Positions 1-64,000 of a DNA stretch of 64,000 nucleotides are shown one piece after another. Positions within the stretch are counted from its first letter, which is position 1; each line of letters opens with the position of its first letter. Origin of the DNA: Clostridia bacterium. Its GTDB lineage: Bacteria > Bacillota > Clostridia > Oscillospirales > CAG-382. Where the stretch lies: NCBI GenBank assembly GCA_017434845.1, contig JAFSGD010000060.1, forward strand, positions 5,862 to 69,861. The letters run 5' to 3'. The notes under the pieces were generated by a model. It saw only the letters and a program-made list of their open reading frames with translations. It searched no databases and was not told where the DNA came from. The position numbers were made by a program, and so were the translations under genes.

Positions 1-836
1 GCGCCGAAAGCCAAACGGCCGAGCCGTGTCATAGGAACGGTTCCGCTTTCGTTGCAGGCAAACACGGCAAGAAATACCGCGCCGCCCGAGAAGAGCACGC
101 TGAATGCGAAATAATTGCTTTCGGCATCGCTTGAGGGGAACACAAGGCCAAGCAGAAGCATCGGCACAAGGAACGAAAGCACGGGGCGCCAATCGCCGCT
201 TCTGCGCACGAAAAGCCAAATTGCCGCAACGAATATTGCGGTTATCGCGATTTCGCCGATATTGCCCGAGGCAAAGCCGTAAAGCTGGGCGAAGATACCG
301 TCTTCATAAACGCTTCCGTCTGCCATATACATAAGCGGTGAGATGACCTTATAGCCATCGACCAACAGCGGATCGAGAGAGATATCGAACGCCGAAAAAT
401 AAGCGAACGGCTTTGTAAAGGTCGTCATATAAGCGGGAAACATAACGTTAAGCGCCGCCGCGGAAAACACAAAGGGGTTAAAAAGCCTTTTCCCGCGAAG
501 AACGCGAAGATTCTTTGCAAGAACCACAAATACCGCGGCAACGGCAGGAAGCCAAAGCGGAACCGAAACGGGCATCATGAAAGCCGCGAAGATTCCGTAA
601 ACAAACGCCCAAAGATCAAGGCTTGCCGAAGGCTGAAGCTTGAAAACAAAGCGCGACACGGCAAAATCCAGCGCAAGCGACATAATAGCGCAAATCAAAC
701 AAATCGTTATCACCCTTGCGCCGAACATGAAAACGCTCCAAACCGCAATAGGCGCCGCGGCGACGAGCCATTCGCCCGCGAACGAAGCGCGGGTTGCGGT
801 TGTGTGGACAAACGGAGCCGAGATTTTGTTTTTCAC
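1..836 (-). CDS. rnfD: RnfD/NqrB-family electron transport membrane subunit, divergent, runs off the window start
   Basis: Translated by hand (absent from the ORF track): GTG at 836 after a GGAGG RBS, overlapping the rnfC stop. MKNKISAPFVHTT...LMPV-like FMMPVSVPLWLP...RLFNP...GNIGE...RRSGDWRP follows the RnfD pattern. Confidence 0.8.
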   Translation of the reverse strand, partial: MKNKISAPFVHTTATRASFAGEWLVAAAPIAVWSVFMFGARVITICLICAIMSLALDFAVSRFVFKLQPSASLDLWAFVYGIFAAFMMPVSVPLWLPAVAAVFVVLAKNLRVLRGKRLFNPFVFSAAALNVMFPAYMTTFTKPFAYFSAFDISLDPLLVDGYKVISPLMYMADGSVYEDGIFAQLYGFASGNIGEIAITAIFVAAIWLFVRRSGDWRPVLSFLVPMLLLGLVFPSSDAESNYFAFSVLFSGGAVFLAVFACNESGTVPMTRLGRLAFG

Positions 837-2104
837 AGCAATACCTCCGGTGCATCATCATCGCTGTCCCTAAGATTACCGGGCTCTTCGGGCAGGAATT
901 TGTCTTTATAATCGCGGCATCCGATAAGCTCAAGCAAAGGAATATTGCTCGGGCAAACGAATTCGCAAGCGCCGCAGGCAACACAGCTTAACGCAAGTTC
1001 TTTTGTCTTTTTTGAAAGCGCCTCGCTCGGAATAAGGTTCATCGGGCAGGCAGAAGCACAGCTTCCGCAACCGATGCAGGCAACCCTTTGCCGCTTTTTC
1101 GGCTTTACCGCAACGAGACAGCTTGTTGCGTTACCGAGCGCTCCGCTTGCCTTGCTTCCGCAAAGCAGGCTGTTTTCAACGAGGAAATTCCCATTAAGCA
1201 AGCCCCCGCAAAGCGTTGCAAGGTCGTGAACGGTTATTCCGCGCGGAACGCAAAGGTTCTTTTCTTCGAGAACGCCGCTTCCGCAAACCGAAACGTATCT
1301 GTCAAGCTGAGGAAAACCGTTTATCATAGCATCGTAAAGCGCAACGGCGGCTTCTATTCCGATTATAAGAACGCCCTTTTCGATAGCCGTTTCGCCTTTT
1401 GCAAGGTCTTTAAGATAAAGCGCATCCATAAGGGTTCGGTCATTATAAGGATAGCGCTCCTCGAGCCTGCCGAACGCAAAAAGCTTTTCGTCGCCGCCAC
1501 ATTCCTCAAGCGCGGCAAACGCGGCGTTGCGGTAATGCTCTGCCGCAAAAACGCATTTAAGCGCACCTATGCAATGCAGAAGCACCTTTGCACCGCCGAC
1601 CGCCGAACGCGCCTTTTCGATGCAAAGACGATAGGCAATGGCAGAGGCAGGATCCCTCTCGGTGCAATCGACTATCAGCCTTTTACAGCCGAGCGCGTGC
1701 TCGAGAAGGCGCCAAAGCGGAAGACCGCTGCGCGAATCGTAAATCGCAAAACGACGGGCGGTGTCGATAATATATTGAGCGTCCATTTCCGTAAGCGAAC
1801 GGCTTTCGGGCATAAACAAGCGTTCCTCGCCCTCTTCGCCGCTGTTCATAACAGTGAAATAGCGCGTTCCCTCTATCTCCAATATGCCTTTAAAAACGCC
1901 CGCAATCGAAGCATAAACCGGGGTTGAATCGGTTTGTCCGATAAGGCTTCCGCGCATTACGGAAGAACCGACCGGAACCGAAAAGCTCGCACTGTCACTT
2001 GCGGGAATACAGCTTACCGAACAGCTTTTATAATATTCAATATCCTTTTTTCCGCAAAAGGTTCGCGAAAGCGGACGCACTCCGCCACGAAATTCAAGGA
2101 TCAT
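833..2104 (-). CDS. rnfC: RnfC-like electron transport subunit, divergent, with two C-terminal 4Fe-4S motifs
   Basis: N-terminal FRGGV, barrel-sandwich segment PVYASIAG, SLBB-like VPRGITV, and CIGCGSCASACP / CVACGACEFVCP; upstream of rnfD. Confidence 0.8.
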   Translation of the reverse strand: MILEFRGGVRPLSRTFCGKKDIEYYKSCSVSCIPASDSASFSVPVGSSVMRGSLIGQTDSTPVYASIAGVFKGILEIEGTRYFTVMNSGEEGEERLFMPESRSLTEMDAQYIIDTARRFAIYDSRSGLPLWRLLEHALGCKRLIVDCTERDPASAIAYRLCIEKARSAVGGAKVLLHCIGALKCVFAAEHYRNAAFAALEECGGDEKLFAFGRLEERYPYNDRTLMDALYLKDLAKGETAIEKGVLIIGIEAAVALYDAMINGFPQLDRYVSVCGSGVLEEKNLCVPRGITVHDLATLCGGLLNGNFLVENSLLCGSKASGALGNATSCLVAVKPKKRQRVACIGCGSCASACPMNLIPSEALSKKTKELALSCVACGACEFVCPSNIPLLELIGCRDYKDKFLPEEPGNLRDSDDDAPEVLL

Positions 2105-2220
2105 TTAAGCATCTCCATTTATATACATATATAAAACACAATAACACAAGTTAAGTATACCACAAAGCTCGTTTTTTTCAAGTATTTATTCAATTTCTTA
2201 AATAATATTCAAAAAATATA

Positions 2221-2249
2221 TTGAAAATGATGTCGAAATGGGTTATAAT
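2221..2249 (+). promoter_or_regulatory. sigma-A promoter for the DUF4364-nth-ttcA operon
   Basis: TTGAAA-17-TATAAT in an AT-rich divergent intergenic region. Confidence 0.6.
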
Positions 2250-2290
2250 GATGTGAAGGTGTATGCAATTTCGAAAAAGGGGGCGATGTT

Positions 2291-2830
2291 GTGAAGCTTG
2301 AAAACAAGATCGACATTAAAGTTTTTATACTTTATCTGCTTAACAACGTCGGCGAGCCTCTTGAATTCACAACCGTTAACGATATCGTTTTGCAAGACGA
2401 GTTCGTCGGCTATTTCGATTTTGCGTTCTGTTTTTCCGAGCTGTTGGAAAGCGGTCAGATAAGCGAATTCGGCGAAAACGAAAACAAGCTTTATTCAATC
2501 TCGCCGTTGGGAAAGGAAACGCTCGAAAGCTATGAAAGCTCTTTGCTTCCCATTATTCGCGAGCGCGCATTGAGAAGCGCGCTGAGGCTTATTGCATTTA
2601 ACCGAAGCGGTAACCGCATTAAAAGCGCAATTACCGAAAACAACGGCGGCTATACGCTCAACTGCTCGATAATCGACAAGGAGAAAACCTTGTTTTCGGT
2701 TGACGTTTTCCTCACCGAAAAGGCTTATGCCGAAAAGCTTCGCGAAAATTTCGAGGAACGCGCCGAGATAATTTTCAGAGGAGCGCTCTCTTTGCTTTCG
2801 GGAGACGTGAACTTTATCTTTGAAGAATAA
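2291..2830 (+). CDS. DUF4364-family winged-helix protein
   Basis: 179 aa, KVFILYLL...YFDF...Y.IS..G.ETL pattern typical of this clostridial family; RBS AAAGGGGG. Confidence 0.7.
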   Translation: MKLENKIDIKVFILYLLNNVGEPLEFTTVNDIVLQDEFVGYFDFAFCFSELLESGQISEFGENENKLYSISPLGKETLESYESSLLPIIRERALRSALRLIAFNRSGNRIKSAITENNGGYTLNCSIIDKEKTLFSVDVFLTEKAYAEKLRENFEERAEIIFRGALSLLSGDVNFIFEE

Positions 2831-3461
2831 ACAAAAGGCTTTTGCCGTTTTAACAGAGCTTAAACAGCTTTATCCTTCGCCCGAATGCGGCTTGCATTGG
2901 CAGGGCGAGCCTTATAGATTGCTTATAATGGCGATTCTTTCGGCACAATGCACCGATGCGCGCGTTAACCTTGTTTCGGAAACGCTTTTTAAGCGTTTTC
3001 CCACGCCGAAGGATATGGCGGATGCCGAGCTTTCGGATATTGAAAAAGAAATACATTCGGTTGGGCTCTATCGCTCGAAGGCGCGTTCGCTTAAGGAATG
3101 CTGTTCGCGCTTGGTTGAGGTTTACGGCGGCATTGTTCCGAGCGAAATGGAAGAGCTTTTAACGCTGCGCGGAGTCGGCAGAAAGGTCGCAAACCTTTTA
3201 AGAGGCGACATTTTCGGGCTCGGCGGCATTGTGGCGGACACGCATTGCATTCGTATTGCGGGCAGGCTTGGGCTTGCCGGCGGAAAAGACCCTTTGGAAA
3301 CCGAACGGTCGCTCGAAAAGCTTATTCCCAAGGAAGAGCAAAGCGGATTTTGCCACAGAATCGTTCATTTCGGCAGAGAGATCTGCATAGCACGCTCGCC
3401 GAAATGCGAAAATTGTGTTTTAAGCGGCTTGTGCGATTATAAAAAGCAAAACAAAGGTTAA
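2820..3461 (+). CDS. nth: Endonuclease III
   Basis: ILSAQCTD, HhH GVGRKVAN, VADTH, C-terminal C-x6-C-x2-C-x5-C. Confidence 0.95.
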   Translation: MKNKQKAFAVLTELKQLYPSPECGLHWQGEPYRLLIMAILSAQCTDARVNLVSETLFKRFPTPKDMADAELSDIEKEIHSVGLYRSKARSLKECCSRLVEVYGGIVPSEMEELLTLRGVGRKVANLLRGDIFGLGGIVADTHCIRIAGRLGLAGGKDPLETERSLEKLIPKEEQSGFCHRIVHFGREICIARSPKCENCVLSGLCDYKKQNKG

Positions 3462-3466
3462 AATAT

Positions 3467-4189
3467 ATGGTGGATTCCAAAGCATTGCAGCAGCTTATGT
3501 CTTATACTCGCCGTGCAGTCGATCAGTTTGACATGATAGAGGATGGCGACAGGATCGCGGTTGGCGTTTCGGGCGGCAAAGACAGCCTGGCTTTGCTTTG
3601 TGCGCTGAATGGGCTTTCGCGCTTTTATCCCAAAAAATTCGAGATAGTTCCCGTTAATTTAAGAATGGGCTTTCCCGATGAAGACGATTCGGTATCGCGC
3701 GGGCTTTGCGAAGAGCTTGGGCTTGAGCTTAAAAGCTTTGACAGCGAGATATATTCGGTGGTTTTCGAAATCAGAAAAGAAAAACACCCCTGCTCACTTT
3801 GTGCGAACATGAGGCGAGGTGCGCTTCACTCGGCCGCAAAGGAGCTTGGTTGCAACAAGCTTGCGCTCGGCCATCATTTCGACGATGCGGTAGAAACGAT
3901 CATTATGAATCTTTTTATCGAGGGCAGGTTCGATTGCTTCAACCCCGTAACCTACCTTAGCCGAAGCGATATGACGGTTATTCGTCCCTTGCTTTACACT
4001 CCGGAAAAGGATATTTCGCATTTTATAAGAAAAAGCGGGATAGTTCCCGTTCCGAAAAACTGCCCTGCCGACGGCAACACCAAGCGCGAGGACGCAAAGC
4101 GCGAGCTTGCCGCACTTGAACGCCGCGACAGAGGAGTTAAACAACGCATTTTTAATGCTTTTTTTGCAAAAAAGGAGCAAGAACAATGA
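3467..4189 (+). CDS. ttcA: tRNA 2-thiocytidine biosynthesis TtcA-family protein
   Basis: PP-loop SGGKDS, CSLC, LGHHFDD, IRPL. Confidence 0.9.
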   Translation: MVDSKALQQLMSYTRRAVDQFDMIEDGDRIAVGVSGGKDSLALLCALNGLSRFYPKKFEIVPVNLRMGFPDEDDSVSRGLCEELGLELKSFDSEIYSVVFEIRKEKHPCSLCANMRRGALHSAAKELGCNKLALGHHFDDAVETIIMNLFIEGRFDCFNPVTYLSRSDMTVIRPLLYTPEKDISHFIRKSGIVPVPKNCPADGNTKREDAKRELAALERRDRGVKQRIFNAFFAKKEQEQ

Positions 4190-4818
4190 AAAAGTTTGCA
4201 TTGCTGATTCTTTCGGTTTTAACGGTTGCCGTTATGTTGTTCGTTCCCGCAAATGCAGAGAACAGCGACATCGAGCTTGACATTTCCTATATCATTACCG
4301 AAGATATAAGCAGCATAGAGGATATAGAAGACGCTATTCACGTCAGCAGCATCGAAGATATCGACATTTCGATCAGCGACGAGCTTAAGGACGAAATATC
4401 GCGTGTTCTTGAGGATGGCATCGAGAACCTCGATAAAGACAAGGTCAATGACCTTATCGACAAATACGGTGACGATATAAATAAGGTCATCAACGAATAC
4501 GGCGACGAGATCGTTTCGGAATACGGTGCAGATATCGTTAACAACGTTTTAAACGAGCTTGATTACGAAACCGTAAAAGACCTTTTGGCACGAGTCGGCA
4601 TCAACCTCTCGCTTATTATCGGCATTATCGTCGGTTTTATAGTTTTCGTTATACTTTTATTTATAGCGGTTATCGTTCTTTCGATTCTGCTTATAACCAC
4701 CCGTAAGAAGCTTAAAAGGCTTAAAGCTGAGGCAGAAAAACAGAAATGCCCCGCTTGCAACAGCGTGATCGACAGCTCAGCGCCGTTTTGCAAGAGTTGC
4801 GGAACCAAATTAAGATAA
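4186..4818 (+). CDS. Hypothetical single-pass membrane protein: signal peptide, acidic ectodomain, C-terminal zinc ribbon
   Basis: N-terminal signal ending ANA; long hydrophobic helix; CPAC...CKSCG at the C-terminus. Confidence 0.75.
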   Translation: MKKFALLILSVLTVAVMLFVPANAENSDIELDISYIITEDISSIEDIEDAIHVSSIEDIDISISDELKDEISRVLEDGIENLDKDKVNDLIDKYGDDINKVINEYGDEIVSEYGADIVNNVLNELDYETVKDLLARVGINLSLIIGIIVGFIVFVILLFIAVIVLSILLITTRKKLKRLKAEAEKQKCPACNSVIDSSAPFCKSCGTKLR

Positions 4819-4866
4819 ATATTGAAAAAAATCAATATAAACCTTTCCGAACAGGAGAATCTACTT

Positions 4867-5220
4867 ATGAAAAACACCCCCAAAATTCACCCCAGCGAAT
4901 ACCGTTGCTGCCTTATCGTATGGGAAAAAGAGCCCCTTACCAGCATGGAGCTTGCAAGACTTTGCAAGGAAAACCTTAACTGGTCGAGAACAACCACCTA
5001 CACCGTTTTAAAGCGTCTTCAGGACAGAGGCGTTCTTGTAAACGAAAGAACCATGGTTACCTCTCTTATTCCCAAGGCTGACGTTCAGCTTGACGAGCTC
5101 GATGAGCTTTACAACAAGCGCTTCGAGAATTCTCTTCCCGCTTTCGTTCACGCTGTTGCAACCCTCAGAGGTCTCGACAAGAAGGAAGAGGAAAAGCTTC
5201 TTAAGCTTCTCGACAAATAA
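4867..5220 (+). CDS. BlaI/MecI/CopY-family transcriptional repressor
   Basis: SEY..C.IVWEKEP...W.RTTTYTVLKRL..RG; ATG at 4867 after GGAGA. Confidence 0.85.
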   Translation: MKNTPKIHPSEYRCCLIVWEKEPLTSMELARLCKENLNWSRTTTYTVLKRLQDRGVLVNERTMVTSLIPKADVQLDELDELYNKRFENSLPAFVHAVATLRGLDKKEEEKLLKLLDK

Positions 5221-5245
5221 GCTAAACAAGCAAATTTAAAACCAA

Positions 5246-5289
5246 AAAGGGAAAAAACAGCGACGGAAAACACCGTCGCAACCCTTTTT
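5246..5289 (+). terminator. Probable intrinsic terminator after the BlaI-like gene
   Basis: GCGACGG-aaaaca-CCGTCGC stem followed by a T-rich tail. Confidence 0.55.
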
Positions 5290-5329
5290 GCGCATTTTTT
5301 GCCAAACACTCGCATTTAATTTAACACAA

Positions 5330-5445
5330 TACAGCTTCGGGGCGGGGTGCGATTCCCCACCGGCGGTTACAGTCCGCGCGCGGTTTTTTCCGCATGAATC
5401 GGTGAAATTCCGATACCGACCGTACAGTCGGGATGAGAGAAGCAG
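5330..5445 (+). ncRNA. FMN riboswitch (RFN element)
   Basis: GGGGCGGGGTGCGATTCCCCACCGGCGGT...AGTCCGCG...GGTGAAATTCC...CCGAC.GT..AGTCGGGATGAGAGAAG matches the RFN consensus; lies upstream of ribU. Confidence 0.95.
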
Positions 5446-5472
5446 TCCAAAACGCTTTCTTTGCGTTTTTTC

Positions 5473-5510
5473 ACCCCCGAGGCTTCATCACGCCTTCGGG
5501 GGTTATTTTT
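5473..5510 (+). terminator. Riboswitch expression-platform hairpin (terminator and/or RBS sequester)
   Basis: ACCCCCGAGGC...GCCTTCGGGGGT-TATTTTT directly before the ATG at 5511. Confidence 0.75.
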
Positions 5511-6131
5511 ATGAAAAACAGATTGGTGTATCTTGTTAAAATCAGCGTCCTTGCGGTTATCGCCTCGCTTATAATGCTGCTTGAATTTCCGCTTCCCTTT
5601 GCGCCGCCCTTTTATAAGCTCGATCTGAGCGAGGTTGCGGTACTTATTGCAGGCTTTGCGCTTGGGCCGGTTGCGGGTGTGCTCACCGAGCTTTTCAAAA
5701 TACTTATTAATCTTTTAATGGACGGAACCACCACCGCTTTCGTCGGAGAAGCCGCAAACTTTGCGATCGGCGTTTCGTTTATTCTGCCCGCTTCGCTGAT
5801 ATACAAATATAAAAAAAGTCTTTCGGGCGCGTTGATCGGCATGGCGGCAGGAACCGTTTCGCTGGTTGTTATCGGCGCATTGATAAACTATTTCGTTATG
5901 ATTCCTGCATATTCGAAGTTTCTTATCCCGATGGAAAGCATTATCGCAATGGGCAATTCGGTTAACGTCGGCATCGACAGCCTGCTTACGCTGGTTTTGT
6001 TTGCGACCGTTCCCTTCAACCTCGTTAAAGGGCTTGCCTGCTCGTTGATAACCGCGCTTGTTTATAAACGCATTTCGCCGCTTTTAAAGCCCAAGAAGCA
6101 GATCGCATCAACAAACGAAGCAATCAAATAA
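5511..6131 (+). CDS. ribU: Riboflavin ECF transporter S component
   Basis: EFPLPFAPPFYKLDLSE, GEAANF, PFNLVKG; downstream of an FMN riboswitch. Confidence 0.92.
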   Translation: MKNRLVYLVKISVLAVIASLIMLLEFPLPFAPPFYKLDLSEVAVLIAGFALGPVAGVLTELFKILINLLMDGTTTAFVGEAANFAIGVSFILPASLIYKYKKSLSGALIGMAAGTVSLVVIGALINYFVMIPAYSKFLIPMESIIAMGNSVNVGIDSLLTLVLFATVPFNLVKGLACSLITALVYKRISPLLKPKKQIASTNEAIK

Positions 6132-6217
6132 AAATTTAATCATTTTTCGGTTGATTTGTTAAGCAATTAGGTATATAATCAGTTATGCTACAAAACATTC
6201 TTTAAGGAGATTTTATT

Positions 6218-6406
6218 ATGTCGCTCAAAGATTCTTGGAAATCCACCGGCTCGGGTCTCGGAAATGCTTTTAAAGACCTTGGCAAAACCCTTGTAAAGAC
6301 CGCCTCCACCGCTGTTAACAAGGCAGACGATTGGGCAAACGGCGATGAAAAGGCCGAAGAAAACAAGGAAGAAAAGAAAGAAGAAGCAAAAGAAGAAAAC
6401 AAATAA
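6218..6406 (+). CDS. Small hypothetical protein (62 aa)
   Basis: AAGGAG RBS, TTGATT-17-TATAAT promoter at 6151-6179, terminator at 6414-6452. Confidence 0.8.
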   Translation: MSLKDSWKSTGSGLGNAFKDLGKTLVKTASTAVNKADDWANGDEKAEENKEEKKEEAKEENK

Positions 6407-6413
6407 CTTCCTC

Positions 6414-6452
6414 AGAGCCGAACGGTATTTGCCGATCGGCTCTTCTTTTTTT
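6414..6452 (+). terminator. Intrinsic terminator
   Basis: AGAGCCGA...TCGGCTCT followed by a T run. Confidence 0.75.
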
Positions 6453-6457
6453 GCGGG

Positions 6458-6486
6458 TTGACAAGCGCATTGCACAGAGATATAAT
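6458..6486 (+). promoter_or_regulatory. Consensus sigma-A promoter
   Basis: TTGACA-17-TATAAT. Confidence 0.8.
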
Positions 6487-6519
6487 ATATATGACAACTT
6501 AAAAAGTGAGGAAACAAAT

Positions 6520-7395
6520 ATGAAAAAAGCATTATCGCTTATTCTTGCCGCACTGCTTGTTTGCTGTTCGGTTTTTGCAACCGCCTGCAATGAAGGCGAA
6601 AGCTCCGAAGCGGAAAGCCCTGAAGCGGAAAGCACCGCGCCCGCAACCAAAAAGCTCAGAGTCGGCACCTATAACATCAAGCACGGCGCCGACGTTTCGC
6701 CCGACGACAACACCGATGGCAAGGATGCCAACGCCGATGCGATCAAGGTTATTGCCGAGGACATCAAATCGCTCGACCTTGATATTGTAGGTCTTCAAGA
6801 GATCGACCAGTTCATGACCCGTTCGGGCGATGTTGACACAATGGGTCTTCTTGCCGAGCACACGGGTTACAAATATTATTATTACATAAAAGCCATCGAT
6901 TCCAAATGGAAAGAGGGCGCATCCTGCGGTTCGGGCATTCTTTCGAAATACCCCATCAACGAAGAAACCGCATATTCGATCGAGCTTTCTCACGGCGACA
7001 ATTACGATGAGGTAAGAATGCTTGGCTACGCCGAGATAGACGTTGAAGGAACCACCGTTCATTTCTTCAACACCCACCTCACCCCGCTTGATATCGAAAT
7101 GAGAAACGTTGAGTTTGCAAAAATTGCCGAAAAGGTTACCGAAAAGGATATTTGCATTCTCACGGGCGACTTCAACGTGCCCACCTTTGATGAATTCAAG
7201 GTGCTCACCAACCTGACCAACTTTAACAACGAGGAGCACAAATTCATCACCTATCCCAAGGATCAGAAGTTTATGGATAACATTCTTTATACCTCGAACT
7301 TCACCCCCGTTTATGAAAACAGCGGCGTGCTCGAAAACGGTCATTCCGACCACAGCCTTCTTTACGCCGAATTCGAATACATCCCCAACAACTAA
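6520..7395 (+). CDS. Endonuclease/exonuclease/phosphatase-family lipoprotein
   Basis: Lipobox ATAC; TYNI, GLQE, NTHL, GDFN, D.I, SDH motifs. Confidence 0.9.
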   Translation: MKKALSLILAALLVCCSVFATACNEGESSEAESPEAESTAPATKKLRVGTYNIKHGADVSPDDNTDGKDANADAIKVIAEDIKSLDLDIVGLQEIDQFMTRSGDVDTMGLLAEHTGYKYYYYIKAIDSKWKEGASCGSGILSKYPINEETAYSIELSHGDNYDEVRMLGYAEIDVEGTTVHFFNTHLTPLDIEMRNVEFAKIAEKVTEKDICILTGDFNVPTFDEFKVLTNLTNFNNEEHKFITYPKDQKFMDNILYTSNFTPVYENSGVLENGHSDHSLLYAEFEYIPNN

Positions 7396-7407
7396 AGAGG
7401 CATTAAA

Positions 7408-8325
7408 ATGAAAAAGCTTTTAGCTGTTCTTCTTGCCGCGCTTTTACTTGCTTTTTCGGTCTCCTGCACAGACAGCTCCGATGAAAGCTCGCAAGCCGAA
7501 AGCGTTGGGGAAAGCTCGGATTCTCTGCTTGAAAACGCGAAAAAGGTTTTGCGCTCGCTTGAATACAAAAACATCGGTAAAATGGGCGATACCGACGGTC
7601 CCGCCTTTGCCGTTTATTCAAACGTTGGATTCAGCGCCGCCGAGGTAACGCTTGATATTGCAGGCATGGATATTAACACTCTTATGCCCGACGGCAGATA
7701 CGTTAACGGCTATTCGTTTTTGGGCATTGACGTTTACAACAGCGGCGACTATTGGATGAACTGCGTTGATGCAGGTCTTTGCTGGTCGGGCGCAAAGGGC
7801 GGTTGGCATTTGTTTTATAACCTTTACGAGCCGTTGAACGAAAGCACCCCGACTTGGTATGAATCACGCAGGATCTTGCCAAAAGACGACGTTTACACAA
7901 TGAAGCTTGAGCTTATCGGCAACGACAAAGCACTTTTAACCATCAAAGGCGAAAACAGCGGTAAGACCGATTCGATTGAGCTTGAGGTTAAGGGTGCGCT
8001 TGCAGACGGAAGCAACACCGCGTTTCTTTTCAACACGGCACTTGATTATCCGCCTGATACCAAGCTTGACCAAAACGGCGATCCCACCGAGGATTGGGTT
8101 GAAATAACGCTTGCAAACAGCGATAAGGGCATTAAGCTTCGCGATTTCCGCGCAAGCGGGTTAAAGCTTTTTAAGGGCGAGACCGCAACCGCTTGGAGCG
8201 ATGCCGACACCGCCGCCGTTAGCATTTGGCCCGACAAGACGATCAAAGGCTTTGACTATTCCCCCACCGAAATCGGCGTTATTAACAGCGATGAGTTTTA
8301 TATTAACCTCGATATGAACAGATAA
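7408..8325 (+). CDS. Hypothetical lipoprotein with a beta-rich ectodomain
   Basis: Lipobox SVSC, Ser/Glu-rich linker, host-like codon usage, terminator at 8335-8365. Confidence 0.8.
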   Translation: MKKLLAVLLAALLLAFSVSCTDSSDESSQAESVGESSDSLLENAKKVLRSLEYKNIGKMGDTDGPAFAVYSNVGFSAAEVTLDIAGMDINTLMPDGRYVNGYSFLGIDVYNSGDYWMNCVDAGLCWSGAKGGWHLFYNLYEPLNESTPTWYESRRILPKDDVYTMKLELIGNDKALLTIKGENSGKTDSIELEVKGALADGSNTAFLFNTALDYPPDTKLDQNGDPTEDWVEITLANSDKGIKLRDFRASGLKLFKGETATAWSDADTAAVSIWPDKTIKGFDYSPTEIGVINSDEFYINLDMNR

Positions 8326-8465
8326 CATACCAAAATAAAAACCTCTTTTCGAGGTTTTTATTTTTTTCAAAGCCAAACAACAGTATATTCATCCGTTCGC
8401 CTATGTTTTTTCACAATTTGTATATTCTAACAAAAGCGCACGGCTTATTTCGTTAAACCTCACAA

Positions 8466-8518
8466 TTGACGCAACTCTTTTGTTAGTCTATACTTGTATT
8501 GTAGTATAAGAGAAAGGA
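8466..8518 (+). promoter_or_regulatory. Orphan promoter and RBS
   Basis: TTGACG-17-TATACT (8466-8494) and AGAAAGGA (8511-8518) with no in-frame start codon downstream. Confidence 0.65.
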
Positions 8519-8524
8519 AAACAA

Positions 8525-8656
8525 CTCGGCACATATGAATTAAATGCAGTACAAAACGCAGCAGCAGATATTAACGGAAATGGAACCGTCGATGCAAATG
8601 ACTATGCTCTCATTCAGCGTTTCTGTCTCAGATCATTCTATTTTGCGCCGTATTAA
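8525..8656 (+). pseudogene. Start-less C-terminal half of a type I dockerin domain
   Basis: LGTYELNAVQNAAADINGNGTVDANDYALIQRFCLRSFYFAPY* contains the D-x-N-x-N-G-x-V-D-x-x-D EF-hand-like repeat. The frame is closed upstream by TAA at 8507. Confidence 0.8.
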
Positions 8657-8678
8657 CGCGAAACAAACTAAATAACAC

Positions 8679-8715
8679 AAAACGCTGTTGCGGAAAAATC
8701 CGTAACAGCGTTTTT
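8679..8715 (+). terminator. Intrinsic terminator after the dockerin remnant
   Basis: AAAACGCTGTTGCGG-aaaaat-CCGTAACAGCGTTTTT. Confidence 0.75.
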
Positions 8716-9050
8716 CTTTCAAGCCCTTGAAAATACAATGAAAAATTATATTCCTTAAAAAAGAAATCAAGCTTCAAAATTATAATGAAGCTTGATTTTT
8801 GTTTTGTTAATTATTTCAAGGGCGTAAATAACCCGTTTATAATAAAGAAAGCAGAGGAAGAGAAACGAGGTTAGTTTGGAAGAAAAACGAGCGTCGCCGT
8901 AGAAATCTACGGCAGTCGAAGTTTTTCTTTCAAGCCCTTGAAAATATAATAGAAAATTATTCAAAAAATATGCCTCCCGAATAATCGGAAGGCATATCGT
9001 AATATAAAACTATTTCAAGGGCGTAAATAACCCGTTTCTCGATCTCTGCT
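8710..9050. repeat. Nested direct/inverted repeat array (MITE/REP-like)
   Basis: 26-bp repeat A at 8710-8735 and 8921-8946; 27-bp repeat B at 8812-8838 and 9011-9037. A and B share an inverted core (GCCCTTGAAA(A)TA / TATTTCAAGGGC). Three internal hairpins. Confidence 0.85.
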
Positions 9051-10033
9051 TATAAAGTTGCTGCCATAACGGCTTTGATGGTATGCATACGGTTTTCGGC
9101 TTCATCGAAAACTATCGAGCGGTCGCCCTCGATGACCTCGTGGGTAACCTCCATGCAATCGATGCCGAACTTGTCATAAATATCTCTGCCGATAACGGTT
9201 TCGAGATCGTGGAATGCGGGCAGACAATGCATAAAGCGGCATTGCTCGCCTGCGTTATCCATAAGCGCTTTTGTTACGCGGTAGGGCGAAAGCTCTTTGA
9301 TTCGTTCCTCCCAAACCTCTGCAGGCTCGCCCATAGATACCCAAACGTCTGTATAAATAACGCTTGCGCCCTTGGTTGCCTCGACAGGATCCTCAATGAA
9401 TTCAAGAACCGCGCCGGTTTCGGAAGCGATATTTTGACATTCTTCAACAAGCTTGGAATCGGGGAAATATTTTTTCGGTGCGCAGGCAACGAAATGCATA
9501 CCCATCTTTGCGCAACCAACCATTAATGAGTTGCCCATGTTATAACGGGCATCGCCCATATAAACCAGCTTTTTGCCCGAAAGACTGCCGAAATGCTCGA
9601 TGATCGTCATAAAATCGGCAAGTATTTGGGTTGGGTGGAATTCGTTTGTGAGGCCGTTCCAAACGGGAACGCCCGCATATTCGGAAAGCTTCTCAACGAT
9701 CTCCTGACCGAAGCCGCGGTATTCGATGCCGTCGAACATTCTGCCGAGAACGCGTGCAGTATCGGCGATGCTTTCCTTTTTGCCTATCTGCGATCCGCTC
9801 GGGTCGAGATAAACGGGGTGCATTCCAAGATCTGCCGCCGCAACCTCGAAGGCACAACGGGTTCGGGTGCTGGTTTTTTCAAAGATAAGGGCAATATTCT
9901 TTCCCTCGCACAAGCGATGGGGCTTGCCCGCCTTTTTTTCTGCCTTAAGCGCGATTGCCGAATCGATAAGCGCACTTATCTCGGCAGGGGTGAAATCAAG
10001 CAGCTTTAAAAAGCTTCTTCCTTTAAGCGACAT
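9050..10033 (-). CDS. argF: Ornithine carbamoyltransferase
   Basis: STRT, HPTQ, HCLP, AENR motifs. Confidence 0.97.
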
Positions 10034-10044
10034 AATAAATTCTC

Positions 10045-11211
10045 CTATCCTGCACAAACCTGTTTGATAATTTCAAGCGCTTCTGTCAAAAGCTCGGTTT
10101 CGATATTAAGCGCGGGAAGCAATCTCAGCTTATCCTTCGCGGTGAGGCAAAGCACGCCGCGCTCGTTGCACTCGGCAACGACCTCTTTAACGGAGCGTTC
10201 GGTTTTAATGCCGATCATCAAGCCCATTCCGCTAACCGATTCAATGCCCTTTGCGCCCGAAAGCGTTTTGAATACGAGCTCGCTTTTTGCTTTGACCGAA
10301 GCGAGAAATTCTTTATCAATGCGCGAAATAACGCTGTATGCACCCGCACAGGCAATGGGGTTTCCGCCATAGGTTGAGCCATGGTCGCCAAATCCGAGCA
10401 CGCTTTCGACCTTTTCGCCGAGCAGAGCCGCGCCAAGCGGAAGTCCGCCGCCCAAGCCCTTTGCGGTCGTTATTATATCGGGCATTATGCCATAGTTCAT
10501 ATATCCGTAAAGCTCGCCGGTTCTGCCGTTGCCGGTTTGAACCTCATCAACGATCAAAAGAATATCGTTTTCGGCGGCATATTCTGCAACCGAGGTTAAA
10601 AACTCTTTGTCAAGCGCGATAACACCGCCCTCGCCTTGAACGCACTCGAGCATTATCGCCGCGATCTCGTTTTCGGACGCAAGCTTTTTCAAGGCTTCGA
10701 AATCGTTGGCGGGCGTGTGAAGAAAGCCATCGGTAAGCGGAAGGAAATCCTTATGGAAAACCTCCTGACCGGTTGCGGCAAGCGTTGTTACCGTTCTGCC
10801 GTGGAAGCTGTTGATAAGGGTTATTATCTTATAACAGCCGCTTCCCTTTTTTTGAGCCGCATATTTGCGCGCAACCTTAATGGCGCATTCGTCTGCCTCG
10901 GCGCCCGAGTTGCCGAAAAACACCTTTTTAAAGCCCGTTGCCTCACAGAGAAGCTCGGCAAGCTTAACGCAGGGTTCGGTATAATAAAGGTTAGACATAT
11001 GCTGAACCTTATTAAGCTGTTCGCTTACGGCACCGACCCATTCGGGATCGGAGATGCCGAAGCTTGTTACACCGATGCCCGAGCCCATATCGATATAGCG
11101 TTTTCCGTTTTCATCGAAAACAAGCGAGCCCTTGCCCGAAACTATCTCGATAGGAAATCGGTTATAGGTATTTGCGATATATTTTTTATCTTTTTCTTTA
11201 ATTATGCTCAT
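10045..11211 (-). CDS. argD: Acetylornithine aminotransferase
   Basis: NSGAEA, SFHGRT, DEVQTG, AKGLGGG. Confidence 0.95.
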
Positions 11212-11221
11212 TTTTTCATCC

Positions 11222-12085
11222 TCAGCGGCTTACCATTGTACCCGCACCCTCATCGGTAAGAAGCTCCATAAGAATGGAGTGGGGAACGCGTCCATCCATT
11301 ATCGCAACGTTTTGAACGCCCTTTTGTAGCGCCTCGATACAACAATCTATTTTGGGGATCATTCCGCCCGAAATAACGCCCTCTTCCTTAAGCTTTTCGG
11401 CTTCTTTTACGGTTATTTGCGGAATAAGCGTTGAAGGATCGTCGCGGTCGCGAAGCACGCCCGTTATATCGGTCATCATAATAAGACGTTCGGATTCAAG
11501 AGCGCCCGCAATGTAAGCCGCGGCGGTATCGCCGTTGATGTTATAGGTATTTCCCTCTTTATCACAGCCAACGGTTGAAACAACGGGAATATAGCCCTTT
11601 TCGAGCAGATCGTTAACGGGCGCGATGTTAATGTTGGTTATCTTGCCGACGTAGCCGAGCTTTTTGTTCTTCATTTCGGCTTCGATCAGTCTGCCGTCCA
11701 TGCCCGAAATGCCCATTGCCTTGCCGCCCTTCATTTCAAGAAGGTTAACAAGCGTTTTATTAACCTTGCCCGCAAGCACCATTTGAACTATATCAACGGT
11801 TTCTTTATCGGTAACGCGCAAGCCGTCGACAAATTCTGCCTTCTTGCCCAATCTGCCCATAAGCTCGCTTATTTCGGGGCCGCCGCCGTGAACGAGAACC
11901 ACCTTAACACCGATAAGCCAAAGCAGAACGATATCTTCCATTACCTGCTCTTTAAGGTGCTCGTTTACCATCGCGTTGCCGCCGTATTTAACAACAACGA
12001 CCTTTCCCGTATATTGCTTTATATAAGGCAATGCCTGGGTTAAAACCTCGGCACGCTGTGCGTTTGAAAAATGGTTTGCTTCCAT
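11222..12085 (-). CDS. argB: Acetylglutamate kinase
   Basis: VVKYGGNA, VHGGGP, GLRVTD, GGMIPK. Confidence 0.97.
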   Translation of the reverse strand: MEANHFSNAQRAEVLTQALPYIKQYTGKVVVVKYGGNAMVNEHLKEQVMEDIVLLWLIGVKVVLVHGGGPEISELMGRLGKKAEFVDGLRVTDKETVDIVQMVLAGKVNKTLVNLLEMKGGKAMGISGMDGRLIEAEMKNKKLGYVGKITNINIAPVNDLLEKGYIPVVSTVGCDKEGNTYNINGDTAAAYIAGALESERLIMMTDITGVLRDRDDPSTLIPQITVKEAEKLKEEGVISGGMIPKIDCCIEALQKGVQNVAIMDGRVPHSILMELLTDEGAGTMVSR

Positions 12086-12101
12086 GTTTCGTCTCCTTTG
12101 A

Positions 12102-13316
12102 TCAAGTGCGGTAATCGCCGTTGATCTTAACGTAATCATAGGTAAGGTCGCATCCCCAAGCGGTTGCGGAAGCACCGCTTTCGCCGAGGGTTACGATAAT
12201 TTCTATCTCGCGCTCGAGAAGGATCTCTTTCGCCTTTTCTTCAGAGAACTCAACGCCCGCGCCGTTGCGGCAGACCTCGATAATGCCCTTTGAGCTTTTG
12301 AACGAAACGCCGACGGCGTTAACGTCAACGTCAGCACCGCTATAGCCGATAGCGCAAAGAACTCTGCCCCAGTTTGCATCGGCACCAAACATTGCGGCTT
12401 TGAGAAGGCTTGAGCAAATAACGCTTTTTGCAACGGTTTTTGCCGTTTTAATATCCTTTGCGCCCGAAACCGAGCATTCAAGCAGCTTGGTTGCGCCTTC
12501 ACCGTCGCCCGCGATCATGCGGCAAAGGTGAACCGTAACGGTGTTAAGCGCTTTCATAAAGGTTGCAAAGTCTTCGTTTTCGCTATCAATGCATTCGTTG
12601 CCCGCAAGGCCGTTTGCGAGAACCACAACCATATCGTTGGTTGAGGTATCACCATCGACGCTTACCATATTGAAGGTATCGGCGATGTCGCTTGAAAGTG
12701 CCTTTTGAAGCATTTCGGGCGAGATAGCCGCATCGGTGGTTATGAAAACGAGCATGGTTGCCATGTTGGGATGTATCATTCCGCTTCCCTTGGCAATACC
12801 GCCGATCTTGCAGATCTTTCCGCCGAGCTCAAATTCAACGGCGACCTCTTTTTTAACGGTATCGGTGGTCATTATTCCCTCTGCTGCGGCATCGCCGCCG
12901 TTTTCGGAAAGACCGCTTGCAAGCTCGCTCATGCCCGAAGCAATGGGAGCTATATCGAGCGGCTGACCGATAACACCCGTTGAAGCAACAACAACGTCGG
13001 TGCTGTCTATCGAAAGCTCTTTTCCGACAAGCGCACACATTTGCTCGGCGATCTCTTCTCCGCCCGCGTTGCAGGTGTTTGCGTTGCCGCTGTTGCAAAT
13101 TATTGCCTGCGCATAGCCGTTTGCAATATTTCTTTTGGTTACGGCAAGAGGCGCACCCTTAACGAGATTGGTCGTATAAACTGCCGCCGCAGATGCCTTT
13201 GATTCGCTGATGATAAGCGAAAGGTCGCGCTTCGTGCGGTTTTTGCGGATTCCGCAATGTATTCCGTTGGCTTTAAAGCCCTTTGCGGCACAAACGCCGC
13301 CTTCTGTTATCTTCAT
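12102..13316 (-). CDS. argJ: Bifunctional glutamate N-acetyltransferase / ornithine acetyltransferase
   Basis: KGSGMIHPNMATML, DGDTSTND, DGEGATK, WGCDLT. Confidence 0.97.
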   Translation of the reverse strand: MKITEGGVCAAKGFKANGIHCGIRKNRTKRDLSLIISESKASAAAVYTTNLVKGAPLAVTKRNIANGYAQAIICNSGNANTCNAGGEEIAEQMCALVGKELSIDSTDVVVASTGVIGQPLDIAPIASGMSELASGLSENGGDAAAEGIMTTDTVKKEVAVEFELGGKICKIGGIAKGSGMIHPNMATMLVFITTDAAISPEMLQKALSSDIADTFNMVSVDGDTSTNDMVVVLANGLAGNECIDSENEDFATFMKALNTVTVHLCRMIAGDGEGATKLLECSVSGAKDIKTAKTVAKSVICSSLLKAAMFGADANWGRVLCAIGYSGADVDVNAVGVSFKSSKGIIEVCRNGAGVEFSEEKAKEILLEREIEIIVTLGESGASATAWGCDLTYDYVKINGDYRT

Positions 13317-13324
13317 GCTAACTC

Positions 13325-14254
13325 CTATATATCCAAGCCTTCGGCTTCGTTTGCGCCGAGAAGAATGTTCATGTTTTGTATTGCCGCACCCGAAGCGCCT
13401 TTGCCGAGGTTATCAAAGCGAGAAACGAGAATTATACGGTCTTCGTTGCCGTTAACGGTGATTTCCATATCGTCTCTTCCCGAAAAGGCGGAAGCCGACA
13501 TGAAGCCCGATTCATCGGCGTTTGCGTTAAAGCGGACAAGGCCGTTTTGGTAATAATTCGAATAAATTTCGGCTATATCGCTTATGCCGCCCTTTATTTG
13601 ATCGGCGAACAGCGAGACTGTTACCTCCATACCCGAATAAAAGCTTGCAACTATCGGGCAGAAAACGGGAAGGTTATAAAGCGAGCAGACCGCCGACATT
13701 TCTTTTAAATGCTTGTGCTGTTGAGAAAGCGCATACATTCTCGGTGCTTCGAGAAGCGGGTTGCGCTCGGGAGATTCATATTCGGCAATCATTTTCTTGC
13801 CGCCGCCCGAATAGCCCGTCAACGAGAAGCAGGAAAGCTTTTCGTTGTTCTTAATAAGCCCTGCTCTTACCAACGGCTCAACAAGCGCAACGAATCCGCT
13901 TGCATGACAGCCGGGGTTTGCGATGCGTTTGGAATTTTTTATCTTTTCGCGGTTTGATCCGCCGCAAAGCTCGGGAAAGCCATAGCTCCAATCGGGGTTG
14001 GTTCGATGGGCGGTTGAGGTATCGATTATTGCGGTGTTTGGGTTTTCAACCAGCGAGACCGCCTCGATCGCCGCCGCATCGGGCAGGCATAGAAACGCGA
14101 TATCGGCGCTGTTAAGTGCTTCCCGACGCGCTTCGGTATCCTTTCGGAGCGCTTCGGAAAGGATCAAAAGCTCGATATCCTTTCGGTTCGAAAGGCGTTC
14201 ATATATTCGCAATCCCGTGGTTCCGGCACTGCCGTCGATAAATACTTTTGTCAT
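13325..14254 (-). CDS. argC: N-acetyl-gamma-glutamyl-phosphate reductase (short, type 2)
   Basis: IDGSAGTTG, ANPGC, DNLGKGASG. Confidence 0.95.
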   Translation of the reverse strand: MTKVFIDGSAGTTGLRIYERLSNRKDIELLILSEALRKDTEARREALNSADIAFLCLPDAAAIEAVSLVENPNTAIIDTSTAHRTNPDWSYGFPELCGGSNREKIKNSKRIANPGCHASGFVALVEPLVRAGLIKNNEKLSCFSLTGYSGGGKKMIAEYESPERNPLLEAPRMYALSQQHKHLKEMSAVCSLYNLPVFCPIVASFYSGMEVTVSLFADQIKGGISDIAEIYSNYYQNGLVRFNANADESGFMSASAFSGRDDMEITVNGNEDRIILVSRFDNLGKGASGAAIQNMNILLGANEAEGLDI

Positions 14255-15630
14255 TTTGAAAGCTCCGATTCAACAAATTCGATCTGTTTTTCGGCGGATT
14301 CAAGCGAGGTTCCGCCAACCGAAATACGCTTTGCAACACAGGTTTCAAGCGATATTTCGTTATAAATATCATCTTCGAAAAGCTCGGAAAACGCTTTGTA
14401 TTCTTCGATCGGAAGCGTTTCGAGAACCAGCTTTTCGGAAATGCATTTTGCAACTATCGTGCCCGATATCTTATATGCCGAACGGAAGGGCATTCCCTTT
14501 TTGACAAGATAATCGGCAAGGTCGGTTGCGTTTATAAAGCCCTCTTGGGCGGCTTTTTTCATATTTTCGGGAATAACCCTCATGGTTGCGATCATCGGCG
14601 CGGCGATGCCGAGGCACATTTTAACCGTATCTACCGCATCGAAAACGCTTTCTTTATCCTCCTGCATATCCTTGTTATAAGCAAGCGGAAGACCCTTAAG
14701 CGTTGTTAAAAGCGCGATCATATCGCCATAGACTCTTCCCGTTTTGCCGCGGATAAGCTCTGCCATATCGGGATTTTTCTTTTGAGGCATTATCGAAGAG
14801 CCCGTGGTGTAGGCATCGGAAAGCTCAACGAACTTGAATTCCCAGCTCGACCAAAGAATTATTTCTTCGCTTAGGCGTGAAAGATGCATCATAAGGATCG
14901 AACAGCAATTCATAAACTCAACGCAGAAATCGCGGTCGGAAACACCGTCGATGCTGTTGAGGCAGATATCCGAAAAGCCGAGCTTCTCGGCCTCGAAATA
15001 GCGGTCGGTGTCATAGGTCGTTCCCGCAAGAGCGCAACAGCCGATGGGAGAAACATTCATGCGGGCTTTCATATCGGAAAAGCGGCTTATATCGCGCAGA
15101 AGCATCATGCAATAAGCCAAAAGATGATGCGCAAAGGTTATGGGCTGTGCACGCTGAAGGTGGGTGTAGCCCGGCATTATGGTCTGCTTGTTATCCTTCG
15201 CGACCGAAACAAGCGCGCCGACAACCTCTTTGATAAGCGCAACGACCTCGTCGGTCTCCTTGCGAAGATTCATTCTGAGATCAAGCGCAACCTGATCATT
15301 TCGGCTTCGCGCGGTGTGAAGCTTTTTGCCGACGTCGCCCAAGCGCTCGGTCAGCACCTGCTCGACAAACATATGAATATCCTCGCATTCGAGATTGATC
15401 TCAAGTGCGCCCGATTCGATATCGGCAAGAATTGCACCCAAGCCGTCGATCAAAGCCTCGGCTTCGCTTTGCTCAATAATGCCCTTTGCACCGAGCATTG
15501 CGGCGTGCGCCATGCTGCCCTCGATATCCTCGCGGTACATTCTTTGATCGAAGCGGATAGATGAATTGAAATCGTCTGCAAGCTTATCGGTTGCTCCGGC
15601 GGTTCTGCCCGCCCACATTTTAACAGCCAT
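14251..15630 (-). CDS. argH: Argininosuccinate lyase
   Basis: RSRNDQ, PGYTHLQRAQP, GSSIMPQKKNPD. Confidence 0.97.
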   Translation of the reverse strand: MAVKMWAGRTAGATDKLADDFNSSIRFDQRMYREDIEGSMAHAAMLGAKGIIEQSEAEALIDGLGAILADIESGALEINLECEDIHMFVEQVLTERLGDVGKKLHTARSRNDQVALDLRMNLRKETDEVVALIKEVVGALVSVAKDNKQTIMPGYTHLQRAQPITFAHHLLAYCMMLLRDISRFSDMKARMNVSPIGCCALAGTTYDTDRYFEAEKLGFSDICLNSIDGVSDRDFCVEFMNCCSILMMHLSRLSEEIILWSSWEFKFVELSDAYTTGSSIMPQKKNPDMAELIRGKTGRVYGDMIALLTTLKGLPLAYNKDMQEDKESVFDAVDTVKMCLGIAAPMIATMRVIPENMKKAAQEGFINATDLADYLVKKGMPFRSAYKISGTIVAKCISEKLVLETLPIEEYKAFSELFEDDIYNEISLETCVAKRISVGGTSLESAEKQIEFVESELSK

Positions 15631-15699
15631 AATTTTTCTCCAAACGCGCAAAATAAATCACTTTGCGCGAAAATTCAAGGTTTTTTCTTATCTTTCAAG

Positions 15700-15745
15700 A
15701 AACAATGAAGAACGGCGATAACGTCGTTCTTCGTTGTTTTATTTT
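15700..15745 (-). terminator. Hairpin between argG and argH (internal terminator or mRNA-stabilising stem)
   Basis: AAACAATGAAGAACG...CGTTCTTCGTTGTTT inverted repeat. Confidence 0.55.
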
Positions 15746-15765
15746 GCGTTTTTTGAATTTAAAGC

Positions 15766-16980
15766 TTATTTACCGTCTACTATAGCCTGAACCTTAATGG
15801 GAAGACCGAAGAGGTTGATGAAGCCCTCGGCATCCTTTTGGTTATAATCGCTTTCGCCGAAGGTTGCGATCTCTTCGCTGTAAAGCGAATATTCGCTCCA
15901 AACGCCTGCGTTGATCATGTTGCCCTTATAAAGCTTGAGGCGAACCTTGCCGGTTACGCGCTCTTGGGTTTTATCAACGAACGCGCTGAGAGCCTCGCGG
16001 AGAGGAGTGAACCACTGACCGTTATAAACAAGCTCTGCAAAGGTTATGGAAAGCTTCTGCTTTTCGTGCATGGTCATCTTATCAAGGCAGATCTGCTCGA
16101 GAACGCTGTGAGCCTTATAAAGAATAGCTCCGCCGGGGGTTTCATAAACGCCGCGGCACTTCATGCCGACAAGACGGTTTTCGACAATATCGAGAATACC
16201 GATGCCGTTTTCACCGCCGAGCTTGTTGAGGGCGAGAATGATCTCTTTTGCGGACATCTTATTGCCATCGAGCGCAACGGGAATACCCTTATCGAATTCG
16301 AGCTCGATATAGGTGGGCTTATCGGGAGCCTGAAGGGGCGAAACGCCCATTTCGAGGAAGCCTTCTTTTTCATAGAGAGGCTCGTTGCCGGTATCTTCAA
16401 GGTCCATGCCCTCGTGAGAAAGGTGCCAAAGGTTTTTATCCTTGGAATAGTTGGTTTCGCGGTTGATCTTGAGAGGGATGTTATGCGCTTCGGCATATTC
16501 GATCTCTTCCTCACGGGATTTGATATCCCATTCACGCCAAGGAGCGATAATGGGCATATTGGGAGCGAAGTGCTTTATGCCAAGCTCGAAGCGAACCTGG
16601 TCGTTGCCCTTGCCGGTGCAGCCGTGAGCGATAGCGTCGGCACCCTCCTTGAGAGCAACCTCAACAAGCGCCTTTGCAATGCAGGGACGTGCATGGCTGG
16701 TGCCGAGAAGATATTCTTCGTAAACCGCGCCTGCCTTCATTGTGGGGATGATGAAATCATCAACGTATTCATCGGTGAGATCGAGAACGTAAAGCTTCGA
16801 AGCACCTGTCTTTATAGCCTTTTCTTCAAGACCGTCGAGCTCATCTGCCTGACCGACGTTTGCGGCAACGGCGATAACCTCGCAGTTATTGTAGTTTTCT
16901 TTAAGCCAAGGAATGATTATAGAGGTATCGAGACCGCCCGAATAGGCGAGAACGACCTTTTTTATGTTTTCTTTGTTCAT
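15766..16980 (-). CDS. argG: Argininosuccinate synthase
   Basis: [28 protein letters not shown]. Confidence 0.97.
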
Positions 16981-17023
16981 GGTTTTATGCCTCCGAAATA
17001 ATGTTTTTTCATTTTGCGTTTGT

Positions 17024-17052
17024 ATTATAAACCCGCATACCGTGAAAGTCAA
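17024..17052 (-). promoter_or_regulatory. sigma-A promoter of the arg operon
   Basis: TTGACT-17-TATAAT on the minus strand. Confidence 0.75.
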
Positions 17053-17122
17053 TAGCAAAAATGATAAATTATTCAATTTTTTGGCGTTTTTCTTGTGTAA
17101 ATGTGTATACACCTCTGCATAT

Positions 17123-17140
17123 TATGCATAAAAATGCAGT
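17123..17140. promoter_or_regulatory. ARG box (ArgR operator)
   Basis: TGCATAAAAATGCA at 17125-17138 fits TGnATwwwwATnCA, with overlapping similar half-sites on both sides; upstream of argG. Confidence 0.7.
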
Positions 17141-17264
17141 TTATACATAAAATTCTGTATATTTTCGTTTTTATACTCAAAAGCACCGCAAAAAAGCGTA
17201 TATATTTATTATGAAAAAAGAACCGGGCATGTCGCTCGGCTCTTGTGCTTTTTCAAAATTGGTT

Positions 17265-17831
17265 CTATTTAATTTTGAAGGTTTTTTTCAGGATTTTATC
17301 ATCGAAGCTGAAAAATTCTTTAATTTCAACCTCTATATCAGTTGAAGAATCATTAAGCTCATAAGCCACTTCAACTTCAATAGAAGCGCCTTTTTTAATT
17401 TCTTTCGTCTGATTATCTGCGCTGTATTTTTCGGAATCCTTCAAAATATACGCTTCGTTCAATCCTACTCCATCTTGATAAACGTTCTCGTCAAACGCAA
17501 CGTAAAACGCCACCGCATCATCGTTGGATACGTTAGTAAAAATATACTTAACTATAACCGCATCCTTGTTGTCATAGGTTTTTGCCAATCGGCAACTATC
17601 GATAACAACCGAGTAATCACCGAGTCTGTTTTTTTCTTCCTCCGTCTCTTCTTTTTCCGCTTCGCCCACGCTGATTGCATTATCTTTGGATTCGGATTTG
17701 GATCCGCTACCTACGTTGCCGACGCCTTGGTCGGCAACCGAAGTGTCATTACCGCTTTCTGTACTCGCTAATGCAAAAATCGAAAATACCACAACCAACA
17801 AGCATGCCAAAATAATATTAATGTTTTTCAT
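17265..17831 (-). CDS. DUF5067-like exported protein (Ig-like fold)
   Basis: N-terminal hydrophobic anchor; V.Y.FTN, YQDGV.L, IKKGASIEV..AYEL pattern. Confidence 0.75.
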   Translation of the reverse strand: MKNINIILACLLVVVFSIFALASTESGNDTSVADQGVGNVGSGSKSESKDNAISVGEAEKEETEEEKNRLGDYSVVIDSCRLAKTYDNKDAVIVKYIFTNVSNDDAVAFYVAFDENVYQDGVGLNEAYILKDSEKYSADNQTKEIKKGASIEVEVAYELNDSSTDIEVEIKEFFSFDDKILKKTFKIK

Positions 17832-18237
17832 GAGTCTTCTCCTTTATGTTAATGATAAAAGCAAATAAAGCTGCCAACAAATACATAATCACATCCAAAA
17901 AATCCGCCGTGCCTCCAACAAATCCCTCATATTGCAAGACCTCCCAAGCGATTCCACATAGCAGTGATACCGAACAGCACGTTGCACGTTCCTTGATTTC
18001 GGAATCGAACAACGCAATCAGCGCGCATGCTAATGAAAACCCCCACAAAAAATCCAAAAAATAGAAGTTCAGAAAATCGCTGAAATGCGGATGCAATTTT
18101 TCGCGCAAATAAAGGATTGAGCACATTCCATTGAAAGCCTTCGCTATATATGAATCGGCACGAAAAAGCACATAAAACGCGCCGCCCGCAACAAGAGAAA
18201 GCACACTCAACAAAACATTTACTGATTTTTTCGACAT
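17818..18237 (-). CDS. Hypothetical membrane protein
   Basis: Four hydrophobic segments; D.LW.FS, E..Q, GT.D..D motifs; AGGAG RBS. Confidence 0.75.
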   Translation of the reverse strand: MSKKSVNVLLSVLSLVAGGAFYVLFRADSYIAKAFNGMCSILYLREKLHPHFSDFLNFYFLDFLWGFSLACALIALFDSEIKERATCCSVSLLCGIAWEVLQYEGFVGGTADFLDVIMYLLAALFAFIINIKEKTHEKH

Positions 18238-18257
18238 AATTACTTCTCCTGTTTATC

Positions 18258-18286
18258 ATTATAGTCATAATTATGACTATTGTCAA
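18258..18286 (-). promoter_or_regulatory. Consensus promoter with a perfect 20-bp palindromic operator
   Basis: TTGACA-17-TATAAT on the minus strand; ATAGTCATAATTATGACTAT at 18261-18280. Confidence 0.8.
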
Positions 18287-18330
18287 TATAAATAAACGCA
18301 TTTATGCTAATAATAAAGGCGGTGATGCTG

Positions 18331-18546
18331 TTGATAAGTTATGAACCTTTTTGGAAAACCCTAAAAAGAAAAAATATTTCGACCTATATGTTAATTAACA
18401 AATATAACATCAGTAGTGCCACCATCGACCGTATGAAAAAAGGCAACGGCATCAGCACAATGAAAATAGATGATTTTTGCCGTATTCTCGATTGCGGAGT
18501 TTCGGATATAATCGAATATCTCGACGATGATGAAGTTGATGCATAA
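18331..18546 (+). CDS. Small XRE/Cro-C1 HTH transcriptional regulator
   Basis: ISYEPFWKTL...ISTYML...TIDRMK...IDDFC..LDC.VSDIIEY. Confidence 0.88.
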   Translation: MISYEPFWKTLKRKNISTYMLINKYNISSATIDRMKKGNGISTMKIDDFCRILDCGVSDIIEYLDDDEVDA

Positions 18547-18550
18547 CGAC

Positions 18551-18590
18551 AAAAAAAACCATGCTTTCAAAACGAAAGCATGGTTTTTTT
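18551..18590. terminator. Bidirectional terminator
   Basis: A8-CCATGCTTTC-aaaac-GAAAGCATGG-T run between convergent genes. Confidence 0.8.
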
Positions 18591-18597
18591 GTTAAAA

Positions 18598-19893
18598 TCA
18601 AAATTTATTTCCGCATTCGGGGCAGAATTTGGGGGTTGAAGCGGGATCGGCGGGCTTCCAGCCGCATTCGGAACAGCACGCAGAGGGCTTCTTTGCGCCG
18701 CATTCCGAACAGAACTTACCGCTGTTTACAGCTCCGCAAGAGCATTTCCAGCTGCTGTCCTCGGGCTTCTTTGCACCGCAATCGGAGCAGAACTTACCGT
18801 TGTTTACTGCGCCGCAAGAGCATTTCCAGCCGTTTTGCGCGGGCTGAGCCTGCTGCTGTTGAGCCTGTTGCTGTTGAGCCTGCTGTTGCTGACCCATTGC
18901 ATAAAGATTTTGAGCGTTGATGCCGCCTGCGTTCATCGCCATGCCCATGCCGATGAAGCCGTTCATTGCGCCGGCATCATTGGTTGCCGCAAGGCGCATT
19001 GCATCTGCCTGTGCCCCGGTAAGAGTTGCCGCAGCCATGGTGGGATCGCGCAGAATTGCCGAGTGCTGAGCCTTTTTGATAAGCTCGGCATCTTCTTCGG
19101 GAAGCGTTACCGAACCGAGAGCCACCGAAACGACCTTCAAGCCGCGAAGCTCGCCCCATTTGGAAGAGAGAGCCTCATTCATTGCGTCTTCGAGCTCGGT
19201 GTTGTGGGCAACTATCTGGTTGGGGCGGAGCTCAAGCGCAGAAAGACGGCCAAACGCAGGCTGAAGTGCGCTGATGAACTCGGTTTTAAGCTGAGTTTCT
19301 ATCTCGCTGCGACGATATTCACGCTCAACGTTGCCGCAAACGTTGGTATAGAAAAGCAAAGGATCGGCGATCTTATAGGAATAAACGCCCGAGCAACGAA
19401 CCGAAACGTCGATATCAAGGCCGATCTTGGAATCGACAACGCGGAAAGGAACGGGATTGGGTGTTCCGAACTTATTGTCGATAAGCTCCTTGGTGTTGAT
19501 ATAATAAACGCGCTGATCCTTGCCGGTATCGCCGCCATAGGTGAAACGGCGGCCGAGGGTTTTAAAGGTTTGCTTGATGCTTTCGCCGAGAGAACCCGAG
19601 AACAAGCTGGGTTCGGTAGACGAATCGTAGGTGAACTCGCCGGGCTCGGCGCATACCTCAACGATCTTGCCCTGCTCGACGATGAGCATACATTGACCGT
19701 CGGCAACCGCAATGCCCGAGCCATTGGAAATGATGTTATCGCTTCCCTTGGTGTTCGAGCTTCTGCCGCCTACCCTTTTTTGTCCCTTGGTAACGAGCAG
19801 TTCTTTGTCCATTGCCTCGCAATAGAAGAATTCTTTCCACTGATCTGCAAGGGTGCTTCCGAGAGCACCTATGCCTGCTTTGATAAGTCCCAT
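18598..19893 (-). CDS. SPFH/band-7 domain protein with C-terminal zinc ribbons (YdjI-like)
   Basis: LADQWKE, ISNGS.IAV, KFGTPNP; QQQQAQ linker; tandem WKCSCG..N.GKFC.ECG repeats. Confidence 0.88.
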   Translation of the reverse strand: MGLIKAGIGALGSTLADQWKEFFYCEAMDKELLVTKGQKRVGGRSSNTKGSDNIISNGSGIAVADGQCMLIVEQGKIVEVCAEPGEFTYDSSTEPSLFSGSLGESIKQTFKTLGRRFTYGGDTGKDQRVYYINTKELIDNKFGTPNPVPFRVVDSKIGLDIDVSVRCSGVYSYKIADPLLFYTNVCGNVEREYRRSEIETQLKTEFISALQPAFGRLSALELRPNQIVAHNTELEDAMNEALSSKWGELRGLKVVSVALGSVTLPEEDAELIKKAQHSAILRDPTMAAATLTGAQADAMRLAATNDAGAMNGFIGMGMAMNAGGINAQNLYAMGQQQQAQQQQAQQQQAQPAQNGWKCSCGAVNNGKFCSDCGAKKPEDSSWKCSCGAVNSGKFCSECGAKKPSACCSECGWKPADPASTPKFCPECGNKF

Positions 19894-19910
19894 AATTGTT
19901 TCTCCCTTCT

Positions 19911-20564
19911 TTATCTTCCGGTTAATCTTTGCATCGCCTTATTGCCGCCTGCCAGAACAAGCTTTTCATTTTCGGAAAAACGATGGTTCGGATCGGCAAG
20001 AAGTTCGAACTCTTCTTCACCTTCTGCGGCAACGGCAATTATATTAACATTATATTTTTTACGGACATCTATTTCAATGACCGTTTTTCCGACCCAACTC
20101 TTCGGGGTGATTATTTCCGCAATGGTAAAATCACTTGACGGAGCGAAATAATCAATAACGTCGCGCTTTGAAAGTGTATATGCCAATTTAGTCCCCGACT
20201 CTTTTTCGGGCAAGACGATGTGGTCGGCACCAACCTTCAACAGCACCTTTTTCTGTCGCTCGTCGGTTGCGCGCACAACGATGCGTTTTATTCCGAGTTC
20301 CTTGAGCAGAAGGGTTATAAGTATGCTGTCGGAAAGATTGTTTTCCATACAAATAACCGCACACTCGCAATTCTTAACACCCGCGGCACGAAGCACCGCC
20401 TCGTTGGTCGCGTCGCCGCAAACGGCGTTTTCGACCGAATTTCCGATAAAATCTATTTTTTCCTGAGATTCATCTATAACAAGTACTTGATGGCGCAGTT
20501 TAGAAAGCGACAGTGCAAGATTGACGCCGAAATTGCCGAGACCGATCACACAAAAGCCTTTCAT
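19911..20564 (-). CDS. ktrA: TrkA/KtrA potassium uptake NAD-binding subunit
   Basis: VIGLGNFG Rossmann motif followed by an RCK-C domain. Confidence 0.9.
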   Translation of the reverse strand: MKGFCVIGLGNFGVNLALSLSKLRHQVLVIDESQEKIDFIGNSVENAVCGDATNEAVLRAAGVKNCECAVICMENNLSDSILITLLLKELGIKRIVVRATDERQKKVLLKVGADHIVLPEKESGTKLAYTLSKRDVIDYFAPSSDFTIAEIITPKSWVGKTVIEIDVRKKYNVNIIAVAAEGEEEFELLADPNHRFSENEKLVLAGGNKAMQRLTGR

Positions 20565-20586
20565 ACTTTATACTCTTTCCTTTCAT

Positions 20587-21936
20587 TCAACCTACCGGCA
20601 TCGCCGAAACGGGATAGCTTATCGGCGGTTTTTCGCGGTTTGTGCGTACCATTATCGCATACATTATCGAAACGATACCTATCCTGCCGAAAAACATCAA
20701 TCCGATGATAAGCAGCCTTCCGAAGACCGAAAGCGACGGAGTTATTCCAACCGTTATTCCGACCGTTCCGAATGCGGAGAATACCTCGAAAAAGGCATCA
20801 TTAAGCGGAACGCCCTCTGAGATATAAAGCGCAAAGCCGCTTACAAGAACAACAAACAGACCGATAACGAAAAGTGCGAACGCACGGCGCACTGTGTCCG
20901 AAGGAATGCGGCGTTTTTTGAAATTCGAATCGCGTTCGCCGCGTATTATCGCAAGCGTTGCGACCAAAACAATAGCAACCGTTCCGGTTTTTATACCGCC
21001 TGCGGTCGAGCCCGAAGAGCCTCCGATGAACATCAAAAGCATTGAAAACAGCTTCGTGCCATCGGAAAGCGATGCCTGATCAACCGTGGCAAAACCCGCC
21101 GTTCTCAGCGTTACCGACTGAAACAGGGCGCGGATGATCTTTGTTCCGGCGCTCCCGTTTCCGAGCACCTCGGCGTTATTCCACTCAACCAGCGCTATAA
21201 ATAACGCGCCGCCCAGGATCAGCACCGCCGAAAGCACCAAAACCAGCTTTGAATAAAGCGCTATCCTATCGTGTTTTTTGATAAACTGCCTGATATCGTC
21301 CCAAACGATAAATCCGAGACCGCCCGAAACGATAAGCAGAATAAGAACTATATTAACGTAGACGTCATCCGCATAAGCGGAAATACTCGCAAACTCGCCG
21401 AATTCGTTGCCAAGAATGTCAAATCCCGCGTTGCAAAAGGCGCTCACCGAATGAAAAACGCTAAAACAAATTCCTTTTAAAAACCCAAATTCGGGAACGA
21501 AACGAAACGACAGCAAAAGTGCGCCCAGCCCTTCGGCAGAGAACGCGAAAACCGTTACCCGATAAGCGAAGGCTGCGAGATCCGATGCCGGATCAAGATT
21601 CATCGATTGGGTAAAAAGCACTCGTTCACGCGTTGAAACACGCCTTTTGAGAAGCGCTGAAAACACCATCGCCAGCGACATAAAACCGAGACCGCCCACC
21701 TGAATGAGCAGTATTATGACACTTTTTCCGAACGCCGACCAATAAATGCCCGTGTCCACGGTTATGAGACCTGTCACGCAGGTCGCGCTGGTCGCGGTAA
21801 AAAGAGCGGTCAGCGGATCGGTAAACTCGCCCGAAGACGAAGAAAAAGGCATAACGAGAAGAAGCGTTCCGACGAGGATTATCGCCAGAAAGCCGAAAAT
21901 GATGACGTTTGTGGGCGACATCCTTTTCTTTAACAT
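20587..21936 (-). CDS. ktrB: TrkH/KtrB potassium uptake membrane subunit
   Basis: SATCVTGL, SAFCNAGF, RTAGF, SAFGTVG pore motifs. Confidence 0.93.
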   Translation of the reverse strand: MLKKRMSPTNVIIFGFLAIILVGTLLLVMPFSSSSGEFTDPLTALFTATSATCVTGLITVDTGIYWSAFGKSVIILLIQVGGLGFMSLAMVFSALLKRRVSTRERVLFTQSMNLDPASDLAAFAYRVTVFAFSAEGLGALLLSFRFVPEFGFLKGICFSVFHSVSAFCNAGFDILGNEFGEFASISAYADDVYVNIVLILLIVSGGLGFIVWDDIRQFIKKHDRIALYSKLVLVLSAVLILGGALFIALVEWNNAEVLGNGSAGTKIIRALFQSVTLRTAGFATVDQASLSDGTKLFSMLLMFIGGSSGSTAGGIKTGTVAIVLVATLAIIRGERDSNFKKRRIPSDTVRRAFALFVIGLFVVLVSGFALYISEGVPLNDAFFEVFSAFGTVGITVGITPSLSVFGRLLIIGLMFFGRIGIVSIMYAIMVRTNREKPPISYPVSAMPVG

Positions 21937-21961
21937 TCCGTTACACCCTTGCTTTCATAAT

Positions 21962-22624
21962 CTATAAGATTTCTAACAGCTCCGCTCTGAGCTCGGCAAC
22001 GTCGCGCATCGGCGCAACGCCGCTTTTTTCATAAAGAAGCTTAAAATCGGTATAGCCGTATCCGACGGGAACAAAGCGGATGCCGCAATTTTTTGCGGTT
22101 TCGTAATCCGCAAAGCCATCGCCGACAAACACCGCATTCTCGGGCGAAACACCAAAGCTTTCAAGCACCGAAAGCGTAACCTTTGGGTTGGGCTTTCGCT
22201 CGGAATCTTCGCGCACGCCGCGGCAAACGCCGACGGTTCTGCCGAAAAAGTGGTCGATTATGGGAACTGCGTTTTTTTCATCCTTGTTGGTAACGACCGC
22301 GGTTTTTATTCCAAGCGACGAAAGCTCGGCCAAAAGCTCGGCCATGCCCGAATAGGCGGTTGTTTTGTCTACCTCGTTTTTTTCATATTCCTCGCGAAAA
22401 CGGGCGCGAACGGTTGCAACGGCGCTGTCGGGCGCTTCTTCGGGAAGCGCACGGCGAACAAGCACAAACGAGCCGTTGCCCAAAAAACCCTTAACCGCAT
22501 CCTGCGAATGAGTCGGATATCCGAACGCAGCAAGCGCCTTGTTGAGTGCAAATGCAAGATCGGGAACGGTATCGAGCACGGTTCCGTCGAGATCGAAGAT
22601 TACCGCTTTATCAGCCAACGACAT
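21962..22624 (-). CDS. HAD-family phosphatase (Gph-like)
   Basis: FDLDGT, VTNK, KPNP, VGDG..D. Confidence 0.9.
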   Translation of the reverse strand: MSLADKAVIFDLDGTVLDTVPDLAFALNKALAAFGYPTHSQDAVKGFLGNGSFVLVRRALPEEAPDSAVATVRARFREEYEKNEVDKTTAYSGMAELLAELSSLGIKTAVVTNKDEKNAVPIIDHFFGRTVGVCRGVREDSERKPNPKVTLSVLESFGVSPENAVFVGDGFADYETAKNCGIRFVPVGYGYTDFKLLYEKSGVAPMRDVAELRAELLEIL

Positions 22625-22841
22625 TTTCGATATATTCTGCAATATCCTTAATGGTCTTGAGGCCGGTTGCGTCATCGGGAATGGTGATGTTCATTTCGTC
22701 CTCAAGAGTCATGAGCATTTCAACGATATCGATGCTGTCTGCGCCGAGATCTTCAACAACAGCGGCGTCGTCGGAAATATCTTCAACCTTTATTCGGAGC
22801 TGCTTTGCGATAACTTCTTTAACCTTGTCGATAATCTGCAT
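22611..22841 (-). CDS. acpP: Acyl carrier protein
   Basis: DLGADSIDIVE phosphopantetheine motif; 76 aa, acidic. Confidence 0.92.
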   Translation of the reverse strand: MQIIDKVKEVIAKQLRIKVEDISDDAAVVEDLGADSIDIVEMLMTLEDEMNITIPDDATGLKTIKDIAEYIENVVG

Positions 22842-23027
22842 ATTAATTAAATTTTCCTTTCAAAAAAAGCCAAACGGCATATTGGTTTATTATATAATAC
22901 TTCATCCGAAAGAAAAATACAAGTGCTTTCACAAAAATTTAACCAAAAACTGTTATTAAGTGCTTTGTTTCGGTTGACGATAACCAAAAAATATGATAGA
23001 ATATGATGATATAATAGGAGTAATTGT

Positions 23028-23507
23028 ATGCTTATATTGGGAATTGATCCGGGGTTGGCAACGATAGGCTTCGGATTAGTGTTAAAAAGCGGTGATAAAT
23101 ACCGCGCGATCGAATACGGGGCAATAACCACTGCACCGAAGCAGATGATCGAAAAGCGCCTTTCGGATATTTACGACGATATGATCGAGCTGTTGACCCG
23201 CACCAAGCCCGATTGCATGGTGATAGAAGAGCTTTTCTTTAACAACAACACCACAACCGCCATTGACGTTTCGATGGCGCGCGGCGTTATTCTGCTTGCG
23301 GCTTACAAATGCGGTGTTGACATTTACGAATACACTCCGCTTGAGGTTAAAAGCTCGATTGTAGGCTACGGCAGAGCCGAAAAACAGCAGGTGCAATATA
23401 TGGTGCGCCTTATGCTTAACCTTGCTGAAACGCCCAAGCCCGACGACACCGCCGATGCGCTTGCGCTTGCGCTTTGCCACGGCACGAGAATGATTCCCAA
23501 AAGATAA
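23028..23507 (+). CDS. ruvC: Holliday junction resolvase
   Basis: ILGIDPG, IEELFF, GYGRAEK, DD.ADAL. Confidence 0.97.
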   Translation: MLILGIDPGLATIGFGLVLKSGDKYRAIEYGAITTAPKQMIEKRLSDIYDDMIELLTRTKPDCMVIEELFFNNNTTTAIDVSMARGVILLAAYKCGVDIYEYTPLEVKSSIVGYGRAEKQQVQYMVRLMLNLAETPKPDDTADALALALCHGTRMIPKR

Positions 23508-23531
23508 CGAAACAAGAAAGGAAGCACCGAT

Positions 23532-24128
23532 ATGATACATTACGTCAGCGGAAGGCTCGCAAAGCTTACCGGAAGCTATGCCGTTGTTGATTGCGGCGGC
23601 GTCGGCTTTAAAATAGGAATTTCTTTTTCAACAGGCGCAAAGCTTTCGCCGCTTTCGGGCAAAAACGTGCTTCTTTATACCTATATGGCTGTAAGCGAGG
23701 ACAACATGTCGCTTTACGGCTTCTTTGAAGAGGACGAACTCGAGCTTTTTAAAATGTTGATTTCGGTTTCGGGAGTCGGCCCGAAGGGAGCAATGTCTAT
23801 TCTCGGCACGCTCTCGCCCGATGAACTTCGTTCCGCGGTTGCCCACGGCGATGCGAAAACCATTGCCTCGGCGCAGGGAATCGGCTTGAAGACCGCACAA
23901 AAGCTTATTATCGAGCTTAAGGATAAGCTGGGCGCAGGCTCGGCGGAGATTCCCGCTTCGAGTGCCGCAAACAGCGAAAAGGTAACGCAGGTCGTTGATA
24001 CCCTTGCGCTCTACGGTTTCCCGCGCGCAAAGGTTATTGAAACGCTTAAAAAGCTTGATACCTCGCTTTCACTCGAGGAGCTTTTATCGCAAACGCTCAG
24101 AATTCTCGGAAAGGAGTCAGGACGCTAA
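23532..24128 (+). CDS. ruvA: Holliday junction branch migration protein A
   Basis: LYGF, VSGVGPK, GIGLKTA. Confidence 0.95.
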   Translation: MIHYVSGRLAKLTGSYAVVDCGGVGFKIGISFSTGAKLSPLSGKNVLLYTYMAVSEDNMSLYGFFEEDELELFKMLISVSGVGPKGAMSILGTLSPDELRSAVAHGDAKTIASAQGIGLKTAQKLIIELKDKLGAGSAEIPASSAANSEKVTQVVDTLALYGFPRAKVIETLKKLDTSLSLEELLSQTLRILGKESGR

Positions 24129-25208
24129 ATGCCCATTAATTCGAAAATACCCGATTATTCCGAAGATTATGATTTTGAGAGCCGACTGACGACCGCCGAA
24201 TTCACCGCAGAGGACGTTGACTCGGAGCTTTCGCTAAGACCGAAATCGCTTTCGGAATACGTGGGTCAGCAGAAGGTTAAGGATAACCTTTCGATATTTA
24301 TCAAAGCGGCGGCAACGCGCGGCGATTCGCTCGACCACGTTTTGCTTCACGGCCCTCCCGGCTTGGGTAAGACCACGCTTTCGTGCATTATCGCAGGCGA
24401 GCTCGGCGTTAACCTTAAGGTAACGAGCGGCCCTGCGATCGAAAAGGCAGGCGACCTTGCCGCACTTTTAACAACGCTTGAACGTAACGATATTCTTTTT
24501 ATCGACGAAATACACCGCCTGCCGAGGCAGGTTGAAGAGGTGCTTTATCCCGCAATGGAGGATTTCGCGCTCGATCTTATGATGGGCAAGGGTCCCTCGG
24601 CGCGTTCGATAAGAATTCCGCTTAAGCCCTTCACGCTCATCGGCGCAACCACCAGAGCAGGCCAGCTTTCTTCGCCGTTGCGCGACAGATTCGGAATGTC
24701 GTTTCGGCTTGAACTTTACACCCCCGAGGAGCTTTCGCTTATTATCACCCGTTCGGCAGGAATATTGGGAATTCCCATAACCGCCGACGGCTCTTATGAG
24801 ATCGCGTTGCGCTCGCGCGGAACGCCGCGAATTGCCAACCGCTTTTTAAAGCGCGTTCGCGATTTTGCAACCGTTAGCGGAAACGGCGTTATCGACTTCG
24901 ATATCACCCGAACCGCGCTTGATGCGCTTGAGGTTGATGCGCTCGGGCTCGATTCGGTCGACAGAAGAATGCTTGGCGCGATAATAAACCATTTCGGCGG
25001 CGGCCCCGTCGGATTGGAAACGCTTGCCGCGGTTATCGGCGAGGAAGCGGTTACGCTTGAGGACGTTTACGAGCCCTATCTGCTTCAGCTTGGATTCTTA
25101 AACCGCACCCCGCGCGGAAGATGCGCCACCGCAGGCGCTTACCGCCACCTTGGACTTGAAGTTCCCGACAAAATGGCCGAGCAGCTTAAGTTCACCGACA
25201 ATATTTGA
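24129..25208 (+). CDS. ruvB: Holliday junction branch migration ATPase B
   Basis: [24 protein letters not shown]. Confidence 0.97.
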
Positions 25209-25226
25209 AAAAACGGAGTTATATAA

Positions 25227-26090
25227 ATGTATTCTGCCGACAACTGGAAGGAATATCGCCTGCTTGACGCCGCAAACGGCGAAAGGCTTGAAAAATGGGG
25301 CGATTATATTCTCATCCGCCCCGACCCTCAGGTTATTTGGAGCGGCGAAAAAACACACCGCGGCTGGAAAAACGCAAACGGCATCTACCGCCGTTCGCGC
25401 TCGGGCGGCGGCGAATGGATAAAAAAAGAGGTTCCCGAGGAATGGATAATCTCCTACGGCGACCTCAGATTCGGCATTTCGCCGATGGGCTTTAAGCACA
25501 CGGGCTTGTTCCCCGAGCAGGCGGCAAACTGGGATTGGTTCTCGGAGCTTATTAAAAACAGCGGCCGCGAGATAAAGCTGCTTAACCTTTTTGCCTACAC
25601 GGGCGGCGCAAGCGTTGCCGCGGCAAAGGCAGGCGCGTTCGTTTGCCACGTTGATGCTTCGAAGGGCATCGTTGCAAAGGCAAAGCGCAACGCCGAACTT
25701 TCGGGGATTCCGCAAAACAAAATAAGATATATCGTTGACGATTGCTTCAAATTTGTTGAGCGCGAGATCAGACGCGGCAACAAATACGATGCCGTTATTC
25801 TCGACCCGCCCTCGTTCGGACGCGGTCCGGGCGGCGAAAAATGGGTTATCGAGGAATGTCTCGATCAGCTTGTTGGGCTGGCCAGCCAAGTGCTTTCCGA
25901 TCAGCCGCTTTTCGTGCTTTTGAATTCATACACCACGGGTCTCTCCCCTGCCGCAAACGGCTATGTGCTTCACAAGCACACCAAGCGCTTCGGCGGAAAG
26001 GTCGAAAGTGAAGAACTGGGAATTCCCGTTGAGGCAAGCGGAATCTGCCTGCCGTGCGGTGCTTCGAGCCGTTGGACTCCCGAAAAGTAA
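25227..26090 (+). CDS. Class I SAM-dependent methyltransferase (RlmI/RlmK-like)
   Basis: HTGLFPEQ, LNLFAYTG, DPPSFG. Confidence 0.9.
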   Translation: MYSADNWKEYRLLDAANGERLEKWGDYILIRPDPQVIWSGEKTHRGWKNANGIYRRSRSGGGEWIKKEVPEEWIISYGDLRFGISPMGFKHTGLFPEQAANWDWFSELIKNSGREIKLLNLFAYTGGASVAAAKAGAFVCHVDASKGIVAKAKRNAELSGIPQNKIRYIVDDCFKFVEREIRRGNKYDAVILDPPSFGRGPGGEKWVIEECLDQLVGLASQVLSDQPLFVLLNSYTTGLSPAANGYVLHKHTKRFGGKVESEELGIPVEASGICLPCGASSRWTPEK

Positions 26091-26161
26091 TAATTTTTAC
26101 AATCTTTCTAAACAAAAGCTTAAGATATATTGTATCTTAAATAAAAAAGGATTCTGTTGAA

Positions 26162-27013
26162 ATGTCGTTTATCGAAGCCAACGGGCTCGGATTTTCATAG
26201 TCGCCCGAAGAGCCCAAGGTGTTAAGCGGGCTTAACGTTAAAATAGAAAAAGGCAGCTATACCGCCATTCTCGGACACAACGGTTGCGGAAAAAGCACGC
26301 TTGCCAAGCTTTTGTGCGGCATTCTGTTGCCGACCGAGGGCAACGTTTCGGTTGCGGGAATGGACACCGCAAACGAAGAAAACGCCTTTGAAATACGTAA
26401 AAGATGCGGTATGGTCTTTCAAAACCCCGACAACCAGCTTGTTGCAAGCGTTGTTGAGGAGGATATTGCGTTTGCGCCCGAAAACCTCGGGCTCGCACGC
26501 GACGAGATAAGAAGGCGCGTTGACGAGGCTTTGGCAACGGTTGACATGAGCGATTATGCACGCCACGCCACCCACAAGCTTTCGGGTGGACAGAAGCAAA
26601 GAATTGCCATTGCGGGCGTTCTCGCAATGGGACCCGATTGCATTATATTCGACGAAGCCACCGCGATGCTCGACCCGACCGGCAGAAAAGAGATCGTTGC
26701 CGCAATGAAACGACTTAACAAGGAAATGGGCATGACCGTCGTTACGATAACCCATTATATGAACGAAGCGGTTGAGGCAGACAGAATAATCGTTATGAAT
26801 CAAGGCGAAATAATCGCCGACGGAACCCCCGAGGAAATATTCTCGCAGGTTGAAGTTTTGCATTCGGTTTCGCTTGACGTTCCGCAGGTAACCGAGCTTA
26901 TGTTTTTGCTCGAGCAGGACGGCTTCCCTCTCCCCAGAGGTATTCTTCATGCAATGGACGCCGCAGACGAGCTCGAAAAATTTATCGGAGAACAAAAAAA
27001 TGAACGCGCTTGA
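26162..27013 (+). CDS. ecfA1: ECF transporter ATPase 1; in-frame TAG at codon 13
   Basis: ATG at 26162 gives MSFIEANGLGFS*SPEEPKVL; GHNGCGKST, FQNPDNQ, LSGGQ, DEAT. Confidence 0.88.
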
Positions 27014-27854
27014 GTTTAAAAACGTTAGCGTTGTCTATGGAGAAGGAACTCCCTTTAAAAAGGCGGCGCTTGATAATATAAGCGTTTGCTTCCCCGAAAA
27101 GCAGATAACCGGGCTTATCGGCCACACCGGAAGCGGAAAAAGCACTCTTGCATCGCTTGCCAACGGGCTTTTAAAGCCCACAAGCGGCGAAGTATTGCTT
27201 TTCGGCGAAAACATTTGGGCGCAAAAGCGCGAAATGAAAAAGATTCGAAGCCGTGTGGGTCTTGTTTTTCAATATCCCGAATATCAGCTTTTTGACGAAA
27301 CGGTTGAAGCAGATATTTCGTTCGGCCCGAAAAACATCGGTCTTTCGGATGAAGAAATAAAAAAACGCGTCAGACTTGCCGCCGAATTTTGCGGACTTTC
27401 GCAAAAGGAGCTTAAGCGCTCGCCGTTTGAGCTTTCGGGCGGACAAAAGCGCCGTGCCGCCATTGCGGGCGTGCTTGCAATGAGGCCCGAGGTCTTGGTG
27501 CTTGACGAGCCCGCCGCAGGGCTTGACCCCAAGGGACGCGAGGAGATTTTGGGCGGTCTTACCGAATATAAAAACACCTACGGCGCCACACTGATCATTA
27601 TTTCACACAGTATGGAGGACGTCGCCCGTTATTCTGACAATATCGTCGTTATGAAAGAGGGCGAGGTTTATATGCAGGGCGCGCCCGAGGAGATATTCAT
27701 GCAGGCGGAAAAACTTTTTGATGCCGCACTCGACCTGCCCCAGATAACCAAGCTTTTCATCGAGCTGAAAAAACGCTCGCTTTGCCAAAGCACCGACGTT
27801 TATACCGTCGGATATGCAAAAAAAGAAATAGAAAAGATCATTAAAAATGCTTAA
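27000..27854 (+). CDS. ecfA2: ECF transporter ATPase 2
   Basis: YGEGTPF, GHTGSGKST, FQYPEYQLF, SPFELSGGQ. Confidence 0.95.
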   Translation: MNALEFKNVSVVYGEGTPFKKAALDNISVCFPEKQITGLIGHTGSGKSTLASLANGLLKPTSGEVLLFGENIWAQKREMKKIRSRVGLVFQYPEYQLFDETVEADISFGPKNIGLSDEEIKKRVRLAAEFCGLSQKELKRSPFELSGGQKRRAAIAGVLAMRPEVLVLDEPAAGLDPKGREEILGGLTEYKNTYGATLIIISHSMEDVARYSDNIVVMKEGEVYMQGAPEEIFMQAEKLFDAALDLPQITKLFIELKKRSLCQSTDVYTVGYAKKEIEKIIKNA

Positions 27855-28692
27855 AGACGTTACTTTTGGTCAATATTTTCCCGGTAACTCGCTGCTTCAC
27901 CGCACCGATCCGAGAATAAAAATAATATTGCTGATCGAATATCTCGTTCTGGTATTGGTTGCCGAAAGTTTGCCCGCGGTTGCGCTTTCGCTTTGCTTCA
28001 CGGCGTTTCTCATCGCCGTTTCGGGCGTTCGCTTCGGCATATTGATAAAATCGGTTAAGCCGTTGATATTCGTTTTGGCGTTTACGGCTGTTATAAACCT
28101 GTTTTTCACAAAGGGCGAATCCGAGCCGTTGCTCGAATGGAAATTCATCACCGTTTACAGCGAGGGCGTTCGAACTGCGGTTACGATGCTTATCCGCCTG
28201 CTTTCGATGGTGCTCGGAAGCGGAATCCTTATTTCGTTCACAACCAGCCCGCTTGAGCTTACCGATGCGATCGAGCGGTTGCTTAAACCGCTTAAGGCTA
28301 TTAAGGTTCCGGTTCACGAATTCGCGATGATGATGTCGATAGCGTTGCGTTTTATTCCGACGCTTATCGAAGAAACGAACAAGATCATTTCGGCACAGAA
28401 GGCGCGTTGCGCCGATTTTGAAAGCGGAAATATCATAAAAAGACTTAAGGCGCTTGTTCCCATTCTTATTCCCCTTTTCGTTTCGGCGATAAGGCGTGCC
28501 GAGGAGCTTGCCGACGCCATGGAATGCCGTTGTTATCGCGGCGGCGAGGGCAGAACAAAGCTTAAGGTTATGAAAACAAGACCCACCGATTTTGTATTTC
28601 TTGCATCGGTTACTCTGTTCACCGTTGCAATATTCTTTGTTAACATGATCGAATTTTCGGAGGTTATCGCATTTTGCGCGGATATATTCTGA
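27847..28692 (+). CDS. ecfT: ECF transporter T component
   Basis: DPR.K, ALRFIP, AQKAR, AMECR. Confidence 0.95.
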   Translation: MLKDVTFGQYFPGNSLLHRTDPRIKIILLIEYLVLVLVAESLPAVALSLCFTAFLIAVSGVRFGILIKSVKPLIFVLAFTAVINLFFTKGESEPLLEWKFITVYSEGVRTAVTMLIRLLSMVLGSGILISFTTSPLELTDAIERLLKPLKAIKVPVHEFAMMMSIALRFIPTLIEETNKIISAQKARCADFESGNIIKRLKALVPILIPLFVSAIRRAEELADAMECRCYRGGEGRTKLKVMKTRPTDFVFLASVTLFTVAIFFVNMIEFSEVIAFCADIF

Positions 28693-29408
28693 AAATAGCA
28701 TATAAGGGAACCAACTATTGCGGTTGGCAGGTTCAGCCCGAAAAGCCGACTGTTCAGGCGGCGGTTCAGGCGGCGTGCGAATCGGTTTTCGGCGTTGAAA
28801 CGTCGATAACCGGCTGCAGCAGAACCGATTCGGGCGTTCACGCAAAGGGCTTCGTCGCGCTTGCAAGCGGAAATCTGCCCGAGATTCCGCTCGCATCGCT
28901 TCCGCTTGCGTTAAACACCGCGCTTCCCTGCGACGTTGCTGTTATCGAAGCGGAAAATGCGCCCGAGGGATTCCACCCGCGCTATGATGCAAAGGGCAAG
29001 GAATACGTTTATTACATAAACAACAGCCGCATCAAAGACCCGTTTTCAGAGGAAACGGCATGGCTTTTTCCGAGAAAAATAAACGTTGAGCTTGCCGATT
29101 CGCTTTGCAAAGAGTTTATAGGCAGGCAGGATTTTGCCTCGTTTATGGCGGCAGGCTCGAAGATAACCGATACGGTGCGAACGGTCAGCGCCTTTTCGGC
29201 GGAAAGAAACGGCGATACCGTAATATTTAGGGTTTCTGCCGACGGTTTTCTGTATAATATGGTAAGAATAATGGTTGGAACGGTTGCCGAAAAGGCAAGC
29301 GGAACAGCTCTGCCCGATATTAAAGAAATTATCGCCGCGCGCGACCGCGCGAAAGCGGGAGTTACCGCACCCGCGAAGGGACTTTTTCTGAACAAGGTTT
29401 TTTATTGA
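28674..29408 (+). CDS. truA: tRNA pseudouridine(38-40) synthase
   Basis: Y.GWQ.Q, SRTDSGVHA, GFLYNMVR, TAPA.GL. Confidence 0.96.
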   Translation: MRGYILKIAYKGTNYCGWQVQPEKPTVQAAVQAACESVFGVETSITGCSRTDSGVHAKGFVALASGNLPEIPLASLPLALNTALPCDVAVIEAENAPEGFHPRYDAKGKEYVYYINNSRIKDPFSEETAWLFPRKINVELADSLCKEFIGRQDFASFMAAGSKITDTVRTVSAFSAERNGDTVIFRVSADGFLYNMVRIMVGTVAEKASGTALPDIKEIIAARDRAKAGVTAPAKGLFLNKVFY

Positions 29409-29446
29409 TTATTATATAAAAAAGCAAACGAAAGGAGGAATGGCAA

Positions 29447-30688
29447 ATGTCGGCCTTTTCGGTTTTTAAAGATAAAAAAGGTAAGCGAAACAAGCAGGAA
29501 ACGCCAACCGTTGAATCGCATTATATAAAGCTTGCGCGCAGAACGGCGTTTCTGCGATATACCTGTCTTGCGCTCGTTGCCGCGTTTGCGGTTTATTCCT
29601 TCTCGTTCCACAGCAACGAGCTTACGCTTGATAACTTCAGATATATGCTGAAATTTATAAACCTCGGCGACGAGGCTGATACCCCCACGGGAAGCCTTAT
29701 TGCCTTTGACGGAAGCGCAGGCAACCGCGGCATTGTTTACAAGGGCGACCTTGCGGTTTTGAACGAAAGCGGGCTTTCGATAACCGGCTGGGACGGCGAG
29801 ATACTTCACAAGGCGGCTTTCACGTTTGATCATCCGAAAATGGTTGAAAACGGAATCAATCTTTTCTGCTATGATATCGGCGGCAAGGATATAAGAGTGT
29901 TCAACTCTTATTCTCAGGTTTGGAGCCCCGAAACGCCGTTTGAATACCCGATATATTGGCTTTCTGCCTCGAAAAGCGGCGGATTTGCCGTTGTCAGCTC
30001 GGCAAAAAGTTATCGCTCTGCCGTTTACGTTTACGACAGCGCGTTCCGCATAGTTTATTCCCGCCTTTTCGGCGATAAATACGTTGATTTCGTTGCACTT
30101 TCCGACAGCGGCAACGAATTTATAACCGCCGCACACTATTCCGAAAACGGCAACCTCGTAACGATCGTTTCGCGCTTTAGGACCGACAGCGAAGAGGTTA
30201 TCTTCTCGGAAAAATTCATAGGCGAGATACCGCTCGGCATATATTACACAAGCAACGGTTATTGCCTTATGACGAGCGATGCTTTAAGGTTTTACAACAG
30301 CGACGATACCGTTAACGCCAAAGTAAGCTTTGAAAACCGCGAGCTTCTTTCGGGCAAGGTGTTTGACGAAAAGGCGCTTGTTTGCTATGGGCTTGACGGG
30401 CTTTCGGGCGGAACCGAGGCAATAATCTACCGCAACGACGGAAGCGTTGAATTCTCGAAGCGGTTTGATACCTCGCTTTCCGATTCGTTGATTTGCGGAA
30501 ACAAGCTTTATACGCTTTCGCCCGGCAGGCTTTCGATTTTCGAGATAGGAACCGAAAGTAAAAACATTTATTCGGTGCCCACGGCTTATTCATCGTTGGT
30601 GCCCGACGGCGAAAGAGTAATTCTTTTCTCGGAAAATCAAGCGGAATATTTCGAAGCCTCGGCTTTTGATAAGATTGAAGATAAGTAA
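29447..30688 (+). CDS. Membrane-anchored beta-propeller-like protein (DUF5711-like)
   Basis: One N-terminal TM helix then repeated beta strands (YDIGG, YRSAVYVYD); upstream of a CvpA-like gene. Confidence 0.65.
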   Translation: MSAFSVFKDKKGKRNKQETPTVESHYIKLARRTAFLRYTCLALVAAFAVYSFSFHSNELTLDNFRYMLKFINLGDEADTPTGSLIAFDGSAGNRGIVYKGDLAVLNESGLSITGWDGEILHKAAFTFDHPKMVENGINLFCYDIGGKDIRVFNSYSQVWSPETPFEYPIYWLSASKSGGFAVVSSAKSYRSAVYVYDSAFRIVYSRLFGDKYVDFVALSDSGNEFITAAHYSENGNLVTIVSRFRTDSEEVIFSEKFIGEIPLGIYYTSNGYCLMTSDALRFYNSDDTVNAKVSFENRELLSGKVFDEKALVCYGLDGLSGGTEAIIYRNDGSVEFSKRFDTSLSDSLICGNKLYTLSPGRLSIFEIGTESKNIYSVPTAYSSLVPDGERVILFSENQAEYFEASAFDKIEDK

Positions 30689-30702
30689 TAAAGGGAGATT
30701 GT

Positions 30703-31410
30703 ATGAGCTGGACTCTTGACATTGTTATAATTGTGATTTTTGCGATAACCATGTTTTTTGCCATAAAAAACGGATTTATCAAAACCGCTATAAGCGCGGC
30801 TTCGTTTATTGTTGCGATCGGCATAACCTTCTGTTTTGCGGGAACGCTTGCCGACGCAATGGTTTCAACCCCCATTTCCGAAAGGATCGAAGAGGCTACC
30901 GCGCAGAAGATCGAAGACGTTATTTTGGAAAGCTCTTCGGATGCAACCGAGCTTTTAAAGGGAAGCTCTGAAAGCTTCAACGCGCTTATTTCCGTTGCGG
31001 GCGTTGAGCTTTATGAGGTTGACGAATTTTTTACCGATTCCGAAAACGCTTCGCTTGAGCCTGCCGAAAGGCTTGCAAAAAAGATATCCGAGCCCATTAT
31101 TAAAACCATTGCGCTTATTATTTCGGTAGTTATACTTTTCTTCGGCTCGCGCATAATTCTTGCAATAGCCGCCTCGGTGCTCGATAAGATAGCAAAGCTT
31201 CCTATTTTAAAAAGTTGCAACAAGCTTTTGGGCGTTTTACTCGGCTTGGCGCTTGCGGTTGTTAGAATAAGCCTTTTCTGCTTTATTGCAGGCGTTTTGA
31301 TTAAAAACGCGGCGTTCTTGGGAAGCGATTATATTTCGGCGCTCGACCCCGATAATACCCTGCTGTTCAAGCTTTTCCAAAATTTAGATATTTTCGGCTT
31401 TTTCATTTAA
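30703..31410 (+). CDS. CvpA (colicin V production) family membrane protein
   Basis: LDIV...GF, and N.LLG.LLG in the C-terminal half. Confidence 0.8.
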   Translation: MSWTLDIVIIVIFAITMFFAIKNGFIKTAISAASFIVAIGITFCFAGTLADAMVSTPISERIEEATAQKIEDVILESSSDATELLKGSSESFNALISVAGVELYEVDEFFTDSENASLEPAERLAKKISEPIIKTIALIISVVILFFGSRIILAIAASVLDKIAKLPILKSCNKLLGVLLGLALAVVRISLFCFIAGVLIKNAAFLGSDYISALDPDNTLLFKLFQNLDIFGFFI

Positions 31411-31425
31411 CAAAGAGGTTTTAAA

Positions 31426-31965
31426 ATGAACGTGAAAAAACAGATACCGAATATTCTTTCGGTATTCAGACTGTTTATGATACCCGTTTTTGTGGTCTAT
31501 TATTTCAAATACACGGTTCTGCCAAAAACGCTTATTTCGGCAGGTGTTTTCGTGCTTGCATGGGTTACCGACGCGCTCGACGGTTATCTTGCGCGCCGCA
31601 ATAACTGGATAACCGACGTTGGCAAGCTTTTGGATCCGCTTGCCGACAAGCTGATGCAAATAACCGCCGCCGTCTGCTTTACGATCGATAACCGAATTTT
31701 CTTGATGTTTCTTATACCGCTTGTGCTTAAAGAGCTGTTAATGCTTATCGGTGCGATCATTATTATGAAAAACAAAAAAGCCGCCGTTCAGGCAAGCTGG
31801 TACGGCAAGGTTGCAACGATTTTGCTGTTCGTTTGCGCGTTCGCTCGCATTATTGTAAGAGGCAATGCGGTTTTTGATACGGTTATTGCTTCGGTAATGC
31901 TTTTAACAATGCTTTTTGCGCTTGTTATGTATTATTTAAAGGATTTCAAGGGCAAATATATATAA
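31426..31965 (+). CDS. pgsA: CDP-alcohol phosphatidyltransferase (PgsA-like)
   Basis: PNILS..R and D..DG..AR...G..LD..AD. Confidence 0.88.
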   Translation: MNVKKQIPNILSVFRLFMIPVFVVYYFKYTVLPKTLISAGVFVLAWVTDALDGYLARRNNWITDVGKLLDPLADKLMQITAAVCFTIDNRIFLMFLIPLVLKELLMLIGAIIIMKNKKAAVQASWYGKVATILLFVCAFARIIVRGNAVFDTVIASVMLLTMLFALVMYYLKDFKGKYI

Positions 31966-32001
31966 GATCAGTTTTTTCACAAACAAAGAGGTGATACCCA
32001 A

Positions 32002-34290
32002 ATGGAATTTAAAAGATGCTCGCGCTGTAAGATCAGACCCGCGATTATTTTCGTTCAGAAAAACGTTGCCGGAAAGGTAACGAGCGAGGGCTTTTGCATT
32101 AAATGCGCTCAGGAGCTCGGCATTAAGCCGATTGACGATATTATAAATCAAATGAACATGAGCTCCGAGGATATCGAGGCGCTCAACGAAGGCATGATGG
32201 GCGGTATGATACCGTTCGAAAACGAAAACGAGGGCGACGACGAGGGCAGAGCTCCCTCAATAGACCTTAATTCATTTTTCGGCGGCGAAAACAAGCCCGC
32301 TGAGCAGGGCGAGCGCCCCTCGGAAAACGAAGCTAAGGCAAACGCAGGCAAGCAACAGAAAAAGCGCGGAATGAGCTATCTTCGTGATTTTTGCATTTGT
32401 CTTACCGAGCGTGCGCGCGAGGGCAAGCTTGATAACATTATCGGCAGAGACAACGAGCTTGAGCGTGTTATTCAAATTCTTACCCGCCGTCAGAAGAACA
32501 ACCCCTGCCTTATCGGCGAGCCCGGTGTCGGTAAGACCGCAGTTGCCGAGGCTTTGGCGCAAAAGGTTGCAAAGGGCGAGGTTCCATATAAGCTCAAGGA
32601 TAAAGAAATCTATCTTGTTGATATGACCGCCATCGTTGCGGGAACGCAGTTCCGCGGTCAATTCGAAAACAGAATGCGCGGCCTTATCGAAGAAACCAAA
32701 AAAGCGGGAAACGCAATTTTGGTTATCGACGAGGTGCATTCCATTGTCGGCGCAGGCAACGCCGAGGGCGGTATGAACGCCGCAAATATTCTTAAGCCCG
32801 CGCTTTCACGCGGCGAGATTCAGCTTATCGGCGCAACAACGCTTAACGAATACCGCCAATATATCGAAAAGGACGCCGCGCTTGAGCGCCGTTTCCAGCC
32901 CGTTATGATCGGAGAGCCCTCGATCGAAGACAGCATAAAGATTCTTCAGGGCATTAAAAAATATTATGAAGCACACCACGGAATCAACATTCCCGATTAT
33001 CTGCTTCGCAGAATGGTAACCCTTTCCGAGCGCTATATAACCGACCGATTCCTGCCCGACAAGGCGATCGACCTTATGGACGAGGCTTGCTCGCACATGG
33101 CAATGCATTCCCCTATCATAAACGAAATTGCTCTTTTGAGCGATGAAATAAAAAAGCTTCGCGGCGAGCTTGCAACGCTTGAGGGCAAGGAAAGCCCCGA
33201 GGAAGAGGATTATCGCCGCATTGCCGACCTTAAAACCGCTCTTTTACAGAAAGAAGCACGCTTTAACGAGCTTTCGGCAGAGCGTGATTCGCTTGAACTG
33301 AGCGATGCCGAAATCGCAAGAGTTATTGAGGTTTGGACAGGTGTTCCCGCAACCAACGTCAGCGAAAACGAGTTCGTTAAGATAGAACGCATCGAAGAAG
33401 AAATCAAGAACCGCATTGTCGGTCAGGACGATGCCGTTGCCTCGGTGGCAAAGGCGATTCGCCGTTCGCGTGCGGGAATCTCTTATAAAAAGAAGCCTGT
33501 TTCGTTTATTTTCGCAGGCAGCACGGGCGTTGGCAAAACCGAGCTTGTTAAGGTGCTTGCGCGCTATCTGTTCGATTCGCCCGAGGCGCTTATTCGTCTT
33601 GACATGAGCGAATTCATGGAAAAGCATTCAGTTTCGCGAATTATCGGTTCGCCTCCCGGCTACGTCGGCTATGACGAGGCGGGTCAGCTTACCGAAAAGA
33701 TAAGAAGAAAGCCCTATACCGTTATTCTCTTCGATGAGATCGAGAAGGCTCACCCCGACGTTATGAATATTCTGCTTCAGATTCTTGATGACGGCAGAAT
33801 AACCGATGCCCACGGCAAAGAGGTCAATTTCGAAAACACGGTTATTATAATGACAACCAACGCAGGCAGCAGCGACAGCACCTCGATTGCGGGCTTTGGC
33901 GAAAGCTTCAGCCAAAACGATCGCTCGAAGGTTATGAAGGCGCTTGAAGCCTTCCTACGCCCCGAGTTTATCAACCGCGTTGACGAGATCGTTGTATTCA
34001 ACCGCCTGAGCAAAGAGAACTTCGGCGATATCTGCCGCATCATGCTTGGCGATCTGCAATCGGTTCTTTCCGAAAAGGGCATTACGTTTGATTACGACAA
34101 CAGCCTTATCGGTTATCTTTCCGACAAGGGCTATTCGATTAAATACGGTGCAAGAAACCTGCGCCGTCTTATACAAACCGATATTGAAGACCCGCTTGCA
34201 ACTGAGATCGTTGCATCCTACCGCGAGCCCATTAAAAAGGTTTTTGCTTCGGTTTGCGACGGCAAGGTTGATTTGAAAACCGAAAAATAA
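32002..34290 (+). CDS. clpC: Hsp100/Clp ATPase (ClpC/ClpE-type) with an N-terminal C4 zinc finger
   Basis: CSRC...CIKC; two AAA+ modules ([16 protein letters not shown]); ClpP-binding IAGF loop; YGARNLRR. Confidence 0.85.
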
Positions 34291-34317
34291 GCTTTTATAT
34301 TACCTCAGAGGGTTGAA

Positions 34318-37158
34318 ATGGCAAACAACGGAAATGAAAAATTGAAAATTAAGACCGTTTCCGGCGAAGCGGGCGAAGAGAACATAACCTTCTCGCCCGA
34401 GGAGATGCAACCCTTTGAGGTTGCCGAGGCGCTGGAAAGCGACCTTATCGACGGCAAGACCGAAAAGCAGGTTCGCAGAGCAAAAAGGCTTTTCGGCGTT
34501 AACGAAACCAAGGGCGAGTTCAGGCTTTCGTTCCGCGAAAGCTTAAGAAATCAGCTCAAAGGTATGACCCCGCTGTTTCTTATGATATGCTCGTTTATAA
34601 TGTATCTCTTCCGCACCGACGAGCCGACTTATCTTGTTATGTCGCTTGTTATTGCGGCAATAACGGTTATCAACGCCGTTGCCGAGAAGCGCGCCTCGAT
34701 AGCGTTGCGTGTTCCCAAAAAATATTCCTCGCTTAAAGCCAAGGTCATCAGAAACGGCGAGGAGATAACCGTTGACAGCCGACAGCTTGTTCCGGGCGAC
34801 GTTATCTTTATTGAAGAGGGCGTTATGGTGCCCGCCGACTGCCGACTTATCGACGATATGGGGCTTTCGGTTATGGAAACGCACGTTAGCGGAAACGAAG
34901 GAAGCGTTGTTAAAAACAGCCGCTATATCGCCCGCGACGGCGCCGAGCCGATTTGCGCAAACATGGTTTATGCGGGAAGCATTGTTACCGCAGGCCACGC
35001 CAGCGCAATAGTTTGCCGAATAGGCAAGGAAACGCTTATTCGCAAAATGCGTGCGGGAACCGAAAACTACACTCCCGATATTATCAAATACGTTCAAAAC
35101 CTTTGCCGATTCATTTCGGTTGCATCGGTTGCGATTTGCTTTTTGCTTCTGTTTATCGGTGTTGCCGCAGGCGCAGACATAACAAATTGGTTCATTTGTG
35201 CGCTTGCCATCGGCGCGGCATCGCTTTGCGACAGCATGGTTTCGCTTTGCGCTTCTTCGCTCGGCTTCGGTGCGAAGAAAATGACCGAAGACGGAATGGT
35301 TATTAAAAACTACGGCTGTGTGCAAAAGCTTGCCAAGGTGAACACGATCATGTGCGGTAAAAGCCTTGCCTTTCCGCCGAAGCGGATTTCGCTTACAGGG
35401 CTTTATTTCTCGGGTAAAAGCTACGACCGCGAAAAGCGCCCCGACGAAACCGCCGAAGAGCTTTTGAAGCTTATGCTGGTTTGCTCGGATGCAAGAAAAA
35501 TAACCGCCGCCGAAAAGAAAAAAACTCGCGGACTTCCCGAATACAAGGGGCTTCCGCTCGACGATGCGATAGTTGATTATTTCGGCGAATGGAACAAAAG
35601 CATCGGCGATATTCGCGAGCAATATATAAGAATGGATGCCGAATACAGCCTTTCGGGCGATATTTCGAGAATGCTTGCGCTTCATAACGGCAAAAACACC
35701 GTTATCGTTCGCGGCTCGCCCGAAAACATTCTTTCGCGCTGTGCGGGATATTCGCTCGACGGAACCGATTATAAAATAAGCGATTTCACGCGGAAAAAGA
35801 TTCTTTCTGCCGCCGAGGATCTTGCACGAACCAACAGCTTTTTGGTTGCGATTGCCTGCGGCGAGACCAACGCCGAATCGTTGCGCGATATCGACGTTGA
35901 AGAACGGCTGATATTCAAGGGCTTCGTTTCGTTTGCAAGCTCGCTTGACGCGGGCGTTGCATCTTCGGTTTACCGTTGCGAAAGCGCGGGAATCGAAACC
36001 GTTTTGAATTCGAACGACGCATATTATACCGCGCTTAATTCGGCGAAAAGCGCGGGAATCATAACCGACGAATCTCAGCTTATAACCGCCGAGCAGTATC
36101 GCTCGATAAGCGAGGGCTTAAGAATCGCAAATTGCCCCTATTACCGCTTGTTCCTTAACGTTGACGACAGCGAATGGCATGATATTATTAAAATGAGGCG
36201 CGACAGCGGCAAGGTTGCCGCAGTTACCGCCGAGCGAATAAACGAGCTTCCGATAATGAGCGAAGCCGACGTTTCGATCGTGCCCGAAAGCTCGTGCGAT
36301 ACGCTTAGGCAAACCGCCGACGCCATGCTTCTCGGAAGCGGAATAAACCTTATTGCCGACGGTATACTTAACGCAAAAACGATTTGCCGAAGGATCTTTT
36401 CGGTTATATCCTATCTGCCCGCCGGAATATTGATGATGTTTATTGCATCGGTGTTCTGCGCCTGCTATGACCAATCGCCCGCGCTTAGAGCGCAAGACGT
36501 TCTGTTCGGCGGAATAATATTCAATTTGGCTTTCGCCTTTGCGCTCGCATTCGAACCGCGCCACGTTAAAAATCTGCGCGATACCTTTGTTTTCGACAGC
36601 ATCAAGCCCAAAATCAACGATTTTATCTACCCCTTGATGTTTGCCATGGGCGGAGGCATAACTCTGTTTATCGTCAGCGCATCAACGCAAAGCTATACCT
36701 GCTCGCTCATCGCACTTACGATCATGCTGTTTATTCATGCTGCAACCGTGGCAAGCCACGGCGGCATTATCGCAACAAGACGCTTCGGCAGCCGCTTGCT
36801 TTGGCTTTGCGGCTTCGGCGCGGCGATAGTTTTGGCTGTCCTTATGTTCACGGGGCTCGTAAGCAGCGTTTTCGGCTATGGCTTGCCGAACGTAACAAAG
36901 CTTATTATTGCGCTTTCGTTCAGCGCGGGATATTGCGTTTTGAGCCAGATCTTGCGTTATTTCATCTCTTCAAAGGGCAAAAAGACATCGGAGCCCGAAG
37001 AGGAAGAAAACGAAGAAGACGATCACTCCGAACGCGCCGGCGATTCGTTCAACGATATGTTCGAAGAAGAAGACCTGCCCGACGATATCGCGGCAGATGA
37101 ACCGGAAGAAGAAAAAAATAATATAGAAATCCAAGAAAGGAGCAACGAAAATGACTAA
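34318..37158 (+). CDS. P2-type cation-transporting ATPase homologue lacking the catalytic motifs
   Basis: VIRNG, LVPGD, VPADCR, NMVYAGS, RGSPE and a full TM layout, but DKTGT is replaced by GKSLA. Confidence 0.85.
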   Translation: MANNGNEKLKIKTVSGEAGEENITFSPEEMQPFEVAEALESDLIDGKTEKQVRRAKRLFGVNETKGEFRLSFRESLRNQLKGMTPLFLMICSFIMYLFRTDEPTYLVMSLVIAAITVINAVAEKRASIALRVPKKYSSLKAKVIRNGEEITVDSRQLVPGDVIFIEEGVMVPADCRLIDDMGLSVMETHVSGNEGSVVKNSRYIARDGAEPICANMVYAGSIVTAGHASAIVCRIGKETLIRKMRAGTENYTPDIIKYVQNLCRFISVASVAICFLLLFIGVAAGADITNWFICALAIGAASLCDSMVSLCASSLGFGAKKMTEDGMVIKNYGCVQKLAKVNTIMCGKSLAFPPKRISLTGLYFSGKSYDREKRPDETAEELLKLMLVCSDARKITAAEKKKTRGLPEYKGLPLDDAIVDYFGEWNKSIGDIREQYIRMDAEYSLSGDISRMLALHNGKNTVIVRGSPENILSRCAGYSLDGTDYKISDFTRKKILSAAEDLARTNSFLVAIACGETNAESLRDIDVEERLIFKGFVSFASSLDAGVASSVYRCESAGIETVLNSNDAYYTALNSAKSAGIITDESQLITAEQYRSISEGLRIANCPYYRLFLNVDDSEWHDIIKMRRDSGKVAAVTAERINELPIMSEADVSIVPESSCDTLRQTADAMLLGSGINLIADGILNAKTICRRIFSVISYLPAGILMMFIASVFCACYDQSPALRAQDVLFGGIIFNLAFAFALAFEPRHVKNLRDTFVFDSIKPKINDFIYPLMFAMGGGITLFIVSASTQSYTCSLIALTIMLFIHAATVASHGGIIATRRFGSRLLWLCGFGAAIVLAVLMFTGLVSSVFGYGLPNVTKLIIALSFSAGYCVLSQILRYFISSKGKKTSEPEEEENEEDDHSERAGDSFNDMFEEEDLPDDIAADEPEEEKNNIEIQERSNEND

Positions 37159-37345
37159 AATAACCGCAGATATGCTTGTCGGCGACGTTCTCGATGCAAA
37201 GCCCGAGCTCGCGAAATATTTCCTCGAGATCGGTATGCATTGCCTCGGATGCCCTATGTCCCGCGGCGAATCTATCGCAGATGCCTGCAGTGCTCACGGT
37301 CAGAATGCCGAAGAATTGCTCGCAAAGCTTAACGCAGCTCTTTAA
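37151..37345 (+). CDS. DUF1858 domain small protein
   Basis: IT.DM.VG...GMHCLGCP...ES...AC..HG. Confidence 0.9.
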   Translation: MTKITADMLVGDVLDAKPELAKYFLEIGMHCLGCPMSRGESIADACSAHGQNAEELLAKLNAAL

Positions 37346-37446
37346 AAGGCTTTATTCGGGGAGAACCTTTTCTCCCCGAAAACACAACGTTTTTGCAGAA
37401 AAACAAAGAAAAACCGCGAAAATGCGGTTAAAAAGGAGTATTTATC

Positions 37447-37920
37447 ATGGCTAAGAAACCCGGATTGATTTCTGAATTCAAGGCATTTATCACCAAAGGT
37501 AACATCCTCGACATGGCTGTCGGCGTTATCATGGGCGGTGCGTTCGGTAAGATCGTTTCCTCGCTCGTTGCCGATATTATCATGCCCGCTATCGGCGCGC
37601 TTTGCAACACCAAATCGCTTTCCGACCTTAAATACGTTATCACCGAAGCAACCCTCGACGAAGCAGGCGCTGTTGTATCTGCCGAGGTTGCTATCAAATA
37701 CGGTCAGTTCATCATGTACATAGTCGATTTCCTTATCGTTGCTATCTGCATGTTCCTTGTTATCCGCTTCTTCATGAAGATGAGAACCAGACTTGAAAAC
37801 CTTAAGAAGAAGGAAGCTGAAGAGGAAGCTCCCGCGGCTCCCGCAGAGCCCACCGTTGAAGAAAAGACTCTCGCAACCCTCAACGATATCAAGGCTCTTC
37901 TTGAAAAGAACAACAAATAA
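37447..37920 (+). CDS. mscL: Large-conductance mechanosensitive channel
   Basis: EFKAFI.KGN.LDMAVGV..G.AFGKIV.SLV.DIIMP; YGQF. Confidence 0.96.
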   Translation: MAKKPGLISEFKAFITKGNILDMAVGVIMGGAFGKIVSSLVADIIMPAIGALCNTKSLSDLKYVITEATLDEAGAVVSAEVAIKYGQFIMYIVDFLIVAICMFLVIRFFMKMRTRLENLKKKEAEEEAPAAPAEPTVEEKTLATLNDIKALLEKNNK

Positions 37921-38804
37921 TGGCTGAATACCTTATCGGTATTGACGGCGGCGGAAGCAAAACCGATTTTTTGCTTTGCGACAAACAGCTTAACGAAAAG
38001 GCGCGCCGCTTTGCAGGGCGCTCGAACCCCAACGATATCGGAATCGATGCGGTGGCCGAGCTTATTAAAGAAAACGTTCTTGCTCTGCTTTCGGAAAACG
38101 GCGTTTCGGCAAGCGAAATTTCTGCCGCGTTTGCGGGCATTGCGGGTGCTTCTAACGACGATAACGTCGTTCGGCTTACCGCCGCTTTGAAAAGTGTTCT
38201 TCCCAACGCAAAGGCCGAGGCCTTTCACGATGGCATAAACGTGCTCTACGGCGCGTTTCCGTATGAAGACGGCGTTAGCATTATTTGCGGAACGGGCTCT
38301 TCCTGCTTTATTAAAAAGGGCGAAGAGATCATTCGCATCGGCGGCTACGGCAGCTTTGACCTTTCGGGAAACGGCTATGAGATAGGCAGAGCGGGGCTTG
38401 CGCACGCACTTAAAACCATTGACGGCAGAGCCGAATTCGGTATTATGGATGAGCTTATTGCCGAGCGTGTGGGAAACGACTTTCTTGTTGCGCTCGACAA
38501 AATGCTTATAATGACGAAAAACGAGCTCGCCTCGTTTGCGCCAACCGTTTTTGAAGCCGCAAGCCGCGGCGACGATGCGGCGCTTGCAATAATCGACGAA
38601 AATATGGATTATATCGCCGAGCTCATCAACCGCGCGGGCGTTTACTTTAAAAACGATTATAAGGTTGCGCTTGCGGGCGGAATAATGAAAAGCGAGATTG
38701 CGGTTTCGCTTCTTTCAACCAAGCTTAACAGCCGAGCAAGGCTTATTAAAAGCGAGATTGCTCCCGTTTTCGGTGCCGCCGCAAGAGCTTTGCAACTATT
38801 ATGA
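37920..38804 (+). CDS. BadF/BadG/BcrA/BcrD ATPase-family sugar kinase (GlcNAc/MurNAc kinase-like)
   Basis: GIDGGGSKT, GIAG, ICGTGS, GGYG, LAGG. Confidence 0.85.
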   Translation: MAEYLIGIDGGGSKTDFLLCDKQLNEKARRFAGRSNPNDIGIDAVAELIKENVLALLSENGVSASEISAAFAGIAGASNDDNVVRLTAALKSVLPNAKAEAFHDGINVLYGAFPYEDGVSIICGTGSSCFIKKGEEIIRIGGYGSFDLSGNGYEIGRAGLAHALKTIDGRAEFGIMDELIAERVGNDFLVALDKMLIMTKNELASFAPTVFEAASRGDDAALAIIDENMDYIAELINRAGVYFKNDYKVALAGGIMKSEIAVSLLSTKLNSRARLIKSEIAPVFGAAARALQLL

Positions 38805-38819
38805 CCGATATACGACCAA

Positions 38820-38851
38820 AAAGAGCAGTGGGATTTTTCCACTGCTCTTTT
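38820..38851 (+). terminator. Intrinsic terminator
   Basis: AAAGAGCAGTGG-gatttt-TCCACTGCTCTTTT. Confidence 0.75.
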
Positions 38852-38887
38852 CCTTTTCCCTATTGACTTTTCAATGGTTTTATGTTA

Positions 38888-38905
38888 ATATAACATTTGT
38901 TATAT
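38888..38905. promoter_or_regulatory. Palindromic operator, probably for TetR autoregulation
   Basis: ATATAACA-tt-TGTTATAT in the -10 region downstream of TTGACT. Confidence 0.65.
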
Positions 38906-38932
38906 ATCGTCGGTTATATAAGGAGCGTCAGG

Positions 38933-39493
38933 ATGCCGCCTAAGATTAAAGTAACAAAAGAAGATATTGTTAACGCCGCGGTAGATATAGTCAGAAGCAG
39001 CGGCGACTCGGCTATCAACGCAAGAAACGTTGCTTCGGTATTAAATTGTTCTACACAGCCGGTATTTTCGAACTTTGCTTCAATGGATGAGCTTCGCCTC
39101 GCGGTCGTTGAAAGAGCCGATGCTCTGTGCAACGACTATATTCGGCGCGAGGCCGAAAGCGGAAAATACCCTGCCTACAAGGCAAGCGGTATGGCTTACA
39201 TACGATTCGCAAAAGAGGAAAAAGAGCTTTTTAAGCTTCTTTATATGCGCGATCGCACCAACGAGATGATTTCCGAATCAAGCGCACTCAATGATAAAAT
39301 GGAATCGATCGTGCAAAATAATACAGGGCTCAACAGCGAAGATGCAAAGCTGTTCCACCTTGAAATGTGGGCGTATGTTCACGGAATTGCCGCTATGTTT
39401 GCCACAGGCTTTTTGGATCTTGATTGGGAACTTGTCAGCAAAATGCTCACGGATTCCTATCAAGGACTTCGAAAACAATACGATGTGGGGTGA
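38933..39493 (+). CDS. TetR/AcrR-family regulator (WHG-type C-terminus)
   Basis: MPPK.K.TKE.I..AA, CSTQP, W..VHG. Confidence 0.92.
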   Translation: MPPKIKVTKEDIVNAAVDIVRSSGDSAINARNVASVLNCSTQPVFSNFASMDELRLAVVERADALCNDYIRREAESGKYPAYKASGMAYIRFAKEEKELFKLLYMRDRTNEMISESSALNDKMESIVQNNTGLNSEDAKLFHLEMWAYVHGIAAMFATGFLDLDWELVSKMLTDSYQGLRKQYDVG

Positions 39494-39499
39494 TCAATA

Positions 39500-40228
39500 A
39501 TGGATGCCATTAGAATTGAAGGTTTAACAAAAAAATACAAAGATACCGTTGCGGTAGATAACCTTTGTCTTTCTGTTCGAGAGGGCGAGCTGTTTTCTCT
39601 GCTCGGGGTGAACGGCGCAGGCAAAACGACCATCATCAAAATGCTTTCCTGCCTGACACAGCCCACAAGCGGAAACGCCTTTTTGAACGGAAAAAGCATT
39701 ATCGAAGAATCTGCCGCAGTGAAATCGATCATTGCCGTTTCACCGCAGGAAACCGCAGTTGCGCCCGGACTTTCGGTTTGCGAAAACCTTGAGCTGATGT
39801 GCGGAGTTCACGGATTCACAAAGGAAAAGCAAAACAAAAAGATCTCTGAGCTGACCGATCTCTTGGGGTTTGAATCGGTATTAAAGAAAAAGGCAGGCAA
39901 GCTATCGGGCGGTTGGCAACGTCGATTGAGTATTGCAATGGCGCTTATCAGTGAGCCTCGGATTCTTTTCCTCGACGAACCCACACTCGGTCTTGACGTG
40001 CTTGCTCGCAGCGACCTATGGGATATAATCCGCTCTCTCAAAGGAAAGGTTACGATCATTCTGACAACGCATTATATGGAAGAAGCCGAAGCGCTTTCCG
40101 ACCGCATTGCAATTATGAAAGACGGCAAGCTTCTCATCTGCGATACTGCCGACAAAATAAAAGAAACCGCCGGCACAGACAGTTTTGAGCAAGCCTTTGT
40201 ACGCATCGTCAAGGGGGTGGCAAAATGA
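39500..40228 (+). CDS. ABC-2 type exporter ATP-binding protein
   Basis: GVNGAGKTT, LSGG, LDEPT, TTHY. Confidence 0.93.
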   Translation: MDAIRIEGLTKKYKDTVAVDNLCLSVREGELFSLLGVNGAGKTTIIKMLSCLTQPTSGNAFLNGKSIIEESAAVKSIIAVSPQETAVAPGLSVCENLELMCGVHGFTKEKQNKKISELTDLLGFESVLKKKAGKLSGGWQRRLSIAMALISEPRILFLDEPTLGLDVLARSDLWDIIRSLKGKVTIILTTHYMEEAEALSDRIAIMKDGKLLICDTADKIKETAGTDSFEQAFVRIVKGVAK

Positions 40229-40956
40229 GAATGCTGATGTTTGCAAACAGAAACACAAAAGAAATACTCCGAGACCCACTGACTCTTTTTTTCGGACTCG
40301 GATTCCCCCTCGTTTTGATCCTATTGCTAAGCGCCATTCAAGCGAATATTCCCGTTGAGCTGTTTGAAATAAAGCGTTTGGCTCCGGGCATAACGGTTTT
40401 CGGTCTGGCGTTTATGACCTTGTTTTCGGCAACCATTATCGCAAAAGACAGAGGAAGTTCGCTGTTACAGCGGTTATATACAACGCCGCTGACCCCAACG
40501 GATTTTATTCTCGGTTACACTTTGCCCATTATTCCGATCTCTGTTGCTCAATGCGTTATCTGCTATATCGCTGCTATAGCTCTCGGACTTGACATCACGG
40601 TCAATATTTTATATGCCGTGTTGTTTATCGTTCCCGTTTCTATCCTCTATATCGCTTTGGGTCTTCTTTGCGGAAGCGTGCTCAACGACAAGCAGGTCGG
40701 AGGCATCTGCGGTACTTTGCTTACCAACCTTTCGGCGTGGCTGTCGGGCATTTGGTTTGATCTCAAGCTCGTTGGCGGGATATTCGAAAAGATTGCCTAT
40801 GCGCTTCCCTTCGTTCACGCAGTAGAGCTGGAGCGCGCTGTTATTTCGGGCGAATTTTCAGAGGTGGTTCCGCACTTGCTGTGGGTGCTCGGTTATGCAT
40901 TCGTTCTGCTTATCGCCGCGGTGCTTCTTTTCCTCCGCCAGATGAAAAAGCAATAA
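40225..40956 (+). CDS. ABC-2 type exporter permease
   Basis: RN.KEILRDP and about six TM segments; overlaps the ATPase stop. Confidence 0.9.
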   Translation: MRMLMFANRNTKEILRDPLTLFFGLGFPLVLILLLSAIQANIPVELFEIKRLAPGITVFGLAFMTLFSATIIAKDRGSSLLQRLYTTPLTPTDFILGYTLPIIPISVAQCVICYIAAIALGLDITVNILYAVLFIVPVSILYIALGLLCGSVLNDKQVGGICGTLLTNLSAWLSGIWFDLKLVGGIFEKIAYALPFVHAVELERAVISGEFSEVVPHLLWVLGYAFVLLIAAVLLFLRQMKKQ

Positions 40957-41000
40957 TCCCGAACCCGATCCGTCCGACACGCGATCGTATTCTCTTCAAA

Positions 41001-41029
41001 TCATAAAACACCAAGCAAACGCATATCAT
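41001..41029 (+). promoter_or_regulatory. Putative sigma-E promoter of sigK
   Basis: TCATA-16-CATATCAT, matching the sigma-E ATA-N16-CATA pattern. Confidence 0.55.
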
Positions 41030-41047
41030 TTCGAGAGGTGATATGTT

Positions 41048-41734
41048 TTGCTTGGTTTTCTTTTTTCGTTGGTATCAAAATGCTTTTGTTTAATACTCAG
41101 AACCTCCGACACACATTCCTTTCCGCCGCCGCTTTCAAAAGAAGAAGAGCACAAGCTTTTCGTGCGAACGCGAAACGGCGATCTTGCCGCGCGCAACAAG
41201 CTTATCGAGCATAATCTTCGGCTGGTTGCGCATATCGTTAAAAAATATTACACCGCCGCGCGCGATCAAGAGGATCTGATCTCGGTTGGAACGGTTGGGC
41301 TTATTAAGGCAATCGATTCGTTTGATATCAGCAACGGAGCGCGGTTTGCCACCTATGCGGGCAAATGCCTGCAGAACGAGATCTTAATGTATTTCCGTTC
41401 GCAGAAGAAGCACGCCTCGGTAACCTCAATAAACGAGGCTGTTGACGTTGACAAGGACGGAAATCCCCTAACCTACCTTGAAATAATTGCCGCACCCGAC
41501 GACATCGTTGATTCGATAGACCGAAAAATAAAGCTTGAAAAGATTGCAAAGGCAATAAAAAACGCTCTTGACGACCGCGAACGCAAAATAATGATGCTTC
41601 GTTACGGGCTGAACAAAAGCGGAAAGCATTATGCCCAGCGCGACGTTGCCGAAATGCTCGGAATTTCGCGCTCTTACGTTTCGCGCATCGAAAAAAGCGC
41701 TATAGAGAAGATCAAAGAGTATGCAAAGAAATAA
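41048..41734 (+). CDS. sigK: Sporulation sigma factor K (pro-form)
   Basis: Hydrophobic pro-sequence, SFPPPLS, EHNLRLVAHIVKKY, DKDGN.L, ISRSYVSRIEK. Confidence 0.9.
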   Translation: MLGFLFSLVSKCFCLILRTSDTHSFPPPLSKEEEHKLFVRTRNGDLAARNKLIEHNLRLVAHIVKKYYTAARDQEDLISVGTVGLIKAIDSFDISNGARFATYAGKCLQNEILMYFRSQKKHASVTSINEAVDVDKDGNPLTYLEIIAAPDDIVDSIDRKIKLEKIAKAIKNALDDRERKIMMLRYGLNKSGKHYAQRDVAEMLGISRSYVSRIEKSAIEKIKEYAKK

Positions 41735-41788
41735 TAGGTATTGAAAACAACGATATGATATGATAAACTGTTATCGGGAGGTGCTTTT

Positions 41789-42472
41789 ATGAGCATTTTA
41801 TCGATATCAGACCTTTATAAAACCTACCGAACCCACGAAAACGAAGTGAGAGCGCTCAACGGAATCTCGCTTGAGGTCGAAGAAGGCGAATTTATTGCCG
41901 TTGTCGGCACCTCGGGAAGCGTAAAATCGACTCTTCTGCATATTATCGGCGGAGTTGATACTCCAACAATGGGAAGCGTTTGCGTCAACGGACAGAACGT
42001 TCACAAAATGACCGAGCGCGAGCTTGCACTCTACCGCAGAAGGACTGTTTCGCTTATTTATCAGGCGTATAATCTTATCCCGATGCTGAACGTCCGCGAC
42101 AACATAACCCTGCCGAGCGAGCTTGACGGAAAAGCCGTTGAAGAAGAAAGATTGCTTAAAACAATGAAAACGCTCGGAATATTCGAAAAGGAATTTCATT
42201 ATCCTCCTTACCTTTCGGGCGGACAGCAACAGCGCGTTGCTATCGCAAGAGCGATATACACACAGCCGTCGATATTGCTTGCCGATGAGCCGACGGGTAA
42301 CCTTGATTCAAAAAACACCGAGGAGATAATGTCGCTTTTCCGCGAAGCGAACCAAAAATACAACCAAACAACGATAATCGTTACCCACGATATGAACATC
42401 GCCGCGCAGACCGACAGAATAATCCGCATCGAAGACGGCTTGATCGTTTCTGACGAGAGGGTAAAAAAATGA
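41789..42472 (+). CDS. LolD/MacB-type ABC ATP-binding protein with an aberrant Walker A
   Basis: [36 protein letters not shown]. Confidence 0.9.
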
Positions 42473-43692
42473 TTGCGCTTAAACTTGCTTTTGCGACGAT
42501 AAGGCAATCGCGTATAAAAGCTTTTCTTACCCTTTCGGGAATAATGCTTGCCTCGACTCTGCTATCGGTTATATGTAGCTTCGTTTCAACGATGATCGGA
42601 ACGCTGGACAAAAGCAGCAGCACTTATACCGAAGAAGCACTGACGTTTATGATGCTGGTCGTTGCCGTTGCGGTTGCCGCCACGGTGCTTATACGCTCGG
42701 CGTTTGCCATTACTTTTAACGAGCGTGTGAACGTTTTAGGTCTTTATTCTACCGTTGGAATGACAAACGGCGGAAAAGCCGCGATGATCGCGTTCGAGAC
42801 GGCGATATATGCGCTCATCGGCGGTGCGGTCGGAACGGTCGCGGGCAGGATCATTTCGGTTTATCACATTGAATACATGAACGACGGAATGATAAAATTC
42901 TATCTTGAACGCTATGGTTTAGACCGTTCGGGAACGACCTTTTACGAATACTTTTCGCCCTTGTGGGTGTCGGTTGCGGCGTTTTTGCTTACTGTTTCGG
43001 TAACAGCATTTGCGGCGTATAAACCGATTTTGCGTTTGTCCAAACTTTCGGTTATAAACTCGCTCAAAGCCGACGCAGGCATAAACGTTTCGCTTTACGA
43101 AGGAATTTTCGAAAAAATAATGTGCAAATTTTTCGGACGTATCGGCAGGCTTGCAGGGCAGAATTTCGATAACAACGCACCGCGCTACCGAGCCGTTTCG
43201 TTCACCCTGCCGTGCGCGCAGATAATATTCGTCAGCATATATTCGCTGTTTATGTGGGGATTTTGGGAAGATGGCGTTTATAACGCCTATAACGACCCAC
43301 GCCTCACGAGCGCGATATCTATCGGTTTTATTCTTACTTTTATTGCGCTGTTGGGTGCTATGGGAAGTATGATAGTGAATATCAACGCAAGAACGCGCGA
43401 GTTTGCAACGCTCAAATCGCTCGGAATGTCAAACAAAGATATGTTTAAGCTGTTGCTTTGCGAGGGAATATTCATTTTCATTCACGCGGTGGTTTTCGGG
43501 CTCATCGGCTCTTATCTTTCTGTGCTCGGTCAATACATCTTTTTGTGGACCTCAAACACGGTGCAATACTTCCACTTTCCGTGGCGCGAATGGTTTGTTT
43601 TTGTCGGCATCAATGCTGTTTTCTGCTTTGCATTTGCGGTTTTTGCAAACCGCAAAACACTGAAGATCAACATCGCATCTTCGATGAAGTAA
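42469..43692 (+). CDS. FtsX-like ABC permease (two FtsX halves, small ectodomains)
   Basis: ER...LG.Y.TVG and [12 protein letters not shown] motifs. Confidence 0.85.
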
Positions 43693-43730
43693 TATAAAAA
43701 AACGAAGCATAATGCTTCGTTTTTTTATAT
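43693..43730. terminator. Bidirectional terminator
   Basis: AAAAAAACGAAGCA-taa-TGCTTCGTTTTTT between convergent genes. Confidence 0.8.
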
Positions 43731-43744
43731 ACATTGGTTTTGAT

Positions 43745-45676
43745 TTATCTGCGTTTTTCGGCGATTTCTTGGCAGAACGAAGAGAGCATTTCGGAAACGG
43801 GCATTACGCCGAGATCCTCGCCCTTGCGCGAGCGAACCGAAACAGCGCCCTCATCGCGCTCTTTTGCGCCGACGATGAGCATATAGGGTATCTTTTCGAG
43901 CTGAGCCTCGCGAATACGCTTGCCCATTGTCTCGTTGCGGTCATCAAGACGAACGCGAATACCGCAGTTTTCCATTTTTCTCGCAACCTCTGCGGCATAG
44001 TCGTTAAGCTCGGGGTTAACGGGAATAACGGTTGCCTGGGTGGGCATAAGCCACATGGGAAGTGCGCCTGCATATTTTTCGAGAAGCAGAGCGAGCGTTC
44101 TTTCGTAGCAACCCATAGAGGTACGGTGGATTATATAGGGATTAACGAGCTTGTTTTCGGAATCGACGTATTCCATGCCGAACTTCTTGGCGAGAAGCAT
44201 ATCGATCTGAATCGTAACGATGGTATCTTCCTTGCCGAAAACGTTCTTGCACTGAATATCAAGCTTGGGTCCGTAGAACGCCGCCTCATCAATACCTATC
44301 TCATATTTTATGCCGAGGTTATCGAGCAATCTGCCCATAATCTCCTGAGCCTCGTTCCACTGTTCGGGCGTGCCCTCATATTTATCGGTGCGGGCAGGAT
44401 CCCACTGCGAGAAGCGGAAGGTGCAATCCTCCCAAAGACCGAGGGTTTCAAGGCAATATTTGGCGAGGTCTACACAGCCTTTGAATTCCTCTTCGAGCTG
44501 ATCGGGACGAAGCACGAGGTGGCCCTCGGAAATTGTGAACTGACGAACGCGGATAAGGCCGTGCATTTCGCCGCTGTCTTCGTTACGGAAAAGGGTTGAG
44601 GTCTCACCCAGGCGCATAGGAAGATCGCGGTAGGAGCGGCGCTTGTTGAGGAAGACCTGATACTGGAAGGGACAGGTCATGGGGCGGAGCGCGAAGCATT
44701 CCTTGGTTTCATCATCGGGGTCGCCCATAATGAACATACCGTCGCGATAGTGATCCCAGTGTCCCGAAATCTTATAAAGCTCGCGCTTTGCCATAAGCGG
44801 AGTTTTGGTCAGAAGATAGCCGCGGCTTTGCTCGACGTCTTCGATCCAACGCTGCATAAGCTGAATAACGCGCGCGCCCTTGGGCATAAGAATGGGAAGA
44901 CCCTGACCGATAACGTCAACGGTGGTGAAATATTCAAGCTCTCTGCCGATCTTGTTGTGGTCGCGCTTGCGAGCTTCTTCGAGCCGGGTTATATAAGCGT
45001 TGAGCTCATCCTTGGTCGGAAAAGCCGCGCCGTAAACGCGCTGGAGCTGTTTGTTGTTCTGATCACCCTTCCAATAAGCGCCGGTGCACTGCATAAGCTT
45101 GATCGCCTTGACAGCGCCGGTCGAGAAGAGGTGAGGACCCGCACAAAGGTCGGTGAACTCGCCCTGGCGGTAGAAGCTGATGGTTGCATCCTCGGGAAGC
45201 TCGTTTATAAGCTGAACCTTATAGGGCTCGCCCTTTTCTTCCATTAAAGCAATCGCTTCTGCACGGGGGAGCTCGAAGCGCTCGATAAGAAGGTTTTCTT
45301 TAACGATCTTCTTCATTTCATCCTCAAGCTTTTTCAAAACCTCGGGGGTGAAGGGAGTTTCGCTGTCGAAATCATAATAGAAGCCGCTATCGATAGCGGG
45401 TCCTATGGTAAGCTTGGTTTCGGGGAAAAGACGTTTTACGGCCTGCGCAAGAATGTGCGCGGCGGTGTGGCTGAACACAGACTTTCCTTCGGGCTCTTGG
45501 AAGGTTAGAAGCTTAATATCATCGCCTTCGGAAACGGGACGCGAAAGCGCGCAAACCTCGCCGTTGACCTTTGCGGCGATAACGGCACGCGAGATGAGCT
45601 CGGCTTCTTTTGCGGCATCGTAAACGGTTTGTGCCGAATCGGATGCAAACTGAACGCCGTTGAGAATAAAATTCAT
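43745..45676 (-). CDS. thrS: Threonyl-tRNA synthetase
   Basis: TGS domain, DLCAGPH, RDHNKIG, SGHW, RPMTCP, FYGPKLD. Confidence 0.98.
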   Translation of the reverse strand: MNFILNGVQFASDSAQTVYDAAKEAELISRAVIAAKVNGEVCALSRPVSEGDDIKLLTFQEPEGKSVFSHTAAHILAQAVKRLFPETKLTIGPAIDSGFYYDFDSETPFTPEVLKKLEDEMKKIVKENLLIERFELPRAEAIALMEEKGEPYKVQLINELPEDATISFYRQGEFTDLCAGPHLFSTGAVKAIKLMQCTGAYWKGDQNNKQLQRVYGAAFPTKDELNAYITRLEEARKRDHNKIGRELEYFTTVDVIGQGLPILMPKGARVIQLMQRWIEDVEQSRGYLLTKTPLMAKRELYKISGHWDHYRDGMFIMGDPDDETKECFALRPMTCPFQYQVFLNKRRSYRDLPMRLGETSTLFRNEDSGEMHGLIRVRQFTISEGHLVLRPDQLEEEFKGCVDLAKYCLETLGLWEDCTFRFSQWDPARTDKYEGTPEQWNEAQEIMGRLLDNLGIKYEIGIDEAAFYGPKLDIQCKNVFGKEDTIVTIQIDMLLAKKFGMEYVDSENKLVNPYIIHRTSMGCYERTLALLLEKYAGALPMWLMPTQATVIPVNPELNDYAAEVARKMENCGIRVRLDDRNETMGKRIREAQLEKIPYMLIVGAKERDEGAVSVRSRKGEDLGVMPVSEMLSSFCQEIAEKRR

Positions 45677-45711
45677 TTTGATTACTCCTTTATATAGATT
45701 ATTTTTAACAA

Positions 45712-45925
45712 ACAAAAACCCGACAAACTGCAAATGATTGCAATTTGCCGGGGTACAGATCAAATAAAGCTCTGCACGGTTCCACCCGATGCTTTAACTC
45801 ATTTATTGCTTTGTTGATGCTGAGCAGGCGGTATCGGCAAGACTGTTTCATGCTTCGCTTTCAGCCCATGGCGATAGCTCTCTGTTAAGGCGTTTTTCTG
45901 CCGACTTGTTCTGCTGTTAACGCAT
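45712..45925 (-). ncRNA. T-box riboswitch (Thr, ACC specifier)
   Basis: Minus strand: AGAGA and GCTGAA stem I motifs, ACC at 45832-45830, T-box GGGTGGAACCGTG, then a terminator hairpin with a T tail. Confidence 0.92.
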
Positions 45926-45960
45926 TCCTTGTTAAAAGTATAACACTTTTTTCGGATTTG

Positions 45961-46791
45961 TCAACTGTTATTTTTGCCGCGAAAGCTTTTTATACTCAAA
46001 TGCCGCACACGAGCTTCGGCAAGAGTTCCGCAAGGAACCTCGGGATGAGCTCGGTGGGGCGTGAAGCCGCCCTCGAACAAAAACGGACCGCAATAATCCG
46101 CCTCTTCCAAAGCTTCGATAAGTTCCCGCCAATCGATAAGTCCGTTTCCGCAGAAATAATGCTTTTCATCTTCAAAATCATAATCGCTCATGTGCGCGGT
46201 AATAATCTTGCTTCCCAGCTCGGAAACAAACGCTTTATGGTCATCGCCCTGCTCGGCGAGAAGGTGATTAACGTCGAAGCACACCTTTAATCGAGAATCG
46301 CTTGATATAAGCTCTTTCATTTCGGCAATATTGTGTCCGAGGCAGGTTCTCGGCAGATTTTCAACGCAAATAACCGCCCCCAAGCCGTTTGCGATTTCGG
46401 CAAGCTCAATAAGCGAACTCTTTGCCTGCTCTGTTCTTGTGCTTCGTTCGGAATCGGCTATCGGCTCATAGGAAGGATGTATCACAAATCTGTTGATGCC
46501 GATATCCGCCGCAAGCATCATAAACCCGCGGTTTCTTTCGACTGCGCTCTTGCGTGCTTCTTCATCGCAAAGCGAGATATCGACCGTTTCGCCGAACGGA
46601 AGATGATAGGATAGCACCTTGATTCCCGCCTTATCGGCGTTAGTGCGAAATCCCTGCCAATCAATGTTGCCGCACTCCCATAAAGCAACCGAAAGTTCGA
46701 TCGCGGTTATCCCATATGATCTTATTTCTTTTAAAAACTCAAAATCTGTTTTAGATGCAGAAACGGCAGTTTCCCAATCGGTATATTTCAT
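45961..46791 (-). CDS. Sugar phosphate isomerase/epimerase (xylose-isomerase-like TIM barrel)
   Basis: HLPF, VIHP, VENL, FDVNH, HMSD, G.IDW. Confidence 0.85.
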   Translation of the reverse strand: MKYTDWETAVSASKTDFEFLKEIRSYGITAIELSVALWECGNIDWQGFRTNADKAGIKVLSYHLPFGETVDISLCDEEARKSAVERNRGFMMLAADIGINRFVIHPSYEPIADSERSTRTEQAKSSLIELAEIANGLGAVICVENLPRTCLGHNIAEMKELISSDSRLKVCFDVNHLLAEQGDDHKAFVSELGSKIITAHMSDYDFEDEKHYFCGNGLIDWRELIEALEEADYCGPFLFEGGFTPHRAHPEVPCGTLAEARVRHLSIKSFRGKNNS

Positions 46792-46844
46792 AATTAACTC
46801 CTAATAAATATCCGCCCCGAAAAATTCGGAGCGGATAAAAAACA

Positions 46845-47276
46845 TTAAAGCTTATAGATGCTGTTGCCGTCGAGGATATCGCAACCGTGAGCCTGAAGCG
46901 CTGAAATTGCCTTTTCGTTATCGATAACGCGCATTATAAGATATGCACGGTCGGAATCGCGGGAGATGAAGGCATACATATATTCTACACCAACGTCTTT
47001 ATCGGCAATTGCGGTCATGGTCTCGGCGAATCCGCCCGGTCTGTCGGGGATTCCAACGGCGATAACGTTGGTTAACGAAACGGTAAGACCTGCCGCCTTA
47101 AGAACCTGCTCGGCTTCGTCGGGCTTGTTTACAACAAGGCGAAGAATGCCGAAATCGGTTGTGTCGGCAATGGAAAGGGCGCGGATATCGATGCCCGCGT
47201 TGGCGATGATAGAGGTTATCTCTGCCAATCTGCCCGATTTATTCTCTACAAAAACGGAAAGCTGCTTGATATACAT
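46845..47276 (-). CDS. Tandem ACT-domain protein
   Basis: QLSVF.EN..G.L, SIADT.DFGILR, D.PGG, VEYMYAF. Confidence 0.92.
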   Translation of the reverse strand: MYIKQLSVFVENKSGRLAEITSIIANAGIDIRALSIADTTDFGILRLVVNKPDEAEQVLKAAGLTVSLTNVIAVGIPDRPGGFAETMTAIADKDVGVEYMYAFISRDSDRAYLIMRVIDNEKAISALQAHGCDILDGNSIYKL

Positions 47277-47304
47277 AGTCGTTTTCCTTTCTTTCTTTTT
47301 TTAT

Positions 47305-48603
47305 TTATATTTTACGTTTGTCGATAACGCGCTTTGCCTTGCCCTCGCTTCTGGGAAGGGTGCCGTATTCAACAAACTTTATGTGCGCGTGAACGTTAAG
47401 GGTGTTCTGCATTGCCGCCTCAAGCTTCTTTTTGGCGGTTTCAAGGTCTTTAATGGTATCGGAGAAGGTATTTTGAGCCATTTCAACCTCAACGGTGAGA
47501 GTGTCGAGATTATTTACACGGTCAACGATGATGAGATAGTTAGGTTCCATTCCCTGCTGAAGAAGAACGTGCTCGATCTGCGAAGGGAATACGTTAACGC
47601 CGCGAATGATAAGCATATCGTCGCTTCTGCCAACGGGCTTAGACATTCTTACCGTCGTTCTGCCGCAAGCGCATTTTTCATGGGTTATCGAGCAAAGGTC
47701 GCGGGTTCTGTAACGAATAAGAGGAAGCGCTTCCTTGCCGATGCAGGTGAACACGAGCTCGCCTACGGTTCCGTCGGGAACGGGCTCGAGGGTTTCGGGG
47801 TCGATAACCTCGGGATAGAAATAATCCTCGTTAACGTGCATTCCGTTGTGGCATTCGCAATCGAACGAAACGCCGGGGCCTGCAATCTCGGAAAGACCGT
47901 AGATATCATAAGCCTCGATGCCGAGCAAAGTTTCAATCTGCTTTCTCATTGCATCGGTCCAGGGCTCTGCGCCGAAAATTCCCGCACGAAGCTTTATTGT
48001 ATCGAGCGAGATACCTGCATCGCGGATAGATTCGCCGAGATAGAGCGCATAAGAGGGAGTGCAGCAAAGCACGGTTGAGCCAAAATCCTGGAAGATCTGG
48101 ATCTGACGCGAGGTGTTACCTGTTGAAACGGGAATTGCGGTTGCACCGAGATATTCTGCGCCGTAATGAAGACCCAAGCCGCCCGTGAAGAGACCGTAAC
48201 CATAGGAAACATGAACGATATCGTCTTTTGTTCCGCCGGTTGCGGCGATCGCCCTTGCGGCGCTTTCCGACCAAACGTCAATATCTTTTTTGGTATAACC
48301 GACAACGGTTTGTTTTCCTGTTGTTCCCGAAGAAGCATGAACACGAACGAGATCGGTCATGGGCACGGCAAAAAGACCGTAGGGATAGTTATCGCGAAGG
48401 TCGGTTTTGAGTGTGAAGGGAAGCTTGGTGATATCGTCGATAGAGTTGATATCGGCAGGAGAAATGCCGAGCTCGTCAAGCTTTTGCTTATAAAACGGCA
48501 CGTTGTTATATGCGTTTTCAACCATCTTCTTCAATCTTGCCGATTGAAGTGCTTTCATATCCTCGCGCGAGGCACATTCGATTTCGGGCTTTAGGATTCC
48601 CAT
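47305..48603 (-). CDS. paaK: Phenylacetate-CoA ligase family (copy 2)
   Basis: HASSGTTG, YGLSE, RYRTRD, GRSDDM, GKAKRV. Confidence 0.92.
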   Translation of the reverse strand: MGILKPEIECASREDMKALQSARLKKMVENAYNNVPFYKQKLDELGISPADINSIDDITKLPFTLKTDLRDNYPYGLFAVPMTDLVRVHASSGTTGKQTVVGYTKKDIDVWSESAARAIAATGGTKDDIVHVSYGYGLFTGGLGLHYGAEYLGATAIPVSTGNTSRQIQIFQDFGSTVLCCTPSYALYLGESIRDAGISLDTIKLRAGIFGAEPWTDAMRKQIETLLGIEAYDIYGLSEIAGPGVSFDCECHNGMHVNEDYFYPEVIDPETLEPVPDGTVGELVFTCIGKEALPLIRYRTRDLCSITHEKCACGRTTVRMSKPVGRSDDMLIIRGVNVFPSQIEHVLLQQGMEPNYLIIVDRVNNLDTLTVEVEMAQNTFSDTIKDLETAKKKLEAAMQNTLNVHAHIKFVEYGTLPRSEGKAKRVIDKRKI

Positions 48604-48621
48604 TTTCAGTTTGCTCCTTAT

Positions 48622-49194
48622 TTAAAGATTATATCCAAGCTCAAAGGCTTTTTCATTAACTTCAATCGTTTTTTGAGGAACGGTTGCACGAATTGCGGAG
48701 ATGCATTCTTCTTTATCAAGCTCAAGCGCCTTTGCGGCGATGCCGAGAAGAACAATATTAACCGCCTTTGCGCTGCCTGCCTGCTCGGCAAGCGAGAGAG
48801 CATCGGCAGAAATTACCGAAACGCCGGTTGCGGCTATTTTTTCAAGAATGTTTTCGGGATACTGCGCGTTACCCATAATAACGGGCATAGGATCGATCTG
48901 TGCGGTGTTGGAGATGATAACGCCGTCCTTTTTAAGATAAGGCAGCCAACGTGCGCTTTCAAGCGCCTCGAACGAGATCATAACGTCGGCTTCGCCGCGG
49001 TCGATAACGGGAGAAAAAACCTTTTCGCCCGCGCGAACGTAGGTTACAACGCTTCCGCCGCGCTGGCTCATTCCGTGAACCTCGCTAACCTTAACGTCAT
49101 AGCCCGCATCGATATATATCTTACCCATAAGCTTAGAGGCAAGAAGAGTTCCCTGACCGCCGACACCGACGATAAGAATGTTAATATTCTTCAT
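48622..49194 (-). CDS. iorB: Indolepyruvate:ferredoxin oxidoreductase beta subunit
   Basis: GVGGQG, SEVHGMSQRGGSV. Confidence 0.95.
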   Translation of the reverse strand: MKNINILIVGVGGQGTLLASKLMGKIYIDAGYDVKVSEVHGMSQRGGSVVTYVRAGEKVFSPVIDRGEADVMISFEALESARWLPYLKKDGVIISNTAQIDPMPVIMGNAQYPENILEKIAATGVSVISADALSLAEQAGSAKAVNIVLLGIAAKALELDKEECISAIRATVPQKTIEVNEKAFELGYNL

Positions 49195-50993
49195 TAGTTG
49201 TTGCCTCCTTCCTGAGTTTTGATCGCACCGAGCTTGCAGGTATCGGTACAAACGCCGCAGCCCAAGCACTGATTGGGGTCGATAAACGCCTTGGTTTTGC
49301 CGTTTTCCTGCTTTTTCTGGGATATTGCCGGACAGCCGACCTTTAAGCACATCTTACATCCAACGCACTTTTCGCTATCGACAACAAGCGCCTTGGGATG
49401 CTTAACGCTCTTGAGAAGAGCGCAGGAACGGCGCGAGATAACGAGCGAGGGCTCTTCTGCCGCAAGCTCTTCGGAAACAGCCGCCTTGGTTGCCGCAATG
49501 TCGAAGGGATCGACAACGCGAACGCGATTGATTCCGATTGCCTTTGCAAGCGCCTCGAGATCAACGGCAGAGGTGGGATCACCCTTAATGGTTTTTCCGT
49601 TCAAGGGGTTGTTCTGATGGCCCGTCATGCCTGTGATAGAGTTATCGAGCACGATAACGGTTGAGATGCCTTTGTTATATACGATATCGATCAGACCGGT
49701 TATACCCGAATGGATAAATGTTGAATCGCCGATAACCGCGATGGATTTCTTCGCCGCTTCTTTTCCGCGCGCGGTATTATAGCCGTGAAGCGCAGAAACC
49801 GAAGCGCCCATGCAAACGCAGGTGTCCATCATTGCAAGAGGAGCCTGAGCGCCGAGGGTGTAACAGCCGATATCGCCGCTGACGTAAAGGTCAAGGCCCT
49901 TAAGCGCATAATAAAGTCCGCGGTGAGGACAGCCCGGGCAAAGAACGGGAGGACGGGCGGGGATTTCGCAATCGAGCGAGATACATTCCTTTTCGGTTCC
50001 CAAAACAGCCTTTTCGATGATAGACTGATTATATTCGCCGAGAGGCGAGAAGACCTCGCGTTTAAGATCATCGATGCCTCTTCTGCCGATAACCTTAACG
50101 CCAAGCTTGATGCAATGGGTTTCGATAATATCGTCGAGCTCTTCTATAACGTAGAGCGTTTTTACCTTTTTGGAAAAATCAACGATCGCCTTTTTGGGAA
50201 GCGGGTTGACCATGCCGAGCTTTAAATAGCTCGCCTTTTCGCCCAAAGCCTCGCGAGCGTAAACATAGGTGCTGCCTGCCGCGATAACGCCGATCTCATC
50301 AGAGAACAGTTCTTCTTTGTTAACGCCGAGCGCAAACGCCTCGGTATCGCCCCAAAGCGAAAGGTCTTCGTTGCGATCTTCGACCTTGGCATGAGCCTTT
50401 CTTGCCATTGCGGGCATCATAACGTTTTTCATAACGTCGCGTTTATAGGGCTTTAATTCTTTTTCCTGTCTTTCGGAAACGGCAACAAGCGAGCGCGAAT
50501 GCGAGATTCTCGTTGAAAGCCTTAAAAGCACGGGCGCATCGAAGCGCTCGGAAAGATCATAGGCGATCTTTGTGAAATCAAGCGCCTCTTGGCTGTCGGA
50601 GGGCTCGAGCATCGGAACCTTTGCGGCAATGGCATGATGACGGGAATCCTGCTCGTTTTGAGAGGAATGCATTCCGGGGTCATCGGCGACCGCACAGACC
50701 ATACCGCCGTTAACGCCGATATAAGAAGCGGTATAGAGAGGGTCGGCGGCAACGTTCAAGCCAACGTGCTTCATCGCGCAGAACGATCTTGCACCGCCGA
50801 AGGATGCGCCTATCGCAACCTCGAAGGCAACCTTTTCGTTGGGCGCCCATTCGCTATACATTTCATCATATTTGGATGCGGCTTCGGTAATTTCGGTGCT
50901 GGGGGTTCCGGGATAGGAGGAAATAACCTTAACGCCTGCCTCGTAAAGACCCTGAGCGACCGCCTCGTTGCCGAGAAGAAGTTTCTTTTCCAT
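49194..50993 (-). CDS. iorA: Indolepyruvate:ferredoxin oxidoreductase alpha subunit
   Basis: YPGTPSTE, KHVGLNVAAD, CPGCPH, GDIGCY, GDSTF, two 4Fe-4S motifs. Confidence 0.96.
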   Translation of the reverse strand: MEKKLLLGNEAVAQGLYEAGVKVISSYPGTPSTEITEAASKYDEMYSEWAPNEKVAFEVAIGASFGGARSFCAMKHVGLNVAADPLYTASYIGVNGGMVCAVADDPGMHSSQNEQDSRHHAIAAKVPMLEPSDSQEALDFTKIAYDLSERFDAPVLLRLSTRISHSRSLVAVSERQEKELKPYKRDVMKNVMMPAMARKAHAKVEDRNEDLSLWGDTEAFALGVNKEELFSDEIGVIAAGSTYVYAREALGEKASYLKLGMVNPLPKKAIVDFSKKVKTLYVIEELDDIIETHCIKLGVKVIGRRGIDDLKREVFSPLGEYNQSIIEKAVLGTEKECISLDCEIPARPPVLCPGCPHRGLYYALKGLDLYVSGDIGCYTLGAQAPLAMMDTCVCMGASVSALHGYNTARGKEAAKKSIAVIGDSTFIHSGITGLIDIVYNKGISTVIVLDNSITGMTGHQNNPLNGKTIKGDPTSAVDLEALAKAIGINRVRVVDPFDIAATKAAVSEELAAEEPSLVISRRSCALLKSVKHPKALVVDSEKCVGCKMCLKVGCPAISQKKQENGKTKAFIDPNQCLGCGVCTDTCKLGAIKTQEGGNN

Positions 50994-51014
50994 ATCTATG
51001 TTTCCTTTTGTTAT

Positions 51015-52334
51015 TTATGAATTGCGAAGATCGAGAACACGTTTTGCCTTGCCCGTGAAGCGTTCGATGGAATTGGGTTCAACGAGCGTTACCTTGATCT
51101 CTATGCCGAGAATGTTTTTGATGTTATCGTGAATGCGCTTTTGAAGTGCAACGAGCGCACCGTAGTTTTCAAGCAGACCGCCGTCGATAAGCTCAACACG
51201 AACCTCCATCGAATCGGAATAGCCCTCTCTTCTGAGAACAAGAAGATAGTTGGGGCTGATCTCATTAAAGCCGATAAGTGCGCTTTCAACCTGCGAGGGA
51301 AATACGTTAACGCCGCGAACCTTGATCATATCGTCGCTTCTGCCGATGATCTTGTGCATTCTTGCACTTGTTCTGCCGCACTTGCAGGGCTCGTAGTTAA
51401 GGTTGGTTATATCCTTGGTTCTGTAACGAAGCATGGGCAGACCGCGTTTGGTTAGATTGGTAACAACAAGCTCGCCGGTCGAACCGCGTTCGAGAACCTT
51501 TCCGCTTGCGGAATCGATTATCTCGCAAAGGAAATGGTCTTCGTTTATGTGCAATCCGTCGCGGTATAGGCATTCGCCCGACATACCGGGGCCGTTAAGC
51601 TCGCTCATTCCATAGTTATCGGTACAGAAGAAGCCGTTGCCCCAATGCTTTTCGATTTCGGCGCGCATTTCGGGGGTTGAGCCCTCGCTGCCGAGAATGC
51701 CGTATTTGAGGTTATAGCTCGACATGGGATATTTATCCGACATGGAATGCGCCGCCTCGGCAAGATACATACAATAAGAGGGGGTTGCAACGATTGCATC
51801 GGTTTGGAAATCACGCATGAATTTAAGCTGTTTTTCGGTGTTGCCCGAGCTGGTGGGAACTACCGAAGCACCGATCTTTTCCAAGCCGTAGTGCAAGCCG
51901 AGCGCACCCGTGAACATACCGTAGCCAAAGCAGATCTGAACCGTTGTGCCCTCGTGCGCGCCTGCGGCAACGGCAAGGCGGGCAACCTGCTCGGTCCAAT
52001 GCTCCATATCCTCGCGGGTGTAGGCAACAACGGTGGGGTTGCCTGTCGTTCCCGAAGAAGCGTGAATGCGAACTATTTTTTCTCTCGGAACAGAAAGCAT
52101 TCCGAAGGGATAAGTATCGCGAAGATCATCCTTGGTGGTATAGGGAATATATTCAATATCGGAAAGACATTTGATTTTATCTGCCGTTACTCCCGCGGCG
52201 GCAAGTCTTTTTGCATAGAACTCGGAATTCTTTTCGCAATAGTCGACAAGCGCCTTTAAGCGCTCGAGCTGTAACGCCTCAAGCTCCTTTCGGGGCATAC
52301 ATTCCATTTCTTTATTGAAGATTCTGTTTTCCAT
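51015..52334 (-). CDS. paaK: Phenylacetate-CoA ligase family (copy 1)
   Basis: HASSGTTG, YGMSE, RYRTKD, GRSDDM. Confidence 0.92.
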   Translation of the reverse strand: MENRIFNKEMECMPRKELEALQLERLKALVDYCEKNSEFYAKRLAAAGVTADKIKCLSDIEYIPYTTKDDLRDTYPFGMLSVPREKIVRIHASSGTTGNPTVVAYTREDMEHWTEQVARLAVAAGAHEGTTVQICFGYGMFTGALGLHYGLEKIGASVVPTSSGNTEKQLKFMRDFQTDAIVATPSYCMYLAEAAHSMSDKYPMSSYNLKYGILGSEGSTPEMRAEIEKHWGNGFFCTDNYGMSELNGPGMSGECLYRDGLHINEDHFLCEIIDSASGKVLERGSTGELVVTNLTKRGLPMLRYRTKDITNLNYEPCKCGRTSARMHKIIGRSDDMIKVRGVNVFPSQVESALIGFNEISPNYLLVLRREGYSDSMEVRVELIDGGLLENYGALVALQKRIHDNIKNILGIEIKVTLVEPNSIERFTGKAKRVLDLRNS

Positions 52335-52517
52335 CAGTTGCTCGCTCTCTTCCCTTTCAAGAGAGCTTTTCTCCTTTATGTGTTAGCCGAAGCATTATTG
52401 CCTGTATATTCTGAATAATTATACTCTTGTTTATTGCAAAAAGCAATAGTAAAACGACAAAATAACGGCTTTCGGAACAAAAAAATGAAACCGAAAAGCC
52501 GTTATTCTTGCATATTT

Positions 52518-52973
52518 TTACTTTTCTGCCAGCATTTTCTTAAGCTCGTCCATAAACGCGCCAAGGTCTTTGAACTGGCGATAGACCGAAGCAAAGCGGA
52601 TATAGGCAACCTCGTCAAGATCCTTGAGCTTGTCCATTACCATTTCGCCGATGCGCTCTGAGGTTATCTCGTTTTGAAGCGTGTTCTGAAGCGCGTTTTC
52701 AATCTCGGTAACGGCAGAGTTCATTTGCGAAAGCGTTACCTGGCGCTTGTCGCAGGCGCGGATAATGCTGTTTAATATCTTGTTTCTGTCGAAGGTCTCG
52801 CGAGAGAGGTCTTTTTTAATAACGATAAGCGGAAGCGTTTCGATATTTTCATAGGTCGTAAAGCGCTTTTGACATTCGAGACATTCGCGACGGCGGCGAA
52901 TTGAGCTGCCGTCGGCGGCGGGGCGCGAATCGATTACCTTGCTTTCAGCATGGCCGCAAAGGGGACATTTCAT
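52518..52973 (-). CDS. nrdR: Transcriptional repressor NrdR
   Basis: MKCPLC, RRRREC..C, ATP cone, [10 protein letters not shown]. Confidence 0.97.
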
Positions 52974-52991
52974 ATCGTTTATCCTCCTGAT

Positions 52992-53690
52992 TTAAGCAAT
53001 TTCAAGGCAAAGCCTTATCATATCGTTAAAGCCGGTTTGTCTTTCTTCGGTAGAGAGCTCTTCTTTTGTGAACATATGATTGCTGACGGTGCAAACGCAA
53101 AGCGCCTTTGCCTTTGCCTTTGCCGCGATCATATAAAGCGCGGCGGCTTCCATTTCAACACCGAGAATTCCCATTTCTTTCCATTGGGCATTAACCTTTT
53201 CGGGTGCATAGAAAACGTCGGTAGAATAAATGTTGCCTACCTTAACGCTTATGCCGAGCTCGCGTGCCTTTGCATCGGCGGCTTTTAAAAGCTCGAAATC
53301 GGCAATGGGCGCGAAGGTTCCGGGAAGCTCATATTGCCAAGCGAAGTTGCTGTCATGGCAAACGCCCTGCGCGATAATTATATCGCGGCAGTTAACTCCG
53401 TCGCCGATGCCGCCCGCGCTGCCCGCGCGGATAATTTGCTTAACGCCATAGTGGTTGTAAAGCTCATAGGAATAAATGCCTATCGACGCCATGCCCATTC
53501 CATGACCCATAACCGAAACGCGCTTGCCCTTATAATAGCCGGTGTAGCCGAGCATACCGCGAACCTCGTTGAAGCAAACGGCGTTTTCGAGATAGGTTTC
53601 GGCGATGTATTTGATTCTTAACGGATCGCCGCACATTATAACGGTTTCGGCAATGTCGCCGATTTTTGCGGAATTGTGGGGAGTTGACAT
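52992..53690 (-). CDS. deoD: Purine nucleoside phosphorylase (DeoD type)
   Basis: TPH, GDPLR, GHGMG, VEME. Confidence 0.95.
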   Translation of the reverse strand: MSTPHNSAKIGDIAETVIMCGDPLRIKYIAETYLENAVCFNEVRGMLGYTGYYKGKRVSVMGHGMGMASIGIYSYELYNHYGVKQIIRAGSAGGIGDGVNCRDIIIAQGVCHDSNFAWQYELPGTFAPIADFELLKAADAKARELGISVKVGNIYSTDVFYAPEKVNAQWKEMGILGVEMEAAALYMIAAKAKAKALCVCTVSNHMFTKEELSTEERQTGFNDMIRLCLEIA

Positions 53691-53740
53691 ATAAAACCTC
53701 CGGTTTTTTGTGAAGAGTTAATTTCAAAAACGAATAATTT

Positions 53741-54091
53741 TTATTTCTCTTGTTCTTCGGGAAAATCAGGATACTTCACATCCATAATGCTTCCCATTTC
53801 TTTCATGAAATCTAAATATTCTTCAGGATAGACAAGACGAAGCTTAGGGATTTCGCCATTATCGGATTGCAACGCCAACGCGCCGGGTTTCCAGTCAGTA
53901 AGTACACACATCCCTTGTGTTGCCGTGCCATTGGCAAAATTGATATGTATTAAACACTCAACCTCATCATACTGCGAAGCTATGCTGTTAATGTTTGCAA
54001 ACAGGGTCCATACAGTTAGCTTTTCCGCAGGGATTTCATCAAACAATCGTTCGCATTCGTCGATAAGCTTTAATACAAGCTCTTCTTTCAT
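53741..54091 (-). CDS. Hypothetical acidic protein (116 aa)
   Basis: AAGGAAG RBS; AT-richer than its neighbours; no recognisable motif. Confidence 0.7.
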   Translation of the reverse strand: MKEELVLKLIDECERLFDEIPAEKLTVWTLFANINSIASQYDEVECLIHINFANGTATQGMCVLTDWKPGALALQSDNGEIPKLRLVYPEEYLDFMKEMGSIMDVKYPDFPEEQEK

Positions 54092-54165
54092 AGTGGTTCT
54101 TCCTTAATGACTTTTTACTTTATTGTTTTTTATCGAAAACATCAGAGATATACAATAAAAATCTT

Positions 54166-54303
54166 TATAAAAATCCGCGACACGCGCGTGGATTTTTATA
54201 CCTATGAGTTCCGAGGGTTCGGACAACGAGCGAAGCAAGGCGCACGGACCCTGCGCGAGCGTACGGAACTCCAAAACCGATTAAAATCGAAAGATTTTAA
54301 TCG
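54166..54303. repeat. Cluster of three hairpins (REP-like structured element)
   Basis: Stems 54166-54176/54190-54200, 54206-54213/54264-54271 and 54278-54288/54293-54303. Confidence 0.7.
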
Positions 54304-54316
54304 AACGCGTCAGCGA

Positions 54317-55567
54317 TCAATGTTGCCAAGCGCCCAAATATTTCTTCTGGTTTTCGGTCAAGGTGTCGATCTTGCAGCCCCAGAATGCAAGCTTGCGGCG
54401 AGCAACCTCTTCATCAACCTCACGCGGAACGATAAAGAGCTTTTCTTTGATCTTGCCCTGATTTTTAACAAGATGGAGCGCAGAAAGCGCCTGAATTGCA
54501 AACGACATATCCATTATTTCGGCGGGGTGGCCGTCGCCTGCGCAGATATTTACCAATCTGCCCTCGGCGATAACGTAAACGGTGTTGCCGTTGGGAAGCT
54601 TATAGCCGATTATATTGTTGCGAGCCTCGAAGGTTTCGACCGCATATTCGCGAAGCGCCTTCATATCGACCTCAACGTCGAAATGGCCCGCGTTTGTGAG
54701 GATCGCGCCATCCTTAAGAAGCGGAAAATGCTTTGTGGTTATTATTTCGCAGTTGCCGGTTACGGTGCAGAAGAAATCGCCCTCTTTTGCGGCATCCTCC
54801 ATGGGCATAACGGCAAAGCCGTCCATAACCGCTTCCATGGCGCGAATGGGGTCAACTTCGGTTACGATAACCGATGCACCCAAGCCCTTTGCGCGCATTG
54901 CAACGCCCTTGCCGCACCAGCCATAGCCTGCGACAACGACCTTTTTGCCCGCAACGATAAGGTTTGTGGTGCGATTGATACCGTCCCATACCGACTGACC
55001 GGTTCCATAGCGGTTATCGAAAAGATGCTTGCAATCGGCATCGTTAACAAGAACCATAGGAAATTCGAGAACGCCCTCTCTTGCCATTGCGTGCAAACGG
55101 ATTATGCCGGTTGTGGTCTCTTCACAGCCGCCGATAACGTTGGGAAGAAGCTCGCGGTATTTGGTGTGGATAAGATTTACGAGGTCGCCGCCGTCGTCGA
55201 TTATAATGTTAGGTCTGCCCTCGGCGATAACGCGCGAGGTGTGAGCCTCATATTCTTCGTCGGTACAGCCGTGCCAAGCATAAACGTTCAAGCCGCCGTG
55301 AACGAGCGCCGCGGCAACGTCATCCTGAGTGGAAAGAGGGTTGGAGCCGGTTATATACATTTCGGCACCGCCCGCCGCAAGAACGCGGCAGAGATATGCG
55401 GTTTTTGCCTCGAGATGCACCGAAAGCGCAACGCGCAAGCCCGAAAACGGCTTTGTTTTGCTGAATTCCTCTTCGATTCCGCGAAGAAGATCCATATTAT
55501 TCTTAACCCACTGTATTTTGGTTTCGCCGCTTTCCCACAGCGAAATATCTTTGATATCGTAAGACAT
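54317..55567 (-). CDS. ahcY: Adenosyl/inosyl-homocysteine hydrolase (short form)
   Basis: SNPLSTQD, DDGGD, EETTTG, FDNRYG, GYGWCGKG, EGRLVN, GHP. Confidence 0.96.
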   Translation of the reverse strand: MSYDIKDISLWESGETKIQWVKNNMDLLRGIEEEFSKTKPFSGLRVALSVHLEAKTAYLCRVLAAGGAEMYITGSNPLSTQDDVAAALVHGGLNVYAWHGCTDEEYEAHTSRVIAEGRPNIIIDDGGDLVNLIHTKYRELLPNVIGGCEETTTGIIRLHAMAREGVLEFPMVLVNDADCKHLFDNRYGTGQSVWDGINRTTNLIVAGKKVVVAGYGWCGKGVAMRAKGLGASVIVTEVDPIRAMEAVMDGFAVMPMEDAAKEGDFFCTVTGNCEIITTKHFPLLKDGAILTNAGHFDVEVDMKALREYAVETFEARNNIIGYKLPNGNTVYVIAEGRLVNICAGDGHPAEIMDMSFAIQALSALHLVKNQGKIKEKLFIVPREVDEEVARRKLAFWGCKIDTLTENQKKYLGAWQH

Positions 55568-55583
55568 TTTTTGTTCCTCCTTA

Positions 55584-56843
55584 TCAATCGGTTGCTTCAA
55601 CGATTTTGTTTACGTTATAGAACAGTTGCTCTTCATCGATGGTGAGAAGCTGTTTGTTTTTCATAACGACCTTGCCGTTAAGAACGAGCGTGTCGGTCTC
55701 GCTGCCGTCGCAGCAATAGCAAACTGCGGCGTAATAGTTGCGAAGCGGAACCATTTGGGGCACGTTTGTGTCGAGCAGAGCAATATCTGCCGCCCAGCCC
55801 TCTTCAAGCTTGCCGAGTTTTTCAAATCCAAGCGCACGAGCGCCGTTTACGGTTGCAAAATCAAGCGCCTTCTTTGCGGGGATTGCAGTGCTGTCATAGT
55901 TGGTTCCCTTGTGAAGCAAAGTCATATAATTAAGCTCGGCAAACATATTAAGCGAGTTGTTCGAAGCCGCCGAATCGGTGCCGATACACACGTTAACGCC
56001 CGCTTGGTCGAGCTGATAGATAGGAGCAATGCCGTTGCCGAGCTTGAGGTTGCTTTTGGGGTTGGAAGCAACGCTTACGTTATATTTCGCAAGCAGGCTG
56101 ATATCGTTTTCGGTAAGCTGAACGCAATGCGCGGCAAGCGTTTTGTTTTCGAAAAGACCGAGGCTTGCAACGTATTCGGTGGGGGTGCAGCCGTTATCGC
56201 GCAGGCAATCCTCAAACTCCGCCTTGCTTTCGGAAAGGTGAATGTTAAGACCGAGCCCCAAGCGTTTTGCCTCGGCGGAAACCTTTAAAAGAAATTCCTT
56301 ATCGCAGGTGTAGATAGCGTGGGGTGCGAGCATGAATTTTATGTTGTCATAGCCCTTGAATTCTTCTATCTCGGCATATTGCTCGTCGAGGCGGCGTTGT
56401 CCGCCGTCGCTACCCGTTAAGCCGCGCGAAACAACCGCGCGCATTCCCGAATCGATCGCCGCCCTTGCCGAAGCACCGGGGAAAAGATGCATATCGCAAA
56501 AGGTTCCGCAGCCGCGGCGTATCATTTCGGCGCAGGCAAGCAAAGAGCCCCAATATGCCTGCTCGTTATTAAGTTTTTCTTCGCGGGGCATAACGCCCTC
56601 GAAAAGCCATTGCATAAAAGGCAGATCATCAGCGGCGTTGCGAAGCACCGACATATATGCATGGGTATGTGCGTTTACAAACGCGGGAATTGCGAGGCGG
56701 CTTCCGCCTTCGACGGTTTCATCGGCAACGAAGCCATCGGGCACCGAGCCGATTGATTTGATGATTCCGTTTGAAACGCAGATATCGGCGGTTTTAAGCT
56801 TATCGCCATCGGGCAAAATAATATTTTTAATAAGAAGATTCAT
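55584..56843 (-). CDS. mtaD: MTA/SAH deaminase (amidohydrolase family)
   Basis: NAHTH, APHAIY, HLSE, AHCV, SNLKL, GTDSAASN. Confidence 0.85.
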   Translation of the reverse strand: MNLLIKNIILPDGDKLKTADICVSNGIIKSIGSVPDGFVADETVEGGSRLAIPAFVNAHTHAYMSVLRNAADDLPFMQWLFEGVMPREEKLNNEQAYWGSLLACAEMIRRGCGTFCDMHLFPGASARAAIDSGMRAVVSRGLTGSDGGQRRLDEQYAEIEEFKGYDNIKFMLAPHAIYTCDKEFLLKVSAEAKRLGLGLNIHLSESKAEFEDCLRDNGCTPTEYVASLGLFENKTLAAHCVQLTENDISLLAKYNVSVASNPKSNLKLGNGIAPIYQLDQAGVNVCIGTDSAASNNSLNMFAELNYMTLLHKGTNYDSTAIPAKKALDFATVNGARALGFEKLGKLEEGWAADIALLDTNVPQMVPLRNYYAAVCYCCDGSETDTLVLNGKVVMKNKQLLTIDEEQLFYNVNKIVEATD

Positions 56844-56894
56844 TTAAAAATGCTCCTTTTACACAAAAATACTTTCCATATTTATACATTTTCT

Positions 56895-56961
56895 ATTATA
56901 CAATGGAAATTTATAAAAATCAAGAAAAATAGTTGATATTCCAAACATTAAGTGATATAAT
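56895..56961. promoter_or_regulatory. Back-to-back sigma-A promoters (mtaD and nfnA)
   Basis: Minus strand TTGATT-17-TATAAT (56923-56895); plus strand TTGATA-17-TATAAT (56933-56961). Confidence 0.65.
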
Positions 56962-57001
56962 TATAATTCCGAAAAATTGCTTTTGAAATCAGGTGTTCAA
57001 A

Positions 57002-57847
57002 ATGTTTAAAATAGTTTCCAAAGAATCGCTTAACCCCACGGTTTCGAGAATGGTTATCGAAGCTCCCGAAATAGCGAAAAAGGCACAACCCGGTCAGTTT
57101 ATAATTCTTCGTGTTGATGAAGAGGGCGAAAGAATCCCCCTCACCATTGCCGATTATGATGCAAGCGCGGGCACCGTTACGATAATTTATCAGATAGTAG
57201 GTGCTACGACCAAGCTTCTCGATTCGAAAAGCGAGGGCGAATATATTCAGGACTTTGTCGGCCCGCTCGGAAAACCCACCGAAACAGAAGGCATTAAAAA
57301 GGTTGCCGTTATCGGCGGCGGCGTTGGCTGTGCTATCGCACTTCCCGTCGCAAAGAAGCTTCACGAGCTCGGTGCCGAGGTCCACTCGGTCGTCGGCTTC
57401 AGAAACAAGGATCTCGTTATTCTTTCCGATGAGTTTACCGCCTGCAGCGACAAATATCTTATCATGACCGACGACGGCTCTATCGGCGAAAAGGGTCTTG
57501 TTACCGATGCGCTCAGAAAGCTTATCGAAAGCGGCGAAAAATACGATGAGGTAATCGCGATAGGTCCGCTTATAATGATGAAGTTCGTTTGCAAGCTCAC
57601 CAAGGAGTTCGGCATCAAAACAACAGTCAGCATGAATCCCATTATGATTGACGGAACCGGAATGTGCGGCGGTTGCCGCCTTACCGTCGGCGGCAAGGTT
57701 AAGTTTGCCTGCGTTGACGGACCCGATTTCGACGGCCACGAGGTCGATTTCGACGAAGCCATGGAACGCGGCTCTATGTATAAAGAATTCGAGCGCCACC
57801 GCTATGAAGATACCTGCAACCTGCTTAACAAAGCAGAAGCTAACTAA
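57002..57847 (+). CDS. nfnA: NADH-dependent reduced ferredoxin:NADP+ oxidoreductase small subunit (SudB/PyrK-like)
   Basis: GERIPLTIAD, GPLG, GGGVG, MIDGTGMCGGCR, CVDGP. Confidence 0.92.
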   Translation: MFKIVSKESLNPTVSRMVIEAPEIAKKAQPGQFIILRVDEEGERIPLTIADYDASAGTVTIIYQIVGATTKLLDSKSEGEYIQDFVGPLGKPTETEGIKKVAVIGGGVGCAIALPVAKKLHELGAEVHSVVGFRNKDLVILSDEFTACSDKYLIMTDDGSIGEKGLVTDALRKLIESGEKYDEVIAIGPLIMMKFVCKLTKEFGIKTTVSMNPIMIDGTGMCGGCRLTVGGKVKFACVDGPDFDGHEVDFDEAMERGSMYKEFERHRYEDTCNLLNKAEAN

Positions 57848-57865
57848 TGCGGGGAGGAAACAAAA

Positions 57866-59251
57866 ATGCCTAATATGTCTTTGAAAAAGAACGAGATGCC
57901 GCACCAGGCTCCCGAAATAAGAAGCCGCAACTTCGAAGAGGTTGCTCTCGGCTATACCGCCGAGCAGGCGATCGACGAAGCAAAGCGCTGCCTTAACTGC
58001 AAAAACAGACCTTGTGTTTCTGGCTGCCCCGTTAACATAGCTATTCCCGATTTTATCGCCCGCGTTGCCGAAGGCGACTTTGAGGGCGCTTATGAAATAA
58101 TCACCCGCCAAAGCTCTTTGCCCGCTGTTTGCGGAAGAGTTTGCCCCCAGGAATCGCAGTGCGAAAAGAACTGCGTTCGCGGAATTAAGGGCGAGCCCGT
58201 TGCAATAGGCAGACTTGAGCGCTTTGTTGCCGATTACCACAACGCAAACTGCACAACGCTTCCCGTTGCGCCCGAAAGCAACGGCAAAAGAGTTGCCGTT
58301 ATAGGTTCGGGCCCTTCGGGACTTACCTGTGCGGGCGATCTTGCCAAAAAGGGCTATAAGGTTACCGTTTTCGAGGCGTTGCACGTTGCAGGCGGTGTTC
58401 TTGTTTACGGTATTCCCGAATTCCGTTTGCCCAAGGCAATAGTTGCAAAAGAGATCGAGACCTTAAAGGCGCTCGGCGTTGAAATAAAGACCAACTCTGT
58501 CGTAGGCAAGCTCGTTTCGGTTGACGAGCTCTTCGAGCAGGGCTTCGAGGCTGTGTTTATAGGCTCGGGCGCAGGTCTGCCCAGATTTATGGGTATTGAG
58601 GGCGAAAACCTCAAGGGCGTTTACTCGGCGAACGAGTTCTTGACCCGAATCAACCTTATGAAAGCCTACCGCGACAACAGCATGACCCCCATCTTCCACG
58701 CAAAGAAGGTTGCGGTCGTCGGCGGCGGCAACGTTGCGATGGACGCGGCAAGAAGCGCGCTCAGATTGGGCGCAGACGAGGTTTATATCGTTTACCGCCG
58801 CGGTGAAAGCGAGCTTCCCGCAAGAGCCGAAGAGGTCGAGCACGCAAAGGAAGAGGGCGTTATATTTAAGCTTCTTACCAACCCCAAGCGCATTCTTAAA
58901 GGCGAAAACGGCTTTGTTTGCGGAATGGAATGCGTTGAAATGGGTCTTGGCGAGCCCGATGCTTCGGGAAGAAGAAGACCTATTGAGATCGAAGGAAGCG
59001 AATTCGTTCTCGACGTTGATTGCGTTATCATGGCGATCGGCACATCGCCCAACCCGCTTATCAAATCGACCACAGAGGGCCTTGCAACAGAAAAGTGGGG
59101 CGGAATTATTGCCGACGAAAGCGGCTTGACCTCGCGCGAGAACGTTTATGCGGGCGGCGACGCCGTTACCGGTGCCGCAACCGTTATTCTTGCGATGGGT
59201 GCAGGCAAAACCGCCGCAACCGCCATCGACAAAAAGCTCTCGGGCAAATAA
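57866..59251 (+). CDS. nfnB: Nfn large subunit (GltD/SudA-like)
   Basis: RCLNC..C..CP, CGRVCPQE, GSGPSG, YGIPEFRLP, GGGNVAMD, GGDAVTG; no gltB adjacent. Confidence 0.9.
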   Translation: MPNMSLKKNEMPHQAPEIRSRNFEEVALGYTAEQAIDEAKRCLNCKNRPCVSGCPVNIAIPDFIARVAEGDFEGAYEIITRQSSLPAVCGRVCPQESQCEKNCVRGIKGEPVAIGRLERFVADYHNANCTTLPVAPESNGKRVAVIGSGPSGLTCAGDLAKKGYKVTVFEALHVAGGVLVYGIPEFRLPKAIVAKEIETLKALGVEIKTNSVVGKLVSVDELFEQGFEAVFIGSGAGLPRFMGIEGENLKGVYSANEFLTRINLMKAYRDNSMTPIFHAKKVAVVGGGNVAMDAARSALRLGADEVYIVYRRGESELPARAEEVEHAKEEGVIFKLLTNPKRILKGENGFVCGMECVEMGLGEPDASGRRRPIEIEGSEFVLDVDCVIMAIGTSPNPLIKSTTEGLATEKWGGIIADESGLTSRENVYAGGDAVTGAATVILAMGAGKTAATAIDKKLSGK

Positions 59252-59272
59252 TTTTTCTTGAACCCTTTAATA

Positions 59273-59313
59273 ACAAAATCCTCTCGTTATCATAACACGA
59301 GAGGATTTTTGTT
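59273..59313. terminator. Bidirectional terminator
   Basis: AACAAAATCCTCTCG...CGAGAGGATTTTGTT. Confidence 0.8.
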
Positions 59314-59350
59314 TTATATGCAAGAATTTCATCGGGCTTTGCAAGCGCAA

Positions 59351-60079
59351 TCAGCCTTCGGGCAGCTCGCTTTCGGGATCAACGAGCTCGCCGTCGAAGC
59401 GAAGCTCGAAATGAAGATGAGGAGGATCGGCGCTTTCGATGCGAGCGGTGTTGCCCACCTTGCCGATTATCTGCCCCGCAAGCACCTCGTTGCCGACCGA
59501 AACGATCTCGGCAAGCGCGGGATCGAGGTTCATATAATAGGATATAGCGCCTTCATCGTGAGTTATCGAAACGGTTACGCCATAGAAATAATCTTCGGTT
59601 ACCGAAGAGATAACGCCGTTTGAATAGGCGACAACGTCGCTTCCGAGCTCGGCTTGAATATCAACGCCGGAATGAACGCGGTAATCCTTCATGGTTTCGG
59701 AAAAGACCAGAGCATCCATGCTGAAGCCCTTAATTATCTCGCCCGAAACAGGGCGATAGAACATAACCTCGGGCTCGGGCTCGCTCAGCTCGGCATCAAC
59801 GCCGCTTTCTTCGCCGCCGACGGGAATTTCGGGCTTTGAGGGTTCGTCGGGAGGGGTTTGCGAGCTTTCGGGACTGAAATCGAGCTCGGGAAAGGAAACG
59901 GGCGGGATGCTTTCGTTATAGTCATAAGAAATGCTGAAGATGCCAACCGTTGCGACGACCACGACCGCGATAGCCAAACAAAGATATATTATCGCCGAAA
60001 AGCGCGCAACCTTTTTGGTTAAGGGTTCGGGACTTTCGCCGGAGCTGACGTTGCTGTTTTTTTCGTTGTTTTCGTTCAT
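59351..60079 (-). CDS. spoIIQ: SpoIIQ-like membrane-anchored M23/LytM protein
   Basis: N-terminal TM helix, Pro/Glu linker, HSGVD and HLHFE; directly downstream of a spoIID-like gene. Confidence 0.75.
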   Translation of the reverse strand: MNENNEKNSNVSSGESPEPLTKKVARFSAIIYLCLAIAVVVVATVGIFSISYDYNESIPPVSFPELDFSPESSQTPPDEPSKPEIPVGGEESGVDAELSEPEPEVMFYRPVSGEIIKGFSMDALVFSETMKDYRVHSGVDIQAELGSDVVAYSNGVISSVTEDYFYGVTVSITHDEGAISYYMNLDPALAEIVSVGNEVLAGQIIGKVGNTARIESADPPHLHFELRFDGELVDPESELPEG

Positions 60080-60146
60080 AGGTTCTCCCCCTGAAAGTGT
60101 TTTGTCATTGGCTATTGTTTACACTTTCGGGGCGAGTTATTCGGTT

Positions 60147-61019
60147 TCAGTAAATTTTATTAAGCTTTAGGTTGGGATAATAAAAAGAAATTATTTCATC
60201 ATAGTCTTTTCCTGCCCGTGCCATTCGCTCGGCACCGCAAAGGTTTAAGCCAAAGCCGTTGCCGGCGCCGAAGCAGGTTATTTCGGCGCCGTTTTCGGTG
60301 AAGGAAAAGACGAATTCCGAGCAAGGCAAGGAAAGCGAAGAGGCAAGCGAGCTTGCATCAAGGCAAATTCCGTTGAAAACGCCGAACGAGCATTTTCCCG
60401 ATGCATCGTAGGCAATAAACGAATTTTTCACCAACTGCTCGGGCGTGCAGGAGGAAAGCTCGGGCAGTGCCGAAGCTATTTGCGAAAAGCTGAAGCTATG
60501 CTCGGTTATATGAACATCGCACTCCTGCGGCTCCGAAACGGCGCAAAGATAGCTTAGCTCGGCGTTTGCGCGCGTTCCGCTTCCCGCACAGTATGTAAAA
60601 AGTGCCGCAGCGGGCAGGCGTTCGAACTGCAACACCTCGCCGCGAGTTTCCTCAACCGCCTTTTTGCATTCCTCATAAATCGGTTGCGAGAGAGAATCGG
60701 GATCGGCAATCCGCAAACAGCATTCGGGGTCGGAGCAAATATCGAACTCTTGGTGCTTATAGCCGTTGAAATCGATATATACCGCAAGCGAACGCGCCGA
60801 AACGGCAAGCGCCTTTTTTGATTCGAACGAGCAAGCAAGCTCGCTTTCGGCGGCAAGCACGCAAAGCGCGAATTCCTCGGCGGAAAGCTCTTTTATTTCC
60901 CCGCCCGAAAAAAACGTTATTTTCGGAACGGGGTCTGCCACGGCGGCTTTTTCGGAAACGAAGGGAACGGTTACGGTAATTGCGAAAACAGCAAAAAAAT
61001 AAAGCAACCAGTTTTTCAT
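60147..61019 (-). CDS. spoIID: SpoIID-like protein, divergent
   Basis: EEF..CVLAAE, KALAV.ARS, DICSDPECC, AVEETRGE.L, G.G.G.G, II.FYYP. Confidence 0.72.
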   Translation of the reverse strand: MKNWLLYFFAVFAITVTVPFVSEKAAVADPVPKITFFSGGEIKELSAEEFALCVLAAESELACSFESKKALAVSARSLAVYIDFNGYKHQEFDICSDPECCLRIADPDSLSQPIYEECKKAVEETRGEVLQFERLPAAALFTYCAGSGTRANAELSYLCAVSEPQECDVHITEHSFSFSQIASALPELSSCTPEQLVKNSFIAYDASGKCSFGVFNGICLDASSLASSLSLPCSEFVFSFTENGAEITCFGAGNGFGLNLCGAERMARAGKDYDEIISFYYPNLKLNKIY

Positions 61020-61073
61020 AGTTAACATCCTTTAAAAACCCGTTTGCTTTATTTATATTCTGTTTTAAAAAGT

Positions 61074-61895
61074 TTATGCCTCCAAAGCCGCATCCTTTTC
61101 GACGATGCGGGTGTTGCACATACGGCAACAGATATAAACGCCGATAGCCAGATCAACTATCGAGAAGGAAGAATAATAGTTGAAATCAAAGTTGCCGAAG
61201 CAGAACAGCGCAATGTTGGGAACAGCGTAAATCAAAAGGAAGAACACCGAAGCAAAGCCGAAGAAATAATAAACGGCGGCGCTTCCGCGCGAGATCTGCG
61301 CCTTGCCCTCACAAAGAAAATAAAGCAGAACCGCAACAAGACCAACAAGGTGATATGCACCCGAGGATGCAAGCGGCATTGCGTTGGTTCTTATAAAATC
61401 GCCGAGCAGGCGGAATGCCGAAAGCAAAATGGGAAGAAGCGCAAGCAGGCCGAGAACGGTTTTGGAACGTTTTTTCGAGCAGGAGCTTTGAACGTTGAAC
61501 AAGAACGAAACAGCACAAATAACCGTTAGCGCAAATATAACGACGCCGAGGCTTCTTATTTCGGATTCACCGATAACTATCGAATAGATATAAATTATCG
61601 CCTCGCCGATAAGAGTGAAAGCGAAAATAAGCGATCCGACCGAAATCGATGCTGAACCGTTTTCTAATACAAGGCGTTTTTTCCTGCCGAGCTTAACGGC
61701 AGAAAAGACAAAAACCGCCAAAAACAAAGCTGCCAATGCGGCAAAGCCGAGAACAGCAAGGTTTTCGGGAAGATAATATGCATTTATGCCGCTAACGTTT
61801 TTTTCCATGAAAAAAGAAACGATAACGGTTCTTATAGCCGACATTATGATCGAAGCCGATATAACCGCCAAAACGCGTTTTTTCTGCACCGACAT
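61074..61895 (-). CDS. Hypothetical polytopic membrane protein
   Basis: About eight hydrophobic segments. Confidence 0.75.
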   Translation of the reverse strand: MSVQKKRVLAVISASIIMSAIRTVIVSFFMEKNVSGINAYYLPENLAVLGFAALAALFLAVFVFSAVKLGRKKRLVLENGSASISVGSLIFAFTLIGEAIIYIYSIVIGESEIRSLGVVIFALTVICAVSFLFNVQSSCSKKRSKTVLGLLALLPILLSAFRLLGDFIRTNAMPLASSGAYHLVGLVAVLLYFLCEGKAQISRGSAAVYYFFGFASVFFLLIYAVPNIALFCFGNFDFNYYSSFSIVDLAIGVYICCRMCNTRIVEKDAALEA

Positions 61896-61901
61896 AAACA
61901 A

Positions 61902-61962
61902 AAACCCCATTTCGAATAGATAATGCTTCATAACATTATATATTCGAAAACGGGGTTTGTAA
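61902..61962 (-). terminator. Long inverted repeat: terminator for the upstream gene that also holds the promoter of the next gene
   Basis: Arms 61902-61925 / 61934-61958 followed by a T tail on the minus strand; TTTACA-17-TATAAT lies in the 5' arm. Confidence 0.55.
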
Positions 61963-61993
61963 AGAGTCTTTGCGTTTTTTTACACTTTTTTAA

Positions 61994-63649
61994 TTATTTT
62001 TGCGTCGCATAGCCAAGCTCGGTGCCCTTATAGAAGAAGCTTAGGATATATTTGAAGTTATATCCCTGCGAAGCGAGCGTTTCGCTTCCCTGCTTTGAAA
62101 TGCCGACACCGTGGCCTCTGCCCTGACCGTTAACGATGAGCTTATCGGCGGAAAGAGACGCGCCCGAGGGGAGCTTATAATCGGTATCGCCGAAGCCCTC
62201 GATAGCCTCATAGCCGTTTTCGGTCATAACACCGCTAACCTGTTTTGTTTCGACGGTTCCGTCGGAGGTCAGCACCTTCATTTCGGAAACGTAGCCGATC
62301 TTGAAGTTTGCGCTTTGATAGCCGCAAGCCATTCTTACCTTTTCGCTGCTTTTTATCTCGACGCTGTTGCCCTTGCCGTCGGTTACCACAAGACGCGTTA
62401 TATAATCCGAGCCGTGAGGATCGGTTGCGGTGATTTTCATGGTAAGGTCAGAATCCTTAAGCTTAGAAAAGGCATCGCGGGATTTTATAAACTTATAAAA
62501 CTCTTCCTTGGTATATTCATGATCCCAAACGTAAGGCTTTTTTTCCTCGAGCTGAACCGAGGTCAAATAGCTTACGTTGCCGCCCCAAGCCGCAACCGAC
62601 GAGCAGGTCGCGTTACCGCTCGAAACGTGATAAACGGTTCGGGTGGGCTTGCCGTTGATCGTGCAGATAAGGCCGCGGGTTGCATCAACAAGCTTATTGT
62701 TGCGCTCATCGAAGCGATAAGAGCCGTAATATGCCTGACAGCAGGTCGTTTGGCAAACGTCGAAGCCGAGGCTTCCGTGCTTGCGGTTTTGGGGGAAGGT
62801 TCGAACGAGAACCGAGAACACCTTAACCGTTTCGTCCGAAGCGGAATAGCCGATCTCGTTGGTGATAACACATTTAACGTAGGTCTCGAGCGGAAGCGTG
62901 TTAACCATTGAAAGCTTGTTGTCGCTAACCGAATAGGTGAAGAAGCCAAAATATGCATAACGACTGGTTTTACTGTTGCGGGTAACGGGAATTTTTACGG
63001 TTCCGCCGTTTTTATCGCGAAGCGCAAAGGGGCGCGAGGCATCCTCGAAGGTGAAAAGAATTTTTCCCGTAGAGGAATCGACAACGGTTATTCCGCCCGA
63101 AGCGGGAGACGCAACCGGTCTGCCGTTAGATGCCGCCTTTGCCGCATCATAGCTTTGGGAGGGATTGACGCGAACCTCATAGCCGCCCGAAACGACGGCA
63201 ACGAAGCCGCCGACGCTTTTTGCCGAAGCCTTTGCCGCATCATAGCTTGAATGCTTTCCGACGATAACGCTGTATGCGCCGATGCTTCCGTTACCGGCAG
63301 AGCAATCCTTATCGGAGGACGAAAGATCGATGCTTGCATTCACCTGCGGAAGAATAACCACCGAGGTGTTGCTTATCGAAAACAGCTTGTTGAATTCTCG
63401 GCTTGCGTTTGTTGCATAGCCGATATCAAAGCCGTTTTGCGAAACGTTAAGCGAAGAAAAGCGCCTTGTGTTTATAAGGCTTGTTTTGGTATAAAGCCCT
63501 ACGCGAACGTTGGGCTCAACGTATTGCGAACCGTTTTCCTTTGCCGAAACGCTTTTTGCGTTCTCGGCGGGAAGCATTACCGCGCCTGCGCAGAATACGA
63601 TCGCGAGCACGGCTGAAATAAGACGGCTTTTAAGATCAAACGATCTCAT
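61994..63649 (-). CDS. SpoIID/LytB-domain exported protein
   Basis: Signal peptide, VRVGL, SPOR-like SYDAAKA repeats, LETYVKCVITNE, FDVCQTTCCQAY, GRGHGVGIS. Confidence 0.88.
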   Translation of the reverse strand: MRSFDLKSRLISAVLAIVFCAGAVMLPAENAKSVSAKENGSQYVEPNVRVGLYTKTSLINTRRFSSLNVSQNGFDIGYATNASREFNKLFSISNTSVVILPQVNASIDLSSSDKDCSAGNGSIGAYSVIVGKHSSYDAAKASAKSVGGFVAVVSGGYEVRVNPSQSYDAAKAASNGRPVASPASGGITVVDSSTGKILFTFEDASRPFALRDKNGGTVKIPVTRNSKTSRYAYFGFFTYSVSDNKLSMVNTLPLETYVKCVITNEIGYSASDETVKVFSVLVRTFPQNRKHGSLGFDVCQTTCCQAYYGSYRFDERNNKLVDATRGLICTINGKPTRTVYHVSSGNATCSSVAAWGGNVSYLTSVQLEEKKPYVWDHEYTKEEFYKFIKSRDAFSKLKDSDLTMKITATDPHGSDYITRLVVTDGKGNSVEIKSSEKVRMACGYQSANFKIGYVSEMKVLTSDGTVETKQVSGVMTENGYEAIEGFGDTDYKLPSGASLSADKLIVNGQGRGHGVGISKQGSETLASQGYNFKYILSFFYKGTELGYATQK

Positions 63650-64000
63650 AGCTGCCCCTTATTGTGAAATAAGCCGAAGCGCCGGTTACAAGAACCGCCT
63701 TTTTGGATTGGCTTGCCGAAGAAAAATAGATATGCCCGTATTCAAGAGCCTCGCCCGAGAATATCTCGGTGTTGCCCGACATATCGGTTATTCCCTCGCC
63801 CTCTTTGTTCGAAGAGGTTATTGCAACGGCACCGCCGCCGCGATAGATAAGCTCGCTTTCGGAAGAAAGCAGGATGATCTCGCCCTCTTTTACGACCACC
63901 TCGTTATAAACGGTATCAACCGTTATTCCTCCCGAAGCGGTAAGCTCGGCGATGATCTCCTTTTTAAGCTGTTCGCGAAGCTGTTTTAAATACCCGTAAG
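63636..64000 (-). CDS. Hypothetical protein, 5'-truncated by the window end
   Basis: The frame stays open to 64000 (YGYLKQLREQLKK...YFTIRGSYEIV*); overlaps the start of the next gene. Confidence 0.7.
   Translation of the reverse strand, partial: YGYLKQLREQLKKEIIAELTASGGITVDTVYNEVVVKEGEIILLSSESELIYRGGGAVAITSSNKEGEGITDMSGNTEIFSGEALEYGHIYFSSASQSKKAVLVTGASAYFTIRGSYEIV

Follow-up and report, generated by a model that had tools for sequence, protein, structure and literature searches.

The aspartyl-phosphate cycle is what defines P-type ATPases, and to our knowledge no free-standing full-length member has dropped this cycle and yet stayed under selection. The window analyzed here, a 64,000-nt stretch of contig JAFSGD010000060.1 from a Clostridia bacterium, contains a gene that raises the question of whether such a protein exists and, if so, what it is kept for. 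The gene encodes a protein with the layout of a P2-type pump and is referred to below as the dead ATPase, since the motifs of the cycle are replaced. A literature search by title or abstract, with subscription journals and TCDB outside its coverage, found no bacterial dead P-type pump.

The gene encodes a complete pump fold

The open reading frame starts with ATG and is free of stops over 946 residues (Table 1), and its GC and GC3 are the same as those of the neighbouring genes, in agreement with the host-like codon usage that an earlier note on this DNA had described. In Pfam the protein matches E1-E2_ATPase (PF00122, 3e-27), the Cation_ATPase N-domain (PF13246, 8e-5) and Cation_ATPase_N (PF00690, 3e-4), with Cation_ATPase_C below threshold and no match to the HAD-like hydrolase PF00702 at E≤0.01. 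The top NCBIfam model is the PMR1-type Ca-ATPase TIGR01522 (169 bits vs. a cut-off of 798) and TIGR01116 gives 150 bits vs. a cut-off of 703, i.e. scores that lie 4-5 times under each family's cut-off. Among PDB sequences, Listeria LMCA1 (6zhf) is matched over residues 45-747 with an E-value of 1.4e-52.

The AlphaFold2 (AF2) model shows the pump fold with 10 predicted transmembrane (TM) helices (pLDDT 81, pTM 0.76). When this model was searched with Foldseek the top matches were LMCA1, SERCA, SPCA and Na,K-ATPase (E 1e-46 to 1e-42), and the TM scores, obtained against E1-state structures, reached 0.75-0.77. Pfam, the PDB matches, AF2 and Foldseek thus agree on A, N and P domains, a 10-helix membrane domain and descent from pumps, and the P2-ATPase layout that the earlier note had read from the 946-aa frame is borne out.

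Both by sequence and by structure the best matches are P2A Ca2+-ATPases (LMCA1, SERCA, SPCA/PMR1), with which the dead ATPase has in common an N-terminal domain, an A domain with LVPGD/VPADxR, 10 TM helices, an N domain with KGxPE and a Rossmann-like P domain. Unlike these pumps, it has all phosphoenzyme motifs replaced, lacks PF00702, has changed TM4/TM6 ligands and belongs to a separate clade. The C-terminal tail is acidic, as had been reported, with 27 D/E in 61 residues, and its final codons hold the ribosome-binding site and start of the next gene (AAAGGAG...ATG).

A look-up in the Protein Atlas returned generic cation-ATPase clusters only. Database records of dead ATPases from these genomes include the name "cation-transporting P-type ATPase"; the proteins so named here are probably not cation transporters, and the annotation should be read with caution.

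Table 1. Features of the dead ATPase locus, with nucleotide positions counted from the first letter of the window and residues counted in the 946-aa protein.
Feature	Residues	Position	Strand	Basis
DUF5711, CvpA, PgsA (CDP-alcohol phosphatidyltransferase)		29447..31965	+	Pfam; synteny conserved upstream
ClpE-type AAA+ unfoldase, 762 aa, N-terminal Zn ribbon		32002..34290	+	two AAA+ modules, CxxC...CxxC, ClpB_D2-small
Dead ATPase (P2A-type homologue of 946 aa; type A)		34318..37158	+	ORF, Pfam/NCBIfam, LMCA1 alignment, AF2, Foldseek
A-domain loop SGNE, replaces TGES	191-194	34888..34899	+	LMCA1 alignment
TM4 CDSM, replaces PEGL (PEAL in LMCA1)	304-307	35227..35238	+	LMCA1 alignment, AF2
MCGKSLA, replaces CSDKTGT	345-351	35350..35370	+	LMCA1 alignment
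N-domain RGSPE, retained counterpart of KGAPE (KGGPD in LMCA1; KGxPE motif)	465-469	35710..35724	+	LMCA1 alignment
SND, replaces P-domain TGD	565-567	36010..36018	+	LMCA1 alignment
AERINE, replaces hinge GDGVND	638-643	36229..36246	+	LMCA1 alignment
TM6 FGGIIFN; Gly732 and Asn736 replace ion-site Asn and Asp of real pumps	730-736	36505..36525	+	family tally
Acidic disordered C-terminal tail	886-946	36973..37155	+	pLDDT <50; 27/61 residues D/E
DUF1858/TIGR03980 small protein, 64 aa		37151..37345	+	Pfam, NCBIfam; overlaps ATPase stop by 8 nt
MscL mechanosensitive channel		37447..37920	+	Pfam/NCBIfam; downstream in most type-A loci
BadF/BcrA-family ATPase		37920..38804	+	Pfam; final gene ahead of terminator
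Terminator-like hairpin, 15 pairs, then T-rich tail		38819..38851	+	terminator scan

The catalytic motifs are replaced

The motifs of the window protein were read from a residue-by-residue alignment to LMCA1 and tallied over 45 sequences of its family, type A; L046, which is N-terminally cut, and four loci running off contig ends were left out of the tally. Each of the substitutions listed in the earlier note is present in this alignment, with MCGKSLA at exactly nt 35350-35370. Gly347 occupies the position of the phosphorylated Asp (GKSLA vs. DKTGT of LMCA1), and in the family this position is G in 21 sequences, D in 15, P in 5, S in 2, and C and E in one each. The claim that every catalytic motif has been replaced therefore describes the window copy correctly, but does not extend to the phospho-Asp position family-wide, as this is variable and followed by Lys as Asp-Lys in 15/45 members. 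These members are still without the other catalytic motifs, and T-G-T is never present after the Asp-Lys; the Gly of DKTGT and the Thr following that Gly are both kept in 0/45.

At the TGES Glu position the window protein has Asn, and the family has V (13), K (8), E (8), S (7), N (3) and others. None of the eight relatives with Glu has the phosphorylation-site Asp, i.e. the two residues do not occur together in any of the 45 sequences. The TGD Asp is kept in 39/45 and the Gly in 2/45, the hinge GDGxND has its first Asp in 0/45 and its second in 2/45, and the position of the conserved P-domain Lys is W in 42 and L in 3 sequences, never Lys. The earlier note had suggested a search for homologues lacking DKTGT, and in the sequences P0001-P0102 (102 in all) neither DKTG[TS] nor GDGxND is present; no close homologue that retains them was found.

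Hence, what marks an active pump, the DKTGT Asp, the TGES Glu and the hinge GDGxND with the P-domain Lys, is missing from the window protein. With Gly at the phospho-Asp position, no dephosphorylating Glu, no hinge Asp residues and no conserved Lys, the protein would, by our reading of the sequence, be unable to run the phosphoenzyme cycle. The dead ATPase has lost its catalytic motifs, and since the same substitutions recur across a large conserved family they are far beyond chance.

Could the protein instead be a non-canonical enzyme that turns over ATP or phosphate with another nucleophile, e.g. Cys346, or the Asp where this is present? Cys346 is invariant in family alignment A2 (19 sequences), and the Asp-Lys of 15 members and the TGD Asp of 39 would be in line with such a reaction. 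However, no family member retains the Mg2+- and phosphate-positioning residues (first hinge Asp, Lys, DKTGT Gly and the following Thr), and the dead types B and C described below are without Cys at the equivalent position. Free variation at the Asp position, where G, D, P, S, C and E all occur, also speaks against catalysis at that site. We regard an enzyme of this kind as very improbable.

The ion-site residues of P2A Ca2+-ATPases (Glu of TM4 PEGL, Asn and Asp of TM6) are likewise missing from the window protein. The TM4 Glu position, Asp305, is Asp in 34/45 sequences, and the TM4 helix break at residues 301-303 is kept in the AF2 model. In TM6, Asn736 is found in 45/45 and Gly732 in 44/45 sequences, and the latter sets the dead clade apart in types A, B and C alike. 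The N-domain motif is retained as (R/K)GxPE in all 45 type-A sequences, its first position being R in 29 and K in 16, and G466, P468 and E469 are invariant in alignment A2. According to the LMCA1 alignment, the window protein has lost the Phe and Lys that line the nucleotide pocket.

The gene is intact and under purifying selection

The loss of catalytic motifs could be a sign of a decaying pseudogene or an annotation artefact, and the ATPase does evolve faster than ClpE, the product of the gene upstream (29-76% vs. 62-85% identity to the window in the same loci). This reading conflicts with the state of the gene in its relatives. All 44 of the 44 complete orthologous loci have an intact ORF (857-1057 aa), and dN/dS of the dead ATPase was 0.044-0.189 in 33 pairs and hence not neutral (the pair L019-L020 gave no dS estimate), compared to 0.031-0.142 for ClpE from the same genomes; the analysis did not extend to loci L050-L080, which come from other phyla at 22-33% identity. 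Homologues reach down to 33% identity, two more dead types are retained family-wide and the fold is predicted with confidence, so that we find decay or artefact barely conceivable.

The extent of the family was further visible in the homologue scores. The 101 homologue clusters (P0002-P0102; 99-33% identity, at least 500 bits) are all without PF00702 in the precomputed domains, and below them the scores drop to 196 bits or less, where the true pumps P0103-P0121, with PF00702, are found. Conservation per domain within each dead type is about the same as that among real pumps.

The dead ATPase is intact and under purifying selection, and combines lost catalytic residues with an intact frame, as a pseudo-enzyme does; the ORF counts and dN/dS values side with the earlier note, which had favoured a selected pseudo-enzyme over decay. 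The host genome also carries three P-type ATPases with intact motifs, and the dead gene is therefore not a stand-in for a lost pump. In our view selection has very likely kept the dead ATPase as a non-catalytic protein. It has stayed intact over a very long time and so probably does something other than pumping at the membrane, in a role not yet described.

Three dead types in a single clade

The ATPase of the window is of type A. In two sister GTDB families there are additional dead types, B and C, both very divergent and kept family-wide; together, types A, B and C make up one three-family clade of the order. In the ClpE tree, families f1, f16 and f21 form one clade (99*) that includes all 16 dead-ATPase carriers in the tree, from which L047 (over-extended ORF) and L131 and L132 (f6; shorter, no N-terminal ribbon) were left out. 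The ATPase tree, a quick LG+G4 tree with a long-branch caveat and without outgroup or AU test, places the real pumps on one side of a 100* branch and the dead ATPases in a separate clade. Dead ATPases are confined to this single clade, and every carrier is a MAG of uncultured gut or environmental Clostridia. At least three deeply diverged dead lineages thus exist in one clade, always as complete multi-domain proteins, and their persistence in this form therefore suggests a second use of the pump architecture, without ATP hydrolysis of its own.

The three types differ at their former functional sites. The ion-site residues are Asp/Asn in type A and Glu (TM4)/Asp (TM6) in type C, and in type B both are mostly lost; types B and C both have a degenerate N-domain motif and no Cys at the position equivalent to Cys346. 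Possibly, the protein is a stand-alone sensor of cations, nucleotides, tension or lipids, or a passive conduit such as a regulated leak or channel, that works without phosphorylation and has ClpE and DUF1858 as mere neighbours. The polar former ion-site residues of type A (Asn736, Asp305), the TM4 helix break, the complete retention of (R/K)GxPE in type A, the TM4 Glu and TM6 Asp of type C, and the membrane-related genes MscL, PgsA and CvpA in the putative operon are all consistent with this. Yet a clade-wide shared ion-binding function is unsupported because the ion-site residues differ among the three types, and both the degenerate N-domain motif of types B and C and the missing nucleotide-pocket Phe and Lys of the window protein weigh against a sensor or conduit, which we consider unlikely.

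ClpE and DUF1858 flank the dead ATPase

The earlier note had placed a Zn-finger Clp ATPase named as clpC before the dead ATPase; a Zn-finger Clp ATPase is indeed encoded there, but it is ClpE-type, sharing with ClpE of Bacillota the N-terminal CxxC...CxxC, two AAA+ modules and ClpB_D2-small. In the window the clpE stop lies 27 nt ahead of the ATPase start, and ClpE is directly upstream in 47/47 examinable type-A loci, where the median gap is 29 nt. The dead ATPase also directly follows ClpE in 8/10 type-B and 4/4 type-C genomes; the five type-B/C loci read have gaps of -4 to 16 nt. L174 has no recognisable ClpE ORF, and families f4, f10 and f11 were outside the sampling downstream of ClpE. ClpE with the same Zn ribbon is found in 199/201 genomes of the order, most of them without a dead ATPase, and a comparison of ClpE with and without a dead neighbour (17 vs. 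55 sequences) gave four weak discriminating columns that relatedness can explain. ClpP is encoded in the same genome, and ClpE has an 'IAGFGE' loop, which resembles the ClpP-docking loop. No match to the classical CtsR operator consensus was found upstream of clpE; the window has three matches with 3 mismatches, all of them away from clpE, where 6.6 are expected by chance. We know of no membrane partner of ClpE, and none was found in the literature.

On the other side, the overlapping Cys-rich DUF1858 protein of the earlier note was confirmed, with an overlap of 8 nt. This 64-aa neighbour matches DUF1858 (7e-20) and TIGR03980 (3e-25), the 'hybrid cluster protein-associated redox disulfide domain', over the full model length. 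Its CxxC, further Cys and two His are all invariant, within the motif GMHCLGCP..R.E...AC..H. Judged by titles, the papers found to mention DUF1858 concern selenoprotein, Fe-S or nitrogen-oxide contexts, with P-type ATPases in none of the titles. DUF1858 is directly downstream of the dead ATPase in 43/49 type-A loci, and in all 43 its start overlaps the ATPase stop or lies at most 46 nt from it. The order Clp ATPase-dead ATPase-DUF1858, which the earlier note had wanted checked, is therefore conserved in type A. In the two type-B genomes where the dead ATPase is away from ClpE, DUF1858 still follows; the type-C loci lack it after the dead ATPase, as do three type-B loci read. Complex prediction of dead ATPase residues 24-885 with DUF1858 gave no answer, with a score of 0.00 obtained without controls, and speaks neither for nor against binding.

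Further downstream, MscL is probably in the same operon as the dead ATPase, in the same direction, and the hairpin after the BadF-family gene, the only strong terminator within 29000-39600, is likely the end of the transcription unit. Upstream, the block ecfA-ecfA'-ecfT-truA-DUF5711-CvpA-(PgsA)-ClpE is conserved as a whole. The last part of clpE contains a promoter-like site (10/12 matches) shortly before the ATPase start, and separate transcription is therefore possible. The gene order around the dead ATPase is conserved, although the dead ATPase may adjoin ClpE partly because it inherited a place at the margin of this stable block. Since the three families form one clade, this adjacency counts as one inherited observation and not as three.

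A possible role at the membrane

We propose that the dead ATPase is a pseudo-pump, a non-pumping full-length P2A homologue in which the 10 membrane helices and the folded A, N and P domains are retained. It would have arisen once, at the base of the three-family clade of uncultured Clostridia. Since then purifying selection has maintained it, and what was left of the catalytic motifs would have decayed differently in each lineage. It would be co-transcribed with ClpE and DUF1858, presumably with translational coupling in many genomes, and could serve them as a non-catalytic membrane platform or regulator, for instance by bringing the ClpE(-ClpP) unfoldase to the membrane or controlling it there; the small Cys/His protein DUF1858 would then be an accessory that responds to redox state or metal. 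As a whole, with selection, single origin and partner role taken together, we put this explanation forward tentatively, as plausible rather than probable; the specific ClpE/DUF1858 partnership, as platform or regulator, is the role we favour, though it is less likely than not. The tight linkage to ClpE and a Cys/His mini-protein offers a concrete lead into membrane-associated proteostasis or stress sensing in abundant uncultured gut anaerobes.

Pseudo-enzymes often modulate active relatives, and the dead ATPase may instead be partnered with a real P-type pump, in a regulatory or structural capacity, forming a heteromer with an active P2-type ATPase and modulating it. The genome has active-looking P2-type pumps with DKTGT, TGES, GDGVND and PEGL, bacterial P-type pump dimers are among the structural matches (e.g. 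the MgtA dimer 8uy8), and the entire headpiece and membrane domain are conserved. The real pumps are, however, on other contigs, and none adjoins the dead gene in the type-A, B and C loci read; we find such a partner improbable.

The proposed pairing of the pseudo-pump with ClpE can be taken one step further. P5A-type ATPases handle transmembrane helices, and by analogy the dead pump and ClpE might form a hitherto unknown membrane-protein quality-control machine, in which the soluble ClpE(-ClpP) motor would do the ATP-driven pulling of which the pump fold is no longer capable, DUF1858 would be a thiol/metal switch and the membrane domain of the pump would offer a lateral cleft or docking site within the bilayer. 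We judge this quite improbable; if true, bacteria would have turned the P-type ATPase fold into a passive extraction site coupled to a motor.

Relation to other P-type ATPases with altered catalytic residues

A parallel is found in P4GC, the P4-ATPase modules of alveolate and stramenopile guanylate cyclases. One report describes altered DKTGT Asp and A-domain Glu in Cryptosporidium, P4GC-beta, gregarines and Tetrahymena, and its authors raise a possible loss of ATPase activity (PMC13466520). For Plasmodium GC-alpha, a second report states that the Asp is present and appears essential (PMC7858053). The dead ATPase is like some P4GC lineages in that the P-type ATPase fold is retained despite altered catalytic residues. 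P4GC is eukaryotic, P4-type and cyclase-fused, whereas the dead ATPase is bacterial, P2A-derived and free-standing, with no fused output domain.

Catalytic residues are replaced in an intact P2A-type ATPase fold

The reading frame that follows clpE in the window encodes a P-type ATPase homologue in which the pump motifs are replaced (here called the dead ATPase; see the table). Pfam analysis identified the E1-E2 ATPase A/TM region (3e-27), the P-type N-domain (8e-5) and the N-terminal cation-ATPase domain (3e-4), together with a sub-threshold C-terminal membrane domain, and gave no match to PF00702, the HAD-type hydrolase domain carried by every active P-type ATPase. The best NCBIfam model, PMR1-type Ca2+-ATPase, scored 169 bits versus a cut-off of 798, and the SERCA-type model 150 bits versus 703. 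By sequence, the closest solved relative in PDB is the Listeria Ca2+-ATPase LMCA1 (6zhf; E 1.4e-52, residues 45-747). The alignment with LMCA1 contained every motif substitution that an earlier note, made by a model from the sequence alone, had listed: TGES is changed to SGNE, DKTGT to GKSLA, TGD to SND, GDGVND to AERINE and LMCA1 PEAL (the PEGL motif) to CDSM. LMCA1 KGGPD (the KGxPE motif) is RGSPE in the dead ATPase. In the acidic tail that closes the protein, 27 of the final 61 residues are Asp or Glu; the GC and GC3 of the gene are similar to those of its neighbours. By descent and fold the dead ATPase is a P2A-type ATPase, and by every defining feature tested it is not an active one.

We made an AlphaFold2 model on a shallow family alignment of 19 sequences (mean pLDDT 81, pTM 0.76), which predicted folded A, N and P domains and ten long membrane helices. 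The fourth of these helices is broken at residues 301-303, and disorder is limited to residues 1-23 and the acidic tail (886-946). The top Foldseek matches of this model in PDB were P2-type pumps only (LMCA1, SPCA1, SERCA1/2, Na,K- and H,K-ATPases; E 1e-46 to 1e-42). TM-scores peaked at 0.75-0.77 for E1-type states (4kyt, 9evc), a likeness of the predicted model from which we do not derive a functional state.

Features of the window, in gene order, and of two further loci
Feature	Sequence	Coordinates	Strand	Remark
Housekeeping block	window	23028-34290	+	ruvC-ruvA-ruvB-methyltransferase-ecfA-ecfA'-ecfT-truA-DUF5711-CvpA-PgsA-ClpE
Dead ATPase	window	34318-37158	+	ATG start, 946 residues, stop-free
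MCGKSLA	window	35350-35370	+	contains GKSLA
AAAGGAG Shine-Dalgarno and DUF1858 start	window	37130-37158	+	
DUF1858	window		+	start codon 8 nt inside dead ATPase
MscL	window	37447-37920	+	
BadF/BcrA-family ATPase	window	37920-38804	+	
Divergent type-A version, genome G170	L122	1196-4483	-	1095 residues
ORF near type-B dead ATPase, genome G045	L115	25-2673	+	882 residues

The dead ATPase is a conserved family under purifying selection

To place the protein among its relatives we used a word-indexed search of 5.8 billion proteins, in which 7995 candidates were scored, 503 of them with E<=0.001. At least 101 clusters (P0002-P0102) among the 120 matches listed are without PF00702 in their precomputed domains. 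These span 99% to 33% identity (2098 to 500 bits), and after P0102 the score falls abruptly to 196 bits or less, where the matches are true pumps with PF00702. In public records these proteins are named "cation-transporting P-type ATPase", "Ca2+-transporting ATPase" or "hypothetical protein".

A scan of species-representative genomes gave 49 loci of the window's type, type A (L001-L049; 29-76% identity), a set that excludes 31 other scan loci of 22-33% identity, mostly from other phyla. All carriers of a dead ATPase are metagenome-assembled genomes, and those of the 49 loci are labelled Eubacteriales, Oscillospiraceae, Clostridia or 'Ruminococcus sp.'. The reading frame was intact, encoding 857-1057 residues, in all 44 complete loci; the others either run off contig ends (four) or are cut at the N-terminus (one). 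Nei-Gojobori dN/dS could be estimated for 33 pairs that share 72% or more of their amino acids, and it was 0.044-0.189 for the dead ATPase versus 0.031-0.142 for clpE of the same genomes; these values are rough for the many pairs with dS >1, and the twelve pairs with dS <0.9 likewise gave 0.04-0.19. The earlier note had proposed a selected pseudo-enzyme, a proposal that close homologues with DKTGT/TGES and neutral dN/dS would have contradicted. Neither was seen, as DKTG[TS] and GDGxND are both absent from P0001-P0102 and dN/dS is far from neutral, and together with the intact reading frames this supports the proposal. The dead ATPase is thus kept whole under purifying selection and is a conserved family rather than a decaying copy; gene decay can practically be dismissed as an explanation.

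Position-by-position tallies of 45 type-A sequences (the window and 44 loci) showed how far the catalytic site is lost. The phosphorylated Asp is replaced by Gly in 21, Pro in five, Ser in two, and Cys and Glu in one each, and is Asp in 15; neither the Gly of DKTGT nor the Thr following it is retained in any sequence. The Glu of TGES is Val in 13, Lys in eight, Glu in eight, Ser in seven and other residues in the rest, and Glu at this position is never combined with Asp at the phosphorylation site. The P-domain Lys is Trp in 42 and Leu in three, the first hinge Asp is retained in none and the second in two. Other positions are kept: the Asp of TGD in 39 and, within the membrane, an Asp for the TM4 Glu in 34, Gly732 in 44 and Asn736 in all 45, the latter two where real pumps have Asn and Asp. 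The type-A family also has its own motif, T-x-M-C-x-K-x-x-A-F-P-P with an invariant Cys, as well as conserved (R/K)GxPE-x-(I/V)L-x-x-C in the N-domain and AGIE-x-V. Within the type-A family the per-domain conservation is similar to that among a sample of 25 real pumps, which argues that the whole multi-domain architecture is constrained and not merely a membrane stub. Conservation is comparatively high in the cytoplasmic N-terminus, the A domain and the N domain and comparatively low in the P domain and TM5-6.

These replacements show that the dead ATPase is unable to run the canonical cycle. Catalysis by some non-canonical route is very improbable, given that the Mg2+ and phosphate ligands are all lost and the nucleophile position is freely variable. 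The gene very probably encodes a selected, non-catalytic protein, and the data support a pseudo-enzyme that descends from a P2A pump and whose function is inferred.

The nearest precedent described comes from guanylate cyclases of alveolates and stramenopiles, whose flippase module is a retained P-type fold in which DKTGT and the A-domain Glu are altered; the authors raise lost activity only as a possibility in some lineages (PMC13466520). In Plasmodium GC-alpha the Asp appears essential (PMC7858053). However, those modules are eukaryotic, of the P4 type and fused to an output domain, whereas the dead ATPase is bacterial and free-standing. We found no free-standing bacterial dead P-type ATPase in the literature covered, which lay outside TCDB and most subscription journals.

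Three deeply diverged dead types in three families

In a profile search of 1.84 billion representatives, 21 proteins scored at least 516 bits and are type A, and the next step was at 410 bits. The next 129 matches comprised 91 with both DKTG[TS] and GDGxND, 31 with neither, six with only the first and one with only the second. Most of the motif-free proteins belong to two further types, type B, with a P-site close to C-I-I-I-N-S-G-K-Y-F, and type C, with C-L-I-V-P-K-E-x-x-F at the P-site, S-M-S-E in TM4 and G-L-x-x-D in TM6. An alternative in which the dead ATPase acts by itself, as an autonomous sensor or a passive conduit, draws on the polar residues kept at the type-A ion-site positions and on the kept KGxPE motif; yet neither the ion ligands nor the N-domain motif is common to types A, B and C, and we regard this alternative as unlikely.

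Distribution was surveyed in 201 genomes of 30 families, 200 of them sampled from the GTDB order to which the window belongs and one the window's own. In this set type A is confined to the window's own family, f1, where eight of ten genomes score >780 bits. A ninth, G170, carries a very divergent version directly after ClpE: its Pfam E1-E2_ATPase match is only 3.7e-08, its tree branch is long (1.81), and an additional membrane region at its C-terminus matches PFF1_TM/Hid1 weakly. In the tenth, G103, no dead ATPase follows ClpE and there was no match at 1e-60. Type B was present in 10/10 genomes of family f16 and type C in 4/10 of family f21; the other 27 families gave no score with any of the three profiles at these thresholds.

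In a maximum-likelihood ATPase tree (LG+G4, quick search, 72 rows, without outgroup) types A, B, C and the real pumps formed separate 100*-supported clades, with the real pumps on one side of a branch, an unresolved centre and possible long-branch attraction. A 69-row ClpE tree independently supports a single origin, as the f1, f16 and f21 sequences form one clade in it (99*) holding all 16 carriers in the tree and four non-carriers (G103 and three f21 genomes). The P-domain Lys is still present in types B and C, and deep type-A branches still have Asp-Lys where Gly is found in the lineage of the window itself. The most economical history has a single origin at the base of the three families, a few losses, and lineage-specific decay of the residual catalytic site. 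The finding goes beyond the single gene noted earlier: three dead lineages, deeply diverged from one another, occupy a clade of three families.

Partly degenerate motifs were also seen inside a clade of otherwise normal P2A pumps (P0193, P0209, P0221, P0230, P0240, P0241 and P0260), for example VDKTGV/GNKASD, ADKGGT/GKSVID, LGKTET/GGCIDD, THKTGA/GKRLSD and TEKTGV/GKDIND, and therefore the catalytic site of bacterial P2A-like pumps may have eroded several more times, independently of the dead clade.

The gene neighbourhood and a possible role

The arrangement of a Clp ATPase, the dead ATPase and DUF1858, which the earlier note had pointed to in the window, recurs in most type-A loci. ClpE, which in the window carries two AAA+ modules behind an N-terminal CxxC...CxxC ribbon and stops 27 nt before the dead ATPase, lies directly upstream in 47/47 loci that extend far enough (median gap 29 nt, range 3-285 nt). 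DUF1858 lies directly downstream in 43/49, overlapping or starting at most 46 nt past the stop; of the remaining six, four break off inside the ATPase and L036 ~440 nt beyond it, and L047 is without DUF1858. The Shine-Dalgarno sequence of DUF1858 lies within the last codons of the dead ATPase and coincides with a conserved C-terminal 'ERS(N/D)..' of close relatives, so the conservation of 'ERS' in the tail probably reflects a constraint at the nucleotide level.

Type C directly follows ClpE in 4/4 genomes, after the same ecf-truA-DUF5711-CvpA-ClpE block, and no DUF1858 followed it in the three loci read. Type B directly follows ClpE in 8/10 genomes (the gap is -4, 0 or 12 nt in the three loci read); in the other two, of genus g46, it is located elsewhere, with DUF1858 immediately downstream. 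When we looked downstream of ClpE in 60 genomes from 27 of the 30 families (ClpE ORF recognised in 59 regions), a P-type homologue adjoined ClpE in only four, all from f1 and f16, and in the other regions the following genes were unrelated, e.g. YfhO, HflX or prolyl oligopeptidase. The dead ATPase gene has adjoined clpE, and often DUF1858 too, ever since the clade arose.

Junctions that overlap or are very short, together with a single strong terminator-like hairpin in 29000-39600, after the BadF-family gene, suggest that ClpE, the dead ATPase and DUF1858 are co-transcribed and that the dead ATPase junctions are translationally coupled in many genomes. Translational coupling is typical of proteins that act together. 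The mechanism that we prefer is that the dead pump, embedded in the membrane, would serve ClpE(-ClpP) as a non-catalytic platform or regulator, ClpP being present in the genome, and DUF1858, whose Cys and His residues are invariant, might be a small redox- or metal-responsive accessory. This particular partnership is possible but doubtful. ClpE with the same ribbon occurs in 199/201 genomes of the order, with or without the dead pump, and we found no convincing ClpE residues that co-vary with its presence. Moreover, the adjacency has been passed down within a single clade and lies at the border of a stable housekeeping block, DUF1858 is absent after the gene in type C and part of type B, and a promoter-like site lies just ahead of the dead ATPase start. 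In the window's genome three P-type ATPases keep DKTGT, TGES and GDGxND intact, and two of these also have PEGL; the dead ATPase is therefore no substitute for a lost pump. That it modulates one of the real pumps is improbable, as none is genomically linked to it.

The order of the housekeeping block is kept in L001-L049 and L117-L119 and is constant across families despite ~57-60% ClpE identity, with DUF5711 and CvpA invariably between truA and (PgsA-)ClpE. Two ClpE-like ORFs of family f6 (L131, L132) are shorter as called, 726 and 705 aa, and begin with Asn/Pro-rich low-complexity sequence and no CxxC ribbon, which may reflect a different start site or genuine loss of the Zn finger. The ORF in L115, located a few kb upstream of one type-B dead ATPase, has none of the three motifs and had no BLAST match to the window's proteins at 1e-5. 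In the window, the start codon of the BadF/BcrA-family gene lies at the last base of the MscL ORF, and this overlap suggests that these two genes are translationally coupled as well.
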